A DNA stretch of 63,421 nucleotides, filler included, from 4 parts of 4 records of this genome joined end to end with filler, not necessarily neighbours in it; one strand, 5' to 3'. Counted from the whole stretch's first letter, positions 1 to 63,421 are shown. The notes: generated from the sequence alone by a model not told the origin. Made by a program: numbers and translations.

Positions 1-52
1 GTGACCCCCTGCTTGTAAGGCAGGTGCTCTGAACCAACTGAGCTAAACTCCC
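1..52 (-). tRNA. tRNA-Val(TAC), 3' end truncated by the window edge
   Basis: Reverse complement reads GGGAGTTTAGCTCAGTTGGTTCAGAGCA-CCTGC-CT-TAC-AA-GCAGG-GGGTCAC: D-arm, anticodon stem and TAC anticodon. Confidence 0.93.
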
Positions 53-87
53 AATAACTTTTAGAACTATTTTCCGAAAACGGAGTG

Positions 88-95
88 CAAATGTA
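88..95 (-). promoter_or_regulatory. Bacteroidota -7 promoter element (TACATTTG) upstream of tRNA-Val
   Basis: Matches TAnnTTTG. Equivalent boxes precede other genes: 6140-6147 (+), 14934-14941 (+), 16263-16270 (+), 17658-17665 (+), 19927-19934 (-), 25141-25148 (-), 25362-25369 (+). Confidence 0.7.
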
Positions 96-169
96 CTGCT
101 ATATTTTTTATGACCAAGAAAAATCAGAATTTTTTTTGTCGTTCTTTACAATCAATTCAAGCTGATAAT

Positions 170-199
170 AAAAAACCACACCCTTACGAGTGTGGTTTT
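170..199 (-). terminator. Intrinsic terminator of the aldo/keto reductase gene
   Basis: AAAACCACAC-8nt-GTGTGGTTTT hairpin with A/T tracts, just after the stop at 223. Confidence 0.75.
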
Positions 200-222
200 G
201 AACATTATGATTACAGTGATGG

Positions 223-1248
223 TTATTCTTCTTCAGGTACCCGGCCCTGCTTCTGAAAATCAATCATCCATCCCGGATATTCTTTGGTAAGTGCACTCAC
301 CTCTTCAAGTTTGTCAAGATCATCGGTGGTGAGTTCCACTTTGGTTGATGCAATATTGTCTTCAAGTTGCTCCAAACGCTTCGCACCGATAATCACACTT
401 GTAACTGCTTCCTGATGAAGCACCCAAGCCAAAGCAATTTGAGCTACCGAAACTTTCTTTTCATCAGCAATGCCACGCATTACCTCAACAATTGTATCGG
501 CTTTTTCTTTATCAAGAGGCGGAAAGTCGAATTCAGCACGACGGGCATCTTTTTCGGCATCACCACCAGTGAATTTCCCGGCCATGTAGCCTCCGGCCAA
601 CGGGCTCCAGGGCATCAGCCCCAGGTTTTGATCCTGCATCATGGGGATCAATTCCCGCTCAATATCCCGGGATCCTATGGAATAATAATGCTGGCACGCT
701 TCAAAACGACTCCAGCCATTACCTTCGGCATAAGCATTTGCCTTAATGATTTGCCAGGCAGCATGATTGCTTACCCCGAGGTAGCGCACTTTGCCTGCCC
801 GCACAACATCCTCCAGTCCGCGCATGGTTTCTTCCGGTGGTGTAAACTCATCAAAACCATGGATGTAAAGCAAATCGATGTGGTCCATATCCAACCGGCG
901 CAGACTATCCTCCACTGAATATTGAATATGCAGCCTGGACAGGCCAACCTGGTTGGCGCCTTCGCCCATCCTGCCTCTTACTTTTGTAGCAATAACAATA
1001 TCCTGACGGTTCAAACCCAGCTCTTTAACCGACTGCCCCAGCATTTTTTCTGAAACGCCTTCAGAATAAACATTGGCGGTATCATAAAAATTAATGCCGC
1101 TATCGAAAGATTTTTTGATCAGCTCGTTGGCCTCTGCCTGTTGCTGCTGTCCGATGGGTTTCCAGAATCCATGGCCACCAAAAGTCATGGTGCCAAAACA
1201 AAGCTCAGAAACCAGCACTCCGGTATCTCCTAAAAAGTTGTACTTCAT
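223..1248 (-). CDS. Aldo/keto reductase
   Basis: LCFGTMTFG, GINFYDTANVY, IATKV, DLLYIH, VRYLGVSN and WSPLAGG motifs. Confidence 0.95.
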   Translation of the reverse strand: MKYNFLGDTGVLVSELCFGTMTFGGHGFWKPIGQQQQAEANELIKKSFDSGINFYDTANVYSEGVSEKMLGQSVKELGLNRQDIVIATKVRGRMGEGANQVGLSRLHIQYSVEDSLRRLDMDHIDLLYIHGFDEFTPPEETMRGLEDVVRAGKVRYLGVSNHAAWQIIKANAYAEGNGWSRFEACQHYYSIGSRDIERELIPMMQDQNLGLMPWSPLAGGYMAGKFTGGDAEKDARRAEFDFPPLDKEKADTIVEVMRGIADEKKVSVAQIALAWVLHQEAVTSVIIGAKRLEQLEDNIASTKVELTTDDLDKLEEVSALTKEYPGWMIDFQKQGRVPEEE

Positions 1249-1354
1249 AATTGGAATATTTAATGTTTAAACCAAAGAACAGCAGCAATGAGCAACTGTT
1301 TAATCTGATTTGTAAAGAATTTATAAATGACCTGAATTTGTTTATTATTTTCCA

Positions 1355-1804
1355 TTATCGCTTACCGGTAAAAACCTTTACTATGGCACCCACGATTTTA
1401 AATATCAATGGAAAGGTAATTTTTCGGGTTAAATAGCCAACAACACTTAAACCAGAAATGACAAGGGTTTGTTCTAAAAAATGCTCAGGATTAAAAAGCC
1501 ATCCCAACAATGCCGTAAAAAATGCAATTGCCAAACCAATGTGTCCGGCCAAAACATTTATGGAGGCAAGGTCACGGTTGATTTTCCTGGCATGTTCAGC
1601 CCTCAGCTCATCAGAAATTTCAAGGGGCAGGTCATACTCATCAACCGGGTGCCAGTAGATCATATCCCCATCAATATAAAGCCTGGTAATGAGCCTGTGC
1701 CCCAGGCTGCTATCGGGTGTTTCCCAACTTACCTGGCCGGTGGTTACCAGCTTTTTCAGAAACGGAAAATACCTGAACTGATTTATTTTATCGTTTGATG
1801 CCAA
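1355..1804 (-). CDS. Hypothetical membrane protein with IDGD...H module
   Basis: LITRLYIDGDM...ELRAEH followed by 2-3 hydrophobic helices; last gene of the operon, overlapping the upstream gene. Confidence 0.8.
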   Translation of the reverse strand: MASNDKINQFRYFPFLKKLVTTGQVSWETPDSSLGHRLITRLYIDGDMIYWHPVDEYDLPLEISDELRAEHARKINRDLASINVLAGHIGLAIAFFTALLGWLFNPEHFLEQTLVISGLSVVGYLTRKITFPLIFKIVGAIVKVFTGKR

Positions 1805-2471
1805 CTACAATGCTTTTAACAATGTCTATAAGGCTTTGCCAGTATTTGAGCGACAGGTTGGTATGCTCCTCATGAAGGTCCAACACCACCTGCCTGGGCT
1901 TATTGGCGAAATTTTCCTCGATGCGGGTTACAACATCCCCGTCAATACCAAACCGGGTTTGCATGACAATCCGTTCAGTACCCAAATCGTATAAGCGTTT
2001 GATCATCACCCTGTCGCGTGAATTCATCTCCAGTTCAAAACTACCGAATTCACGCAGATTAACCGTATAAACCGTAGCATCCTGGCCAATTCCATTGCGT
2101 TTTGTGAATGTGATCTCATTTTGCCGTGACCTCAGATAATTGCAAAACGATTTCATGCGCAGGAAAATGATATAATCGCCCTCTTCAATCCGGATGTCTT
2201 CCTTATCCATGTGATCGTTCAGCTTATCCATACTATCATACAGTTGTGTATATGATGCAATATTGTCTTCATCGATCTCAAAATCCACTTCATTTCGCCT
2301 AACGATCACCTGCAACTTTTCCTTGTAGTTCGACAAGAGCACATACAAAACTTCCTCGATGCGTTCAGGCTGAGGCGCAGATGTCATCCCTTTTTTGATA
2401 ATCGTGTTGATCTCAAGATGTGTGAGGTCATCCAGCAACCGGCTGACAACAAATTTGTTTTTATTGTTCAT
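1788..2471 (-). CDS. Hypothetical protein with IDGD...H module
   Basis: N-terminal DDLTHLEINTI and C-terminal MQTRFGIDGDVVTRI...VLDLHEE. Confidence 0.85.
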   Translation of the reverse strand: MNNKNKFVVSRLLDDLTHLEINTIIKKGMTSAPQPERIEEVLYVLLSNYKEKLQVIVRRNEVDFEIDEDNIASYTQLYDSMDKLNDHMDKEDIRIEEGDYIIFLRMKSFCNYLRSRQNEITFTKRNGIGQDATVYTVNLREFGSFELEMNSRDRVMIKRLYDLGTERIVMQTRFGIDGDVVTRIEENFANKPRQVVLDLHEEHTNLSLKYWQSLIDIVKSIVVGIKR

Positions 2472-2473
2472 TA

Positions 2474-2800
2474 CTAAAACATATCCTTAATGGTGGTAAC
2501 AATTGAACCCAGCGCCATAATGTTGCCTTCGATAATTTCGTTGCCTTTGGCTTCGCGCGATTGATGAAACTGCACCAGCTCAGGATATTTTTCATAGAAT
2601 TTTTCAGTGATCTGTGTGGTGATATCGCCATCAATCAAATCAATTTTACTCACGATACCCTGGATTTCCTGACCCGAAACAAAGTCGATGTTGTTGTTGG
2701 CATCAATTTCCAGTTTTCCCATCACAGTCTGGATTTTCAACTGGGTAATGTCTTTGATTCCGTTTTCAACTTTCTGAAGAATTTCGTCTAATTTGCTCAT
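2474..2800 (-). CDS. Hypothetical protein, stand-alone IDGD...H module
   Basis: DITQLKIQTVMG...SKIDLIDGDITTQI...ELVQFHQ. Confidence 0.85.
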   Translation of the reverse strand: MSKLDEILQKVENGIKDITQLKIQTVMGKLEIDANNNIDFVSGQEIQGIVSKIDLIDGDITTQITEKFYEKYPELVQFHQSREAKGNEIIEGNIMALGSIVTTIKDMF

Positions 2801-2844
2801 AATGTATTTTTATTAAGTGTTAAATTTCAATTTATTGGATGAGG

Positions 2845-4458
2845 TTACGCAGCCTCTGACGATAACTCGCGGTATGCCTCTGATATGTTTTTATATATTT
2901 TAATGATGTTAATCAACAGCAGTGGCCAGGTGATGATGCTCACCATGTTGATGATTATTTTGAGAATCCCGGCTACTATGGCCAGTGTAAACTTCATGGA
3001 ATTGATATTGTACCCGACTGTTTCGAGATGTTGTTCCAAAACCTGACTGATCTCCCTGGTGGTTAAACTAACAGAATCACCATCGATGCTGAATTTTGTG
3101 ACGATCATTTCATCACCTTCACGGCTTTGGATGCCCTTTTTACCAAAGATGAAGCTGATGCCATCCAAAAACGCACGGATACCCATCTGTAGGTTTTCGA
3201 AGAAATCCCTGAAAAGCCCTTTCAGCAATCCCCAGGCTTTTTCCACCTTATCCTTCACCCAGTCGAATATTTTTTTCACAAACCGGAACGCTTTTTTAAT
3301 CAACCGTTTTACCCCAAAATAAATACGCTGTAATAAACCTTTACGTTCTTTGGGTTTTTGTTCCGACTCCTTGTAAATATCGGATTTGAGCTGCTGAAGG
3401 TTGGAGCCAAAACTGCGCTGGTCGTCTTCACTGGCCGTTTCGAGTTGCCCTGTGAGGCTTTGAAGAATCATTTCGCCACTGCCACCCTTTTCGTCTTCCA
3501 CCATATATTCCTGCAGGAAGAACAAACTATTAAACACAAAAAATCCCTGGTGAACGTAAGTGATCACACGATGTGTTTTAATTTGTTTGCCATCCGATTC
3601 GTTATAAAAATCGATGGTTTGCAGGAAACCTGATAGTGTGAGATCGCCCATATCGCTGTCGAGCAGCCCGCTGTAAAAACCATCCTGCCACTGGTGAATT
3701 TGCATCAAACGCATGATAAAACGTTTGAAAGGATCGGCTGCCTCCCTTTGCAGGAAACCAAAATCAACCTTCTTAGGCTTGTTTTTCAGGATGTTTTTTG
3801 CAAGGTGCCTGACAAAATCTGTGCGTTCGCCAAAATCCTCAATCACCTGGCGCTTGAAGGCATTTCTCCGGTCGAGCTTCTTTTTCGTTTCGTCCTTCAC
3901 CTTTGGCGACCTGAAAATCAGAATGAACTTTTCGGGCGGGTTATTTTCCAGCAAATGCCTGGTGAATTGTTCAATGTCGGCAATTTTGTTTATGACCTCA
4001 AGGCTATCGCAACCGGCATAGCCGGCAATTTCACCCAGCTTTTGCATTGACAGGCCGGAAAACGGCAGGGACACATCATGCGGCCAAACCCCAAAAAGAT
4101 CGAGCCTGTAATGTATCATTCGCGATAGCAAATCAATTGTTCCAACAGCAGGTAGCTGTTCGATTATAATGCCTTCATCGATATCCGTAATTTTGCGTAA
4201 AAGCGTACTCAGCATAAAATCATTTCCCCGGATGGATAGAAACCTGATCTGATCGTCGGAGAACAACCCGGAACTTTTCACATCATCCAAAAAATGATCA
4301 CGCGCCTTTTTCACATCAGCAACCATAAGTGCATTGGCTTTAAGCAATGGGATATATCCCAGCTCCAGCAGATGCTGTGTGATTTCGTTTTTCGGCGAAG
4401 GCAGCGTTTCAAGCTCCTTTTCGAATTGCGAAAAGATATATGCTGAAAGGTCGGACAT
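2845..4458 (-). CDS. Hypothetical protein: peptidoglycan-binding-like motif, amphipathic helix, IDGD...H module, C-terminal hydrophobic helices
   Basis: MQIHQWQDGFYSGLLDSDMGDLT resembles the PG_binding_1 pattern; VTKFSIDGDSV...VLEQH; C-terminal LAIVAGILKIIINMVSIITWPLLLINII. Confidence 0.8.
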   Translation of the reverse strand: MSDLSAYIFSQFEKELETLPSPKNEITQHLLELGYIPLLKANALMVADVKKARDHFLDDVKSSGLFSDDQIRFLSIRGNDFMLSTLLRKITDIDEGIIIEQLPAVGTIDLLSRMIHYRLDLFGVWPHDVSLPFSGLSMQKLGEIAGYAGCDSLEVINKIADIEQFTRHLLENNPPEKFILIFRSPKVKDETKKKLDRRNAFKRQVIEDFGERTDFVRHLAKNILKNKPKKVDFGFLQREAADPFKRFIMRLMQIHQWQDGFYSGLLDSDMGDLTLSGFLQTIDFYNESDGKQIKTHRVITYVHQGFFVFNSLFFLQEYMVEDEKGGSGEMILQSLTGQLETASEDDQRSFGSNLQQLKSDIYKESEQKPKERKGLLQRIYFGVKRLIKKAFRFVKKIFDWVKDKVEKAWGLLKGLFRDFFENLQMGIRAFLDGISFIFGKKGIQSREGDEMIVTKFSIDGDSVSLTTREISQVLEQHLETVGYNINSMKFTLAIVAGILKIIINMVSIITWPLLLINIIKIYKNISEAYRELSSEAA

Positions 4459-4856
4459 TAGAATTTTACCAGATCTGTTACCATTGTGATCACCGCCTGG
4501 CGTGATGCCTTTGATGATTCGATCATTTCCTTGTGGAGCTTGAGCAATTCGTTGTCGTCCTGCGAAAGGTCACTTTTAACGATGGTTGTCACATCCGAAT
4601 CAATTTTCACGTTGGTATAAGCCACCAGCTTTAGGTCAGTGGAATTATCAAGCGACATGTGCTTGAGCACGTTGCTGATCCGGGCCTTATCCACATCATT
4701 TTGTACCATCTGTTTAGAGGTGTAGGAGAAATCTCCTGTGAAGGTTGAAACCTCCAGCGAAGCTGCATCGGCAATTACATCGCCAATATTCGACAGCAGC
4801 TTCTGAAAGCCGGTTTTGAGCTTTTTTTGCCCAAGTTTTTCGTTTTCGTTTGCCAT
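4458..4856 (-). CDS. Hypothetical protein, stand-alone IDSD...H module
   Basis: DAASLEVSTFTG...AYTNVKIDSDVTTIV...ELLKLHKE; 1-nt overlap with the next gene. Confidence 0.85.
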   Translation of the reverse strand: MANENEKLGQKKLKTGFQKLLSNIGDVIADAASLEVSTFTGDFSYTSKQMVQNDVDKARISNVLKHMSLDNSTDLKLVAYTNVKIDSDVTTIVKSDLSQDDNELLKLHKEMIESSKASRQAVITMVTDLVKF

Positions 4857-4894
4857 AATGAATTGTATTTTGTTTGGATTATAACTTCGTTAAC

Positions 4895-5563
4895 CTATCG
4901 TTGAAATATATTCTCAATTAATGTCTGTGTACCTTTTCCATAAACACCGTCAATTTTTTTTCCTTCAGCTTTTTGCAAGGCCTGGAGCGTGGAAGCTGTG
5001 CGCGGCCCAAAAACACCATCAACAGCACCACAGTTGTAACCAAGATCGTTGAGCACCTGCTGAAGTTTTTTTACTTCTTCGCCACGGCTGCCAACTTTAA
5101 GCAGTGGGTCACCCGAAGGTATCTCCAGGTTACCTTCGATAGCAAGTCTTCTATAACCAAGCACTTTGTCTTTGTCATACCCCTGAATTGAAACACTGTT
5201 CTTTTGGTTTCCTCCCAGGGTGAATACCTGCTTTAAATCTTTTGAAAAGCCAACAAAAATGCCCACGTGGCCTTTCCAGGAGCGTACATTATCACGCCAA
5301 AAAATAACAATATCGCCGGGAACCGGATTATCAACCGGCAGTCCGACTGTGAGCCAGCTTCGGGCATTTGCCTTGTGGGTTCGCTGCAGGCCGGCCTTCA
5401 AACAGCACCAGTTTACAAATATGCTGCACCAGGGTGTTTCGTCATCGGTTATATTTTTAAACCCGGCTTCCTGCGCATAATCAACAATACGTGCAGTATC
5501 CTTATCACCTTTTATTTCTTTTACGCCAATTTCGGCAGCTGCAATTTGAAAAAGGTTTTTCAT
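4895..5563 (-). CDS. TIGR02594-family (NlpC/P60/CHAP-like) peptidoglycan hydrolase with C-terminal PG-binding domain
   Basis: DETPWCSIFVNWC and GHVG catalytic Cys/His motifs, LGGNQ; C-terminal GSRGEEVKKLQQVLNDLGY..VDGVFGPRT. Confidence 0.9.
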   Translation of the reverse strand: MKNLFQIAAAEIGVKEIKGDKDTARIVDYAQEAGFKNITDDETPWCSIFVNWCCLKAGLQRTHKANARSWLTVGLPVDNPVPGDIVIFWRDNVRSWKGHVGIFVGFSKDLKQVFTLGGNQKNSVSIQGYDKDKVLGYRRLAIEGNLEIPSGDPLLKVGSRGEEVKKLQQVLNDLGYNCGAVDGVFGPRTASTLQALQKAEGKKIDGVYGKGTQTLIENIFQR

Positions 5564-6173
5564 TATGAATTGATTTTATTGAATAATGGGCTTTATGCTA
5601 AATATAGCCTGTTGCGCTTGCTATTTAGAAAGGATAAAAGTAAGCCTATTATTTATAAATATGCAGATCGATTATGTAAAAGAATGTTAATCTTGAATTT
5701 CAAGGTTTTAGGGTTTCTAACCGATCTAGGCTTTGATTAAAAATATTGTGTCTAAAAAACTGTTGTACCACATTAACACACATGAAATTTTCATTTTTTA
5801 GGTTGGCTTCCAGTGCGATGACAAACTGCATTCATTAGAAATTTTATCATCGAATTGTCCTCTGCCAACGGCAGGAAAATTTATGGAACGGGTTGAGTCA
5901 GATGATGATTAAACAATGTGCTATTTGCCTAATCATCAATCTTACTCAAAACCACCATATTCAATTTAAGCGCCACTATTTGCCGTTTTATTCAATAGAG
6001 CATAAAACAGCGAACATAGGTTGAGCGTTTATACAATTATTCGAAATGTAATTGAATGGCCTCCAAAATATTTTTTTCTTATTTATTTGGCCAAATCAAC
6101 TAAACGGCCGGATCGCTGGAATAAAACATTAAAAAAGTTTACATTTGAAACCCAATAACAAACACAATATCAA

Positions 6174-7409
6174 ATGGTAATCATCGACCGCTGGGAAGAG
6201 GTCATCAGTACAATCAGGAAAAACAAGCTCCGGACTTTTCTAACGGGGTTTAGCGTTGCCTGGGGGATTTTCATGCTGATCATACTGCTCGGATCAGGTC
6301 ATGGCCTGGAAAACGGTGTCCGCGACCAGTTCAAATCGTCAGCAACCAATACCTTATGGATTTGGGGTGGCCAGACCACTAAACCATACAAAGGGCTGCA
6401 GCCCGGCCGCAGTATTGATTTTGAAAACGAGGATTACGAGCACATAAAGAATAATGTCGATGGAATTGACCTGATTTCAGGACGGTTAAACCTGTGGGGT
6501 GATAACACCATATCCTATAAAAACAATTTTGGCGATTTCAGTATGAGAACTGTTCACCCCGACTATAAAATCATCGAGAAGGTGAATATGCTCGAAGGCA
6601 GGTTCATCAATAATTTCGATATTCAAAAAAGCCTGAAAGTGGTTAGTATCGGTGTACAGGTTAGAGATGCACTTTTTAAGCATGGCGAGGAAGCCATGGG
6701 AAAATACATCAATATTAAAGGCATTCCTTTTAAGGTGATCGGTGTATTTGAAGATGATGACGGCAGGCAGGACAACCAGCGCACAGTTTATCTGCCGGTA
6801 ACCACTGGCCAAAAAGTTTTTTATGGCCGGGACAGGCTCCAAACCCTTGCCGCTACTGTTGGGGCTGCTTCGGTTGAAGAAAGCAAAATGATTGAAGAAG
6901 TGATCCGCGATGATATGTCTACGATGAAAAAGTTTGACAAAACCGATGAGAACGCCATGTTTATCTGGAACAGCGTGGAAGAATTCAAACAATTTCTGGA
7001 TTTATTTGCGGCAATCCGGATGTTCATCTGGATTATTGGGATCGGGACGATCATAGCCGGAATTGTCGGGGTAAGCAACATCATGATGATCGCCGTGAAA
7101 GAACGCACAAAAGAAATTGGCATCCGAAAATCCATGGGCGCTACACCGGCTTCTATTATTTTACTCATTATGCAGGAGTCCGTTTTTATTACAGCACTTG
7201 CAGGTTATATTGGCCTGGTAATTGGGGTGGGTTTGCTTGAACTGGTTTCCCCGTACATTCAAACAGAATTTTTCCGGAATCCTGAGGCTAACCTCGGTAT
7301 TGCCATCAGTGCGACGGTTTTATTGATTATTGCAGGAATGATAGCAGGGTATGTGCCGGCAAAGCGTGCAGCATCCATAAAACCTGTTGAGGCATTGCGG
7401 GATGAGTAA
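6174..7409 (+). CDS. ABC transporter permease (MacB/FtsX family)
   Basis: NKLRTFLT, large periplasmic loop, GVSNIMMIAVKERTKEIGIRKSMGA, C-terminal PVEALRDE. Confidence 0.93.
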   Translation: MVIIDRWEEVISTIRKNKLRTFLTGFSVAWGIFMLIILLGSGHGLENGVRDQFKSSATNTLWIWGGQTTKPYKGLQPGRSIDFENEDYEHIKNNVDGIDLISGRLNLWGDNTISYKNNFGDFSMRTVHPDYKIIEKVNMLEGRFINNFDIQKSLKVVSIGVQVRDALFKHGEEAMGKYINIKGIPFKVIGVFEDDDGRQDNQRTVYLPVTTGQKVFYGRDRLQTLAATVGAASVEESKMIEEVIRDDMSTMKKFDKTDENAMFIWNSVEEFKQFLDLFAAIRMFIWIIGIGTIIAGIVGVSNIMMIAVKERTKEIGIRKSMGATPASIILLIMQESVFITALAGYIGLVIGVGLLELVSPYIQTEFFRNPEANLGIAISATVLLIIAGMIAGYVPAKRAASIKPVEALRDE

Positions 7410-7447
7410 TTGCGGAGCGCATAGGTCCGGAAAAGTTTAAGAAGGAC

Positions 7448-7503
7448 GAGTATTGGTGTATTGGAGTATTGGTGCGTTGGTATAATGGAGTATTACCAGA
7501 ATG
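7448..7503. repeat. Degenerate 8-bp tandem repeat (7 units)
   Basis: GAGTATTG GTGTATTG GAGTATTG GTGCGTTG GTATAATG GAGTATTA CCAGAATG. Confidence 0.75.
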
Positions 7504-7549
7504 GAAAGTCAAGGTTTAATAATAATCGCTTTTTACAAAAACGCATGAC

Positions 7550-7669
7550 AACAATCCAATAATGAATAACGATAACAAATAACTTAATAACGAATAATGC
7601 CGAGCGAAGCTCAAGCGTGTTTCGAATCCCCGGATTCGAGAATCGGAGACTCGAAGCGTAGCTCCGGCA
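7550..7669. repeat. AAYRAAT-like short tandem array followed by a nested palindromic element
   Basis: AATGAAT AACGAT AACAAAT AACTTAAT AACGAAT, then TGCCGAGC...TCGAATCC-CC-GGATTCGA...GCTCCGGCA. Confidence 0.6.
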
Positions 7670-7710
7670 CCATTCACTCGATAACCTATTAACGAAATAT
7701 CAAATTATAA

Positions 7711-8985
7711 ATGCGAATTTTTGACCCGGACCTTTGGCAGGAAATATTCCACACACTCAAAAAGAACAAGCTCCGCACGTTCATGACAGCCTTTGGTGTG
7801 TTTTGGGGAATTTTTATGCTTATCATCATGCTGGGTTCTGGTAAAGGACTCGAAAATGGCGTTACCAGCGGAATGGGAAACTTTGCTACCAACAGCATTT
7901 TTGTTTGGGGACAACGCACAACAATGCCATACAAAGGCCTGCCCCGTGGCCGTTATGTCAATTTCAGAAACGACGATATTGAGGCCTTGCGACAAAACAT
8001 TCCCGAAATCAAATACCTGGCTCCCAAAATACAAGGTTGGTCATCCGGAGATGGCTCGAATAACGTTGTACGTGACGATAAAACAGGGGCATTTTCAATT
8101 TTAGGAGAATTCCCTGAATGGAATAAAATTGATCCGATGGATATTTTCGAAGGCAGGTTCATCAACCAAAAGGATATTGAGGAACGTCGAAAAGTTGCCG
8201 TGATCGGCACCCGGGTAAAGGAAATTCTATTTGAGGAAGGCGATGATCCGGTCGGTGAGTATATTCGCATCCAGGGTGTTTATTTTAAGGTGGTGGGTGT
8301 TTTTAAACCCCTAAACACCAACATCAATTTTGGAGGAGAAAAGGAACAAAGTATCTACCTTCCATTTACCACATTGCAAAAAACCTACAACTACGGTGAT
8401 GTTGTTGGCTGGTTTTCGATAACATCAGAGGATGACGTGCATGCTTCAGAGATGGAAACGAAGGTGCTTGATTTTCTTGCCCGGCGCCACGATATCCATC
8501 CTGATGATCATGAGGCTTTCGGGCATTTCAACCTCGAAGAAGAGTTCCAGCAAATGCGTGGGTTGTTTACCGGAATTAAAGGATTAATTTGGGTTGTGGG
8601 TATCGGCACTTTGCTTGCCGGTGTTATCGGCATCAGCAACATCATGCTGGTGATCGTGAAAGAACGTACCCGCGAAATCGGCATTCAGCGTGCCATCGGC
8701 GCAACGCCTGTTTATGTGATGGGACAAATCATCATCGAATCTATCCTGTTGACTTCCGTTGCAGGGTACATTGGGTTGGTTTTTGGTGTGTTGTTGGTTG
8801 AGGGCATCAACTATGCCCTGGTCAATTTTGGTGCCGAAAATGAAATGTTTAAGAAGCCGGAGGTCGACTTTCAAATTGCGATTACGGCACTTGTCGTCCT
8901 CATTATCTCCGGGGCTTTTGCCGGACTCATACCGGCCCGCCGTGCAGTAAAAGTAAGGCCGATTGATGCACTGAGGGATGAATAA
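7711..8985 (+). CDS. ABC transporter permease (MacB/FtsX family)
   Basis: Paralog of 6174-7409; GISNIMLVIVKERTREIGIQRAIGA, PIDALRDE. Confidence 0.93.
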   Translation: MRIFDPDLWQEIFHTLKKNKLRTFMTAFGVFWGIFMLIIMLGSGKGLENGVTSGMGNFATNSIFVWGQRTTMPYKGLPRGRYVNFRNDDIEALRQNIPEIKYLAPKIQGWSSGDGSNNVVRDDKTGAFSILGEFPEWNKIDPMDIFEGRFINQKDIEERRKVAVIGTRVKEILFEEGDDPVGEYIRIQGVYFKVVGVFKPLNTNINFGGEKEQSIYLPFTTLQKTYNYGDVVGWFSITSEDDVHASEMETKVLDFLARRHDIHPDDHEAFGHFNLEEEFQQMRGLFTGIKGLIWVVGIGTLLAGVIGISNIMLVIVKERTREIGIQRAIGATPVYVMGQIIIESILLTSVAGYIGLVFGVLLVEGINYALVNFGAENEMFKKPEVDFQIAITALVVLIISGAFAGLIPARRAVKVRPIDALRDE

Positions 8986-9015
8986 TTGAATTGCGTTGAT
9001 CAAACAAGAAAATAT

Positions 9016-9049
9016 AAAAACAAGCCGGACTCAGATGAGCCCGGCTGTT
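9016..9049. terminator. Probable bidirectional terminator between convergent genes
   Basis: AGCCGG...CCGGCT hairpin preceded by an A-tract. Confidence 0.55.
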
Positions 9050-9105
9050 ATGAAAATGAAAAAAGTATAAGAAAACGAGTGCTGTCGCAATCCGGTGTGC
9101 AATTG

Positions 9106-11550
9106 TTATTTCAGCACCAGTTTTTCGATGGCCTGATGTGATCCCCTGCTAAATACAAGGTAATAGATGCCGGATGAATATCCTGAAAGATCGATACCTA
9201 AATTTTTTGAAGATCCTGACCCGGCAACCATAACAGCTCCATTAATGTTTAAAACCTTCCAGTTGCAAACTTTTTCAGAGTTGCCTGTTTCAATATTGAA
9301 AATTCCGTCAGACGGGTTTGGATGAATTGCCAATGATATCCTTACGGAATCATAATCCTGAATACCGGTAACTACAAAACTTTTTATCGCCGAAATACCG
9401 TTGGTCGAAAAATAGTCAGCCTGCGGCAAAGCATGGTCAAAAACAGGTTTTACCCCGAATATTTCGTGGCTTGCAGCCTGTAAAACTTCAAAACGGAAAT
9501 GCTCTCCATTGTTCATTCCGTCAGTGGTTACCGTTGTTGGATCATCAGCAAAAGCTGTAAGGACAATATTTTTACCTGCGTATGCTGCTTCATCCATAAT
9601 CATTCCCTGCTGATTCATAAGTCTGATAACATCACCCGAATTAAGGCCATCAATTCCCTCAGCGGGTATTGCAATCACATGCGAAACCGGCGTAGGATTA
9701 AAATCCAATCCCTGCTTTTTACCTTCAGTTTGCTTTATTGATAATTTATTTGTTGATTTTGTTTCCAGTTCCTGGTTGATGTCCGATGTTGGAAACTCAA
9801 GTTCAACCCCGGCGTTAACCTTTACCAGGTAGGATTTACCCGGAGCAAGCACGTCAAGCGTGTTAACATTATATTGCGGCCAGTATACATCCCAACCTGC
9901 AACATCCTTGGCGATTTCCAGGTTATCGGATATTTGATTAAATATGTCTGCTGCATTATTCTCTTTGTTATTAAGCACCGGTAGGAAATTCCAGCCTTCC
10001 TGAAGGTTTATTTTATAATTGTTCTGCAAAATACCGGACAAAATGATTTGATGATCTTCAGCCATTTTAATCTGGTAACCTGCATGATGATCCCAATCCC
10101 CGATGGTGTTGATACCGGCAGCAGGCCAGTACACACCTTCAAAATTTTGAAGAATATTCATATCGATAAGAAATGGAAAGAACAATTCGGATACTGATGT
10201 TTCTTCAGGTTTAACATAACTTGAAATACCACTCCAGCCCTGCGATAAGGTAATGGTTTGTTCTGCAGGAATCTGTGGCAAACTGGTAATTACGGTACCA
10301 TCGTAACCCACGGCCCATCCGGCATCATCGGCGAAATCCACAGCACTGAAATATTGTTCAACGGGAGCGATGACCACATTCCAGGTTTCTCCACCATCTG
10401 AAGTACGCATCATCAGGGACTGGTTGAGTTCACCACCCACAATCCAACCATTGTCCTGGTCTGTAAAATATAAATCGACCAATGATAATTCAGGGCTGAA
10501 CTCCTGGCTGGTCCAGGTTTGGCCGCCGTCCACAGTGCGATAAACCACTTCTGCGTGAGGTAATCCCAGATATGTGGCAAGTATCCATCCCTTGCTCTCA
10601 TTGATGAAAAATACATCATGAAAATCATAGGATTCCTCCGAAAGCACCTGATCCCAGGTGTTCCCTCCGTTCACGGTATGCAGTGCTACACCGTTTGAAC
10701 CTACTGCCCAACCATTCTGGTTGTTGGTGAAGCACACCGAACTCAGCGGGTCTTCATAGGATTCATAAATCTGTGTGCTCCAGGTGCTGCCGCCATCGCT
10801 GGTTTCGATAATCAGTCGATGGTAAATATAAGATGGGAAGTGGCCGTTATCGCCTCCAACGATCCACCCCTTATTTTCGTCCAGAAAAAATATCTCTGCC
10901 AACCCGGTGTTTACTCCGGCATCCTGCTCAGTCCAGGTTTCGCCGCCATCACTGGTGTGTATAAGCCTTTGTGAGGGCCCGGTAGCCCATCCATGATTAC
11001 GGTCACTAAAAAAGATATTTCCGTAATTGTTACTGGGAGGGGCGTCTTGTTCAACCCAGTTAAGCCCGCCATCATTGGTATGAAGAATGATCCCGGTGTT
11101 TCCTGCAATCCATCCATGATCCTGGTCAACAAAATAAACATCGAGCAAGAAGTTGTCCACACCTGATGCTTGCGCTTGCCAGCCTGACTGGATGGGTTGC
11201 GGGGCGATGGTGAAATTGTTGCTTTGATCGGAATAATCCGTTCCCGGGTTGTCCTGTACGATCATTATCCTGGCCTCTTCTGTGGAGACATCCGGAACAG
11301 TCCAATCGAAAGTAAGATACTCATATGGAATATCTTCTTCGATGACATCCCAGTTTTGGCCACCATCCAATGAATAATAGAGGTCCCAATTTATGGTGTT
11401 GTGTGCAACCAATATGTTCCACTCGATGGTTACCTGATCGCCCTGGGTAAACATTTCACCACCCTGAGGATAAACCAGATCAACATGGGCATGTAATGTG
11501 CCGGCCAGGAAAAAACATATGCTGATGATTAATATTTTTATGTATTTCAT
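9106..11550 (-). CDS. T9SS-secreted protein: N-terminal Ig-like/His-brace-like domain, YCF48/BNR-repeat beta-propeller, duplicated beta domain, T9SS type A C-terminal domain
   Basis: Signal peptide; repeated TxDGGxTW and hFxDxxxGWxxG; C-terminal IHPNPS...GIYYL...KLVLK. Confidence 0.88.
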   Translation of the reverse strand: MKYIKILIISICFFLAGTLHAHVDLVYPQGGEMFTQGDQVTIEWNILVAHNTINWDLYYSLDGGQNWDVIEEDIPYEYLTFDWTVPDVSTEEARIMIVQDNPGTDYSDQSNNFTIAPQPIQSGWQAQASGVDNFLLDVYFVDQDHGWIAGNTGIILHTNDGGLNWVEQDAPPSNNYGNIFFSDRNHGWATGPSQRLIHTSDGGETWTEQDAGVNTGLAEIFFLDENKGWIVGGDNGHFPSYIYHRLIIETSDGGSTWSTQIYESYEDPLSSVCFTNNQNGWAVGSNGVALHTVNGGNTWDQVLSEESYDFHDVFFINESKGWILATYLGLPHAEVVYRTVDGGQTWTSQEFSPELSLVDLYFTDQDNGWIVGGELNQSLMMRTSDGGETWNVVIAPVEQYFSAVDFADDAGWAVGYDGTVITSLPQIPAEQTITLSQGWSGISSYVKPEETSVSELFFPFLIDMNILQNFEGVYWPAAGINTIGDWDHHAGYQIKMAEDHQIILSGILQNNYKINLQEGWNFLPVLNNKENNAADIFNQISDNLEIAKDVAGWDVYWPQYNVNTLDVLAPGKSYLVKVNAGVELEFPTSDINQELETKSTNKLSIKQTEGKKQGLDFNPTPVSHVIAIPAEGIDGLNSGDVIRLMNQQGMIMDEAAYAGKNIVLTAFADDPTTVTTDGMNNGEHFRFEVLQAASHEIFGVKPVFDHALPQADYFSTNGISAIKSFVVTGIQDYDSVRISLAIHPNPSDGIFNIETGNSEKVCNWKVLNINGAVMVAGSGSSKNLGIDLSGYSSGIYYLVFSRGSHQAIEKLVLK

Positions 11551-11583
11551 AATTCATTAAAGTTTATAAATGTTCACCTGAGC

Positions 11584-12828
11584 TTATCGGATAACTATTT
11601 TTCGGGTCAAAATACCGGCGGAGTTTTCGATGTTTACCGCATAGATTCCGCTTTGGAAATCTGCAACAGGAATGGAAAGATTTTTTCCGGTAACCCGTGA
11701 TTCATACACTTTTTGACCTGCAGTATTCAAAATTGTAATCCTGTAATTTTTAGTGGTTGCATCCTTAATATTGATGCTTAGAAAAGTTGTTGCCGGATTT
11801 GGAAACAAATCAATCTCCTGATCTGATAAAATTTCTTCATAACCGGTGGTTATTCCTGTCTTTAGGAGCATCCCTCCATAACCTGCTGCCCATCCGTGAT
11901 TTGAATCGTAAAAGTGAACGGAAGACAGCACCTGCTCGAGCGATACGGGTTCAACTTCCCATGTTTCACCACCATCTGTTGTGTGAAGTATCAATGCGCT
12001 ACCATCATTTCCTCCCACAGCCCATCCGTTGCTTTCATCGGTAAACCAGATATCACTGAGGGAATACGTTTCACTGAAATCCTGTGAAGTCCAGGTAATA
12101 CCACCGTCCATGGTTTTAAAAATTGTAGCTACATGCGGTAACCCAAGGTATTTAGCCGTTACCCAACCTTTATTTTCGTTGGCGAAATAAACACTGGAAA
12201 AATGATAGGAATTATCCGACATCTGCTCTTCCCAGGTTTCACCACCGTTGGAAGAGTGCAGTATAACGCCCGATTCACCAACCGCCCAGCCATTGTTGTA
12301 ATCGGCAAAATGAACAGCACTAAGCAGTGTTTGGTAAGATTCGTTGATCTCTTCCTCCCAGCTATCGCCACCGTTTGTGGTTTTAAGAACCAGGCGCTGC
12401 TTGATCAGGGATGGAAAAGTTCCATTGTCGCCACCAACGATCCAGCCGGTATTCTCATCCATGAAGAAAAGTCCGTTTAGGTTGGTTGCTACATTTGAAC
12501 TCTGGCTTTCCCAGGTTTCACCTCCATCAGCAGTATGGATGATATCTCCATCGAACCCGGCCACCCAGCCATTCTGGTTATCGGTAAAAAACACACTTGT
12601 ATATGCGTTACTTGGTGGTGTATCAAGTTCTTCCCAGGTTTCGCCGCCATCTGTCGTTCGCATCACCAGGCCCTGCTGGCCACAAATCCAACCTTGACTT
12701 GCGTCAGAAAAATATATATCCAGAAAAAATTTGTTGACTCCGGTTTCCTGTGTCTGCCAGTTTGTTTGGGCACTTACAGTAAGTGCTGTGAAAAAAATTG
12801 CTGTGATAATAAAAATTACGTTTTTCAT
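11584..12828 (-). CDS. T9SS-secreted YCF48/BNR-repeat beta-propeller protein
   Basis: Likely start MKNVIF at 12828 gives a signal peptide; TxDGGETW repeats; LFPNPA...GIY...KIVIR CTD. Confidence 0.9.
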   Translation of the reverse strand: MKNVIFIITAIFFTALTVSAQTNWQTQETGVNKFFLDIYFSDASQGWICGQQGLVMRTTDGGETWEELDTPPSNAYTSVFFTDNQNGWVAGFDGDIIHTADGGETWESQSSNVATNLNGLFFMDENTGWIVGGDNGTFPSLIKQRLVLKTTNGGDSWEEEINESYQTLLSAVHFADYNNGWAVGESGVILHSSNGGETWEEQMSDNSYHFSSVYFANENKGWVTAKYLGLPHVATIFKTMDGGITWTSQDFSETYSLSDIWFTDESNGWAVGGNDGSALILHTTDGGETWEVEPVSLEQVLSSVHFYDSNHGWAAGYGGMLLKTGITTGYEEILSDQEIDLFPNPATTFLSINIKDATTKNYRITILNTAGQKVYESRVTGKNLSIPVADFQSGIYAVNIENSAGILTRKIVIR

Positions 12829-13100
12829 AAGTAAATAGGTTTTGATTCCTAACAAAGGAAACACCCAAATGTCACGGAATCATCACATTAATGTAAAAAA
12901 AACTTAAAGTCAACTGGATATACTGGATTTGCGTCTCACATATAGAAAAATCCCATACTGATAAGGCAAATGTTAAAATTATTAAATGAACAGGGTGGGA
13001 ATAGAACCAATAAACGGCCTATGCTAATTTGTTGATGAGCAAATTTGATGATTAACCCAAGTTGGAAATGGCAAAACCTGAGTTGTAAGATACCAGGTGA

Positions 13101-14759
13101 CTACTGCTTCACAAACTTCAGAATACTGATTTGTCCGTCATAAGTTTCGGCCCTAAGAAAATAAATACCGGGCAATAATTTGCTAATATCAACCGGGCTC
13201 CCGTTTTGTGCATTGGATTCCAGAATCAGCGTGCCCGTTTGGTTGAAAACGGAAACTTTGTTCAAGGGCAGTTTGCTGTTGATGTTGATGAAGTCCTGTG
13301 CAGGATTAGGGCTTACGGATATGTAAGGCACGTGTGTCTCTGCATTTGAGATTCCCGTGGAAATATTGGTATTGTAAAAAATGTAGTTCCCCTTGCCACT
13401 GTCCCAGTTGGTGATTACAATGTCAGGATCGGCGCTGGCTTCATATTCCACAATAATTTCATCTTCCGGGGATAGTGGAGAAGAAATACTGATCCAGTTT
13501 TTGTTGGGAACGAAACAGAATGCATTAATATTAAGAAGCAGATCATTTAAGTAAACACCAATGATATTTTCAACAATTTGTTCATCGATTCGTATGGTGT
13601 GAGATCCCTCAGGTATTAAGGCAATTGTATCCAGCATGGGTACCACAGCCTCACGTCCCAGGTCGGCAAGCTGTATGGCTTCCACCACAGAAGAGGTTGA
13701 GGAGGTGTAGGCCGGGATGTTTTCGAAGCTGGATCCTGTGCCGGGGATGATTTCCATAGGTTGCCACCATCCGCCGTAAATCAGGTCCAGGTTGCCATCG
13801 CGGGTAACATCAGCCAGGAAAACGCCGGAGCCGTAATCAATTTCAGGTGAAGTCCAGCTTGCCTGGCTGTTGGCAGGAATTCCTTCCGGGAAATCATAAA
13901 AGCGGATCTTGCCATCGCCGCCCAGCTGGTCGTTGCCGGTGGCCACAAATCCCGGAACGGCTTCCTCACCAAAAAAGCCGATATCCATCGAATTATTATA
14001 TGTAGAAGGTTCTGCAGACTGCCAGTCGGGAATCTCGTCGATTACTCCCTCGTTGTCGGCCAGGAAAATGGCACCCGGGTATTCGTTGCTAATGAAAACC
14101 GCATCCAGGAACCCGTTTTTGTCCATATCACTGAATTCCACATCCATGGCACCCATCAGGTTTTCGGATTCCCAATCCGGGTTTTCATAAAAAAGGCCAT
14201 TGTTGTTGATGAAGATTTTTCCATAGTCCCATTCTCCGCCGTAAGATTCGCTGGCAGCTACGGCCAGGTCCAGGTCGCCGTCGGCATCGGCATCGCCAAG
14301 TGCACAGCTGAAGGTGTAAAATTCAACCGAAGTAAACGAGGGTGTGCTTTCCAGTTCACCACCGGTATTGTAATACACTTTTACCCGGCCCGGCTCCGAA
14401 AATCCGGCTTCACCGATATACACCGATACCGCCACATCCGGCCAGCCGTCCTTGTTGATGTCCCCTGCCGAGCAATGCCCATGGTAGTCGATGTCGGCAG
14501 AACTCCAGGATGGCGATGCCGGAAAGGTGCCGTCGCCGTTGTTGTAATACACCACCAGGTTTTGACGCTGGATGTCATTGCCGTTGGCAGCTACGATATC
14601 TTTCCAGCCATCACCGTTAATATCGGTCAAAGCTAGTCCGGTAGCAATATGCCCAAGTGGTGTGGACTCCCAGTCGGGAGTGGTGTTATAAGGAATTACC
14701 TGCGCGAAACTGTGGACGGCAAAAAGTAATACTACAGTGATGGTAAAGCGGTTTTTCAT
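13101..14759 (-). CDS. T9SS-secreted FG-GAP/VCBS-repeat protein
   Basis: Signal peptide; repeated DxNxDGxxD Ca-binding blades; SPNPA...GIYFL...KFVKQ CTD. Confidence 0.9.
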   Translation of the reverse strand: MKNRFTITVVLLFAVHSFAQVIPYNTTPDWESTPLGHIATGLALTDINGDGWKDIVAANGNDIQRQNLVVYYNNGDGTFPASPSWSSADIDYHGHCSAGDINKDGWPDVAVSVYIGEAGFSEPGRVKVYYNTGGELESTPSFTSVEFYTFSCALGDADADGDLDLAVAASESYGGEWDYGKIFINNNGLFYENPDWESENLMGAMDVEFSDMDKNGFLDAVFISNEYPGAIFLADNEGVIDEIPDWQSAEPSTYNNSMDIGFFGEEAVPGFVATGNDQLGGDGKIRFYDFPEGIPANSQASWTSPEIDYGSGVFLADVTRDGNLDLIYGGWWQPMEIIPGTGSSFENIPAYTSSTSSVVEAIQLADLGREAVVPMLDTIALIPEGSHTIRIDEQIVENIIGVYLNDLLLNINAFCFVPNKNWISISSPLSPEDEIIVEYEASADPDIVITNWDSGKGNYIFYNTNISTGISNAETHVPYISVSPNPAQDFININSKLPLNKVSVFNQTGTLILESNAQNGSPVDISKLLPGIYFLRAETYDGQISILKFVKQ

Positions 14760-14958
14760 GATGCATGATTTTGGGTAAAATTATGAAAAATGATAGGAAT
14801 AAGGCTTTTTGCGATTGGGTGATTCATGTTGAGCGGGAAATGAAATCAGGAAACCCGGGAGTTTTTGATGGAAGTGCAAATGAGGTAGTTGACAGAATCA
14901 ACATGCCTTGCCCGGTTTTGGGTGACAAAAATCTATCTTTGTAAAAATTGTTATTACC

Positions 14959-15402
14959 ATGAAAAACTACATTGCATCCATTTTTATCATGCTATCCTTT
15001 TCAGGTTTCTCCCAGGATATACCGGCAGAAACTTTTCGTAATCATATGATTACTATCGCCGAAAATGAGGCCATACAAAAAAACTACAATGTCAGGAATG
15101 ATGAGGGATTTCGGGTTTTTTATATCAATCTGGGTTGTTATGACCTGTATCATTTGGATAATCCTGTTGAAAGCCGCAACGGGGCTGTTTACCTATACAA
15201 TGAAGGAGCCGTGTTCTTTCACGAAATATCCTACATCCTCGATTTACTTCGCATCACCGATGATGATGAAAACATGGTGTTTTACGAATTTGTGTATTCA
15301 ACCGAAAAGAGCAGGCAATACATCGAAGTAAAATTTGTGAAAAGGTATGAAAAATGGGAGCTTGTGGATGTGGCGATCAGCAAGGTAAAACAAGCATATT
15401 AA
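14959..15402 (+). CDS. Hypothetical exported protein
   Basis: Signal peptide ending GFS-Q; TATCTTTG promoter box 18 nt upstream. Confidence 0.75.
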   Translation: MKNYIASIFIMLSFSGFSQDIPAETFRNHMITIAENEAIQKNYNVRNDEGFRVFYINLGCYDLYHLDNPVESRNGAVYLYNEGAVFFHEISYILDLLRITDDDENMVFYEFVYSTEKSRQYIEVKFVKRYEKWELVDVAISKVKQAY

Positions 15403-15555
15403 ACCCCACTCCGGCTCATCAGGCAGTTTTTATATAAGCAAAACACCATATACTGCAAGAATATATCCGGTGAGAATTTCTCAAAACCTGGTGCGTGCGG
15501 AATTGTACTGCAGGCATCCTTTAGGGATAATCTGTGTGTATGCGACCCCTACTTT

Positions 15556-15610
15556 GTCCACCGAAGCCCCGACAGCCGAAGCCTTAGCGAAAGTTGTGAG
15601 CGAAGGAGGA
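15556..15610. repeat. Nested CGAAG-loop palindromic (REP-like) element
   Basis: TCCACCGAAGC...ACAGCCGAAGCCTTAGCGAAAGTTGT...GCGAAGGAGGA. Confidence 0.5.
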
Positions 15611-15857
15611 CCCCGATATTATGATCGGCCGCTTCAGCGTGGATGATACGGAGCAGGTGCAAAATGTGGTGCATTAGATACTGCACTACAAGCCGGAAAC
15701 GCTGAGTTGGGAGAACAACATGTCTTGATGTTATTCCGAATTATTCACATTCCCTGGCTTACTCACCCACCTGCATTCGCAATCGGATGCAGCTCATATC
15801 CAAAACACCATCGACCTGCTACAAACCCTGCACCCCGAAAAGGCAACCGAATAACCC

Positions 15858-16127
15858 TTGCATGATGCAAATATCTTCCCGTTGGAAATTTTTCCCAATC
15901 CGGCACACGACTCATTTACAATCAGGTTTTATAGTGAAAATGATTGTGCAATCCAACTAAAAATTATTAATAGCAATGGAAACTTGTGTAAGGAAATTTC
16001 AGGAATCGATATAGAACCAGGAGAAAGCTTAATTCATTTAAATGACCTGACTTTAGAAACTGGAGTCTTTTTAATTTCGATTGAAGCAGGTAATATAAAA
16101 AATGCCGGGGAAAAGATGTTATTTTAA
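15858..16127 (+). pseudogene. Orphan T9SS C-terminal sorting domain (gene remnant)
   Basis: IFPNPA...IKIINSNG...GVFLISI CTD pattern with no signal peptide, cargo domain or good start. Confidence 0.6.
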
Positions 16128-16290
16128 TCGCATTAATATAGGATATCATATTTTTTAGCACATGAACAAATCCAATAAATAACAAACGGCAATACAATAA
16201 CTTTTGGCCTTACCTGTTGTTGATTCAAAGCAAAACAGGTATAATGGTAACCGAAACTTTGTTACTTTTGATCAGGCTAAAAATAAACCG

Positions 16291-17025
16291 ATGGAAAAAC
16301 AAGAGATCATTCGTTTAATCGACATCAAAAAGCACTACAAGGTAGGCACACAAATCGTAAAAGCTTTGCGCACGATCACGCTAAACATTTACAGAAATGA
16401 GTATGTAGCCTTGATGGGCGCTTCCGGTTCGGGCAAGTCAACCCTGATGAACATCCTGGGATGCCTCGACACACCTACCGCCGGGCAGTATCATCTGAAC
16501 GGAAAGGATGTAAGCAAGATGGACGACAACAGGCTGGCTGAAATCAGGAACAAAGAAATTGGGTTTATTTTCCAGACCTTTAACCTGCTCCCCAGGCAAT
16601 CGGCTTTGGAAAATGTTACCCTTCCATTGGTTTATGCAGGAATCAATAAAGGTCGCCGCATTGAAAAAGCAAAACTTGCGCTCCAAAGCGTGCAACTTAC
16701 TGACAGGATGGATCACAAACCCAACGAACTTTCCGGCGGCCAAAGGCAGCGTGTTGCCGTTGCCCGTGCGTTGGTAAACGATCCCTCCATTATCCTTGCT
16801 GATGAGCCCACCGGAAACCTCGATTCAAAGACCTCCATAGAAATGATGGGACTTTTTGAAGAAATCCATAAACAAGGTAACACCGTTATTGTTGTAACCC
16901 ACGAAGAAGACATCGCCAGACATGCTCACCGCATTATCAGGCTAAAAGACGGCGAAGTTGAGACGGATGAAAAAAATAAAAATATCATGACCATGGCTGA
17001 CTATGCGGTTCAGGCCGAAGGCTAA
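16291..17025 (+). CDS. ABC transporter ATP-binding protein (LolD/MacB-like)
   Basis: [31 protein letters not shown] at 16291 lies downstream of the TACTTTTG box. Confidence 0.95.
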
Positions 17026-17045
17026 AAAACCGGGAGAAAACAAAA

Positions 17046-17609
17046 ATGAATTCCGAATTCAAAATTTACACTAAAACAGGCGACAAGGGTGAGACCTCTT
17101 TAATTGGCGGAAAGCGGGTTCCGAAATACCACGACCGGATTGAAGCATACGGAACACTTGATGAACTCAATTCATTTATCGGGCTTATTCGAGATCAGGA
17201 CATTGACGCCCATTCCCGGGAAATCCTGATTGAGATACAGGACAGGGTTTTTACCGCCGAATCATTGCTTGCGGTAGATGCCGAAGCACCGCCTCCAAGA
17301 AAACTTCCGGAAATCAACGAAAGTGATATAGAACTGCTGGAAAGGGAAATCGATGAAATGAATGAAACACTCCCGCCAATCAGTAATTTTGTATTACCAG
17401 GCGGACACACAGCGGTTTCGTACTGCCACATTGCACGTACTGTTTGCAGAAGAGCCGAGCGGATCACATTGAAACTTTCGCAGCATTATACGGTGCCTCC
17501 GCTGGTTATAAAATACCTCAACAGGTTGTCGGATTATCTGTTCGTTTTATCACGAAAACTTACTGTTGATTTTAAGGCTATCGAAACGCCTTGGAAAGCA
17601 AGAGTTTAG
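17046..17609 (+). CDS. ATP:cob(I)alamin adenosyltransferase, PduO type
   Basis: KIYTKTGDKGET, YGTLDELNS, ARTVCRRAER, YLNRLSD. Confidence 0.95.
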   Translation: MNSEFKIYTKTGDKGETSLIGGKRVPKYHDRIEAYGTLDELNSFIGLIRDQDIDAHSREILIEIQDRVFTAESLLAVDAEAPPPRKLPEINESDIELLEREIDEMNETLPPISNFVLPGGHTAVSYCHIARTVCRRAERITLKLSQHYTVPPLVIKYLNRLSDYLFVLSRKLTVDFKAIETPWKARV

Positions 17610-17695
17610 GTTGTTTAAAAAAAAATCAAAAAAAAATCCGTAAGTCGCTAAAAAATATACTTTTGCAAAAATTTTAAAATCAGTTTAGTCAAGAT

Positions 17696-17917
17696 ATGTA
17701 TTGGACTTTGGAATTAGCTTCGAAACTTGAGGATGCCCCGTGGCCTGCAACTAAAGACGAGTTGATCGACTTTGCAGTGAGGTCTGGAGCCCCTCAGGAA
17801 GTCATCGAAAATCTGAACGAGATTGAAGATGAAGGTGAAATGTATGAGCGTATCGAAGACATCTGGCCGGATTACCCCACCAAGGATGACTTCTTTTTTC
17901 ATGAGGATGAATACTAA
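17696..17917 (+). CDS. DUF2795 family protein
   Basis: Conserved Bacteroidota MYWTLELASKLEDAPWPATKDELID...IWPDYP..DDFFF. Confidence 0.9.
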   Translation: MYWTLELASKLEDAPWPATKDELIDFAVRSGAPQEVIENLNEIEDEGEMYERIEDIWPDYPTKDDFFFHEDEY

Positions 17918-18453
17918 TCTTGTATGAAAAACGAAAAATTCACCTTGCCGTAACTGCGAATCTCACGAAAATATTGATGCCCGGAAAAATCAATGCGCTT
18001 AGGATGCTCTACGATTAACCGGGCATTTTTTTTAAGCCAACCCTTATCCATGATCAAATCGGGCAGCGTATCAATCCCTTCAATATCGTAGGGAGCATCA
18101 GCAAAAATTAAATCATACCCCTCAACAGGTGGCCTTTGTAGAAATCTGAAAACATCTGACCTGAGTGGCCGCATGTTTTGAAAGCCAAGCTCCAATGCAG
18201 TTTTTTTGATGAAACGAACGCAATGGTAATTTAAATCCACGGGAGTTACAGATTTTGCTTCTCGCGAGGCAAACTCAAAAGAAATACTTCCTGTTCCAGC
18301 GAACAAATCCAACACTCTTAAATCAGCAAAATACACATAGTTATTCAGGATGTTGAACAGGCTTTCCCTGGCCATATCGGTTGTGGGGCGGACAGGCAGA
18401 TTTTTTGGCGGGTTGAGGCGCCTGCCTCTATGGGTGCCGCTTATAATCCGCAT
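17914..18453 (-). CDS. rsmD: 16S rRNA m2G966 methyltransferase RsmD
   Basis: MRIISG, RPTTD..RESLFN, LDLFAGTG, DLIFADAPY. Confidence 0.92.
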   Translation of the reverse strand: MRIISGTHRGRRLNPPKNLPVRPTTDMARESLFNILNNYVYFADLRVLDLFAGTGSISFEFASREAKSVTPVDLNYHCVRFIKKTALELGFQNMRPLRSDVFRFLQRPPVEGYDLIFADAPYDIEGIDTLPDLIMDKGWLKKNARLIVEHPKRIDFSGHQYFREIRSYGKVNFSFFIQD

Positions 18454-19319
18454 TGTTGCAGATGTATTAATGTGAAATAAAAATGTTCAGGTATCTCATC
18501 GAAAACATAACTAAACCTGAAGTCACTGTTTCGAACACCAAACCTGATGTTGCGTACATATTTGTATGCGATCTCATACAGTGCCGAGTTTTTTTTGATT
18601 TCTCCGAGTAGTGTAACCTCTACTTTTTCAGGATTAAGTTCGAGAAACTCAAGTACATAGCCCAGGAAATACATAAAATCCTGCTGGGTTTTATACGAAA
18701 AAGAATTGTACAACAGCAGGGTGTTTCCCTTTAGCACCACAACGTCGAATCGGTTTTTCCGCACATTCACAAACACATTCTCTTCATTGCCGCGGTTTTT
18801 GTTTTGGAGTAGCAGCGATTCAATCAATGGGCTGGAATAATGATAGTATGCTGCGGATGCAAACAAATTAGATACGGTTTCAAAAATGGCCCCTTCAACA
18901 GCCCAGATATTTTCTGCATCAAGCAGGGGCAGGTAATCATGCTTAACCAGGGTATCGTGAGAGGCATAATGATTGAACTTCAGGTATTGTTCGGCCTGGC
19001 CGGATTTAAACAACACATTGGGAACCAGGGTTGATTTTGGTGTATCGAACAGTACGGAGGTCTTGTTGTATTGATGGTGCAACCAGTCAATTCCCGGCAG
19101 GAACTCCTGAAACAGGAGATTCAGTGCCATGTAGTTGTTAACATCCTGGAAATCCCATGATGCCAGCCCAAGGAATTTATCGCGATCATTATCATAAATA
19201 CAAAATGAAAATCCACCCAGAGAAACCTGGATGGATAAATTATAATTTTTTGAAGCTTCGGGCTGTAGTGTCTTGTCAAAAAGAGCTTTTGACTGATGTA
19301 CTTTTCCGGACATGCCCAT
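18441..19319 (-). CDS. DUF3822 family protein
   Basis: LSIQVSLGGFSF, STLVP, N.F...T..DF.YF; usual position upstream of rsmD in Bacteroidota. Confidence 0.85.
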   Translation of the reverse strand: MGMSGKVHQSKALFDKTLQPEASKNYNLSIQVSLGGFSFCIYDNDRDKFLGLASWDFQDVNNYMALNLLFQEFLPGIDWLHHQYNKTSVLFDTPKSTLVPNVLFKSGQAEQYLKFNHYASHDTLVKHDYLPLLDAENIWAVEGAIFETVSNLFASAAYYHYSSPLIESLLLQNKNRGNEENVFVNVRKNRFDVVVLKGNTLLLYNSFSYKTQQDFMYFLGYVLEFLELNPEKVEVTLLGEIKKNSALYEIAYKYVRNIRFGVRNSDFRFSYVFDEIPEHFYFTLIHLQQCGL

Positions 19320-19328
19320 TCTGAGTGG

Positions 19329-19904
19329 TTACTCCCAGTTGCCGTCGGTGGTCGGTTCGGTCATTGATCCAACAATGAGATCCTTCACTGAACCTTTATT
19401 AACCTGGTCATCCGGCAACCCGAACAGGTAGTCCTGTTTGGGTGCAACGGCCATAAATACAGGTACCATCACACCACCTTTATTAATTTTACCAGCATCC
19501 AAATCAAACTTCTGGCCTTCAGAAAATGGAATATATTGAATATCAGTCACAACAAATTCCGGCCGCCTTCCGAACAAGGAGTCCGCAACGCTTACAAATC
19601 CCAAAGTATCGTTGATAGTCTTTGTTAGGGTTGTATCGTTGGGATCGAAAATGATGTTCACAACAGGAATCTGGCCTTCAACCATAAATTTGATAAGTGT
19701 ATCAAAATTAGGAGCAAAGCTGTCGTTCAATGATCTGTACATCTGCTGTACCGACCTGATATCCTTCAGGTTTTGAACAACAATTTCGGCTCTGCGGTCT
19801 TTTTCCCTGTTAAATCTTACGGGTTCCTGAATGGTTTCCCAAAGCATATAAGCAAGATACCCGATCACAATTAGAAGAACAACTTGAACGATTCTGATTT
19901 TCAT
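19329..19904 (-). CDS. Conserved Bacteroidota hypothetical membrane-anchored protein
   Basis: N-terminal TM, LKDIR..Q, YIPFS, C-terminal VGSM.....GNWE; syntenic with DUF3822-rsmD. Confidence 0.8.
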   Translation of the reverse strand: MKIRIVQVVLLIVIGYLAYMLWETIQEPVRFNREKDRRAEIVVQNLKDIRSVQQMYRSLNDSFAPNFDTLIKFMVEGQIPVVNIIFDPNDTTLTKTINDTLGFVSVADSLFGRRPEFVVTDIQYIPFSEGQKFDLDAGKINKGGVMVPVFMAVAPKQDYLFGLPDDQVNKGSVKDLIVGSMTEPTTDGNWE

Positions 19905-20072
19905 AGTCCTTATTTTAATGTAGGTGCAAAAGTAGGAACTTTTTTGTATTACAAAATATTTTGTACTTTATTTTGGATGATTCCAAATATGGTTTTCACT
20001 ACAACAAAAATGGAGTTTGTTTATCATATTTCGGGGCCAGAATAGTATGTTAAAGCATTGATATAATGTAAA

Positions 20073-23000
20073 TTAATCTAATTTTCTGGCAACCTTAATT
20101 TCTGTAAACCCTTCCACGATGTCCCCTACTTTGATATCGTTAAAGTTTTCGATATTCAATCCACATTCGTAACCTGATGACACCTCTTTAACGTCGTCTT
20201 TAAATCGCTTGAGCGATCCTAATTTTCCGGTGTAAATTACGATACCATCGCGAATAATACGAACTTTTGAATTTCGGTTCACCGTACCATCCAGTACATA
20301 ACAACCTGCAATTGTGCCAACCTTAGATATCTTAAACGTTTCGCGCACTTCAATATTACAGGTGATTTTCTCTTCAATATCCGGAGAGAGCATACCTTCG
20401 ATAGCCGATTTGATTTCTTCGATTGCTGCGTAAATAATGGAATAGGTTCTGATGTCAATTTGCTCTTTTTCAGCAATACGTCTTGCACCAAGTGATGGAC
20501 GAACCTGGAATGCAACAATAATTGCATTGGAGGCTGAAGCAAGCATAACGTCGGTTTCGGTAACCTGACCCACAGACTTGTGGATCACATTCACCTGGAC
20601 TTCCTCGGTTGATAACTTCAACAAGGAGTCGGACAAGGCTTCCACCGAGCCATCCACATCCCCTTTAACAATGATATTCAACTCCTTAAAGTCGCCAATT
20701 GCAATACGTCGACCAATTTCATCCAGTGTGATATGTTTTTGGGTACGTAATCCCTGTTCACGTTGTAGTTGCTGTCGTTTTGAAGCAATATTCTTGGCCT
20801 CGCGTTCATCCTTCATGGCTTTGAACAAATCACCGGCCTGAGGAGCACCATTCATACCCAGCATCAATACCGGGGCTGAGGGACCGGCTTCCTTAATCGC
20901 CTGGTTCCGCTCATTATACATGGCCTTAACACGTCCAAAGTGTGATCCGGCAAGTATTAAGTCACCTATTTTCATGGTTCCGCTTTGCACCAACATGGTT
21001 GATACATATCCACGACCCTTGTCAAGTGAAGACTCAATAACTGTTCCATGCGCCTGACGGTTTGGATTGGCTTTAAGATCAAGCAATTCTGATTCCAGCA
21101 ATACTTTCTCAAGCAATTCATCAATATTTACACCCCCCTTTGCCGAAATTTCCTGGCTTTGATATTTACCACCCCAGTCCTCGACCAGGATATTCATCTG
21201 TGAAAGTTGATCCTTGATTTTATCAGGATTGGCGGTTGGTTTATCAATTTTATTGATGGCAAATACGATTGGTACGTTGGCGGCCTGTGCGTGGTTGATA
21301 GCCTCAACTGTCTGAGGCATCACGCTATCATCTGCAGCAACAACAATTATGGCTACGTCGGTGATTTTAGCACCTCGGGCACGCATCGCTGTAAATGCTT
21401 CGTGACCCGGAGTATCAAGGAATGTAATCTTTTTCCCTGAATCAAGTTCCACCTCGTATGCACCAATGTGCTGGGTGATACCACCAGCCTCACCGGCCAC
21501 AACGTTTGCACTTCTGATATAGTCGAGCAGCTTTGTTTTACCGTGGTCAACGTGACCCATCACTGTTACAATCGGAGATCTTGGTTCGAGATCCTCTGGA
21601 TTGTCCTCTTCTTCAACTTCCTGGTCAATTGCAGCCTCAGCACTTTCGAAGTTTACACCAAAGCCAAATTCCTCTGCAACCAGGGAAATGGTTTCGGCAT
21701 CGAGGCGCTGGTTGATAGAAACGAATAAACCAAGTTGCATACATACAGAAATAATGTCGGTAACCGGTTTATCCATCATGTTTGCCAGCTCATTTGCAGT
21801 AACGAACTCGGCAACGGTAAGAGTTTTCTTTTCTTCTTCCTTTTCAGCGGCTTCCTGTTCCTTTTGTTTATGGATCATATCGCGCTTGGCCTTGCGATAT
21901 TTTGAACCTTTTGATTTTCCACCACCGCTAAGCCTGGCAAGCGTTTCCTTGATCTGCTTTTGAACGTCTTCTTCTGAAAGTTCCGGTTTTGGCTCATGGC
22001 GTCTTTTTTTGCCGCGTTGCGGTTTAGCTTTTGCACGAGCCTTTTCACCTTCTTTCCTTTGTTGTGCTCCTCTATCCTGTCCGGTGGGCTTATCATCTTT
22101 CCTGATGCGCTTTCTTTTTTTACGCTTCGGGCTAACCTTATCATCAGTAGATGAAGCAACCGGTTTTTTCTTGGTTGGTTTTTTCTCAGCCGGCAAATCA
22201 ATTTTACCCAAAATATTTGGGCCACTGAGTTTTTGTACCTCCGTTTTGAGGAAATTATCAGTTGCTTTCTCTTCCTTTTTGATTTCGGCTTTCTTCTCCT
22301 GCTCAACGGGTTTTGATTGCGGAACAGGTTTTTTGGGTTCTTCCCTGGGTTTTTCTTCTTCCTGCTTTGGTGCTGTTTTCTTCTTTCTTGCAGAGGCTTC
22401 GGCCTTTTTCTTATCTTCCCTTTCCTTGCGTTTTTCAGTTGCAGATTTTCTTGGCGGTTTGGTCCGCTCGTTTATGCTTGAAAGATCTATTTTTCCAACA
22501 ACTTTTGGTTCTGATGAAGCTGCAGCCTCTTTCTCCGCTGGTTTCTGCGGTTCATCCTCTGGCTTTTCGGGTTTTGGTTCTGCTTTCTCCTCGTCCTTTA
22601 CAGGTTCTTCAGCTTTTTCCTGTTTTGCAGGTGTTTTTTCAGGTTCAGGTTCTACCGGTTCTTCGGGCGTCTTTTCCTGTTTCTGTGCTTTTGGCGCTTC
22701 TTCAACAACCGGTTCTTCATCTTTATCAGCCGGATCAGAAACCGGGGGCTCCTCTTTTGTTTCTTTAGGCTCCTCTATTACAGGCGGTTTTTCTTCAACA
22801 GGAGGTATTGTTTCAGCCTCGGGTTCAGCAGGTTTTTCCTCTTCCTTTGGTGGTTCAGGTGTGGCTGGCTCTTCAGGTTTCGGTTGCTTTTTCTCATGGG
22901 GTTCAACCGAACGTTTGAATTCCTCATCAACTTCAACTGATACGCCACGGATAATTATGTCCTCTTCTTCGTCGGCATCCTCCATATCAGGTGATGGTCT

Positions 23001-23249
23001 TTTTCTGTCTTCCAGTGAGATGGTTTCGCGTTTCATAGAAGCCAAACCCTTTTTGCGTGCCTCTTCTTTAACACTTTTCTCAGCACTAAATTCATCCGTA
23101 AGCAGAGCGACCATTTCAGAAGAAAGTTTGGTATTTGGTTTAACATCAATCTCAAATCCCTTTTTCTCCAGAAACTCCACAATAGTCTCACGCCCGACGT
23201 TAAACTCGCGAGCTGCTTTAGTTAGCCTCATTACATTGGATTCTGCCAT
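20073..23249 (-). CDS. infB: Translation initiation factor IF-2
   Basis: [32 protein letters not shown]; likely start MAESN at 23249. Confidence 0.98.
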
Positions 23250-23298
23250 AAATATCTTCTTCCTGTGGAAATTTTGTATTGCGGTAAAAATACGATTT

Positions 23299-24537
23299 TT
23301 ATTCAAACTCAGCTTTTAGTATCCTCAACACCTCAAGGATGGTTTCTTCCTCTAAATCAGTTCGTTTCACTAGCTCCTCGGCATCAAGTTTTAGTACACT
23401 GCGCGCTGTATCGCACCCTATGTTTTTAAGCTCATCAATAATCCACTGATCAATTTCATCGGTAAATTCCTGGATATCGACATCATCGTCTGATTCGGTA
23501 TCCACATCCCGGTAAACATCAATCTCAAAACCGGTAAGCATGCCTGCGAGTTTAATGTTATAGCCACCTTTACCAATAGCCAGTGAAACCTGGTCGGGTT
23601 TCATGTAAACATCAGCTTTGCCGGTTTCTCCATCGGTGGTTATCGATGAAATTTTTGCGGGGCTGAGTGCACGCTGTATATAAAGCTCAGGATTGGAGGT
23701 AAAGTTGATCACATCGATGTTTTCGTTTTTCAACTCCCTAACAATTCCATGAATCCTTGATCCTTTCATCCCAACACAGGCACCAACCGGATCGATGCGG
23801 TCATCATAAGATTCAACGGCAATTTTTGCGCGTTCACCCGGAACCCGTACAATATTTTTGATGGTGATCAGGCCATCATATACTTCAGGTACTTCCTGTT
23901 CGAACAGGCGCTCAAGAAATACAGGTGATGTTCTGGAAAGAATAATTTGCGGAACATTGTTGCGCATATCAACTTTTGAAACAACAGCACGAATTGTATC
24001 GCCCTTGCGATAATAGTCGGTTGGAATTTGCTCTGATTTTGGAAGTAACAGTTCGATACCTTCATCATCAAGTACGAGAATTTCTTTTTTCCAAACCTGG
24101 TACACCTCACCGGTTATAATATCACCAATGCGGTCTTTGTACTTCTGGTAAACACTGTCTTTTTCATACTCCTGCACCTTGGATATCAGGTTTTGCCTGA
24201 TGGTAAGGATTTCGCGCCTGCCAAAATCGCTCAGTTTCACCTCTTCGGAAACCTCTTCACCAACTTCAAAATCGGGTTCAATTTCAATGGCTTTCGAGTA
24301 CTCAATTTGTGAACTTTCATCTTCAAGCTCGCCATCTTCCACGATTTCGAGCATCCGGTAGATTTCAAGGTCACCTTTGTCGATGTTAACAATGACGTCA
24401 GCATTTTCGGCAGTTCCGTATTTTTTCTCAATCATGTGCCTGAACACATCCTCAAGGATGCGCATCATGGTTTCACGATCGATATTTTTAAAATCCTTAA
24501 ACTCCGAAAAGGTTTCGACCAAATTTATATTAATCAT
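23299..24537 (-). CDS. nusA: Transcription termination/antitermination factor NusA
   Basis: S1 and KH domains; [29 protein letters not shown]. Confidence 0.98.
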
Positions 24538-24575
24538 TGTACCTTATTATTGAATGTGTTATGAATTCCAACAAA

Positions 24576-25028
24576 TTATTTAAATGAAATTATAATCCTG
24601 GCATCTTTTATCTCATCAAGCTTCACAAACCGGCTTTCCAGGTCATCCGACTTCCTGGCTCCTTTTTTCTTATGGTGTAATTCGATAAACTGATCCTGAA
24701 TTCCAGCCAATTTACCGAGCACTTTTGTGCCATCGTTCATGGTAATGTCAAGCTCGCGGCCAACATGTTTTGCATATTGACGAGGCATTACCAACGGGCT
24801 TTCAGCACCATAAGATCTTACACGCAACTCAAAATCTTCTTCATCACGATCAAGATTGCCCTCTATGGAACGGCTCAGTTGCATACAATCATCAATGGTT
24901 ACTCCGGAGTCTCCGTCGATAGTGACAATAATCAGGTTTCCGGGCTTCACATCAATGTTCATGATAAACTTATCCGTTTCCTTAAGGAAGTCATTTGCCA
25001 GCGTTTCTATCTTTTCTTTTAATATCAT
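24576..25028 (-). CDS. rimP: Ribosome maturation factor RimP
   Basis: IDGDSGVTIDDC..LSR, FELRV.S.G, RQY.KHVGR; first gene of rimP-nusA-infB. Confidence 0.92.
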   Translation of the reverse strand: MILKEKIETLANDFLKETDKFIMNIDVKPGNLIIVTIDGDSGVTIDDCMQLSRSIEGNLDRDEEDFELRVRSYGAESPLVMPRQYAKHVGRELDITMNDGTKVLGKLAGIQDQFIELHHKKKGARKSDDLESRFVKLDEIKDARIIISFK

Positions 25029-25047
25029 TAATTCCAAGTAATAAAAT

Positions 25048-25067
25048 AGGGGACTAAAAGGTCCCCT
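25048..25067 (-). promoter_or_regulatory. rimP-leader-like hairpin
   Basis: AGGGGAC-6nt-GTCCCCT stem about 20 nt upstream of rimP, where the conserved rimP leader hairpin is found. Confidence 0.65.
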
Positions 25068-25381
25068 CAATTTCTTCTTGCCTTACCAGAAGGCAACCGC
25101 CTGTTTTAATCCGATCGAACCGAAGTTCGAAATTCGGGCGCAAAATTAGTATTTTTCAGTTAACTACAAAAATAATTCATTCATGATCCGCAATTTGCAA
25201 TGAACTTAAGCTGATTTGACGCTTATATTTTGAAGTGTTTTTTGAGGTAAAAACAATGAAGTTGATCATAAAACAGTCACAGCAATACTGAGATCAGGCT
25301 GGTTCGATAAAATGATTTTGTGAAAATTATGGATTTAGGCATTGCCTGTTTAAAAAAATATTAATTTTGCAAACCCAAATC

Positions 25382-25430
25382 GGTATCATGGCCGAGTGGT
25401 TAGGCAGCGGTCTGCAAAACCGCGTACGGC
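25382..25430 (+). tRNA. tRNA-Cys(GCA), 3' truncated at the contig end
   Basis: GGTATCATGGCCGAGTGGTTAGGCA-GCGGT-CT-GCA-AA-ACCGC. Confidence 0.92.
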
Positions 25431-25530
25431 NNNNNNNNNNNNNNNNNNNNNNNNNNNNNNNNNNNNNNNNNNNNTTAATTAATTAANNNNNNNNNNNNNN
25501 NNNNNNNNNNNNNNNNNNNNNNNNNNNNNN
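25431..25530. other. Artificial contig linker
   Basis: N-run/TTAATTAATTAA (stops in six frames)/N-run; taxonomy changes across it. Confidence 0.98.
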
Positions 25531-26038
25531 GGGCGGCATCTTCCACCACAAAAAGGTTATGCTTCTCCGCAATGGCCATGATCTTTTCCATGTCACAAGA
25601 GACACCGGCATAGTGAACCACCACAATGGCCTTTGTCCTCTCCGTGACCGCCGCCTCCACAAGGTCGGGATCCATGTTAAGATCACTTTCGCGTATATCC
25701 ACGAACACGGGCACGCCCCCCCTGAGACAGAAGGCATTGGCCGTGGAGACAAAGGTGAACGAGGGCATGATGATCTCGTCCCCGGGCCCTATGCCGCAGA
25801 GAAGGGCGCACATCTCAAGGGCGTCGGTGCCGGAGGTTGTCAGAAACGCCTTTTCAGCATGGATGGTTTTCTCGATGTGCTCCTGGCACAGACCGGTGAA
25901 CCGGCCGTTACCGGCCAGTTTCCCGCTCTCAATGGCAGAGAGGATATGCTCGATCTCACGGCCTTCCAGGGAGGGTCTGTTAAAGGGAATCTGATTGGGA
26001 TGGGGCGGATCGGGGGTCATTTGAAAATTGCTCTCCAT
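25531..26038 (-). CDS. wecE: dTDP-4-amino-4,6-dideoxygalactose transaminase (WecE/RffA, DegT family), 3' truncated
   Basis: IPFNRP, GNGRFT, TTSGTDALEM, MPSFTFVSTANAF, VVHYAGV, VVEDAA. Confidence 0.88.
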
Positions 26039-26080
26039 TCAGGGACCTGCATATTGCAGTTCAATCTCACTTACAAGCGC

Positions 26081-26114
26081 AAAGGGGGCGGACCTGACAA
26101 ACAGGACCGCCCCC
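26081..26114 (-). terminator. Terminator after the S-layer-like gene
   Basis: GGGGGCGG..CCTG/CAGG..CCGCCCCC strong stem with a short U tract on the minus strand. Confidence 0.7.
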
Positions 26115-26142
26115 AAAGATATGCGTCAACTAACAGGAACTA

Positions 26143-27618
26143 TTAGTTGGCTGCATTGTCAACGCTGTCAATAACGGTGAAAACGTTGTTGTCCTTGCTC
26201 ATGGCAAAGGCGTTTACAATGATCTCTGTACAAGTGGAAGAGACATTGAGACGGAGCTGGCCTTCTGCGTTGTCAAATGTTGCATCGGCAGCCTGGGCTG
26301 CGGCATAGAGATCTGCAACAGAGATATAAGCAGTGCTTGCACCGGAAGCCAGTGTTGAGGTTGAATAAGCAGCAAGCGCATCAAGATTAAAGGTCACAGA
26401 AGAACCTGCATCGCTGATGAGGGTCAGGAACACGTCGCCTGCTACAGTACCTGTGTTGGTGATACGAACAAGGTTGGTGAATGCAGAAGTAGGTTTGAGC
26501 AGGAAATTAACCGTATCTGTCGCACCGTTCTTGGTCAGCGTACCAAGGGTCATGTTTACGTCAGCAACGGTGTAGTTAGCTTCTGCAGTAACATCGTACA
26601 GTGCTGTGTAGCTTCCCTCGGGAATAACGTTGGAACCCTCAGCTGTAATACAAAGAGCGGCAGCATCGGCAACAGCGGCATCATCCAGATTGAATGTAGC
26701 GGTTGTGGCAGTCAGGGTATCACAGGCGGTATCGACATCAAAACCAGTACCGTCGTTATCTATGAATACGCGGTTGAGCGCAGCACCTGTGTAGGTTCCG
26801 TCAGCATTTGCACAGAAGGTGAAATCTCCGGTAACAATGAGCTGAGTTCCGGCAGCAATGGCATTAGCCAATGTAAGGTCTGTTGCACCGTCAGTCTGAA
26901 ACTGGTTTCCAGTAACAACGGCTACGTCTACATCACCGATTACAGTTGATGCACTTGCAGCTGAACCAGTGGTAAAGGTCTTGGATTCTGCGGTCACATC
27001 GATCTGATATGTGGTTGCAGATGCACCAGCGATCTCAAGTCCGCTTGTAAAGCTGAGGAGGGTACCACTGTCAGAGGCAAGGGCATTGTTTTCATTCACT
27101 GCATCGCCAGCAGTCTCATACATGGCATAGGAGATGGTCACAGCCTGCTGATCGAGGACTTTGTAGTTAGCAGTATAAAGAATCACATCACCATCTACGG
27201 CAACGGTCTGAGTATTTGCGGGAGTTACAGAGAAGATTGCATAGCTTTCACCATCACCACCCGCTGTCAAAGTTTCTGTCGCTCCGCCGGCTCCGCCTGA
27301 ATCAGTTACGGCCAGATCAGGAGCTCCGTCAAATGTAGCACCATTGGAAAGCTCAAACCGGACATAATGGGTCACGCCATCAGAAATTACAAAACCTGCA
27401 TGGGCTGTTACATCCAGAACACCTAAAGCGGTCGCTGCAGTAGAATCATTGGTAAGGGTTGTACCGTTGGTTCCATCAATGGTAATCTCACTTGCGAAGA
27501 CACCGTCATAGGTTGCAGGGCTTGCTGAAAGGTCTGCACCTGCAGCAAACGCGCTTGCTGAGGTCATGACAAGCGCTGCAGAAGCTGCAGCGGCAAACAT
27601 TTTTGTATCGAATTTCAT
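26143..27618 (-). CDS. Probable S-layer/paracrystalline surface protein
   Basis: Sec signal (SASAFA), Ala/Thr/Asp-rich and acidic; C-terminal VRITNT...GDV.LTL..DAG recalls Aeromonas AhsA/VapA-type S-layer proteins; own promoter and terminator; codon usage differs from its neighbours. Confidence 0.7.
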   Translation of the reverse strand: MKFDTKMFAAAASAALVMTSASAFAAGADLSASPATYDGVFASEITIDGTNGTTLTNDSTAATALGVLDVTAHAGFVISDGVTHYVRFELSNGATFDGAPDLAVTDSGGAGGATETLTAGGDGESYAIFSVTPANTQTVAVDGDVILYTANYKVLDQQAVTISYAMYETAGDAVNENNALASDSGTLLSFTSGLEIAGASATTYQIDVTAESKTFTTGSAASASTVIGDVDVAVVTGNQFQTDGATDLTLANAIAAGTQLIVTGDFTFCANADGTYTGAALNRVFIDNDGTGFDVDTACDTLTATTATFNLDDAAVADAAALCITAEGSNVIPEGSYTALYDVTAEANYTVADVNMTLGTLTKNGATDTVNFLLKPTSAFTNLVRITNTGTVAGDVFLTLISDAGSSVTFNLDALAAYSTSTLASGASTAYISVADLYAAAQAADATFDNAEGQLRLNVSSTCTEIIVNAFAMSKDNNVFTVIDSVDNAAN

Positions 27619-27780
27619 TTTGTTCTCCTTAAAATTTTAAGTACTTGAAAAAAAACCTAATTTAACAAAAAAAAAGCAATTTAAGTATAAATCACCTCCT
27701 TTGAAAATTATACCTTAACTTACACAGGTAAACTTTTATCTAATATCATAAATAGAGCTACGGTACTATATTAAGTCCAA

Positions 27781-27810
27781 CTTATAGAGCAATCCAATCA
27801 ACCGTGTCAA
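27781..27810 (-). promoter_or_regulatory. Sigma70-like promoter of the S-layer-like gene
   Basis: TTGACA-18nt-TATAAG on the minus strand, giving a long (about 150 nt) leader. Confidence 0.5.
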
Positions 27811-27837
27811 GCCCTAATCCTGCCTTTCGGCTTTTTT

Positions 27838-29949
27838 TTAGTACGGCCGGGTCTCCTTTTGCGACCCCATATACAGCCTTTTTCTCAGATCCCGGGTCAC
27901 GGTCTCGGCCTCTTTGCTGTTGTCGATGATATAGGGAACAATGAGCATGATCATCTCGGTTCGCGTCTTTGTTGACTTTTCAACGCGAAAAAACCGCCCC
28001 AGAAAAGGCATTTCACTCAGGTAGGGCACCCCCGAGTACCCGGTATCGTCGCTTGTTGATATGAGCCCCCCCAGGAGCACCGAGCCGCCGTCCTTCAGTC
28101 CCAGGGTCGTGGAAATTTTCCGGTTGTAGATATTCGGGCTTGAGATGTTGGTGGTCTTGTTGGGCTTTGACTCACTCACCTCCTGGGTGATCTCAAGATC
28201 AACGCGATTGCCCGAATGGATCACGGGCTTTACCGAAAGGAGCACGCCTGTCTTTCGATACTGAACCGATTGAAGGATGGAGCTGTCACCGTCGGAGGTA
28301 AGATCCGAGCTGGTTGCCTGGCTGGTGATGATGGGCACTTCCGTTCCCACGTCAATGGTGGCTTCGGACCCGCTTTTCACCATGATCCTCGGGGTGGAGA
28401 GGATATTGACATTGCTCTTGGAACTGAAGGCGTTCAGGACGGCATGGGTCTGGCCGGCATTGTCCAGGGTATAGGTCAGCCCTTTTGAACCAACGGTTCC
28501 CTTGAGGATATTGAGCACTCCGTCCGCCCCTCCGGCGTCCAGGTCCTTGAGTTCCAGACTCATGCCGAGCTCATCCTCATCGTTCAGGGTGACATCGGCC
28601 ACGGTCACTTCGATCAGCACCATGCGGCCGGGCACATCCATTTTTTCGATCACCTGCAGCAGCTGGTTCCACTGACTTTTCGTGCCCTGAAAGATGATGC
28701 CGTTCCGCCCTTCGTCCACAACGATTTCAGAGGCGCGCACCACCGCTTTCCGGCCCTTGGCCGCGGTTGTCTTCTTTTTGGTTTCAGCCACCTGGGCGGT
28801 ACTGGCGGTCAGTACCTTTTCCAGAACTTCGGCAAGTTCCTTGGCATTGGTGTTCTCCACCTGGTAGTAAAACAGTCCTGACGATCGCTCATCTTTTTTA
28901 CCCGGCGCATCGAGAGTCCTGGCCCATTCCCGGACATGGCCAAGCACCGATTCCTCCCCGGCAAAGACGAGCACGGCCCCCACCTCCTCCATGGGAAGAA
29001 TGATGATGCTGCCCATGGGAGGTTTCAGGGACACGGCATACCCTTCGCTGTGGAGCACATCCTGGAGCATATTTGCAAGCTCGGTGGGCTCCAGGAAGAC
29101 CGGCTCGATGCGAATGCTGTGATGGCCCCGCATATTGGGACGATCCAGGAGCCGGACCGCCTGGATGGCCTGCTCCACAATGGCGGGTGGACCCTTCAGC
29201 AGGATGGCGTTTCGTTCCGCATCCTCCATTATCTCCAGATCCTGCCCCTTGTATGCCTTGGAAAGCCAGCCGCGCACACTGGAATTTCTAACGACGGTCA
29301 GCGGCACCAGCTGAAACACGGGCCTGTGGGAAAACGGCACATCCGGCAGGGAGCGCCCGCTGACCAGCAGGGGCGGATGGCCGTGGCTCTTGCCCTTGCC
29401 CGCAACAAACCTCAAAAGCGTTCCCTGGGCTTCCACGGCCACCCCGTAGTTACCAAGAACCTGCCGGGCAAGCCCCTCCAATTCCGAAGGTGAAAGGGCC
29501 ACGTCGGTTCTCAATGTAACCAGGTCTGTTTTTTTCTGTAACGCCGAATCGATCTCAAAAGGCCGGTGCAAAATATTCCCATACACCTCATTGATGAAGG
29601 CCGGCAATGCAACCCCGTCAATATTGATGCTGACAGGTTCCCCCTCGACCTCTTTTTCAAGTGCCGCCTTTCCCATGGCGACATGGGTTTCAGGCCCCGG
29701 GATTGTCGGCGTTTCAACGAATCGGATCTGTTTGCCCACGGGCTTCTCCTGGGAAGCAAAGCCCGTGGTCCGGTCCCGCTCCCCCGGTTCCGGCATCGGA
29801 GCCCTCAATGGATCAGGAACCGTCAAATGCATATTCGGTTTCGGCTCCGGCTTCAAGGGAGCACATCCACAGACCAGCAGGGCAAGCCAGACACCTGCCA
29901 TGAGCATACTACAACAACGTTTATTTTGCTTCATACCTGTTTGCAACAT
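27838..29949 (-). CDS. gspD: Type II secretion secretin (GspD/SpsD-like), lipoprotein
   Basis: Lipobox LLVCGC, N-domains, VLIEVTVADV, ILSTPRI, GVLLSVKP, GGLI, VPYLSEMPFLG..F. Confidence 0.92.
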   Translation of the reverse strand: MLQTGMKQNKRCCSMLMAGVWLALLVCGCAPLKPEPKPNMHLTVPDPLRAPMPEPGERDRTTGFASQEKPVGKQIRFVETPTIPGPETHVAMGKAALEKEVEGEPVSINIDGVALPAFINEVYGNILHRPFEIDSALQKKTDLVTLRTDVALSPSELEGLARQVLGNYGVAVEAQGTLLRFVAGKGKSHGHPPLLVSGRSLPDVPFSHRPVFQLVPLTVVRNSSVRGWLSKAYKGQDLEIMEDAERNAILLKGPPAIVEQAIQAVRLLDRPNMRGHHSIRIEPVFLEPTELANMLQDVLHSEGYAVSLKPPMGSIIILPMEEVGAVLVFAGEESVLGHVREWARTLDAPGKKDERSSGLFYYQVENTNAKELAEVLEKVLTASTAQVAETKKKTTAAKGRKAVVRASEIVVDEGRNGIIFQGTKSQWNQLLQVIEKMDVPGRMVLIEVTVADVTLNDEDELGMSLELKDLDAGGADGVLNILKGTVGSKGLTYTLDNAGQTHAVLNAFSSKSNVNILSTPRIMVKSGSEATIDVGTEVPIITSQATSSDLTSDGDSSILQSVQYRKTGVLLSVKPVIHSGNRVDLEITQEVSESKPNKTTNISSPNIYNRKISTTLGLKDGGSVLLGGLISTSDDTGYSGVPYLSEMPFLGRFFRVEKSTKTRTEMIMLIVPYIIDNSKEAETVTRDLRKRLYMGSQKETRPY

Positions 29950-29979
29950 CCTTATTTGTTTGGTAGGGGGGAATGAAAT

Positions 29980-30432
29980 TCATTCGTAAAGCCGGATGAA
30001 CGTCCTGTCGCCCTCGGCCTCAACCTCGATATAATCACTGCCAACAGACCGGAGGGTCTCGCCGTTTGGGAGCAGGTCCCCTGCCCCATAGCGGCTCACC
30101 CTGTTTTCCGCTTCAATCAGGGCAATATAGGTGACACCGGAGATGACGATCCCACGAAGGTTCCACCGGACCGCCCCTTCCGGCGCTTCAATATCGCTCC
30201 GGTCGCCCCAGACCTTTAACCGCTCGATCACCGCCAGGGATTCGTCAACGGAATCACCCGGCATCATGGGGCCGCCCTGGGCTCCCGCCGAACCATACCC
30301 CTCGCCGTCCCGGGTCATCTCCCCCGGAAGCCCGGCCCAATCCCTGGCCGGATCGGGGGCCAGAAAATAGGAGAGCATTACCGATGCCAGGCAGATAAAA
30401 AGAAAGAACAATATGTTTTTTTTCTGCTTCAT
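29980..30432 (-). CDS. GspC/PilP-like HR-domain accessory protein
   Basis: N-terminal TM; WNLRGIV...ALIE...Y..GD.LP.G..L..V pattern; directly upstream of the secretin. Confidence 0.6.
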   Translation of the reverse strand: MKQKKNILFFLFICLASVMLSYFLAPDPARDWAGLPGEMTRDGEGYGSAGAQGGPMMPGDSVDESLAVIERLKVWGDRSDIEAPEGAVRWNLRGIVISGVTYIALIEAENRVSRYGAGDLLPNGETLRSVGSDYIEVEAEGDRTFIRLYE

Positions 30433-30998
30433 GACGCACTTGCCTTGAAATAGATTTTCAGGCCAAGGGCGAATCTTGACCGTTTGGACCGGACGATATC
30501 AAGCTGCTCAACCACGATGGCCCGATCCTTTTCAACCATGGCCAGAAAGGCCGGGAACCCATTTGGCAAAAAGGGAATGTCCAGGGTCGCCGTGACCTGC
30601 CAGACCCCTGGGTACCCTTTTACTTCGGACGCATCTTCGATATTGACCCGTGCGGTATCGACGCCGTTCTTTTTCAATTGCCGGTTCACCCAGTTCTGGA
30701 CACTTGCCTTTGCAAGGCCGGCACTGTTTGCCTTCCACAGCAGGGCCTCGGCCTGAACGGCGGAGGTCCTGGCGGCAGAGGCGATGGACGGCCACCGGGT
30801 CTGGCTGGAGACCGCCTTCAACCGTTCAAGCCTGACGGACCGTTCCATGAAATCCGCCTTCAGCCCATCCTGCCAGTCCCCTGCACTCAACAGGGCGTAA
30901 ACCAGTCCGATGATGAGAATCATGTAGATTCCGGCCCTCAGGCGCGGATTGCTGCGAAACTGATCCATCCCGCTATCGATACTTGAAGGGATATTCAT
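30429..30998 (-). CDS. GspM/PilO-like protein
   Basis: Single N-terminal TM, coiled segment, ferredoxin-like C-terminus; T2SS operon position. Confidence 0.6.
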   Translation of the reverse strand: MNIPSSIDSGMDQFRSNPRLRAGIYMILIIGLVYALLSAGDWQDGLKADFMERSVRLERLKAVSSQTRWPSIASAARTSAVQAEALLWKANSAGLAKASVQNWVNRQLKKNGVDTARVNIEDASEVKGYPGVWQVTATLDIPFLPNGFPAFLAMVEKDRAIVVEQLDIVRSKRSRFALGLKIYFKASAS

Positions 30999-31383
30999 TC
31001 CTGTGGCTCCTCGACCATCTCCATGGTGATTTCAAGTAATTTTCGATTTTTACCCTGACTCGCCTTAACATTGGAAAACAATGGCAAGGCCTGTAATTTT
31101 TTAACGTAAAGAAGCGGATTATGCTCCTCGCCTTCAAGAACGATGGTGACGGTGGACGGGGTATAATGCCACTCTGTCAGCGAGACCTTTTTCAGGGGCA
31201 GCGCCCCTGCGACCACTACCATCAGACGAAGCTGGGACGGCCCGGACAGAAGCCCCCGGATTTTTTCTACCTTCAGCTGTTCCTCCAGCGCCGCCCCCCT
31301 GGCCGTGAGGATCGGCTCGATTTCAGCTTCCAGCACCTCGATCCGCCCCTCAAGCGCCATGCTTGACCGGTGGTACCGGAAAA
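30995..31383 (-). CDS. GspL/PilN-like protein, 5' truncated
   Basis: Coiled coil then YVKKLQALPLFSNV (PilN-like); the frame stays open to the contig edge. Confidence 0.6.
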
Positions 31384-31483
31384 NNNNNNNNNNNNNNNNN
31401 NNNNNNNNNNNNNNNNNNNNNNNNNNNTTAATTAATTAANNNNNNNNNNNNNNNNNNNNNNNNNNNNNNNNNNNNNNNNNNNN
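31384..31483. other. Artificial contig linker
   Basis: Same N/TTAATTAATTAA/N spacer. Confidence 0.98.
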
Positions 31484-31621
31484 AATGTCTTCAGGGGACG
31501 GCAGGACAAAATGCAGACCGTGGACCCGGTGACCGGCCCTTTTCAGAAGGGCCGCCGCCAGGGAACTGTCCACGCCCCCGCTCAGGGCCACGAGTATGTT
31601 TAAGGATTTGTTACCGTTCAA
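31484..31621 (-). CDS. mnmA: tRNA 2-thiouridylase MnmA, N-terminal fragment
   Basis: ILVALSGGVDSSLAAALL...G..V.G PP-loop; truncated by the contig end. Confidence 0.8.
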
Positions 31622-32043
31622 TTCAGGAGGGTCTTATTAAATTTGACTTCCATGGCACGGGCCGGACATGCCGCCACGCACCATTCACACGCACTGCATT
31701 TTTCCTTGTCAAAGACAACATCCATTTCCGGTCTGCTGATGCTGAGGGCGCCCGTGGGGCAGACCGCCGTGCAGGCACCGCATTCATAACATTTCTCTTC
31801 GTTCCGCTTGATATCCTCGCCGATACTCTCCACCTTGATGCCGATATGCTTAAGGTACGCGATCCCCCTTTTGTAATTCTTCTTGTGGCCGCTCAGCTGC
31901 AGCACCATAAGACCTTCTTTTCGAGGGTAAATGACGGCTTTGAGAATGTTAAAAGAGAGATCGAACTTTTTGACCAGCGTTGCCGCAATCGGTTCGTCAA
32001 CAATGGTTTTGGGAAACCTTAAGGAAATGGTCTTTGAATACAT
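31618..32043 (-). CDS. NIL domain + 2x[4Fe-4S] ferredoxin protein
   Basis: NIL motif (FNILKA), CYECGACTAVCP and CSACEWCVAACP; start MYSKT with GGAGG RBS. Confidence 0.9.
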   Translation of the reverse strand: MYSKTISLRFPKTIVDEPIAATLVKKFDLSFNILKAVIYPRKEGLMVLQLSGHKKNYKRGIAYLKHIGIKVESIGEDIKRNEEKCYECGACTAVCPTGALSISRPEMDVVFDKEKCSACEWCVAACPARAMEVKFNKTLLN

Positions 32044-32071
32044 GACGAATCCTCCGTTTTGCATCCGCGCA

Positions 32072-33250
32072 TCAATATTTTTTGATGACCCTTTCAAATC
32101 CGGGAAGGGATTTGGTGATGACCGATTCGGCAACGCAATAGGCAATCCTGAAATGCCCCGGTCCCATGAATCCGCTTCCCGGAACGGTCAGAATATTTTC
32201 CTCCTGAAGAGCCTCGATAAACGCCACATCATCTTCGATGGGGGATTTGGGAAAAAGATAAAAGGCGCCTTCCGGTTTTTCGAGCTGGTAGCCGAAGCTC
32301 CGGAGTGCGTCGCATAGAATGTCCCTGTTTTTTCGGTAGAGTGAGATGTCAACGCTGTCATGGAGCAGGTGCTGGATGGCCCGTTGCATGATCGCCGGTG
32401 CATTCACATAGCCCAGGGTGCGGTTGCAGAAAACCATGCCCGCCAGAATCATACCCTTGTCCGCCATGTGGGGATGGATCGCCGCATAACCGATCCGTTC
32501 ACCCGGCAGCGACAGGTCTTTGGAAAAGGAGGTCACCAGGAAGCTTTCAGGGTATGCGTCGAAAATGCTGGGGACCTGAACACCGTCATAGACAATTTTT
32601 CGGTAGGGTTCATCGCTTATGAGATAAATGGGACTCCCTTGTTTCCGGCTGTAATGGGTCAACAGGTCGGCCAGTTTGCCCAAATCTTCCTTGCTGTAGA
32701 CCTTCCCGGTGGGATTGTTGGGAGAATTGATCAGAACGGCCTTTGTTTTTTCGGTGATGGCACCTTCAATGGCATCAAAATCAAAGGAGAAATCTTCCTT
32801 TGTGGGCACCCGATGTACGAGCCCCTGGTGATTGTCCAGATAGAAATCATACTCAACAAAATAGGGCTTGGGGATGATCACTTCATCACCCGGATTGAGG
32901 ATGGTTTTCAAAACCACATTAAGACCACCACCGGCCCCCACGGTCATGACGATCTCATCACCTGAAAAGGTCGCTTCGTTATAGGTGCTTAGAAAATCGC
33001 CCACCGCCTTGCGCGTTTCAGGAAACCCGGCATTGGGCATGTAGGCATGTCGGGACGGGGAGGGGTCTTCAATTAGATCTTTCAAAGTTTCTTTCAGCCT
33101 CAGTGGCGGTTCCAGATTGGGATTTCCCAGGCTGAAATCAAAAACATTTTCCGGTCCGAACTGTTGCTTTCTTTTGGCGCCTTCCTCGAACATTTTCCGA
33201 ATGAAGGAAGATCTTTCAATGGCGGCTTGAATCTTTTTTGATAAGGGCAT
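32072..33250 (-). CDS. PLP-dependent class I/II aminotransferase (aspartate aminotransferase-like)
   Basis: INSPNNPTG, ISDEPY, SFSKDLSLPGERIG. Confidence 0.93.
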   Translation of the reverse strand: MPLSKKIQAAIERSSFIRKMFEEGAKRKQQFGPENVFDFSLGNPNLEPPLRLKETLKDLIEDPSPSRHAYMPNAGFPETRKAVGDFLSTYNEATFSGDEIVMTVGAGGGLNVVLKTILNPGDEVIIPKPYFVEYDFYLDNHQGLVHRVPTKEDFSFDFDAIEGAITEKTKAVLINSPNNPTGKVYSKEDLGKLADLLTHYSRKQGSPIYLISDEPYRKIVYDGVQVPSIFDAYPESFLVTSFSKDLSLPGERIGYAAIHPHMADKGMILAGMVFCNRTLGYVNAPAIMQRAIQHLLHDSVDISLYRKNRDILCDALRSFGYQLEKPEGAFYLFPKSPIEDDVAFIEALQEENILTVPGSGFMGPGHFRIAYCVAESVITKSLPGFERVIKKY

Positions 33251-33466
33251 AATTTACTCTCCTGATTCGATACTGTAAGGCTCAAGAATACCGTTTTGGT
33301 CCGGGTTGTCAATATAAAAGAGAGCCTCCGTCCGTATGATGGCGTTATCCGACCCTACAAATCCGCCGGAGCTGAATTGGTCTTGACACCATGAACCGCT
33401 TTTTTTACTTTGATAAATGTTTCGCTAATGTTTTTTCATATGAGAGAGGTTAAAGAGGGTTGCATT

Positions 33467-34645
33467 ATGGGAAGCCATACCAAAAAGAAGCCGGTCATTG
33501 CCATACTGACCGGCGGAGGAGATGTTCCCGGACTCAACCCCTGCATCAAGGCACTGGTATGCCGGGCCATCGATGAGGGGATCAGAGTCGTGGGGTTTCG
33601 GCGTGGATGGGCGGGTCTGCTGGCATATCATCCCGATGCCACGGGCCCGGATTTGGAACATTGTGTCCATGAATTTGACAAACCGGAGGTCCGGACCATC
33701 GACCGCGATGGCGGGACCTATCTGCATACCTCTCGCACCAATCCGGGGGCGGCCCGGAAAAAGGATGTGCCGGAATTCTTGAAACATCACTTTAATACAG
33801 ATGATGAAACAATTGATTTTACGGATCATTGTATTGGAAATCTGGAGCGTTTGGGGATTGATGCGGTGGTTCCCATCGGAGGGGACGATACCCTCGGTTT
33901 TGCGGCCCGGTTGGGGGACAAGGGCTTTCCCGTCATCGCCATTCCCAAAACCATGGACAATGATGTGTTCGGCACCGACTACTGTATCGGGTTTTCAACG
34001 GCGGTGACCCGGGGGGTCGGTTTTATCCATGCCCTCAGGACGTGCGCCGGCTCCCATGAAAGAATCGCCGTCATTGAACTGTTCGGTCGTTATTGCGGTG
34101 AGACATCGCTCATCAGCGCTTACCTGGCCGGCGTGGATCGGGCCATCATCAGCGAAATCCCTTTTGATCCGGAAAAACTGGCGAAACTGGTCATGGAAGA
34201 TAAAAAGGCCAATCCCAAGAGTTATGTGATGATCACCATGTCGGAAGGGGCCAAGTTTGTCGGCGGGGAGATGACCCTGTCCGGAGAGTGCGACGCATAT
34301 GGACATCGCAGGCTTGGCGGAATCGGTGAAGAAACCGGCGAGATGCTCAAAAAACTGACCGGCGAGGATGTGTTGAACCAGCGCTTATCGTACTTGATGC
34401 GAAGCGGCGCTCCCGATTCCCTGGACCTCATGGTGGCGGTCAATTATGCCAATATGGCCCTCGATCTTTTCCTTAAAAAAGTGTTCGGCAGGCTTGTGGC
34501 CTTAAATCGTGGTGTGTATACGGATATCCCTTTGGGAACCATCAGCACCGGCCAGAAACGGGTGGACGTAAGGGAACTCTACGATGTGGATGCCTACCGG
34601 CCCAAAATCCGGCACGTGAGCGGAAAACCCATGTTTCTTTATTAA
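33467..34645 (+). CDS. Phosphofructokinase, predicted PPi-dependent
   Basis: [22 protein letters not shown] and PKTMDND (Asp/Lys signature of PPi use), ELFGR; start MGSHT after GAGGG. Confidence 0.9.
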
Positions 34646-34685
34646 CCATGGAAAAACACCAGCATTTGCCTTAAAATATGACGAT

Positions 34686-34973
34686 TTATCTTCCTTTGAA
34701 CGGCGTCTGCTGCAGATTTGTTCCGTCTGCTGGACGGCGGCGACATGGGCGGCAAAATCTCGGCTGAAGGACTGCTGAAGTAACTGTCAGTTGTTCGATC
34801 AATGGGTCCGGGTCCATCCCGAAAAAATCCTGTGTATCGGGCGGGGGAGCTCCCTTGATGGGCAAGTATTTCTGCGTGAATACGTATGCGCCGGGGAGTG
34901 AACGAAGAAACCTGAAGCGCCTGACATCATCCTCAAGGGTTGTGTTAAACCCGTACATGCAGATGAATTCCAC
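34686..34973 (-). pseudogene. Probable C-terminal fragment of a radical-SAM-like gene
   Basis: MYGFNTTLEDD..RF..LR...Y.F.Q.Y resembles the C-terminal part of radical SAM proteins; no CxxxCxxC and an in-frame stop just upstream. Confidence 0.4.
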
Positions 34974-35117
34974 ATTATTGATGATCGTTTCAATGGATGA
35001 TTGTTGTGAAAATCAAAACTTCAAATTGGCATTTTCACATTGTTTTTTTAAAAAATGCGAGGCTTGGTGAACCGTATGCCGGATGAAACGCCCTTGAATT
35101 TCGATTGACTTTAGGGA

Positions 35118-35142
35118 ATATTTGGAGCACGCTTCCAAATAT
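35118..35142. promoter_or_regulatory. Palindromic operator overlapping a start codon
   Basis: ATATTTGGA-7nt-TCCAAATAT perfect inverted repeat, downstream of TTGACT (35105-35110). Confidence 0.55.
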
Positions 35143-36358
35143 GCAACAACGAGCCTCAGAATTAGTCCCGCGACCGCGGCTGGTTAAGCGGATTTTTCGG
35201 TATCTGAATGAGGCCCCCGTAACGGTTCTGTCCGGGGCCCGCCAGACCGGAAAGACCACCCTGGCGCATATGACGGCCGAGATGTTCGAAAAGCGAACGG
35301 ACGCCCGGGTCCATTTTTTTGATTTGGAGCGTGCGGCGTCGCGTGCGGCCCTCACTACCGCTGAGATGACCCTGGAACCGTTGCGGGGCCTGGTAATCAT
35401 CGATGAGGTACAGCGTATCCCCCAACTTTTTGAAACATTGCGGCCGTTGGCGGATCGGAGGTCTGTGCCTGCAAGTTTCCTGGTTCTGGGGAGCGCATCG
35501 TCCGGATTGGTTCGCGGGGTTTCCGAATCTCTGGCCGGCCGCGCTCTCTTTCTTAGGGTCTCGGGTTTTGCATTGGATGAACTGGCGTTGGATGACCTGA
35601 ATTCCCTATGGATTCGCGGCGGTTTCCCCCGTTCATGGCTGGCGCCATCTGAAGAGGCAAGCCGCCGGTGGCGGGAAGTCTTCATGTCCACTTTTCTGGA
35701 GAGGGATATCCCACAGCTTGGGATTCAAGTCCCTTCGGAAGCGCTTCGTCGTTTTTGGACCATGCTGGCCCACTATCATGGCCGGACATGGAATGCTTCG
35801 GAACTGGCCCGTTCAATGGGGGTTTCCTCCAAAACGACGCTTTACTATCGTGATATCCTTGCGGGCGGTTACATGTTGCGGGTTCTTCACCCCTGGTTTG
35901 AAAACTTGAAAAAGCGTCAGGTGAAATCGCCGAAAATCTATATTCGGGACAGTGGTCTGCTGCACACGCTTCTGGGGATACCGGACATGATCACACTTCG
36001 CTCTCATCCGGGATACGGGACATCATGGGAAGGATTCGCTCTGGAACAGATCCTGATCCTTTTCGGGTCGGAACAGGCCTATTTCTGGGGAACCCAGCGG
36101 GGAGCTGAACTGGATTTGCTGTTGTTTCGCAACGGGAAACGGCTGGGTTTCGAGTTTAAATGCAGCGACGGTCCAACCCTGACAAAATCGATGCACATTG
36201 CCCTGGCCGACCTCGGATTACACCGACTCTTCATTGTCTACCCCGGGAAGGACCGTTATCGGCTTCATGAAAAGATCGAAGTGGTGCCATTAAGGGACTG
36301 TGTGAATTTGTGGGATGCTGGGAGTGAACCAGGGAATAACGTTAAAAACCGTGGATAA
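35141..36358 (+). CDS. AAA_14 ATPase + wHTH + DUF4143/PD-(D/E)xK protein
   Basis: GARQTGKTT, IIDEVQ, LGSAS, SLAGR, GGFP, HTH (ASELARSMGVS..T), KSPKIY..DSGL, ELDLL...GFEFK. Confidence 0.9.
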   Translation: MQQRASELVPRPRLVKRIFRYLNEAPVTVLSGARQTGKTTLAHMTAEMFEKRTDARVHFFDLERAASRAALTTAEMTLEPLRGLVIIDEVQRIPQLFETLRPLADRRSVPASFLVLGSASSGLVRGVSESLAGRALFLRVSGFALDELALDDLNSLWIRGGFPRSWLAPSEEASRRWREVFMSTFLERDIPQLGIQVPSEALRRFWTMLAHYHGRTWNASELARSMGVSSKTTLYYRDILAGGYMLRVLHPWFENLKKRQVKSPKIYIRDSGLLHTLLGIPDMITLRSHPGYGTSWEGFALEQILILFGSEQAYFWGTQRGAELDLLLFRNGKRLGFEFKCSDGPTLTKSMHIALADLGLHRLFIVYPGKDRYRLHEKIEVVPLRDCVNLWDAGSEPGNNVKNRG

Positions 36359-36387
36359 GGGCACTCTCGGGGAAAAAGGAGGGCATA

Positions 36388-38193
36388 TTGGCTGAAAAAT
36401 TCATGAGTATGAGGAACCTGAAATTCCTCCTGTACGAAGTCTTTGATGCCGCTTCATTGACCCGGTACCCTTACCATGCGGAATATGATCGCAAGATGCT
36501 GGATATGGTGCTTCAGGCTGCGGAAGAACTGGCCCAGGGTCTTCTGTGGCCCCATTACCAGGACATGGACAGAAATCCGCCGGAACTGGTGGACGATTCG
36601 GTGAAGGTGCACCCTTCGGTCAGGAAAGTTTTGAAGGAGATGGGTGAGGGCGGTTGGATTTCCATGACCGTTCCCGAAGAGCTGGACGGGCAGCAACTCC
36701 CCCATATGATTGCGGACACCTGCCAGTTTATTTTCTGTTCGGCCAATTATTCGGCGGCCGCCTATGTTGGGCTTTCGGACGGTGCGGCCCGCCTCATTGA
36801 AAATTTTGGAGACAGGGTCTTATACGACCTCTTTGTGCCGAACATGCGAAGCGGTCGGTGGCAGGGGACCATGGCCCTCACGGAGCCGGAGGCGGGGAGT
36901 TCCCTGTCCGATATCACCACCACGGCGGAACCCACCGAAAATGGGTACTACCGCATTCAGGGACAGAAGATTTTTATTTCCGCGGGGGATCACGACGGCG
37001 TGGAAAACGTGATCCACCTGATGCTCGCCAGGATCAAGGGGGCGCCTCAAGGGGTCAAGGGGATCTCCCTGTTTGTGGTGCCGAAAAAGCGGATCGATGA
37101 AAAAGGTGCCCTGGTTTCCAACGATGTGGTCACTTCCGGCATCTTTCACAAACTGGGTTACCGGGGATGCCCCATTGCACAGCTCAGCATCGGGGATAAA
37201 AACGATTGCCGGGGGTATTTGGTGGGTGACCCCCATAACGGTCTCCGGTATATGTTCCAGATGATGAATGAAGCGCGGATCGGGGTCGGTATGGGGGCTA
37301 CTGCCATGGCCACGGCCGCCTACTATGCTTCCCTGGACTATGCCGCAGTCCGAAAACAAGGACGAAAGATCGACGAGAAAAACCCCGTCAATCCCCCCGT
37401 CCCCATTATTGAACACGCCGACGTGAAACGGATGCTGCTGTTTCAGCGCTCGGTGGTGGAGGGGGCCTTGAGCCTGCTCATGCAATGCAGCCGATATGTG
37501 GATATGAAAATAGTGGGAAGCGATGGGGAGAGGGAAAAGTATGCGCTATTGCTGGACCTTCTCACGCCGGTGGCCAAGAGCTATCCATCGGAGGCCGGCA
37601 TCCTCTCCATCAGCCAGGGGCTCCAGTGTCTCGGCGGCTCCGGCTATTGCGACGACTACCCACTGGAACAATACTATCGGGATGCCCGTATCCATCCCAT
37701 CCATGAAGGAACCACCGGAATTCACGGGATGGATCTCCTGGGTCGAAAGATCCCCATGGAAAACGGCAAGGCCTTTGGGCTGTATCTCCAAGAGGTGGAA
37801 ACCACCATCAGGGCGGCAAAGGGGATGCCCGTGCTGGAACCGTATGCACTGCAACTGTCGGAGTTTCTGGAAAAGCTGAAGCGGGTCACGTTTCACCTGG
37901 CCGGCATCCAAAAGGAACGTGGCATCGAGCATGCGTTGGCTGATGCAACCCTATATCTGGAATTGTTCGGGATCATCTCCATTGCCTGGCAATGGCTCAT
38001 TCAGGCAATTGTCCTCGCAAAAGCGTTAAATGGGGAACCGCCCGAAGCACAAAAGGATTTTTATGAGGGAAAATTCCATACTTTTAGATATTACTTCGGT
38101 TATGAACTCCCAAAAGCCGAAGGCTTTTTCAATCGCTTGATGCACGCAGATGGTATGACCGTTTTGATGAAGAAAGAATGGTTTTCGGATTAG
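36388..38193 (+). CDS. Acyl-CoA dehydrogenase
   Basis: TMALTEPEAGS, GQKIFIS, GISLFVVPK, MMNEAR, GG.GY, IHEGTTGI; TTG start with AAGGAGG. Confidence 0.95.
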   Translation: MAEKFMSMRNLKFLLYEVFDAASLTRYPYHAEYDRKMLDMVLQAAEELAQGLLWPHYQDMDRNPPELVDDSVKVHPSVRKVLKEMGEGGWISMTVPEELDGQQLPHMIADTCQFIFCSANYSAAAYVGLSDGAARLIENFGDRVLYDLFVPNMRSGRWQGTMALTEPEAGSSLSDITTTAEPTENGYYRIQGQKIFISAGDHDGVENVIHLMLARIKGAPQGVKGISLFVVPKKRIDEKGALVSNDVVTSGIFHKLGYRGCPIAQLSIGDKNDCRGYLVGDPHNGLRYMFQMMNEARIGVGMGATAMATAAYYASLDYAAVRKQGRKIDEKNPVNPPVPIIEHADVKRMLLFQRSVVEGALSLLMQCSRYVDMKIVGSDGEREKYALLLDLLTPVAKSYPSEAGILSISQGLQCLGGSGYCDDYPLEQYYRDARIHPIHEGTTGIHGMDLLGRKIPMENGKAFGLYLQEVETTIRAAKGMPVLEPYALQLSEFLEKLKRVTFHLAGIQKERGIEHALADATLYLELFGIISIAWQWLIQAIVLAKALNGEPPEAQKDFYEGKFHTFRYYFGYELPKAEGFFNRLMHADGMTVLMKKEWFSD

Positions 38194-38336
38194 ATGCATT
38201 TCCATGTGCCAAAGACGTCATTTGAAGGGGTCGAGACGAAGAAGAAAGTTTTGGAAACTTCAAAAAACTTGAATGGTGGACGGATGTCGGTTAAAATAAA
38301 GTCTTTTGTAAAAAATCAAGGAGATTACCTGAATTC

Positions 38337-39404
38337 ATGCCCATAGAAGGAGTTCGTAGACCCACCAAAAAAATTCATGTGGGAGATGTGCCCATCGGCG
38401 GGGATGCACCCATCGCCGTTCAATCCATGACCAACACCGATACACGGGATGTATCTAAAACAGTTGCCCAGATCGAACGCCTGGCGGATGCGGGATGCGA
38501 GATTGTTCGCCTGGCCATACCCGATGAAACGGCGGTGGCGGCTTTTGCGGAGATCAGGAAAAAAGTCTCTCCCCCGCTCATTGCGGATATTCACTTTGAT
38601 CATCGGCTGGCCCTGGGGGTATTAAAAGCCGGCGCCCATGGCCTTCGCATCAACCCCGGCAATATCGGTGGTCCGGAATCGGTGAAAAAGGTGGTGTCCG
38701 CGGCCCGGGAAGCGGGGGCGCCCATCCGGATCGGCGTTAACGCCGGGTCGCTCCATCGGGATGTATTGAAAAAATACGGAGGACCCACGCCCGCGGCCAT
38801 GGTTGCCAGCGCCATGGAACATGTCATGATTCTGGAGGATCTTGATTTTGCTCATATCAAAATTTCTTTGAAGTCGTCGGATGTTAAAAATACCATTGCG
38901 GCTTACGAACTTCTGAGCGAACGGGTGGATTACCCGCTTCACCTGGGGGTCACCGAGGCCGGTACATTGATTTCCGGCACGGTCAAAAGCACCATGGGAA
39001 TCGGGTTTCTGCTGGCTGAAGGCATCGGGGACACCTTCCGGGTCTCGCTTACCCGTGACCCGGTGGAAGAGGTTCGGGTGGCCTATGAGATTTTGAGAAG
39101 TCTCGGTTTGAGATCCCGGGGGCCTGAAATTATATCGTGCCCCACCTGCGGCCGATGTGAGATTGATCTTTTCTCCATTGTGGATGAAGTGGAAAAGGGC
39201 GTCTCCGGCATTGTGGGATCCCCCAAGGTGGCCATTATGGGGTGTGTGGTCAATGGTCCCGGTGAAGCCCGGGAGGCGGATGTGGGGGTTGCTGGCGGGC
39301 GCGGGCAGGGGATACTCTTTAAAAAGGGAGAAGTGGTTAGAAAAATTCCGGAAAGCGACCTGGCCGAGGTGCTGATAACTGAAGTGAAACAGATTGCGTC
39401 TTAA
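38337..39404 (+). CDS. ispG: HMBPP synthase (4-hydroxy-3-methylbut-2-en-1-yl diphosphate synthase)
   Basis: VQSMTNT, ADIHF, RINPGNIG, CPTCGRC, MGCVVNGPGE. Confidence 0.97.
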   Translation: MPIEGVRRPTKKIHVGDVPIGGDAPIAVQSMTNTDTRDVSKTVAQIERLADAGCEIVRLAIPDETAVAAFAEIRKKVSPPLIADIHFDHRLALGVLKAGAHGLRINPGNIGGPESVKKVVSAAREAGAPIRIGVNAGSLHRDVLKKYGGPTPAAMVASAMEHVMILEDLDFAHIKISLKSSDVKNTIAAYELLSERVDYPLHLGVTEAGTLISGTVKSTMGIGFLLAEGIGDTFRVSLTRDPVEEVRVAYEILRSLGLRSRGPEIISCPTCGRCEIDLFSIVDEVEKGVSGIVGSPKVAIMGCVVNGPGEAREADVGVAGGRGQGILFKKGEVVRKIPESDLAEVLITEVKQIAS

Positions 39405-39512
39405 TAGGGGGGCAGTTTTCAGGGTGCAGGATGAAGGACTGCTCTTTTTTTTCTGACAACTGCACCCTAATAATAAACACTAAAAAGCCATTAAGGAGAA
39501 AGTCGAAGAATT

Positions 39513-41240
39513 ATGCGATATTCCAGCTATTTTATTCCCACGCAGAAGGAAGTGCCGGCCGATGCCGAGATTATCAGCCACCGGTTGATGGTCCGGGCCG
39601 GCATGATTCGAAAGCTGACTTCGGGCATTTATACGTACCTTCCCGTGGGTCTTAAGTCCATACGGAAGGTGGAAAATATTGTCCGGGAGGAGATGAACCG
39701 GGCAGGCGCCATTGAGGTCCTCATGCCCGCCGTGCAGCCGGCGGAATTGTGGCGGGAGAGCGGCCGGTGGGAGTACTATGGCCGTGAACTGCTGCGGTTC
39801 AAGGACCGTCATGACCGGGAGGCCTGCATGGGGCCCACCCACGAAGAGGTGATCACGGACCTGGTGCGGAAAGAGATTCACTCCTACAAACAGATGCCTG
39901 TTAATCTCTACCAGATCCAGACCAAGTTCAGGGATGAGATCCGCCCCCGTTTCGGGATTATGCGCGGGCGCGAATTCATCATGAAAGACGCCTACAGCTT
40001 TGATGTGGATGAGGCCGGGGCCAACAGCAGCTACGAGGCCATGTACGGGGCTTATGAAAGAATTTTTAAGAGATGCGGTCTGAAATTCAGGGCTGTTGAA
40101 GCCGACTCCGGTACCATTGGGGGAAGCTATTCCCACGAATTCATGGTCCTGGCCGAGTCCGGTGAGGACCAGATCGTCAACTGCACCCAATGCGATTATG
40201 CGGCCAATCTTGAACGGGCGGAGGTGAAAGAAGAAGATGTGTCTTCGCCGGATAAAAATGGTTTTGAGGCCCTGGGGAGGGTGGACACGCCGGATCAGCG
40301 GACCATTGACGAGGTGGCCCAATTTCTGAAGATTACTTCCCGGCAACTGGTGAAAACCCTTGTTTATGTGGTTGATGAAGAACCGGTGGCCGTGTTGATT
40401 CGAGGTGATCATGAATTGAATGATGCCAAGCTTAAAAATGCCCTGGACGCGCAAGCCGTTGAAATGGCCTCCGAGCGGCTCGTTGAAGAAGCGACCGGGG
40501 CCCCATTGGGTTTTGCGGGTCCCGTGGGTCTCAACATCAAAGTGGTGGCCGATAATGCCATCAAGGCAATGAAAAATTTTGTGGTGGGGGGTAACGAAAA
40601 AGACCTTCACTTTATGAATGTGAATCTGGAAAGGGATTTCAAACCGAGCCTTTTCGGCGATTTGCGTACCATTGCGCCGGGGGATGCGTGTCCCCGTTGC
40701 GGCGGCGAAATCGCCTTTGGCCGGGGCATTGAGGTGGGGCATGTGTTCAAACTGGGCGTCAAATACAGTGAGGCCATGAAAGCCGTTTTCTTAAATGAAC
40801 AGGGAAAAGAGATGCCCATGATCATGGGGTGCTACGGCATCGGTATCGGCCGGAGTGTGGCGGCCGCCATCGAGCAGAACCACGACAAGGACGGTATTGT
40901 TTTTCCGATTCCGGTGGCCCCCTTTGAGGTGACCATCCTGCCGTTGCAGATGCATAACGAAGCCGTGGTGGAAGCGGCGTCAAAAATTTACGGGGATCTT
41001 CTGAATATGAATATCGATGTCCTCCTGGATGACCGGGATGAACGGGCCGGCGTCAAATTCAAGGATGCCGACCTGATCGGGATTCCGGTGCGCATCACGT
41101 TAGGTTCCCGGGGGCTCAAAAACGGTGAGGTGGAGGTCAAGCTTCGGTCGGAACCGGAGGGTTTCACGGTACCGCTGGAGGGGGCCGCAGCCGCCATTTC
41201 GGACACGGTGAAGGGCCTCTATGATTCGCTTAAAATCTGA
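39513..41240 (+). CDS. proS: Proline--tRNA ligase (bacterial type with editing domain)
   Basis: [46 protein letters not shown]. Confidence 0.97.
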
Positions 41241-41480
41241 AACCCTAAGATCCGCTTATAATGCGGGTTTCCAAGTTTTCGGGTTAATCGATTTCACTGG
41301 TTTTTATAGGTTTTAATTGCAAAAAAGGTAATTGTTACCTTAAGCAAAAACCCGAATGGAAACGGAAGCCCACCAGAACCTGAATGCGGCCATCCACGCC
41401 GTATGGATGGAAGCGGGCCTTGACCTTATGCCGGTTATGCGGGAGAATCCTGAAGACTAGGCAAAAAAGAGGGAGGCAAG

Positions 41481-41663
41481 ATGAAGAAATTAGTTGAAAC
41501 AATGGGAGTGGACCCCTTAGAACTACTTTTTGACCCGATAATGGGACCGGACAATAAAATTCTTGAGGATATTGAATCCTATAGAAATGAGTTGGAGTCC
41601 TGTATGGGCGTTCCAGATGCTTTACTAGGCAGGCGATCAGTGGTGGCCAGAGGGTCCCATTAG
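41481..41663 (+). CDS. Small hypothetical protein
   Basis: 60-aa ORF with a strong GGGAGG RBS, convergent on the phage operon terminator. Confidence 0.45.
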   Translation: MKKLVETMGVDPLELLFDPIMGPDNKILEDIESYRNELESCMGVPDALLGRRSVVARGSH

Positions 41664-41761
41664 TCACATCTATTTAAAACACTCTTAGGCCTGCAATATT
41701 GGCATAAAATAGATTTAAAACAAGCCTAAAACCTGTTTTTGGTGGCCAAAGGGCACCATAC

Positions 41762-41798
41762 AAAAAAAACACCCAGGCCGATAAAGGTCTGAGTGTTT
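41762..41798 (-). terminator. Intrinsic terminator of the phage late operon
   Basis: Minus-strand stem AAACACUCAGACC/GGCCUGGGUGUUU followed by a U-run. Confidence 0.75.
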
Positions 41799-41819
41799 AA
41801 AATCAACTAAAATCAATTC

Positions 41820-42065
41820 CTAATCTGTAATTTCTTCTCCCCGCTCCTCCGGCGGGGGAACGCCTACCGGATAAACCGGAGGGGGCTCAGAAATCGGCTT
41901 CCCCCGGATCATCGCAAAGACATCATACAGCAATGTTGTAATCTGATCATCCCACGCGCATTTTTTTGTCATCTTTGCGACAATCTTCAAGGACCCAAGT
42001 GCCAGCGTGAGCGTTAAGATATTCCCTTTGGCAAAGTCAAATAGAAAAGTGTCCAGATTGATCAT
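41820..42065 (-). CDS. Small phage membrane protein (holin/antiholin candidate)
   Basis: Hydrophobic helix; K.T...WDD motif seen in small phage holin-like proteins; lysis cassette position. Confidence 0.55.
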   Translation of the reverse strand: MINLDTFLFDFAKGNILTLTLALGSLKIVAKMTKKCAWDDQITTLLYDVFAMIRGKPISEPPPVYPVGVPPPEERGEEITD

Positions 42066-42325
42066 GCCACGGCCTTTTTATCTTTGAAGATGAATGTACA
42101 CGCCAGATCAATAAAAATACTGATCGGCCCCTTGATCTTTTCCCAGATTTCGGATTTACCTTCCGTGACACCGGTTACCGCGTCCACCAGGCTTTCAACC
42201 GCGGACAATACCATCTCCTTTTTTCTTGCCCCGGAATCTTCCACCCCGTCAAATGCCTCTTCCGCGATTTTCATCAACTTGGAAATCAACGGAATCACTG
42301 CCATCAAAATCGTAATCCACTGCAT
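42062..42325 (-). CDS. Holin-like phage protein
   Basis: N-terminal hydrophobic helix, AEE.F...SGARKKE.V motif, basic C-terminus. Confidence 0.55.
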   Translation of the reverse strand: MQWITILMAVIPLISKLMKIAEEAFDGVEDSGARKKEMVLSAVESLVDAVTGVTEGKSEIWEKIKGPISIFIDLACTFIFKDKKAVA

Positions 42326-42326
42326 T

Positions 42327-42569
42327 TTAAATCTCCTTTCTGGTTAATGGGTTGTAGTGTTTTTCGCAATATGTCACCGACCTGGCGCCATCTGCCGGGA
42401 TGCAATCGCATCCCTCATATATCCAAACCATTTCCCCTTTCTTCCGGGGATCACGGCCTTTAAACCAATCCTCTATGCGGTTTAGCGGGATCAAGGCCTC
42501 AAGACGGAAATGCCCTTTTCTTCTGTCTTCAGCATCTCGCAATCTTCGGATATCATCCTGGAACATCAT
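42327..42569 (-). CDS. Phage hypothetical protein
   Basis: Likely start at ATGA overlap with the endolysin stop; CxC...C..H cluster. Confidence 0.5.
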   Translation of the reverse strand: MMFQDDIRRLRDAEDRRKGHFRLEALIPLNRIEDWFKGRDPRKKGEMVWIYEGCDCIPADGARSVTYCEKHYNPLTRKEI

Positions 42570-43063
42570 GATGCCCTCACTTGTGAAAGTTTCTCTAATT
42601 CCATGTGGAAGAAATGACATTGAGTCTCAAGTGCTGAAATCCTCGATTCTATTTCAGGTGTTCCTGTTGCTGCAGCTGTTGTCTTAGATTCCCCCTCAAA
42701 AAACCGACGATATTTTTCCACCTTGTCAATATAAAAATGTCGATCATTTGGATCACAGTAATGCGCCGTTGCATCCTCCATACTATCCCACCGTTTCAAA
42801 AGCAGCCGTAAGAAAAGGATCCCGCATGCGATATCGACCAGGTCATCATCAACTTGCTCCATCGAATACAGCAGGTCTTTCATGGCAATACCGGACATCT
42901 GGAACACCCCACGGCAACCTGTTGGCGATGTCTGATGCAGACCCAAGGAGGATTCAACCAAAGCTACCGCCGCCGCCCAAGCCGGATCAATTCCGAATAC
43001 CGCGGCCATTCGGTAGATTTTATCTTTCGTTTCAGTCTGTTTTTTTGTGAGTTTCACGCTCAT
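42566..43063 (-). CDS. Lytic transglycosylase (SLT-like) endolysin
   Basis: AVALVESS (catalytic Glu) and GCRGVFQ motifs, ...AHY; AGGAG RBS. Confidence 0.8.
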   Translation of the reverse strand: MSVKLTKKQTETKDKIYRMAAVFGIDPAWAAAVALVESSLGLHQTSPTGCRGVFQMSGIAMKDLLYSMEQVDDDLVDIACGILFLRLLLKRWDSMEDATAHYCDPNDRHFYIDKVEKYRRFFEGESKTTAAATGTPEIESRISALETQCHFFHMELEKLSQVRAS

Positions 43064-43093
43064 CTCCTATAATTCTTTTTCTAACGACCTGCT

Positions 43094-43462
43094 TCAAACC
43101 TTGCCATCTTCATTGCTCCGTAGCTTGAGATATCCTTCGATCCGACCGATAGATTTTGCAATTTTTATCAATTCGGAATGGGTGTTTTCCCTGTCCTCTT
43201 TCACCTCTTTCTTAATTCCAGAAACGTATTTCACGATTTCTGCATTATTTTCCGCCTGGAGTTTGATACATGCTGTGCGTTCCTCTCTACAATCGGCTTC
43301 AGTTAAATAATTCTTCTTTAGAGCATCACCATGTTCTTTGATTGACTGGGTGTGGTCTTCCAAGGTTTTATCCTTTCTGCCAATGCGGAGGAACACGGTT
43401 ACCACGCCGATGCAGGCTAAAATTGATGCAGGCGCTTGCAATATCGATAGGGTGGCCTCCAT
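43094..43462 (-). CDS. Phage membrane protein, single TM + coiled coil (holin-like)
   Basis: ASILACIGVVTVFL TM, then a coiled coil ending IGRIEG; directly upstream of the endolysin. Confidence 0.6.
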   Translation of the reverse strand: MEATLSILQAPASILACIGVVTVFLRIGRKDKTLEDHTQSIKEHGDALKKNYLTEADCREERTACIKLQAENNAEIVKYVSGIKKEVKEDRENTHSELIKIAKSIGRIEGYLKLRSNEDGKV

Positions 43463-43474
43463 GTTTCCCTCCCA

Positions 43475-44497
43475 TTAATCAATCAAAATCCCACGGCCGG
43501 CGGCCGCGCTACCGTATTCCGGTTTCGCGGGCTCCTGGTATGAATTTTCCGGGGGAACAACCTCCATTTTACGACGATGGTTTCCAGGAAGGGGTAACCC
43601 GTCCAGGTCCACCCGAGACGCGGACTCAAAAAACTGCGTCAACACCTGGAAATCTTCCTCATTTGACATTTCAATGATTGCATCCAGGACGTTCTCAGGC
43701 ATTGCAATTCGTGTGTTTTTTGCGGATTCAACGATGATGTTCCGGCGGTTTTCTTCGATCTCCTGGATGGCTGCCAGTTTCCCCTGGGCGTGCTCCAGAT
43801 CCGCCCGGGCCTGTTCAGCATCTTCCCGAAGGGCGTCCTCATAAATGGCCGCGGCTTCCAGTTTCTCCTGAAGATCCACGTTTTGTAGCTGAGTAGACGC
43901 CAGCCAGCTATCCAGATATTTTTCGGCCGTGAGCTCATCCACTCCTGATTGACAAATATTTTCAAGGATGACATCCCGCGTGTTTTCGTCGGCCGATTCC
44001 AGCAGGAACCCCCGGTTTTCAGAAAAACCCGGATTCAGCACGTAATCGAACCCATAAAATGAACTCGTTTTTGTTTTACCGTAGGCTCCACCATCCGATC
44101 CACCCATAGCCCATGAAAAACCGCCGATTTTCGACTTGTGGAGACCTGTTACAATCTGGCCAGGCTTATTGTTTTCCAAAATTTCTTGGTGGTGTTCCAC
44201 GTTCCCATCTTCGTCAACATTAAAGAAGGTGGTCACATTGCTGGGAACATTTTCCAGGATGACCGATTGCCCCCCGGAAAGCTTCACGGTTTCCACTTCG
44301 GAAAGGTTCAGCTTCCCCGCCAACTGCCGGCGGCCATGGCCAAAATACCCATAGGCCTCACGCAATTTGATGCGTTCACGGGTCTCAGGGGCAACGCAAA
44401 CATTCCGTGCCGATTCAAGAACATAATTGCGATGGTGCCCGGTGTATTTCCGTCCTTCCCGAAAAAGATTGAAATTACATTTGATCACCTGTCCCAT
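43475..44497 (-). CDS. Prohead/head-processing protease, phage P1 Pro-like
   Basis: GYFGHGRRQL.GKL, ENVP, H.QEIL...PG.IV, GGFSWA.GG and F.G.DYV..P match my recollection of P1 Pro; start MGQVI after GAGGA. Confidence 0.85.
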   Translation of the reverse strand: MGQVIKCNFNLFREGRKYTGHHRNYVLESARNVCVAPETRERIKLREAYGYFGHGRRQLAGKLNLSEVETVKLSGGQSVILENVPSNVTTFFNVDEDGNVEHHQEILENNKPGQIVTGLHKSKIGGFSWAMGGSDGGAYGKTKTSSFYGFDYVLNPGFSENRGFLLESADENTRDVILENICQSGVDELTAEKYLDSWLASTQLQNVDLQEKLEAAAIYEDALREDAEQARADLEHAQGKLAAIQEIEENRRNIIVESAKNTRIAMPENVLDAIIEMSNEEDFQVLTQFFESASRVDLDGLPLPGNHRRKMEVVPPENSYQEPAKPEYGSAAAGRGILID

Positions 44498-46070
44498 TTT
44501 TGCTTTCCTCATTCTGCGGTTCCAGTTTTCTGAAAACCATTTTGAATTTTTCTTCATCCATTTTGAGTAGATCGGTATAGACCCAATTGTTCATTGCATT
44601 CGGATCAAAACCCTTCATCTCGGGGTCAAGGGTTTGGATCAATTGACCCACCAGCATTGCGAAATTAACCCGTGCTTCCCTGTTTTCCGCCTCTTCACGT
44701 TCCATTGCAGTCGAAACGGAATTGAACATGATTCTCCATGGCTTTTGGCCCGACGGAAAAACTTTCCCGTATTTGTAAGCCACATGGATATCGAAAAGCC
44801 GGTCAAGGCCGGTCAAGATCGCCCTGCGTAACATTGCGGCTTTTATGGCCGCCAGGATTGAAATCCGGAAAAACCCACCGTCTCCGAGTCCGCCGGCCAA
44901 CATTTCGCCGAACCCCAACAATGCCGGATCCACGCCAACCGCTGAACCGAGGCGTTTTATGTGAAACTCAACATCCGAAAGGGCTTCGATGTTCGGATTG
45001 CCCTCCACGGTTGATATCTCCAACCTGCCTTTACCATCACCCCAAATCGGAATAAGCCGGTTAATGGCAGTCTGGATAAAACCGCGTCGGAAAGAATCCG
45101 CGGCCTTGCGTTTTTCGGTTTTCTGTAATTGCTTGGACACGGTATTGAGGTACAAAGCCGCTTTCTGAGGTGTTAATTTTCCCGTGTTGACGCCCACAAG
45201 ACGCTCCAGGCGGGCCGCATTCTTCCGGCTCATATTCAGGCTCTGGATTGCGTCCAGGAGATCAAGCCATGGGTGGAATGCGGCCTCTATGAGGCTTTGC
45301 CCGTAATGCTGGGATTCTACCAAACCCTCATTTTCATAATCATCGGCCGCGATATCAAAGGGACGTTCTTCATACCGCACGGGCTCAATTGATGCGTCCG
45401 TAGGCCAATGGGGAATCTTGAATGCGATAAACTTCCACGGTTCCATTAACTGGATCCCCGCAGAGTGAGCACCCTGATATGCTGACGTAAAGCCGACCAA
45501 TTGGCCAGCCCGCTCATACATCATATTGAACCGCGGATGCGTATAAAAATCTGAGCGAAGAAGTTTTACACCTGTTTTCTGGGCGCCATAGACCCGTGTG
45601 AACCAGCATCCATACTTTGCTGCATTGTATGCCCACGAATGGCAATCCTGATTGATCTTCTCCTTGAAAGTATCTCTGAGATCGATCGCAATGGGGTTAT
45701 CTTCATCGGTTGTACTCTCGATTGATACGATTTCGCCTGTGTGCGGGTCCGCGCTAAGAGCATGGGAAATGTGCATTTTAATGGCGCTGTCAATTGTCGG
45801 ATCTTTCGCCATGGCATCCAAAACAGCGTATTTTGCAATCCGGTTTTTCGGGAAGGCCCCCAGCGAGATGGCATCATCATCACCCGTAACGGACGCCGCT
45901 TCCCCGACTGCCTCGGTCTGATTTGGCAAAAGCCAATCGGCGCCTTCACCGGTTGTCAACGGCATATTGTCAACCGGGGTTGTTTCCTCTTCAGATTTGC
46001 GAAACCCCGGATAAAGACGGCGCCAGTGCCACCAAGGTTCATCCTTTTTAGACTTCACTTTTTTTGTCAT
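44475..46070 (-). CDS. Portal protein, phage P1 Prt-like
   Basis: MAKDPTI.SA..MH..HALS, YG.SL.E.A..PW, LGSA.G.D..LLGF...L.GGLGDGGF.R.SI.AA; upstream of the protease. Confidence 0.85.
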   Translation of the reverse strand: MTKKVKSKKDEPWWHWRRLYPGFRKSEEETTPVDNMPLTTGEGADWLLPNQTEAVGEAASVTGDDDAISLGAFPKNRIAKYAVLDAMAKDPTIDSAIKMHISHALSADPHTGEIVSIESTTDEDNPIAIDLRDTFKEKINQDCHSWAYNAAKYGCWFTRVYGAQKTGVKLLRSDFYTHPRFNMMYERAGQLVGFTSAYQGAHSAGIQLMEPWKFIAFKIPHWPTDASIEPVRYEERPFDIAADDYENEGLVESQHYGQSLIEAAFHPWLDLLDAIQSLNMSRKNAARLERLVGVNTGKLTPQKAALYLNTVSKQLQKTEKRKAADSFRRGFIQTAINRLIPIWGDGKGRLEISTVEGNPNIEALSDVEFHIKRLGSAVGVDPALLGFGEMLAGGLGDGGFFRISILAAIKAAMLRRAILTGLDRLFDIHVAYKYGKVFPSGQKPWRIMFNSVSTAMEREEAENREARVNFAMLVGQLIQTLDPEMKGFDPNAMNNWVYTDLLKMDEEKFKMVFRKLEPQNEESKNGTGDQM

Positions 46071-46093
46071 TCTCAGGGGTTCCCTAAAGATTT

Positions 46094-46678
46094 CTACACG
46101 ATTTCGCCGACCACCAGACCACGGTCAATCATTGATTGCCAAAGTATTTCTTTTAAATTCTGGAAGAAACTTTTGTCCGGGTCCGGGCTTTGCATCGCAA
46201 GTTGTGAAAATTCCTTAATTCCGGGTGCCATGTGCCGATAAAGAACTGAAATGGTTACATCGTTTTCCACCATCGGCCCCAGGTCTTCCCCGGTTTCAGA
46301 ATCCGTTTTCCTCATGATCGTGACAACTTTCCCCTCAATCGAAAAATGAGTTCCTTCGGCCAGAAAATCCCCGCCAACCGACAAAATCGGGGGTTCAGTC
46401 GGGGTGTGATTCAACGTGATTCGCCCTTCATCGACATTATAATCTTCGTTGGTCAGTTCTTCAGTGTCGGGCTGGTCTCTGATCGTAATTGTTTCCTGCG
46501 ATACCTGCGTGAACACGCCATTTTCATAGGTGCCGTGGACCAGTTGAATCGACAAGGATTTACCGAACACGTCTACCGAAAAGCCCTTGATGTCGGAGTG
46601 CTGTGCTGTTTTTGCCTCTTCAATTACCGTTTCTGTTCTTACGAGTGCCATTTTCTTCCTCTCCTTTATCTCTACCAC
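46094..46678 (-). CDS. Phage hypothetical protein (fibre-associated candidate)
   Basis: Beta-rich ITL..TP...L.EG.HFSI.G..VT insert; located in the fibre module. Confidence 0.65.
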   Translation of the reverse strand: MVEIKERKKMALVRTETVIEEAKTAQHSDIKGFSVDVFGKSLSIQLVHGTYENGVFTQVSQETITIRDQPDTEELTNEDYNVDEGRITLNHTPTEPPILSVGGDFLAEGTHFSIEGKVVTIMRKTDSETGEDLGPMVENDVTISVLYRHMAPGIKEFSQLAMQSPDPDKSFFQNLKEILWQSMIDRGLVVGEIV

Positions 46679-47297
46679 CTGATTCCTATGCCGATTTTAT
46701 ATGTCCACGCTGACCATCGTTCAAGCTCGCCATGATACATCTGATCAAACGTCATTCGTTTAACCGATCCCATGCCCCACAACCATTCCCATATCCGAAA
46801 TTGACCATTGGCAACGGCGAATTGGACCCTGTTTGGGGACGAATTCTCTTTAAAAAAATAAAAGAAATTAATGTCAAAATTCTCGGTTTGCCAACCGCCA
46901 CCGCCTCCCCAATTGTCGCCATGCTTTTTCCAAAAATAGTCATTCTCAAAAATACTCTTATAGCCAGCCAGATTGTACGCCCCCGCTAAATATAATCCGC
47001 GCCATACATACCCACGCAACTGTCCGGATACGCCCCAAACATAACCAAAAGTGGCTGTTTTCTTTTTCTGCCAGGCCGTACATCCAGTTAATTTCATCTC
47101 TAGAAATCGCCATTTTGCTTGGCCTTCGAGGTGTACTCCAACACCAGGATCATATCCGGCGCCACTGGCGAAATTACCGGTAATGTAACCCCGACGTGCC
47201 AATCAATTTCATCCGTCCATCCTGCCCATGCTGTTGTCGTCAGAAGCAGCGAGCAAACCGAAATAAAGATAAAGCGTATTAGATAGTTAATCTTCAT
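46672..47297 (-). pseudogene. Frameshifted outer-membrane beta-barrel protein (about 208 aa if repaired)
   Basis: The signal-peptide ORF (47297, ...TAWA) and the barrel ORF ending YKIGIGIRW join if one G is added to the G4 run (plus-strand CCCC 47189-47192). Confidence 0.75.
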
Positions 47298-47317
47298 GTG
47301 ATTTATTTTCACTCCTT

Positions 47318-49981
47318 TTAATCAGTGAGCGAGATGTAATCCCATCCCCTGGTTGCACCATTACAAATGTACAACCTATTGTTTGTCGTATCGATACTCT
47401 GTCGTCCGCGTTCATCATCAGAATCACAATCTGCTGCTGGCGGAGCGCCAGCGTTATTATCCTGGAATTGTGCATATTTGCCATCCGGGACATGAAGTGT
47501 TGATTCCGGCAACGGAGTACCGATACCGACGTTGCCGTTTGAGTTAATACTAAAATCTTCAAGTGAACCAGAGCCCCAACCCATATGAAACCCTGTAGAA
47601 TTTAGATTCAGAACCATATCATCTATTGCCGAGCCTTGCTTGAAAGTTATTCTTGATCTTTCAGCTGAATTGGTAGTTTCGACAAGCAGACCTGTATCAT
47701 TATCGTCACCCGATGTTTGCATAACATGCAGCTTCGCATCCGGCCCCGTCGTACCAATGCCAACGTTTCCGCCATAGTCCGCTAATGCCAGATTGTAGGC
47801 CCCTGTTCCACTCCGGCCAGCGTTTATTTTTCCGACATTATCGGTAGTATCCAACTGAAACCACATTGTTTTATTAGTGTCAGTTTGCCCTTTAATTAAA
47901 AATTGACCTACTCCTAACGATGCAGAACTGACATCATCTTGCACATACAAACGTCCATGAGTAAGTTGTAAATTTCCAGCAAAAATATCTAATTTTTCTT
48001 GCGGACTTGTCGTCCCGATGCCTATATATCCGTTATAATTGATATGAAAAGGCGTTGTCGATGTACGGCCATCATAAATCTGAAAGTTGTCACCCACCGC
48101 TTTGATTGAAAAATCGGCAGTTGTGGGAGCTAGATCCTGCAATCGGATAGTGGGATTTTCTCCGACAATATGGAAATGTGCTGTCGGGCTCGGAGTCCCC
48201 ACTCCAACGTGGCCGTCTGTTTTTATGACCATTGCGCTATCAGATCGAGGGTCAGCTAATAAAGGGTTGGCAATTCCAGTTGTAAATCCTATATTTCCTT
48301 GTGTATTAAATCCGATATATGGATTTGCAGCATTTCCAAGTGAGGAAATTGTCAAATCAGGTTCATCTGTACTTGTGCGTTCAAATTCTACAAGATTACC
48401 GTAACCATCTCCGGTCCCGGCAACATGAAGTTGTACGTCCGGCTCCGTCCCAATGCCGACGCACCCATCATGCTTAGCAGTAATCACAGGAGTTGGACTG
48501 TTTCCGTCCGTTCCATCATTGACCTTGAACTGTACTTTCCCTTTTTGATCATCTCCGGTTCCATCGTGGGATACCGTTATTTTCGCAAGTGTAGTGGTCT
48601 CTCCTCCGGATTGTTTACCCTCAAAGACGACCGAACTTTCACGTCCACCATCAATGTCTTCAGGTGTTTGATTTCTAAGGGTTTTAATTTGTGGGGTATT
48701 TATCAGTTTTGCGCCAGAAACGATTCCATTCAGTCCGTTGCCGGACTGATCAAACCAAGTAGTTGTAGATGCATTTTCGGGGGTGAGATCTAAAACGCAG
48801 CCGATTTGAGTGACTTCAAGAGTTGCAATATCCACAGTGGATGCTGTATTATTCACTATCCACAACCTCTCTTGATTTTTTCCAATTGTATACTCAACAG
48901 TTCCAAACCCAGACATAATTACAGTCGAGTCGGATGCTGCCCTGAGAAATATAGATCCGGCAGATACAGTTCCATTCATGGTAATTCTATAGGTTTTTCC
49001 TACTTTAAGTGCGGGGGTTGAGGTAACATAAACACCGTCATTTGCTATCCCGCTTGTAGTAAATGTGTTTGCATCCGATATTACTGCACCGCCATACGCC
49101 GTCCACCCGCTTGTAAAATCCCAACCACTAAATACATCCGCCTGACTAGCCCCCTGATATTGATCAGGCACTTCACCACCACTGCTCAGTGCTTTTACTT
49201 CGTCGGCTGACAAAGCGAGATTAAAAAGCCTAAAATCTCGCATCATTGTATTAATATAACTGCCTGATACTCCCGGAATCAATAAGTCTGCTGTATTAGT
49301 CAATGAAGATGTGAACATAGCAATACTTTCAGTTGTAATAATTGCCTTACCGTCAACATAAAATTGACCTTTAGTGGCATCTCTATCAGACGTAAAGGCT
49401 AAAATATGCCAAACATCATCTTTTATAACTCCATAACCGGTGTCATAATCAGCAACTTCTACACCTCCAATTTTTGCATAAAACTGTAGATTGTCATGTC
49501 CACCTACTTCATTTACATACCAATGGTCGTTTGCAGATTGGTATTTTCCGAAATGCCCATTTGCCAGAGAATCGATAGGTTTTATTGTCCATATAAAACT
49601 AAAATCCGAAATGCCTAAATTAAAAGCTGCATTATCAGGCACAGTAATCACATCGTTAGAACCGTCAAACCAATACCCTGGCCCCCTGCTCGCAAGGTCC
49701 GTGATATTCTGCTGTCCCGTGGTATAATTACCATCATAATTCACATCACCGGTGCGGGTCCCTCCGGCGAAGGTCGGACTGTCCGTAGTCCGCACATCCT
49801 GATCCATACCGAAAAGTTCGTTTGCTCCGTGGCCGGTGTCGAGGGTGTTGGTAAAGACCTCCCCTGCGTTCAATCTCCCAGTTATTTCCAAGTCACCGCG
49901 GATTTTTTCAGTTTCAGCAAAAGCGAATCCGAAGAAAGCCAACATGATTGCGAAAGCAGCACAAAGTATTCTATTTTTCAT
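47318..49981 (-). CDS. Fibre/adhesin-like protein with Sec signal peptide, LamG-like domain and GxVGIGTxxP repeats
   Basis: MKNRILCAAFAIMLAFFGFAFA; FDGSND...WH......YVDG...FRLFN.ALSA.EV (LamG); five GxVG[IV]GT-type repeats. Confidence 0.8.
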   Translation of the reverse strand: MKNRILCAAFAIMLAFFGFAFAETEKIRGDLEITGRLNAGEVFTNTLDTGHGANELFGMDQDVRTTDSPTFAGGTRTGDVNYDGNYTTGQQNITDLASRGPGYWFDGSNDVITVPDNAAFNLGISDFSFIWTIKPIDSLANGHFGKYQSANDHWYVNEVGGHDNLQFYAKIGGVEVADYDTGYGVIKDDVWHILAFTSDRDATKGQFYVDGKAIITTESIAMFTSSLTNTADLLIPGVSGSYINTMMRDFRLFNLALSADEVKALSSGGEVPDQYQGASQADVFSGWDFTSGWTAYGGAVISDANTFTTSGIANDGVYVTSTPALKVGKTYRITMNGTVSAGSIFLRAASDSTVIMSGFGTVEYTIGKNQERLWIVNNTASTVDIATLEVTQIGCVLDLTPENASTTTWFDQSGNGLNGIVSGAKLINTPQIKTLRNQTPEDIDGGRESSVVFEGKQSGGETTTLAKITVSHDGTGDDQKGKVQFKVNDGTDGNSPTPVITAKHDGCVGIGTEPDVQLHVAGTGDGYGNLVEFERTSTDEPDLTISSLGNAANPYIGFNTQGNIGFTTGIANPLLADPRSDSAMVIKTDGHVGVGTPSPTAHFHIVGENPTIRLQDLAPTTADFSIKAVGDNFQIYDGRTSTTPFHINYNGYIGIGTTSPQEKLDIFAGNLQLTHGRLYVQDDVSSASLGVGQFLIKGQTDTNKTMWFQLDTTDNVGKINAGRSGTGAYNLALADYGGNVGIGTTGPDAKLHVMQTSGDDNDTGLLVETTNSAERSRITFKQGSAIDDMVLNLNSTGFHMGWGSGSLEDFSINSNGNVGIGTPLPESTLHVPDGKYAQFQDNNAGAPPAADCDSDDERGRQSIDTTNNRLYICNGATRGWDYISLTD

Positions 49982-49995
49982 CCTTCACTATCCCC

Positions 49996-50928
49996 CTATC
50001 CGATCATTTCGCGTGTAAGATCGATGGCCCACCCATCGCTACCCGCTGTACATTTTAATTGCACGGTGTTCCCGTCCTTTTCTACGGAAAACTCGATACC
50101 ATCCGTAGACCCTATGTCCGGTCCGGATTTATCCGGGAAGGGTGCAACATTGCCATCGGCCTCCCGATCCCAACATGCCTGCATCTTCCCCGTTCTCATG
50201 TTTGTTCCATCGCCATTGTCAACGACATATCGCCACACGGCGCCCTTCGCATTGGCATCCGGTATTGAATCGACAACCGTTTCGCCCGTATCGACGGATT
50301 GAGTTGGCACCGCAATCACCCTGGACAGGCCCCCGTCAGGAAAATCGATGGACTCGACGGTTACGTTTCGGAATGTCGGGTCACTGTTGGGTGACAATGT
50401 TTGACCTTGAGCGACAACCATGGCGTATTGAGCCGCGGTAAGGTGATATCGCTCACCGCTAATACCACCCTGAAAGCAAGACAGGTTTGCATGGTCTTGA
50501 ATCCAGGTCACAATTTTGATCCATCGCTCACCATTCCATCGAACATGGTCACCAGCTGCCCATGACGCGATACCATCCAGGGGATGGGAACCAGGAACCG
50601 ATACCCTCCAATACCACCCGGTTTCGGGTGATCCGTGCGGGTCGGCGCCTGCACTGGCATCCCAAACACCTTTGTAATTTTCATCCTCAAAGTAGCTCGG
50701 AGCCAGGTAAAGCAGGTCATTTGTGGGGATGCCTTCCGCAACCCCTACTTCGTCGATCGTCAAATAAGGGTGTTCGAGCCGAAGGTATTGGATGTTTTCC
50801 TGGGCGTCTTCATTGGGGATCTGTGCTTCTAGCTCCACCGCATTACCTGGGATGTAGATATAGAAACCTGTCCCCCTGAAAACGACGGGTAGAGAATTAT
50901 GGTTTGTGATCGTAATTTGGCTTATCAT
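49996..50928 (-). CDS. Phage tail-fibre/virion-associated protein
   Basis: YKG.WDAS...GWYW.VSV.G...W..GD...WNG..W.K module and H.NL...QGG...E.YHLT motif, both common in phage fibre proteins. Confidence 0.7.
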   Translation of the reverse strand: MISQITITNHNSLPVVFRGTGFYIYIPGNAVELEAQIPNEDAQENIQYLRLEHPYLTIDEVGVAEGIPTNDLLYLAPSYFEDENYKGVWDASAGADPHGSPETGWYWRVSVPGSHPLDGIASWAAGDHVRWNGERWIKIVTWIQDHANLSCFQGGISGERYHLTAAQYAMVVAQGQTLSPNSDPTFRNVTVESIDFPDGGLSRVIAVPTQSVDTGETVVDSIPDANAKGAVWRYVVDNGDGTNMRTGKMQACWDREADGNVAPFPDKSGPDIGSTDGIEFSVEKDGNTVQLKCTAGSDGWAIDLTREMIG

Positions 50929-50948
50929 CGTGATAACCCCTACATGGT

Positions 50949-51368
50949 TTAAGCGTTAGCGAATACGGCTTTTGCTTCCATTTCCTCATCCCCTGAAGCA
51001 TATTCAAAAGGCTCACCATCGGCACCGATAAGGGAATGGAATGGGTCAAAGATCATCTGCCCGGGTGCAAAGCGCATTTCCTCATACCACCACGCACAAA
51101 GCAGATCGTAAACCTGTTCACCACATTCCAGGGATTCAATCCATTCCCGGTCAAGGTGATCCCCGAATTCTGTATAACCGTGATCAATCAATGCCTTTTT
51201 CACGATCCACCAAAAGGGGCCATACCCACGGTATCTCAGTGGGGTTTTCCGCAAGATTCCGGCAATGGAAGAAAGGATTTTTTTGAACCATTCCTCTTCC
51301 GTCTGGCCCTGCATGGCTTCCGCATATAACGGTTTCAATTCGGCTTTCGTCGGTTTCTGGATTTTCAT
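50949..51368 (-). CDS. Ulx-like protein (DarB packaging helper in phage P1)
   Basis: KP.K..L......G.TE.E...L.K.P..YR.YGP.W..KK.L...GY..FG...DR matches my recollection of P1 Ulx; directly after darB as in P1. Confidence 0.75.
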   Translation of the reverse strand: MKIQKPTKAELKPLYAEAMQGQTEEEWFKKILSSIAGILRKTPLRYRGYGPFWWIVKKALIDHGYTEFGDHLDREWIESLECGEQVYDLLCAWWYEEMRFAPGQMIFDPFHSLIGADGEPFEYASGDEEMEAKAVFANA

Positions 51369-51374
51369 AACCCC

Positions 51375-54300
51375 TTAATCCTCCATGAGTTCATAAACTT
51401 CTCGTAAGTCCGTTTTGATCGGAACATGCCACCATGCGCCGTGGAAGTTATCGTCTGCATTTTTGAAAAAACTGGCCTTATATCTGGATTTCATGAAACG
51501 ACTGGCTTCCCGCAGGCGGCCGTTGTACCCCGCTTCATCCTGAAAGAACCACTTTTTGAAAGGGTTAATCGGTGTTCCTTTGCGGCCACGAAAGCCAGGT
51601 ATCACCATGTTGGTCAAATTCGTTTTGACCGTGATCCCCAGATTTTCAAAGGCCTGCTTCAGGTCGGCCGGCACTTCCGTGTAATCGGGGTGCTTCCGGA
51701 TTTCTTCCTGTTCTTTTTGTTTTTTTTCTGCTTTTAAGATGCTGATTTCTTGGGCTATCTCTTGTTGTTTCGCAATAACATGTGAATGCACAATCAGATT
51801 CACATCACTGACATTATCAACCTCACCGAGTCTTTCCCTTGTTGCAGTACGAATTTCTCGCTCTTTGGTGTCCAAAAGGAAGAGTTGGTTCTGTAAATCG
51901 TTCGCTGAGAAGTATTTAGTCTCAAAATCCGCATAAACAGCAGCCAAACTTTCCCTGATCTCCTTCTCAGTGGCGGTCTTGCCGTATTCCATGGCGATTT
52001 CCGTAAAGTTGCTTCCGAAAAGTTCAATCATGATCCCGGCAATCGCATATCCTCGATTTTCCCTTTCGAATTTCAAAAACAATTCACAAATGTTTTTCTT
52101 GAAATCGGCATTTTCCGGCTCGGGATAAACCATGTCGGATTTCGGGCCGTCATATTTATTGATCGTTGAAAGGACAAACTCATTGCCGGATCTGAAAACG
52201 AAATCGCCATATTCGTAGAAATTGATATCGTTCATATAATCCAGGAAGGTATCTTTTCCGATAGCCCTTTTAATCAGGGCTTTGTAGTCGCCTATTTGTT
52301 CATTAAGGATTTTCTTCAGTTGAATTTCTTCAGTTGAATAAGAGACTTTCGTCATTCGGTCGAAAGGCCAATTGTTGATTTTGATGCCGCTCAAGTAATT
52401 CCCCTCAGCGTCTTTGATGAGATCATCATTATTGTCCTTGAGAAAGTCGCTAGAAATATGGAAATGCCCGGTAACCGTTTCGTAATTCAGGGCCTTGTGC
52501 TCGCTGACAACATCAGTGACCTTGATCAATGCAACCGGGGGGGGGCCTTCGGCATGGTCGGCAACCTCGTAATAATCACCGGCCGCCACCACGTCCCCCT
52601 GCAGGGAGACCAGGACGTTTTCTGGGTGATCAATGTATTTTTCATCAAAAGCCAGGGTTCCCTTTTTGGCCCTTTGTTTCAGGATGCCCGAAACCTGCTT
52701 TGCTTTGGCTTCCAGTTCCATCCGGGACTTTTCATAAATCTGGTCAAGTTGCGCTAATCGGTTTTTGGCATTTTCGAGTTGCCATTCTTTCTTTGTCTGT
52801 TTGGTTTTCAGATCCGCCTTTTTGGGGTTGTCGGTTTCGTTTTCAATTCGAACCGTGTAATTGTCGAAAGTTTTCTGGAGCTTGGCGACCTTGGCAGTTA
52901 AAGCCCCACGTTCCTCTTCTTTCCGGGTCTCCAGGGTTTTCAAAAGGTTCTGAGCATTTGCCAGTTGTTGCAGGTTGTTCGCTGCAATCAGGTTATCCCG
53001 GGCCTGTCTACTGGCCTGTTCTGCTGCTAACCGTTCCATCCGGCGCCGGCGGGCCTCTTCCGGGTCCGATTCAAGCATGTCCAGGTAATCATCGGCGTTT
53101 TCCGCGTTTTGGTTGGCGGCCGAAGTCTCGGAACCTGTAAAAAGGTCATGCATCCAGTTGGATTTTCTTTTCAGAAGATCCAGGCGGTATTCATCAAAAG
53201 AGCCTTTTCCCAGATAATAATAGATGCTGATATGCTTCGCTTTGTTCCCTTGCCGAAGTCCACGGCCGTTTCGTTGCTGGATGCTGGCAGGGGTCCAAGG
53301 GAGGGTTAGATGATGAATTGCAGTTGTGCCTTTCTGAAGATTGACACCCACTTCAGCCTTTTTATTGGCAATGACAATCTTCATTTTTCCGGAATTGTAT
53401 TTATCGCTGATCTTCTGCATTTTATTGCCGCTGGCGGTGTCAGCATTGATAATCCCAATAACATCCTTCCAGATCGGCACTTCATGGGTGATCAACCGTT
53501 TCAACTTCTCATGCTGGCTTTTTTCTTCCGTGAAGATCAGTTGTTTGCCCTTGGACTCAAAATGTTTTTTCAATCGTTCAATCAGTTTGGCATATTTCGG
53601 TGTGATGGGATGCCCCACGTCTTCAGACTCTATCCCCACTTCCGGGAATTTCGAAACGACCCTTTCTTCATCGTCTTCAGGTACAACCAAGATGCAGGTC
53701 TCACCTTCAACCCGGACATCGGCGTCCTTGAGTTCCAATCTTGTTACGATGGTATCGACCTTATCCTTGTCCTGGGCGGAGAAATGGAAGGTCATGGTAT
53801 GGTTGTAAAGGTCCATGTCGGTTGTCACACGGTCCATGTCCCGCATGACAGAAAACAAGCTTTCCCCGGATCCGCCCATAAACTTGGGCTTTGCTGCCTC
53901 TTTGGCACGTTCTCTCAGGCTTTCATAAATCTCTTGCTGCCCTGAAGACAGTTCAACCACGTCGTTGATTTCATCGTGCGGGGGGAGTTCGAAGGTCTCT
54001 TTCACATCATCAGCTTTCCGCATGATGACGTATTTATGGAAGAGGTTCCGTAATCCATCCAGGTTCTGAAATCCCGTAAGGCCCAGCATCGGCTTTATCT
54101 CGCCACTCACTTTAACCTTGTCAACTGGCTGGATATCTCCAAACACCCTGACAAAATCATCAACCGTGTGGATACCGTACTGTTCGAATTCTTCCGGCGG
54201 GCAACACAAGGAAAGGATATTGTAAATCTCAAATGGGCTGTTGGTTACCGGTGTAGCGGAAAGAAGATAAGAACCCCGGCCGCCGTTCATTGCCCGGAGG

Positions 54301-56022
54301 TTATGCATCTTCATGGCCATGTCCAGGGACCGCTTAGCGGAAGGCGCCGTAGGAAGGTAGGCGTAGCCCTGAGACTGCTCACCCGGTTCGTAGGAATTTT
54401 TGAAACAGTGGCCTTCATCCACGATCACATTCGTAAAACCCATGTCTTCAAAGTACGGCAATTCATCCTTTTTAATGGTCCCTTCGTCGCTATACTTTCC
54501 CTCAAGATTGTTTATATTTACATCATCCTGGTAGGATCGCCCTTTCACGCCTGATGTGTTGTTTACAATCTTATCGGCGTTTTTCTCTTTGATAAGGGCA
54601 TGTTCAACCATCTTATCCGTGAATTTACGCTTTGAAGATGGTCGCATTGGAATGGTTCCGAACTTTTCAAATGTCATTACCACCAAGGATTTATTACTGC
54701 CTGGAATCTCCCACATTTTTCCCCAAACATCTTCTTTGCTGTCCCTCTTGATCAGCTTATCCTGATACTCAACTTCGCCGGTATACTTATTCTTTTTCGG
54801 TTTTCCCTCTTCGTCTTTGACCATTTCCCGGATAATCTCACCGCTTTTATCCAGTTTCGGCTCGAACCCGACGAAAAGACAATCATTCATGTGTCCAATG
54901 AATTTTTTGGTTGATCGATACCAATTGGAGAGAACAGCATTCGGGACAACGATACATGTCTTTTTTGACCGGCCCATCTGTTTGTTGTAGGCGTACAGTC
55001 CAAGGGCGCTATACGTTTTACCCAAACCAACATCATCGGCCAGAATCCCGCGCCCCTCCTCGGAAAGGCGACGGATCCCCGAATTCTGATAGGTATGAGG
55101 TTTGACATGGGGAGAAACCCCTTCGAGGCCCAAGTCCGTTTCCTCATACTCGAAAGGAAGATACCCATTGAACGTCTGATTGTATTTCGCCTGGATCTTA
55201 TCCGCATCCGGGTGCTGCATCATCCAAACGTTGAATTGCTCGTTAAGGTCTTCCACGTTTTGCTGATATTCACGCTTGATGTCAGCCTTGGAAGATGTGA
55301 CGTTTTTCCCATTCAGGTATTTGCTAAACTGTTTATGCCATCCGGATGCCTCACCTACGCTGAAAGTCCCATTCGGGTTATCGTAATCGTCCGTGATAAA
55401 CTCGATATAAGGCTCCATTTCGCCGGTTGTGGGGTCTTCCCGTTCAACCTTTCGATCCGTCACGTAGCGGGCGGATCGATAACCATTCTCCTGAAGGAAA
55501 TCGACAATGTACTTTCGACCAAACCATTTCTGTTGCATCCCGAACGTGATATCTTCAATGGCCGTGATTTTCCGCTTGCTCATGATCAGATCAATTTGCG
55601 TCTGGTATTTTTCCTTGATCTTTTCGTCCGGTTCATCGGCCATGGCATCGGTCATTTCTTTCATCTTGTGATAGATGTCGCCGGCTGCAAATCGGCTCAT
55701 AGGCTGGATAAAACCTTGTGGTGTGATTGCTACATTGTCATCGTCGGCAATATCGGTCAGAGACCCTATTTCGCGTTTCCCTGCGTACAGTTTTTGAACA
55801 TCTTCAAGTTCAATATTGGCAATTCCCTCACGCAAAAAGAGGTGTTCAACGATGGATCGAATGTTCGTATCATCATATTGGGTCCGGTCAATATTTTTCC
55901 CGGAAGCCAGAAGATCAGAAAAATTCCCCTTTTCATCCACGGCATTGAAGAAATATCCGAATATTTTTGAACTTTCGCCACAAAGCACAAGGCCCTTGTT
56001 CTTTTTCGGGTGTCCATACCTT
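51375..56022 (-). CDS. darB: DarB-like SNF2-family helicase (defence-against-restriction), 5' truncated
   Basis: LADDVGLGKT, IVDEGH, LSATPVTNSP, EVGVNLQ, QRNGRG.RQGN; frame open to the contig edge; adjacent to the Ulx-like gene. Confidence 0.8.
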
Positions 56023-56122
56023 NNNNNNNNNNNNNNNNNNNNNNNNNNNNNNNNNNNNNNNNNNNNTTAATTAATTAANNNNNNNNNNNNNNNNNNNNNN
56101 NNNNNNNNNNNNNNNNNNNNNN
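56023..56122. other. Artificial contig linker
   Basis: Same N/TTAATTAATTAA/N spacer. Confidence 0.98.
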
Positions 56123-56149
56123 CGCAGCTGGATCGTCTAATGCGTTATA

Positions 56150-56202
56150 TTATATGGGCTTAGTAGGGACGGCCAATGGCCGTCCCTACTAAGCCCATAT
56201 AA
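56150..56202. repeat. Perfect 26-bp inverted repeat centred on a GTAG-type REP
   Basis: TTATATGGGCTTAGTAGGGACGGCCA-A-TGGCCGTCCCTACTAAGCCCATATAA. Confidence 0.9.
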
Positions 56203-56234
56203 AGCCGGAAAGCAAGCACTGCTTTCCGGCTTTA
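56200..56234 (-). terminator. Terminator hairpin after the AarF/UbiB gene
   Basis: TAAAGCCGGAAAGCA-5nt-TGCTTTCCGGCTTTA. Confidence 0.75.
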
Positions 56235-57839
56235 TTTATGCTTTTTATTAAAGATAATATCAGCGAGCAGCCAGGCGCCCAGAAAAAAAGACAGCGAATA
56301 TCCCAGAACACCGAGAAGCGGAATTCCCAGAAGCTTGGGCTGCATGTCCGTCATGCATAAAAGGCTTGAACCGATGAGTCCGGCCGCAATCAGAATGCAG
56401 ACGATCAGCCGGTTAACCATGTGGCTGATTTTATTGAAAGGCTCCTCAGATCCAACCATCTCGATATTCAGCTTATTTTGTCCCCGCGCGGCTTGGTGCA
56501 CCAGCTCCGTCATATTTGACGACAGCTCGGCTGCGCGGCTGCCAAGACTCATAAAAAGCCTGAGATTTTTAGTCAGCTCCCGGGTGAGATCAAGGTCATC
56601 AATCAGGGTGCCGCTGAGCGCCGAGCCGTAAATATCGGCGATGTTTGTCTCCGGGTCAATTTTACTGACAACACCCTCCAGCGTCACCATGCCGCGGCCA
56701 AGCATTGAGATACCCGCCGGCATCGACAGGCCGTTTGATTCGGCAATCAGCAGCAAATCCGCAAACATCTGCCCGATATTGAGGCTGCTCAGCTCTGCTG
56801 AGCCGTAGCGATTAAGCATCTCCTCAATGTCTTCCGTCAGCCGCGTATGGTTGATCGTCCCGGTGTGGCGGCTGATGCCGAGCACCGCCTGCTTGAGCGC
56901 ATAAATATCGTCGGACGCAATAGCCATGACGGCTTTTTTCATCATATGCCGGTCCTGCGCTGTAAGCGTGCCGATCATCCCGAGATCGAGCCAGATAATT
57001 TTACCGTCCTGTATCCGCAGGTTTCCGGGATGCGGGTCCGCGTGGAAATATCCGTCCTCCAGCACCTGCTTGGCGTAACAGGCCACGAGCTTATGCGCGA
57101 GGTCTTTCAAATCATACCCCGCGGCACTAAGCGCTTCGGTATCGTCAATCTGGATACCATCGATACGCTCCATGCACAGCACCTTCGGCGTCGTCAGCTC
57201 CCAGACAACCGTTGGGAATGACACGTACCGAAGGCTCTCGTTCAGCTCGGCAAACCGCCGTATGTGCTCGGCCTCCGTCATAAAGTCGAGTTCCTGCTTC
57301 GCCACCGTCCAAATCTCGTCCAGAACGCCGTTGAGGTCGATGACTTGTCCCGTACGGCTGAAAATTTTAATAACGACGGATGCCCGGTGCAAAAGCCTGA
57401 TATCGGTTTCCATGCGCTCGTATATATCGGGCCGCTGGACCTTAAGGACCACAGAACGGCCGTTTTTTAAAACGGCCGCATGCGCCTGCGCGATTGACGC
57501 GGAACCCAGCGGCTTTTCGTCAATCGTGTCAAAAAGCTCGCCGCACTCCTCGCCGTACTCACCCTCAAGCACCTTGACGACGTCAGCATGCGGCATTGGT
57601 CGCGCGCCGGTACGCAGGCGTGTGAGTTCCCTGCAGTAATCATCGGGAATCATATCCGGGCGCATCGATAAAAGCTGACCAAATTTGACAAAGGTCGGCC
57701 CGAGGTCTTCAAATATGGATCGGAGCTTTTCGGGCGACAGCCCGTGGATCAGGTTGTAGCGCCCGAAAATTCCGAGTATTTCTCTGAGTCTTTTCGCTGA
57801 TGATATCTCTTTAGCTTTCCGCTCCCTTGTCATCATCAT
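56232..57839 (-). CDS. AarF/UbiB/ABC1-family protein kinase-like protein
   Basis: LGPTFVKFGQ, LGSASIAQ, VLKVQRP, FHADPHPGN, LDLGM; two C-terminal TMs. Confidence 0.93.
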   Translation of the reverse strand: MMMTRERKAKEISSAKRLREILGIFGRYNLIHGLSPEKLRSIFEDLGPTFVKFGQLLSMRPDMIPDDYCRELTRLRTGARPMPHADVVKVLEGEYGEECGELFDTIDEKPLGSASIAQAHAAVLKNGRSVVLKVQRPDIYERMETDIRLLHRASVVIKIFSRTGQVIDLNGVLDEIWTVAKQELDFMTEAEHIRRFAELNESLRYVSFPTVVWELTTPKVLCMERIDGIQIDDTEALSAAGYDLKDLAHKLVACYAKQVLEDGYFHADPHPGNLRIQDGKIIWLDLGMIGTLTAQDRHMMKKAVMAIASDDIYALKQAVLGISRHTGTINHTRLTEDIEEMLNRYGSAELSSLNIGQMFADLLLIAESNGLSMPAGISMLGRGMVTLEGVVSKIDPETNIADIYGSALSGTLIDDLDLTRELTKNLRLFMSLGSRAAELSSNMTELVHQAARGQNKLNIEMVGSEEPFNKISHMVNRLIVCILIAAGLIGSSLLCMTDMQPKLLGIPLLGVLGYSLSFFLGAWLLADIIFNKKHK

Positions 57840-58242
57840 CCGTCCAGTTCATTTTGATTTCATCAAGCTTTGCTTTAATGGCGTCGAGGTCCTCACGGCT
57901 CATGTCCTTAAACTGTTCGGCAAAAGCCTCCGCATCCACTTTGCTTTTTTTACCGGCCTGTTTCATTTCCTTTTCAAGGTCGGCCAGTTTCTCACGGATG
58001 ACCGCCAGCTCGTCTTTTGTCATCTTCTCCAGCGCAGCGGCGATGTCCTTGACAGCTTCCTTTGCCGCCTCCTTTTTACGTTTGAGTTCCTCGTTCATGA
58101 CCTTGCTCTTCTGCACGGTCTCTTCTCCTCTGGCAGCCAGCGAGTCAACAGCTTTCCCAACGGCATCTGCAGAAGCTGCGGCGAGGCCAACACCGGCATA
58201 CAGTACTTTTTTTAATCCATCATTAATAGTGTTGTCAGACAT
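57811..58242 (-). CDS. Phasin-like (PHA granule-associated family) protein
   Basis: LKKVLYAGVGLAA....V..L..RGE; commonly paired with AarF genes in Clostridia. Confidence 0.7.
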   Translation of the reverse strand: MSDNTINDGLKKVLYAGVGLAAASADAVGKAVDSLAARGEETVQKSKVMNEELKRKKEAAKEAVKDIAAALEKMTKDELAVIREKLADLEKEMKQAGKKSKVDAEAFAEQFKDMSREDLDAIKAKLDEIKMNWTDDDDKGAES

Positions 58243-58307
58243 TTAATATTACTCCTTTTCGTTAGCGTTATAACGCCCGATCGTTTATATTGCCCATTGC
58301 GACACGG

Positions 58308-58901
58308 CTAGACCGTTGTCTTTAGCTTATGAATAAGTTTCTCCGTCTTCTTTTTTAGAAGGCTCGACTGGTAAGCCGTCAGCATGATAAATATGACTTC
58401 CTTGATTTTGGTCGCATCACTTCCTTTACACACGAGCGCCTGCGTCAGTTCCTTCCCAACCGTTTTTTCATATCCGTCAATATCACCGGGCTCAACCCCG
58501 GCCGTTTTAGCGACTGAATCGCTGAACAGGCCGTACAACTCCCTTTCCTTGAGCCTTCCACCCGAGCTGTCTTGGGCGTATTGCAGCAGCAGCTTGATTT
58601 CGTCCAGCTCCACCACGCTGCGCAGCGCGTTGAATATTAGGATCCGGGCCACCTGATTTTCATCGTAGAACCGGCCGTTTCGCGGCGGGTCTACAAAATT
58701 GCGCTTGACCCAGTTTTGTATCGTTTCTTTTGTCAGATTGTCGGCAATGTGCGTGATCTGCGACAGCAGCAGACCCGACCCGTATCCGAGCAGCGGCGAT
58801 AATGTGTTGCCGATAAAGTCCTCGGCGCCCGTCAAAACGGCGCCCAGCAGCCCGCCTACTTTTATACTGGTACCCGGTATCGTATATTTTTTTTCATCCA
58901 T
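58308..58901 (-). CDS. DUF1836 family protein (predicted MerR-like HTH regulator)
   Basis: LLLSQI...LT..TIQNWVKR..V.PP....Y...Q...I....LR.V..L..I..LL. Confidence 0.85.
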   Translation of the reverse strand: MDEKKYTIPGTSIKVGGLLGAVLTGAEDFIGNTLSPLLGYGSGLLLSQITHIADNLTKETIQNWVKRNFVDPPRNGRFYDENQVARILIFNALRSVVELDEIKLLLQYAQDSSGGRLKERELYGLFSDSVAKTAGVEPGDIDGYEKTVGKELTQALVCKGSDATKIKEVIFIMLTAYQSSLLKKKTEKLIHKLKTTV

Positions 58902-58984
58902 AGAGTCTCCCCGCTTGCCGTTTATTAAGCTGAATCCAACTAATTTAATGCCGGGTTCATCCCACTACCCCTCATGTTGATATC

Positions 58985-59029
58985 ACTATATCATAAGGTC
59001 ACATGACTGTCAATGGTTTGCACATGACT
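58985..59029 (-). promoter_or_regulatory. SigA promoter with flanking CACATGACT direct repeats
   Basis: TTGACA (59008-59013)-17nt-TATAGT (58985-58990) with TGn extension; repeats at 59000-59008 and 59021-59029. Confidence 0.75.
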
Positions 59030-59074
59030 TTTCACGATTTATAATGCCGAGCTTAGTATTATCCGCTTATGCGC

Positions 59075-59106
59075 AAAAAAACGAGGCGGATTTTATCCCG
59101 CCTCGT
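59075..59106 (-). terminator. Intrinsic terminator after the M56 gene
   Basis: ACGAGGCGG-8nt-CCGCCTCGT plus A7 (U-tract on the minus strand). Confidence 0.85.
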
Positions 59107-59139
59107 CAGATTGTCGAAAAGCCGTACCTGCTTTTTCAG

Positions 59140-61839
59140 TTAATAGCCGTCAAATAAATCCCAGGTTCTATCGTCCCGGACATAAGACAGGTCACCGAGC
59201 GTTCTGCCGTCGCAGCTGATATAGGCTATACCGTCCGGAAACGCTACGCCCATAATGCTGCCCGACGCAGGCTGCTCAGCCGGGACAAGACCCTTGAAGG
59301 CATTTTGGAGCGTTTCGTACGTACCCCGGGTCAGCATGCCGCTTTGCGTATCGAGGCACCAGGCCTCATCCGGATTGAGGCCCATTTCGAGCATATCGGC
59401 TTCGAGGCCGGTTAGATACAGCTGCACAATTTTCCCGTCGGCGCTGACAGCCACACTGACAATGACGCTGCCGTTGATGTTCTCGCAGCCGAGCGTCTTC
59501 TGAAAGCTCACGGCGCTTGTGATGGTCCGCGTGTTCAAATCATAGACAAATAGGCCAAAATAGCCGTGGAACACAACGATATCGTCGTCGGCATAATCGA
59601 GCAAAACCTCAATACCCACCGTCTTTTTAGCTCCAAAGACGGGCTCGTAGCTGAGCATCTGCTGAAGCCGGTTTGTAAAGAGCTCGTCGCCCGGTTCATA
59701 AATCTCTCTGTCGCCCGAGTCGGTATCAATCTCTCCCACCGCCATCGTTGTCAGAAACAAAAGTGCGTCGTCGTCCTGTTTAAAAATCAAATACATGCGG
59801 TATGGCGTATCGTAATCCCCGCCAGGCATCACCCAGCCGTCGTCACCGACCACTTTGCCGCCATCCATCGCAGCTTTTTCGGGATTTTCAGAATAATACC
59901 CAAAATTCAGGCCATAAACAAGCAGCTTCATTCCATCCAAATCGTCATAAGTATATGTGTGTTCCAGGGATGAAATCCGCCAGTTCACGTAGCTGTACTG
60001 TGGATATACCGCCCGGTCCTCCCGGAACCATTGCAGCACCAGCTCCTGCGCTGTACCGACCACCTCATCCGGTACCCTCTCCACGTTCAGAATAGCGCCC
60101 GGCGGGGTAGAAATCTCCGTATTGGAAAAGAAGGTGTAACCGCCGTCCATTTCGTCTAAGCGAAGACGTCTTTCGCTTTCGTAAAACGTGGTGCATAAAT
60201 AATTCAGATAGACGCTGTTCCCAGCGCGGTATCCGCTTGTAACGGTCACGTTCATATAATTTGTGTCGCCGTGGTATAGGTAATAGGCGTCATAACCCGG
60301 AAGATACGTCATCCTGTCCAGCCCGACACTGCGCGTCTCATTGAGTGTCATGCCCATGTTTTCCATCAACGCGGCATCCATAGCTCTAGCGCTGTTTTTC
60401 TGGCAGGCGCAGTCCGGCTCCATGTCCCATCCGTTTGCCGTGACAATGGCGGCCCGTTCGGCCTCGGAGGCCAATTCATCCGAGCTGGCGCCGATATAAA
60501 ACGTATCGAACAGGTTGATATTCTGGGGCCACGAATACAGAGAAAATAAAAATTGATTGTGGATGTTGGGGTACTCTCCGTTGAAAAACGCCGTATTAAA
60601 CCAGCTGATCTCCTCAACCGTTAGGGGCGTACCGCCTTCCGGCACGGCTAAATCGTCAGGGCTTACGGTTACATCGTCCGATGCACCATCCGCCGAAACA
60701 TCCGGCATGCTGTCTGTCGAGACAGGAGGTACAGAGCTCTCCGGCGTATCCGCCCCCGAGCTTCCCGGCCCGCCGAGGACGGTGCAGCCGCACAGCAGAA
60801 GCGCCAGGCCTATCGATAGCGCGACGGCGGCGGCGGACGCCTTTTTATAATTCATAATGCTTTGAAGCCGCCCTTTCAGCTGTGCTTTTTCCTCACTCAT
60901 GGTCGTGGCCAATATGCCCGCCGGCAGCTTCCGTCGGTTGGCCAGTGCTAAAAGTGTCTCGCCGTAAGCGCGCTTTTCAGCTATCGGCATATTTCGGACA
61001 ACAGCTTCGTCACAGGCCAGCTCGCACGCGCGGTTCAGCTCGCGGCGGATCACATAGACGAGCGGATTAAACCAGTGCAGGCTGAGCACCAGCATGGCAA
61101 ACCATTTGTAATAGAGATCGCCACGGCGGTAATGGCACAGCTCATGCCGGAGAATATGGCGCAGCGTCTCGTCGTCGTAGGACCGTTCAGGCAGGACAAT
61201 AACGGGTTTAAACAGGCCTATGAGCATCGGCGTGCTAACCAGTCCGCTGATTAACAGCCTTGGCCGCAGCTTTTCGCCAAATTCTGCGTAAATTTGTGCA
61301 GCGTTGCCGTCCGCGTCAAAACTGTTTTTTCTCACACCGGACGCAAACCGCCGATAGCCGCCGATAAACCAGGCGCAGGACAATACGGCCCCCGCCGCCC
61401 AGATAACAAACCACGTAACGGGTGCTTTGATAAGTCCCAGCGCCATGTGCCAAAGGTTCCCGCCCGACGTCGACAACTCCGTCGGCACGCCCGCAGAAGC
61501 AACGTCAGCAGAAGTTTCATAAGAAGTCTCCCCTGCCGGCATTACCGCGCCGGTATCCGACGGAATGACTGAATCAGTATCCGTTGCCGGGGTATAATCC
61601 GCAGCGGGCAGCGCATCGGCTGCCGCCTCAGCGGGCCGAAAAAAAACGCCGGACAGATCAACGGGGCTTGATGCCGGCAGACACAGGCGCAGCAGCACCA
61701 GCAGCCACAGATAGTAATAAAACCGTTTATTGGCAATAACCGGCCTAAACGCGAGCAGCAATCCGGCTATAACGGACCCGGAAACGGATAAAAACAAAAT
61801 CGTCAGCAATAGCTCACTCACCCTTGTCACCGCCTCCAA
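59140..61839 (-). CDS. BlaR1/MecR1-type M56 metallopeptidase sensor with non-PBP extracellular domains
   Basis: YYLWLLVLLRL, HELCH zincin motif, HWFNP, ELACD; true start may be GTG at 61821. Confidence 0.9.
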   Translation of the reverse strand: MEAVTRVSELLLTILFLSVSGSVIAGLLLAFRPVIANKRFYYYLWLLVLLRLCLPASSPVDLSGVFFRPAEAAADALPAADYTPATDTDSVIPSDTGAVMPAGETSYETSADVASAGVPTELSTSGGNLWHMALGLIKAPVTWFVIWAAGAVLSCAWFIGGYRRFASGVRKNSFDADGNAAQIYAEFGEKLRPRLLISGLVSTPMLIGLFKPVIVLPERSYDDETLRHILRHELCHYRRGDLYYKWFAMLVLSLHWFNPLVYVIRRELNRACELACDEAVVRNMPIAEKRAYGETLLALANRRKLPAGILATTMSEEKAQLKGRLQSIMNYKKASAAAVALSIGLALLLCGCTVLGGPGSSGADTPESSVPPVSTDSMPDVSADGASDDVTVSPDDLAVPEGGTPLTVEEISWFNTAFFNGEYPNIHNQFLFSLYSWPQNINLFDTFYIGASSDELASEAERAAIVTANGWDMEPDCACQKNSARAMDAALMENMGMTLNETRSVGLDRMTYLPGYDAYYLYHGDTNYMNVTVTSGYRAGNSVYLNYLCTTFYESERRLRLDEMDGGYTFFSNTEISTPPGAILNVERVPDEVVGTAQELVLQWFREDRAVYPQYSYVNWRISSLEHTYTYDDLDGMKLLVYGLNFGYYSENPEKAAMDGGKVVGDDGWVMPGGDYDTPYRMYLIFKQDDDALLFLTTMAVGEIDTDSGDREIYEPGDELFTNRLQQMLSYEPVFGAKKTVGIEVLLDYADDDIVVFHGYFGLFVYDLNTRTITSAVSFQKTLGCENINGSVIVSVAVSADGKIVQLYLTGLEADMLEMGLNPDEAWCLDTQSGMLTRGTYETLQNAFKGLVPAEQPASGSIMGVAFPDGIAYISCDGRTLGDLSYVRDDRTWDLFDGY

Positions 61840-62194
61840 GTACCTCGCGCAGCTCCGCGATATCGTCTTCGCTCAGTCCCGAATCCACCAGCGCCGCCAC
61901 AAGGCCCTTGGCGCTGCCGTTATAGAGTTTGTCAATGAGATCCCGCGTGGCATATTGTCCGAATTCCTCCTCTGTAAAAAGCGGCGCGTAGTAGAAAACC
62001 TCCCGCTTTTCCTGCCGGAGCGCGCCCTTGGCGTACAGGCGCTGGATCAGCGTTTTAACCGTGGAGCTCTCCCACCCCGTTTCCCCGCTGAGCACCCGGC
62101 GGATTTCCGTGACCGGCAACGCGTCCGGTGCGTCCCACAGCACGCGCAGGACCTTCAGCTCGGCGTCTGATATTTTGTCAAACGGTTTTTTCAT
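61814..62194 (-). CDS. BlaI/MecI/CopY family repressor
   Basis: ISDAEL.V..VLW, W..STVKTLI.RL..KG, LY.GS...LVAAL, LS..DI.EL. Confidence 0.93.
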   Translation of the reverse strand: MKKPFDKISDAELKVLRVLWDAPDALPVTEIRRVLSGETGWESSTVKTLIQRLYAKGALRQEKREVFYYAPLFTEEEFGQYATRDLIDKLYNGSAKGLVAALVDSGLSEDDIAELREVLGGGDKGE

Positions 62195-62205
62195 AATGCC
62201 TCCTC

Positions 62206-62259
62206 AGGCTACAATTGTAGCCTCAAGCGCAGTCTACACTTGTAGCCTCCGCTTGTCAA
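62206..62259 (-). promoter_or_regulatory. BlaI/CopY operators and promoter
   Basis: Perfect palindrome AGGCTACAATTGTAGCCT (62206-62223) and CTACACTTGTAG (62234-62245), both TACA-NN-TGTA; TTGACA (62254-62259)-17nt-TAGACT. Confidence 0.9.
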
Positions 62260-62336
62260 GGGGTATTTTGAATTATCATGAACGGGGACAACAGCGCAGA
62301 TTTCAGGTCATGCGGCGAATTATTCTTGATTGAGAC

Positions 62337-62410
62337 GGCGGGATGAAGACATCCCGCCCTACACGCATATAAAATCTGCTCATCGTAGGGGCGGATTCCA
62401 TATCCGCCCG
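62337..62410. repeat. Pair of oppositely oriented GTAG-type REP elements
   Basis: GGCGGGATG-AAGA-CATCCCGCC-CTAC and GTAG-GGGCGGAT-TCCAT-ATCCGCCC. Confidence 0.8.
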
Positions 62411-62450
62411 GAAATAATCTTCAGGTACCATTTTACCAAAGGCGCCTTAG

Positions 62451-62490
62451 CCTTCCCTTGGGGGAAGGTGGCGCATCGCGCCGAATGAGG
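62451..62490. repeat. CCTTCCC/GGGAAGG-TGGCGC..GCGCC-ATGAGG palindromic intergenic repeat
   Basis: Two adjacent hairpins in the layout of a common Clostridia intergenic repeat family. Confidence 0.55.
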
Positions 62491-62560
62491 ATTCTGAGTG
62501 CTGAATCGCACATACTTCCTGCACCAATCAGTTCCGCCGCCGTCTCCTCGGGCGAGCCGT

Positions 62561-63421
62561 TTATTGGAACATGACGGCCGGCAAGTTGACCTCGTGGACG
62601 CCGAGGCCGGGCATCTTAAGGTCGCCCATGAGACAGGCGTTGTAGATGGCGCTCTTGCCGAAACGCGCGCGGATATCCTCCACGGCGTCCTCCAGCTTTT
62701 CTCGCTTTTCCCGCTGGGCGGGATCGTCGTATAAAAGCAGCTGCACCGGCTGGGACCTCGGAATCAGATTAATGGCCCGGATCGTCACGGCCCGCACCGG
62801 CAGGTGCCAGTCGTACCGCGCGTTGAAGAGTGTGCGGGCCCTGTTCGCCAACTCCGTCGGGCTTTGCGACGGGACCTCCAGCTGTGCCTGGTACTGGTTC
62901 CAGGCCAGCTTGTTGTCCTTGACGGTGATCTCCACTCCGCGCGCCAGAAAATCGTTTTGCCGCAGTTTATGTCCCACGTCCTGCGCCAGCTGGAGCATCA
63001 CATGAAAGACCTCCGCTTCACTCACCAAGTCCTCCACGCAGGTGATCCCGTGCCCGATGGATTTAATCGGCGTCTCGTAACCCTGAGGCATGACCCGGGC
63101 CGTGTCGCTGCCGGAGGCAAATGTCCACAGCGTCACGCCGTTAACGCCTAAAATCCGTTTTAAAAATTCCGTATCGGCAGCCGCGATATCTCCAATCGTG
63201 TGCATGCCGTACACGGCAAGCTTGCGCTTGGTGGCGCGGCCGACATAAATCAGATCTGAGCATGGAAGCGGCCAAACCATCTCTTTGTAATTGGACGGAC
63301 TGATCACGGTGACGGCGTCCGGCTTTTTCATGTCGCTGCCGAGCTTGGCGAATATCTTGTTGAACGACACTCCAATGCTCACCGTCATCCCAAGCTCCGA
63401 CTTGATCGTTTTCCTAATTTT
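62561..63421 (-). CDS. dinB: DNA polymerase IV (Y-family), 5' truncated
   Basis: TVSIGVSFNKIFAKLGSD.KKP, KSIG...T little-finger domain, D.IR.RFG..AI. Confidence 0.93.
   Translation of the reverse strand, partial: KIRKTIKSELGMTVSIGVSFNKIFAKLGSDMKKPDAVTVISPSNYKEMVWPLPCSDLIYVGRATKRKLAVYGMHTIGDIAAADTEFLKRILGVNGVTLWTFASGSDTARVMPQGYETPIKSIGHGITCVEDLVSEAEVFHVMLQLAQDVGHKLRQNDFLARGVEITVKDNKLAWNQYQAQLEVPSQSPTELANRARTLFNARYDWHLPVRAVTIRAINLIPRSQPVQLLLYDDPAQREKREKLEDAVEDIRARFGKSAIYNACLMGDLKMPGLGVHEVNLPAVMFQ

Follow-up and report, generated by a model that had tools for sequence, protein, structure and literature searches.

Integrase-distal end of a probable P1-related prophage at the proS/relA overlap of a Desulfobacterales-like bacterium

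Phage P1 is a plasmid prophage of enterobacterial hosts, and its DarB and Ulx proteins are carried inside the phage head and shield the injected DNA from type I restriction. Prophages of the lambda/P4 type use a tyrosine integrase and enter the chromosome at conserved ends of genes, typically of tRNA or tmRNA genes. Site-specific recombination then takes place at a short core of conserved sequence, and the phage copy makes up for the lost end of the target. Integrative prophages resembling P1 have already been described in enterobacterial chromosomes (Pfeifer and Rocha 2024, PMC10879196). The portions of that paper considered here present them as close P1 relatives, recently derived from phage-plasmids, that have kept P1-like replication and partition genes, and describe their integration route as unclear.

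Here, we describe a locus that shares with these elements, as those portions present them, the location of P1-related genes inside a chromosome. It differs from them in that its lineage is distant (portal protein 32% identical to that of P1) and its relatives have tyrosine integrases of their own and no par or rep genes. The window, by which we mean the whole stretch of 63,421 nt that was analysed, consists of four contigs with artificial N/TTAATTAATTAA spacers between them. proS and the phage genes lie on the same 24.5 kb contig (31484-56022), while contig 1-25430 appears Bacteroidota-like, and the source bin is therefore mixed. We consider it likely that 41235-56022 belongs to a temperate myophage prophage of probably ~80 kb, of which it forms the integrase-distal end, in a Desulfobacterales-like chromosome at the overlap of proS with relA/spoT (hereafter relA). 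A sequence-only reading had proposed a distant P1 relative integrated in a Desulfobacterota-like chromosome, and this proposal has held up on four P1 homologues, a bridged proS join and an intact overlap in relatives of the host. Coordinates are collected in Table 1.

Table 1. Features of the host flank, the junction and the visible phage part (positions in the window)
Feature	Position	Strand	Evidence or remark
ispG, host flank	38337..39404	+	Pfam GcpE E 2.9e-152; ispG-proS order also in relatives
proS, prolyl-tRNA synthetase, host flank	39513..41240	+	Pfam tRNA-synt_2b, tRNA_edit, HGTP_anticodon
Last stretch common to the relatives' proS/relA overlap; candidate attachment core	41217..41234	none	break after 41234
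Prophage-end region without large gene; gives last codon and stop of proS	41235..41819	none	sequence read directly
Three small ORFs (81, 87 and 97 aa) at the late operon end; putative holin or lysis accessory proteins	41820..42620	-	hydropathy
Probable endolysin, SLT-type lytic transglycosylase, 165 aa	42566..43063	-	weak but consistent family matches
122-aa protein with N-terminal transmembrane helix and charged helical tail; putative holin or spanin-like lysis protein	43094..43462	-	hydropathy
Pro, homologue of P1 predicted prohead protease, 360 aa	43475..44557	-	phrog_1801 E 4e-79; 30% identical to P1 Pro, E 1e-35
Prt, portal protein, 531 aa	44475..46070	-	phrog_1497 E 8e-137; Pfam Portal_T4 E 4e-8
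Two ORFs (194 and 176 aa), variable slot between ulx and prt	46094..47202	-	no family match
Tail-fibre-like protein, 887 aa	47318..49981	-	Pfam Laminin_G_3 E 1e-11; phrog_18345 tail fibre E 2e-20
Conserved protein adjoining ulx, 310 aa	49996..50928	-	59-69% identical to L093 ORFs at the same position; no family assignment
Ulx-like Dar (anti-restriction) component	50949..51368	-	phrog_1629 E 8e-34; 36% identical to P1 Ulx, E 4e-19
DarB-like SNF2 helicase protein, 5'-truncated by contig end	51375..56022 (ORF 51375-55988)	-	phrog_1685 E 0; Pfam SNF2-rel_dom, Helicase_C
Artificial contig spacer, N44 + TTAATTAATTAA + N44, 100 nt	56023..56122	none	identical copies at 25431-25530 and 31384-31483

P1-type genes and their neighbours

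When the 102 proteins of P1 (NC_005856.1) were compared with the window, only four matched: DarB, Ulx, Prt and Pro. Judged from their sequences, the window proteins are homologues of these, at 30-36% amino-acid identity; the sequence-only reading had named exactly these four, and both PHROG profiles and the P1 protein comparison confirm the resemblance. Similarity between the window and P1 is at the protein level only (28-36%) and, judged from the proteins, falls short of the nucleotide relatedness expected within a genus. The DarB-like protein is 32% identical to residues 507-1946 of P1 DarB, and its match to the phrog_1685 profile starts at position 520. Alignment with P1 DarB indicates that roughly 500 codons are missing from the 5' end: position 56022, given as the limit of the region, is no biological border but a contig end that cuts darB, and because the spacer starts at 56023, the right end of the P1-type region is a concatenation artefact. 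Prt is 32-33% identical to the Prt proteins of P1 and D6 (E 1e-69 to 1e-73). Pro, whose P1 counterpart appears as a predicted prohead protease in the part of PMC9024508 considered here, probably starts at 44497, since Pro of the relatives begins at the residue aligned with codon 21 of the window gene.

P1-type Prt and Pro thus stand side by side, as expected of P1-like phages, and the window also holds both DarB and Ulx of the Dar anti-restriction system, whose DarA, Hdf and DdrB would lie beyond the contig end. The sequence-only reading had also pointed out that these genes are neighbours in P1. All four genes are indeed present, but their order differs and synteny is only partial: in P1, ulx-darB is divergent from prt-pro, whereas the window genes are all co-directional and four extra genes, forming a variable slot, lie between ulx and prt. 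The 887-aa protein of this slot also matches T4 gp36, below the cut-off (E 8e-5), and its N-terminal ~30 residues recur in L093 ORFs. Searches of Pfam, PHROGs, PADLOC and NCBIfam gave no match for the 194- and 176-aa ORFs.

For the putative lysis genes, kinship with P1 lydE, lydD and lyz is not supported: Lyz, LydD and LydE have no match in the window, and the probable lysin, with no detected homology to P1 lyz, is of the SLT type and accompanied by small membrane proteins. Assignment of the 165-aa protein draws on a Pfam SLT match below the cut-off (E 7e-4, 19.6 bits against 21.3), a PHROG transglycosylase match (E 3e-5) and six PDB sequence matches, all six to lytic transglycosylases (E 0.36-0.43) and aligned over the Glu-Ser region. 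The 122-aa protein has its hydropathy maximum (2.17) at residues 7-25 and no family match. Family matches were likewise absent for the 81-, 87- and 97-aa ORFs; the 87-aa protein has a hydrophobic helix at its N-terminus, and the 81-aa ORF and an L089 ORF downstream of Pro share 41% identity over 54 aa.

The visible genes read as a single, tightly packed late operon, comprising DarB and Ulx, the variable slot with its tail-fibre-like protein, portal, prohead protease and a lysis cassette made up of the SLT-type transglycosylase, a membrane protein and small ORFs. The phage part has a GC content of 0.468, against 0.529 for the host part.

The junction with proS

ProS of the host flank is 72% identical to that of Desulfobacteraceae/Desulfobacterales metagenome-assembled genomes. 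On this protein comparison, the flank belongs to a Desulfobacterales-like, sulfate-reducer-like bacterium, in keeping with the non-enterobacterial, Desulfobacterota-like host proposed earlier and in contrast to the enterobacterial host of P1. From ispG and proS, the sequence passes without a gap into the phage genes, all of which lie on the minus strand.

Among relatives whose sequence extends beyond proS, the site was compared in the five closest (L002, L003, L004, L006 and L015; ProS 63-72% identical). In all five, relA begins within the last codons of proS, 13 nt short of its end, and the proS/relA overlap is uninterrupted, as in an unoccupied site. The window proS matches this conserved overlap up to 41234 and then diverges, gaining one codon and a stop; DNA alignment with L003 stops at the same position. 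A contig of run X2, 90% identical, runs on after 41234 like the relA start of the relatives. The 18-nt common stretch may be part of the att core. As in prophages of the lambda/P4 type, by a mechanism that would be the same, the proS frame is kept, here with one extra codon; the target differs from their tRNA or tmRNA genes in being an overlap of two protein genes.

The prophage-end region (41235-41819) contains a 60-aa ORF on the plus strand (41481-41663) with a strong ribosome-binding site ahead of it. Repeat search found a direct repeat of 20 nt there (41641-41660 and 41740-41759), and the region has no Rfam or tRNA match. Comparison of this region and the lysis cassette with the relatives gave similarity to none of them. 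An integrase, an att duplicate and relA are all absent from the window, in which one junction only is in view.

Phage DNA is physically continuous with proS. An independently built contig of run X1 (3399 nt, unbranched) spans 39983-43381 with 0 differences, and depths are even across the host (38.5), bridge (35.8) and phage (37.2) contigs, so that host and phage DNA are placed on one molecule. None of the loose ends listed for this run falls at 41234. A phage-side contig of 24,532 nt matches 43352-56022 and leaves ~11.9 kb off the stretch, which would lie past 56022. The continuity from proS into the phage genes noted in the sequence-only reading is thereby borne out at the level of contigs, which cannot show rare variants; because the window's assembly was probably made from run X1, the bridge is an independent assembly rather than independent data.

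Uncultivated relatives

Relatives of the window phage in IMG/VR have portal proteins 55-81% identical to its own. Prt and Pro occur together in all 12 IMG/VR loci, and in six of the 12 DarB, Ulx, Prt and Pro are co-directional within 10 kb. G001 (82,186 nt, 91% complete) matches 26 of the 102 P1 proteins and G002 (a provirus of 81,919 nt, 90% complete) 25. Both share PacB, Mat, major capsid protein gp23, sheath protein gp22, tube and baseplate with P1 and also match Hdf, DarA, DdrB, DarB, Ulx, Prt and Pro, in blocks colinear with P1. RepA, ParA, ParB, Cre, C1, RepL, Lpa and PacA of P1 are all unmatched in these two; Cre, C1 and Lpa also lack a match in the visible part of the window prophage. 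The relatives have no homologue of P1 Lyz or Phd/Doc and no match to DdrA, and their repressors are of the CI or S24 type.

G001, G002 and L082/L093 resemble the window phage in sequence (portal 58-81%, Pro 55-76% identical), in the order DarB-Ulx-(slot)-Prt-Pro-lysis and in having the lysis cassette at the element end. They differ from it in their lysis cassettes and in the cargo of the slot, which is a reverse transcriptase and a tail protein in L082/L093 and includes the 887-aa fibre-like protein in the window.

Tyrosine integrases are present in three relatives (G001, G004 and L082/L093); in the records of five relatives, the integrase family was found in two and ParB_N in none. G001 opens with a tyrosine integrase and an AlpA-like gene, and its first 139 nt (1-139) recur as an exact direct repeat at 81930-82068, 2.8 kb past Pro. 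In L082/L093, the closest relative (portal 81% identical), an integrase and an excisionase-like gene lie 2 kb past Pro, and in the window the end of Pro is 2.2 kb from the break. Lysogeny in the relatives relies on tyrosine integrases, with an attachment site just beyond the lysis cassette; as their integrases differ, their attachment sites presumably differ too. P1 is a plasmid prophage with RepA and ParA/ParB, whereas the window phage is joined to chromosomal proS and its relatives have no matches to these proteins. The integrative lifestyle proposed earlier is thus supported by the integrases, att-like repeats and lack of P1 plasmid genes in near-complete relatives.

Portal relatives at least 49% identical number in the hundreds, some of them on contigs of 120-826 kb, far longer than a phage genome. 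Integrated relatives are therefore common in public data, and the find is only moderately unusual. The portal was found in none of 209 genomes of the relatives' order and none of 401 sampled from their phylum (positive control 5/5), and such lysogens are therefore rare among species representatives of that phylum.

Alternative readings and interpretation

A decayed or truncated P1-type fragment beside proS, yielding neither excision nor particles, could look much like the visible part, which is only 14.8 kb long, has no integrase and differs from the relatives in its lysis cassette and junction region. Genes for capsid, terminase and tail are also absent from it, but this is because the contig ends: the right edge is a contig end rather than a deletion, and the phage-side contig of run X1 goes on for ~11.9 kb beyond its match. 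Coding sequence on a single strand also takes up 98% of the visible part, the ORFs are long and intact (at least 1537, 887, 531 and 360 aa) and the darB frame stays open up to the N run, and we regard a remnant as unlikely. Even less probable, and in our view very unlikely, is an assembly chimera in which the contig of a free phage or phage-plasmid was misjoined to a host contig where proS ends. The P1 prophage is itself a plasmid, the bin is a mixed short-read one in which a Bacteroidota-like contig accompanies Desulfobacterales-like ones, and the join was checked with contigs of the probable source run rather than raw reads. A misjoin would nevertheless have to account for the unbranched 3.4 kb contig of a second assembler with 0 differences and depths of 35.8-38.5 on both sides, for a break exactly inside the conserved proS/relA overlap with the proS frame intact, for relatives that are integrative and lack par/rep genes, and for a distance from Pro to the element end that agrees with G001 and G002.

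The contig shows structural and lysis genes and no replication or lysogeny genes, as might a domesticated, gene-transfer-agent-like or tailocin-like particle locus of phage origin. This we find scarcely credible, since Dar genes, portal and prohead protease are parts of a virion that packages DNA and infects, the gene sets of near-complete relatives are those of full phages, including repressors, replication genes and integrases, GC is below that of the host flank, and an element found in 0/209 genomes of the relatives' order is no conserved locus of the host.

We therefore favor the integrated temperate prophage. Its copy here would be complete, with an integrase of its own at the far end, adjoining relA. 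The window phage would share the virion and Dar module of P1 and not its mode of lysogeny. More speculatively, and on balance doubtfully, it may represent a deep lineage that combines the P1 virion and Dar module with integrase-mediated lysogeny, from which the plasmid lifestyle of P1 would be derived, and whose att site in the window would be the translationally coupled proS/relA overlap. If this were true, lysogeny would detach the gene for the stringent-response synthetase from its upstream partner, and its expression could change.

Junction of host and phage

The phage on the contig at 31484-56022 is a real integrated temperate myophage with the virion and Dar module of Escherichia phage P1 (NC_005856.1) and not with P1's lysogeny system. 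It is located at the proS/relA overlap of a Desulfobacterales-like chromosome and is probably intact, with only one junction in view and no integrase in the visible part. The closest matches of the window's ProS are Desulfobacteraceae and Desulfobacterales MAG proteins (72, 72 and 67% identity), and the 72% matches agree with the Desulfobacterota-like host proposed by the sequence-only reading.

For a misjoin at proS, the two sides would need a word in common, and the assembly would show a branch. The public sequencing run X1, probably the source, contains the whole query sequence, and independently built contigs of that run were compared over 36100-56022. One of them, of 3399 nt, spans 39983-43381 with 0 differences and is unbranched, which makes a misjoin unlikely. 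Contig depths are 38.5 on the host side, 35.8 for the bridge and 37.2 on the phage side. The continuity that the sequence-only reading had proposed to check therefore holds across the join, at a depth of 35.8-38.5 throughout, in what is a second assembly and not second data, as the X1 contigs were built from the same reads as the window assembly. The X1 phage-side contig measures 24,532 nt; about 11.9 kb of it falls outside the compared stretch and is read as sequence beyond 56022. Contigs of two other runs, X2 and X4, cover ispG/proS only, at 90-95% identity; the phage part is uncovered there, which says nothing on its absence.

In the five closest relatives having sequence past proS (L002, L003, L004, L006 and L015), relA/spoT starts 13 nt ahead of the proS end, and this overlap is conserved in nucleotide sequence across all five. 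The window follows it to base 41234 and then departs, with proS gaining one codon and a stop; relA was not found in the window. The nine letters that follow 41234 in the X2 contig are those with which the relatives' relA begins. That the phage DNA starts within a conserved gene overlap which is otherwise unbroken fits site-specific integration and not a random misjoin, and the overlap is a possible new attachment site. Scans for tRNAs and Rfam families at the junction and at the relatives' ends gave no tRNA/tmRNA target and one sub-threshold sRNA match (E 0.065), which we disregarded. When the DNA of 41001-44600 was compared with the closest phage relative, similarity ended at the end of pro, with nothing comparable for an att arm. 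A 15-nt candidate att core occurs in at least 120 IMG/VR stretches, which we regard as chance matches because none of the 120 listed encodes ProS, RelA, Prt, Pro, Ulx, DarB or either integrase.

The other apparent limit of the element, 56022, proved to be a contig end that cuts darB. Three identical 100-nt spacers (25431-25530, 31384-31483 and 56023-56122), each consisting of 44 N, TTAATTAATTAA and 44 N, split the window into four contigs; TTAATTAATTAA is palindromic and has stops in all six frames. Besides darB at 56022, the spacers adjoin a cut aminotransferase fragment (25531-26038), and a polymerase IV fragment stands at the window's end. When draft contigs are concatenated in one window, contig ends can thus pass for element borders.

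The source bin seems to be mixed, the first contig being Bacteroidota-like and the others Desulfobacterales-like in appearance; we take the combination of Por_Secre_tail and DUF3822 to be typical of Bacteroidota. At 25370-25430, the final ~50 bases before the first spacer resemble the 5' portion of a tRNA gene that the contig end truncates; ARAGORN makes no call there. An ATPase with AAA_14 and DUF4143 domains (35105-36358) lies in the host part between phosphofructokinase and acyl-CoA dehydrogenase genes and is missing from the matching stretch of relative L004. On the last contig, 59140-62194 encodes a BlaR1-type M56 sensor peptidase (899 aa) and a BlaI/Penicillinase_R repressor, beside the MerR-family and ABC1-kinase genes.

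Contigs of the window and genes on either side of the junction
Feature	Position	Strand	Remarks
Contig	1-25430		GC 0.43; three Por_Secre_tail sorting-domain proteins (type IX secretion), DUF3822 protein, infB-nusA-rimP adjacent
Contig	25531-31383		Truncated aminotransferase gene, S-layer-like protein, secretin, type II secretion protein C
Contig (24,539 nt)	31484-56022		GC 0.529 in host part, 0.468 in phage part; carries the proS-phage join
Contig	56123-63421		GC 0.54; ABC1-type kinase, MerR-family regulator, BlaR1/BlaI pair, polymerase IV fragment
ispG	38337-39404	+	Host gene
proS	39513-41240	+	Last host gene before phage part
Three small ORFs	41820-42620	-	No family match
SLT-type transglycosylase (weak)	42566-43063	-	Pfam and PHROG matches
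122-aa membrane protein	43094-43462	-	Transmembrane helix at N-terminus
Pro	43475-44557	-	phrog_1801
Portal (Prt)	44475-46070	-	phrog_1497
Two ORFs	46094-47202	-	No family match
887-aa fibre-like protein	47318-49981	-	Laminin_G_3 domain
310-aa protein	49996-50928	-	Conserved in relative's phage locus L093
Ulx	50949-51368	-	phrog_1629
DarB-like SNF2 protein	51375-55988	-	Frame open to N run; PHROG profile match starts at position 520

Phage genes and their P1 counterparts

The host genes of this contig lie on the plus strand as far as ispG and proS. From 41820 to the contig end, all genes lie on the minus strand, with a coding density of 98%. The late start of the PHROG match to the DarB-like protein indicates that its 5' part was lost at the contig end. 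We searched the window with the 102 coding sequences of the annotated P1 record, and four of them matched: DarB, Ulx, Prt and Pro, precisely the genes for which a resemblance to P1 had been claimed. In a search of a phage collection, the portal and the Prt proteins of P1 and D6 shared 32-33% identity (E 1e-69 to 1e-73), and Pro and its P1 namesake 30% (E 1e-35). Lyz, LydD and LydE of P1 gave no match to the window. The P1 gene neighbourhood survives in part: the pairs Prt-Pro and DarB-Ulx are present in a different order. P1 has ulx-darB and prt-pro directly adjacent and in divergent orientation, whereas the window has all four genes on one strand and further genes between ulx and prt.

The lysin may be the SLT-type transglycosylase, for which the sequence signals are weak but concordant; a pairwise comparison with the SLT-like protein of a relative, G002, was not significant. 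PADLOC and NCBIfam scans of the phage ORFs lacking annotation yielded only generic SNF2-helicase matches, for DarB, and a promoter and terminator scan returned no more sites than shuffled sequence.

The P1 virion study describes, in the part available, Prt as the portal, Pro as a predicted prohead protease, Ulx as helping DarB localisation and DarB as an inhibitor of EcoK/EcoB (PMC9024508). According to the accessible text of PMC12707154, the phage head carries the six Dar proteins, whose protection acts in cis. In RefSeq and PHROGs, P1 Pro and phrog_1801 bear the label 'tail fiber protein', as against the predicted prohead protease of the consulted part of PMC9024508, and the database label looks wrong. 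A PDB sequence search with the window's Pro found nothing, and a structure prediction from a 6-sequence alignment gave a model of too low quality for fold searching (mean pLDDT 49.7, pTM 0.27). Within this low-confidence model, residues ~208-280 form a single helix of ~70 residues after the conserved N-terminal domain (pLDDT 72-86), and this helix could represent a scaffold-like tail joined to the protease.

Relatives and their lysogeny genes

IMG/VR holds 12 loci with a portal 55-81% identical to the window's. Pro adjoins the portal in all 12, and DarB, Ulx, Prt and Pro are co-directional in six (within 10 kb per locus). Two near-complete records, G001 (82,186 nt, 91% complete) and G002 (81,919 nt, 90% complete, classed as a provirus), match 26 and 25 of the 102 P1 proteins, respectively. 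The genes common to these records and P1, mostly in P1-like blocks, are PacB, Mat, gp26, gp25, gp6, gp5, the major capsid gp23, the sheath gp22, gp21, PmgG, BplB, PmgC, Tub, PmgB, PmgA, BplA, gp16, Hdf, DarA, DdrB, DarB, Ulx, Prt and Pro. P1 RepA, ParA, ParB, Cre, C1, RepL, Lpa, PacA and Lyz have no match in either.

At the start of G001 stand a tyrosine integrase gene, whose product has arm-binding, central and catalytic domains, and an AlpA-like gene; the record also encodes a CI-type repressor, a methylase, a helicase-loader-like protein and an SSB. An exact 139-nt direct repeat occupies 1-139 and 81930-82068, after which the copies diverge; the distance past Pro is 2.8 kb for the right copy and, in the window, 2.2 kb for the break. 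Such a layout is that of an integrated element. The repeat (L094 1-139, L098 1930-2068) ends in a sequence resembling a tRNA/tmRNA 3' end with CCA, although neither ARAGORN nor Rfam detects a gene of this kind there. G002 has one of its ends 2.9 kb beyond Pro and the other at an excisionase-like HTH_17 gene. In L082/L093, the closest relative (portal 81% identical), an integrase and an excisionase-like gene lie 2 kb beyond Pro; the L082 integrase has no match in the relatives G001-G005. The integrase family is found in two of five relatives' records and ParB_N in none. From the relatives' layout, what the window holds of the element is its integrase-distal end.

In the ulx-prt slot, the closest relative encodes a reverse transcriptase (phrog_1423, E 5e-118; RVT_1) beside a tail protein (phrog_5302) at L082 357-3221 (= L093 6089-8953), an arrangement suggestive of a diversity-generating retroelement that targets a tail protein. 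The window, in contrast, has the fibre-like protein there and no reverse transcriptase, and nothing in it matches the L082 integrase, excisionase-like gene, reverse transcriptase or their neighbours.

Spread, earlier reports and significance

Among 7999 candidates scored, 298 were portal relatives at E ≤ 1e-20. The 120 listed are all ≥49% identical; eight of them lie on contigs of 123-826 kb, exceeding any phage of this type, and one is named as uncultured Desulfovibrio. The portal was found in none of the 3 nearest genomes and, among species-representative genomes, in none of the 209 from the relatives' order and none of the 401 from their phylum (control 5 of 5), the last set being a sample, so that the portal is 'not found' and not 'absent'.

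The claim of a distant, integrated P1 relative is upheld by the join to proS, the four P1 homologues, and relatives with integrases and without P1 plasmid genes. The phage is one more case of a kind already in print, Pfeifer and Rocha 2024 having reported, in the available part, 12 P1-group-related regions in an integrated state (PMC10879196). The close P1-group regions described there retain P1-like replication and partition genes, unlike G001 and G002, in which RepA, ParA and ParB have no match. The literature, supplements aside, held no description of a distant integrase-bearing P1-type lineage or of a Desulfobacterota member.

The P1-type head, tail and Dar module is not bound to plasmid lysogeny or to enterobacteria; it is also paired with ordinary integrases, and its Desulfobacterales-like host here is anaerobic. 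Integrative P1-type phages provide outgroups for the question of phage-plasmid origin.
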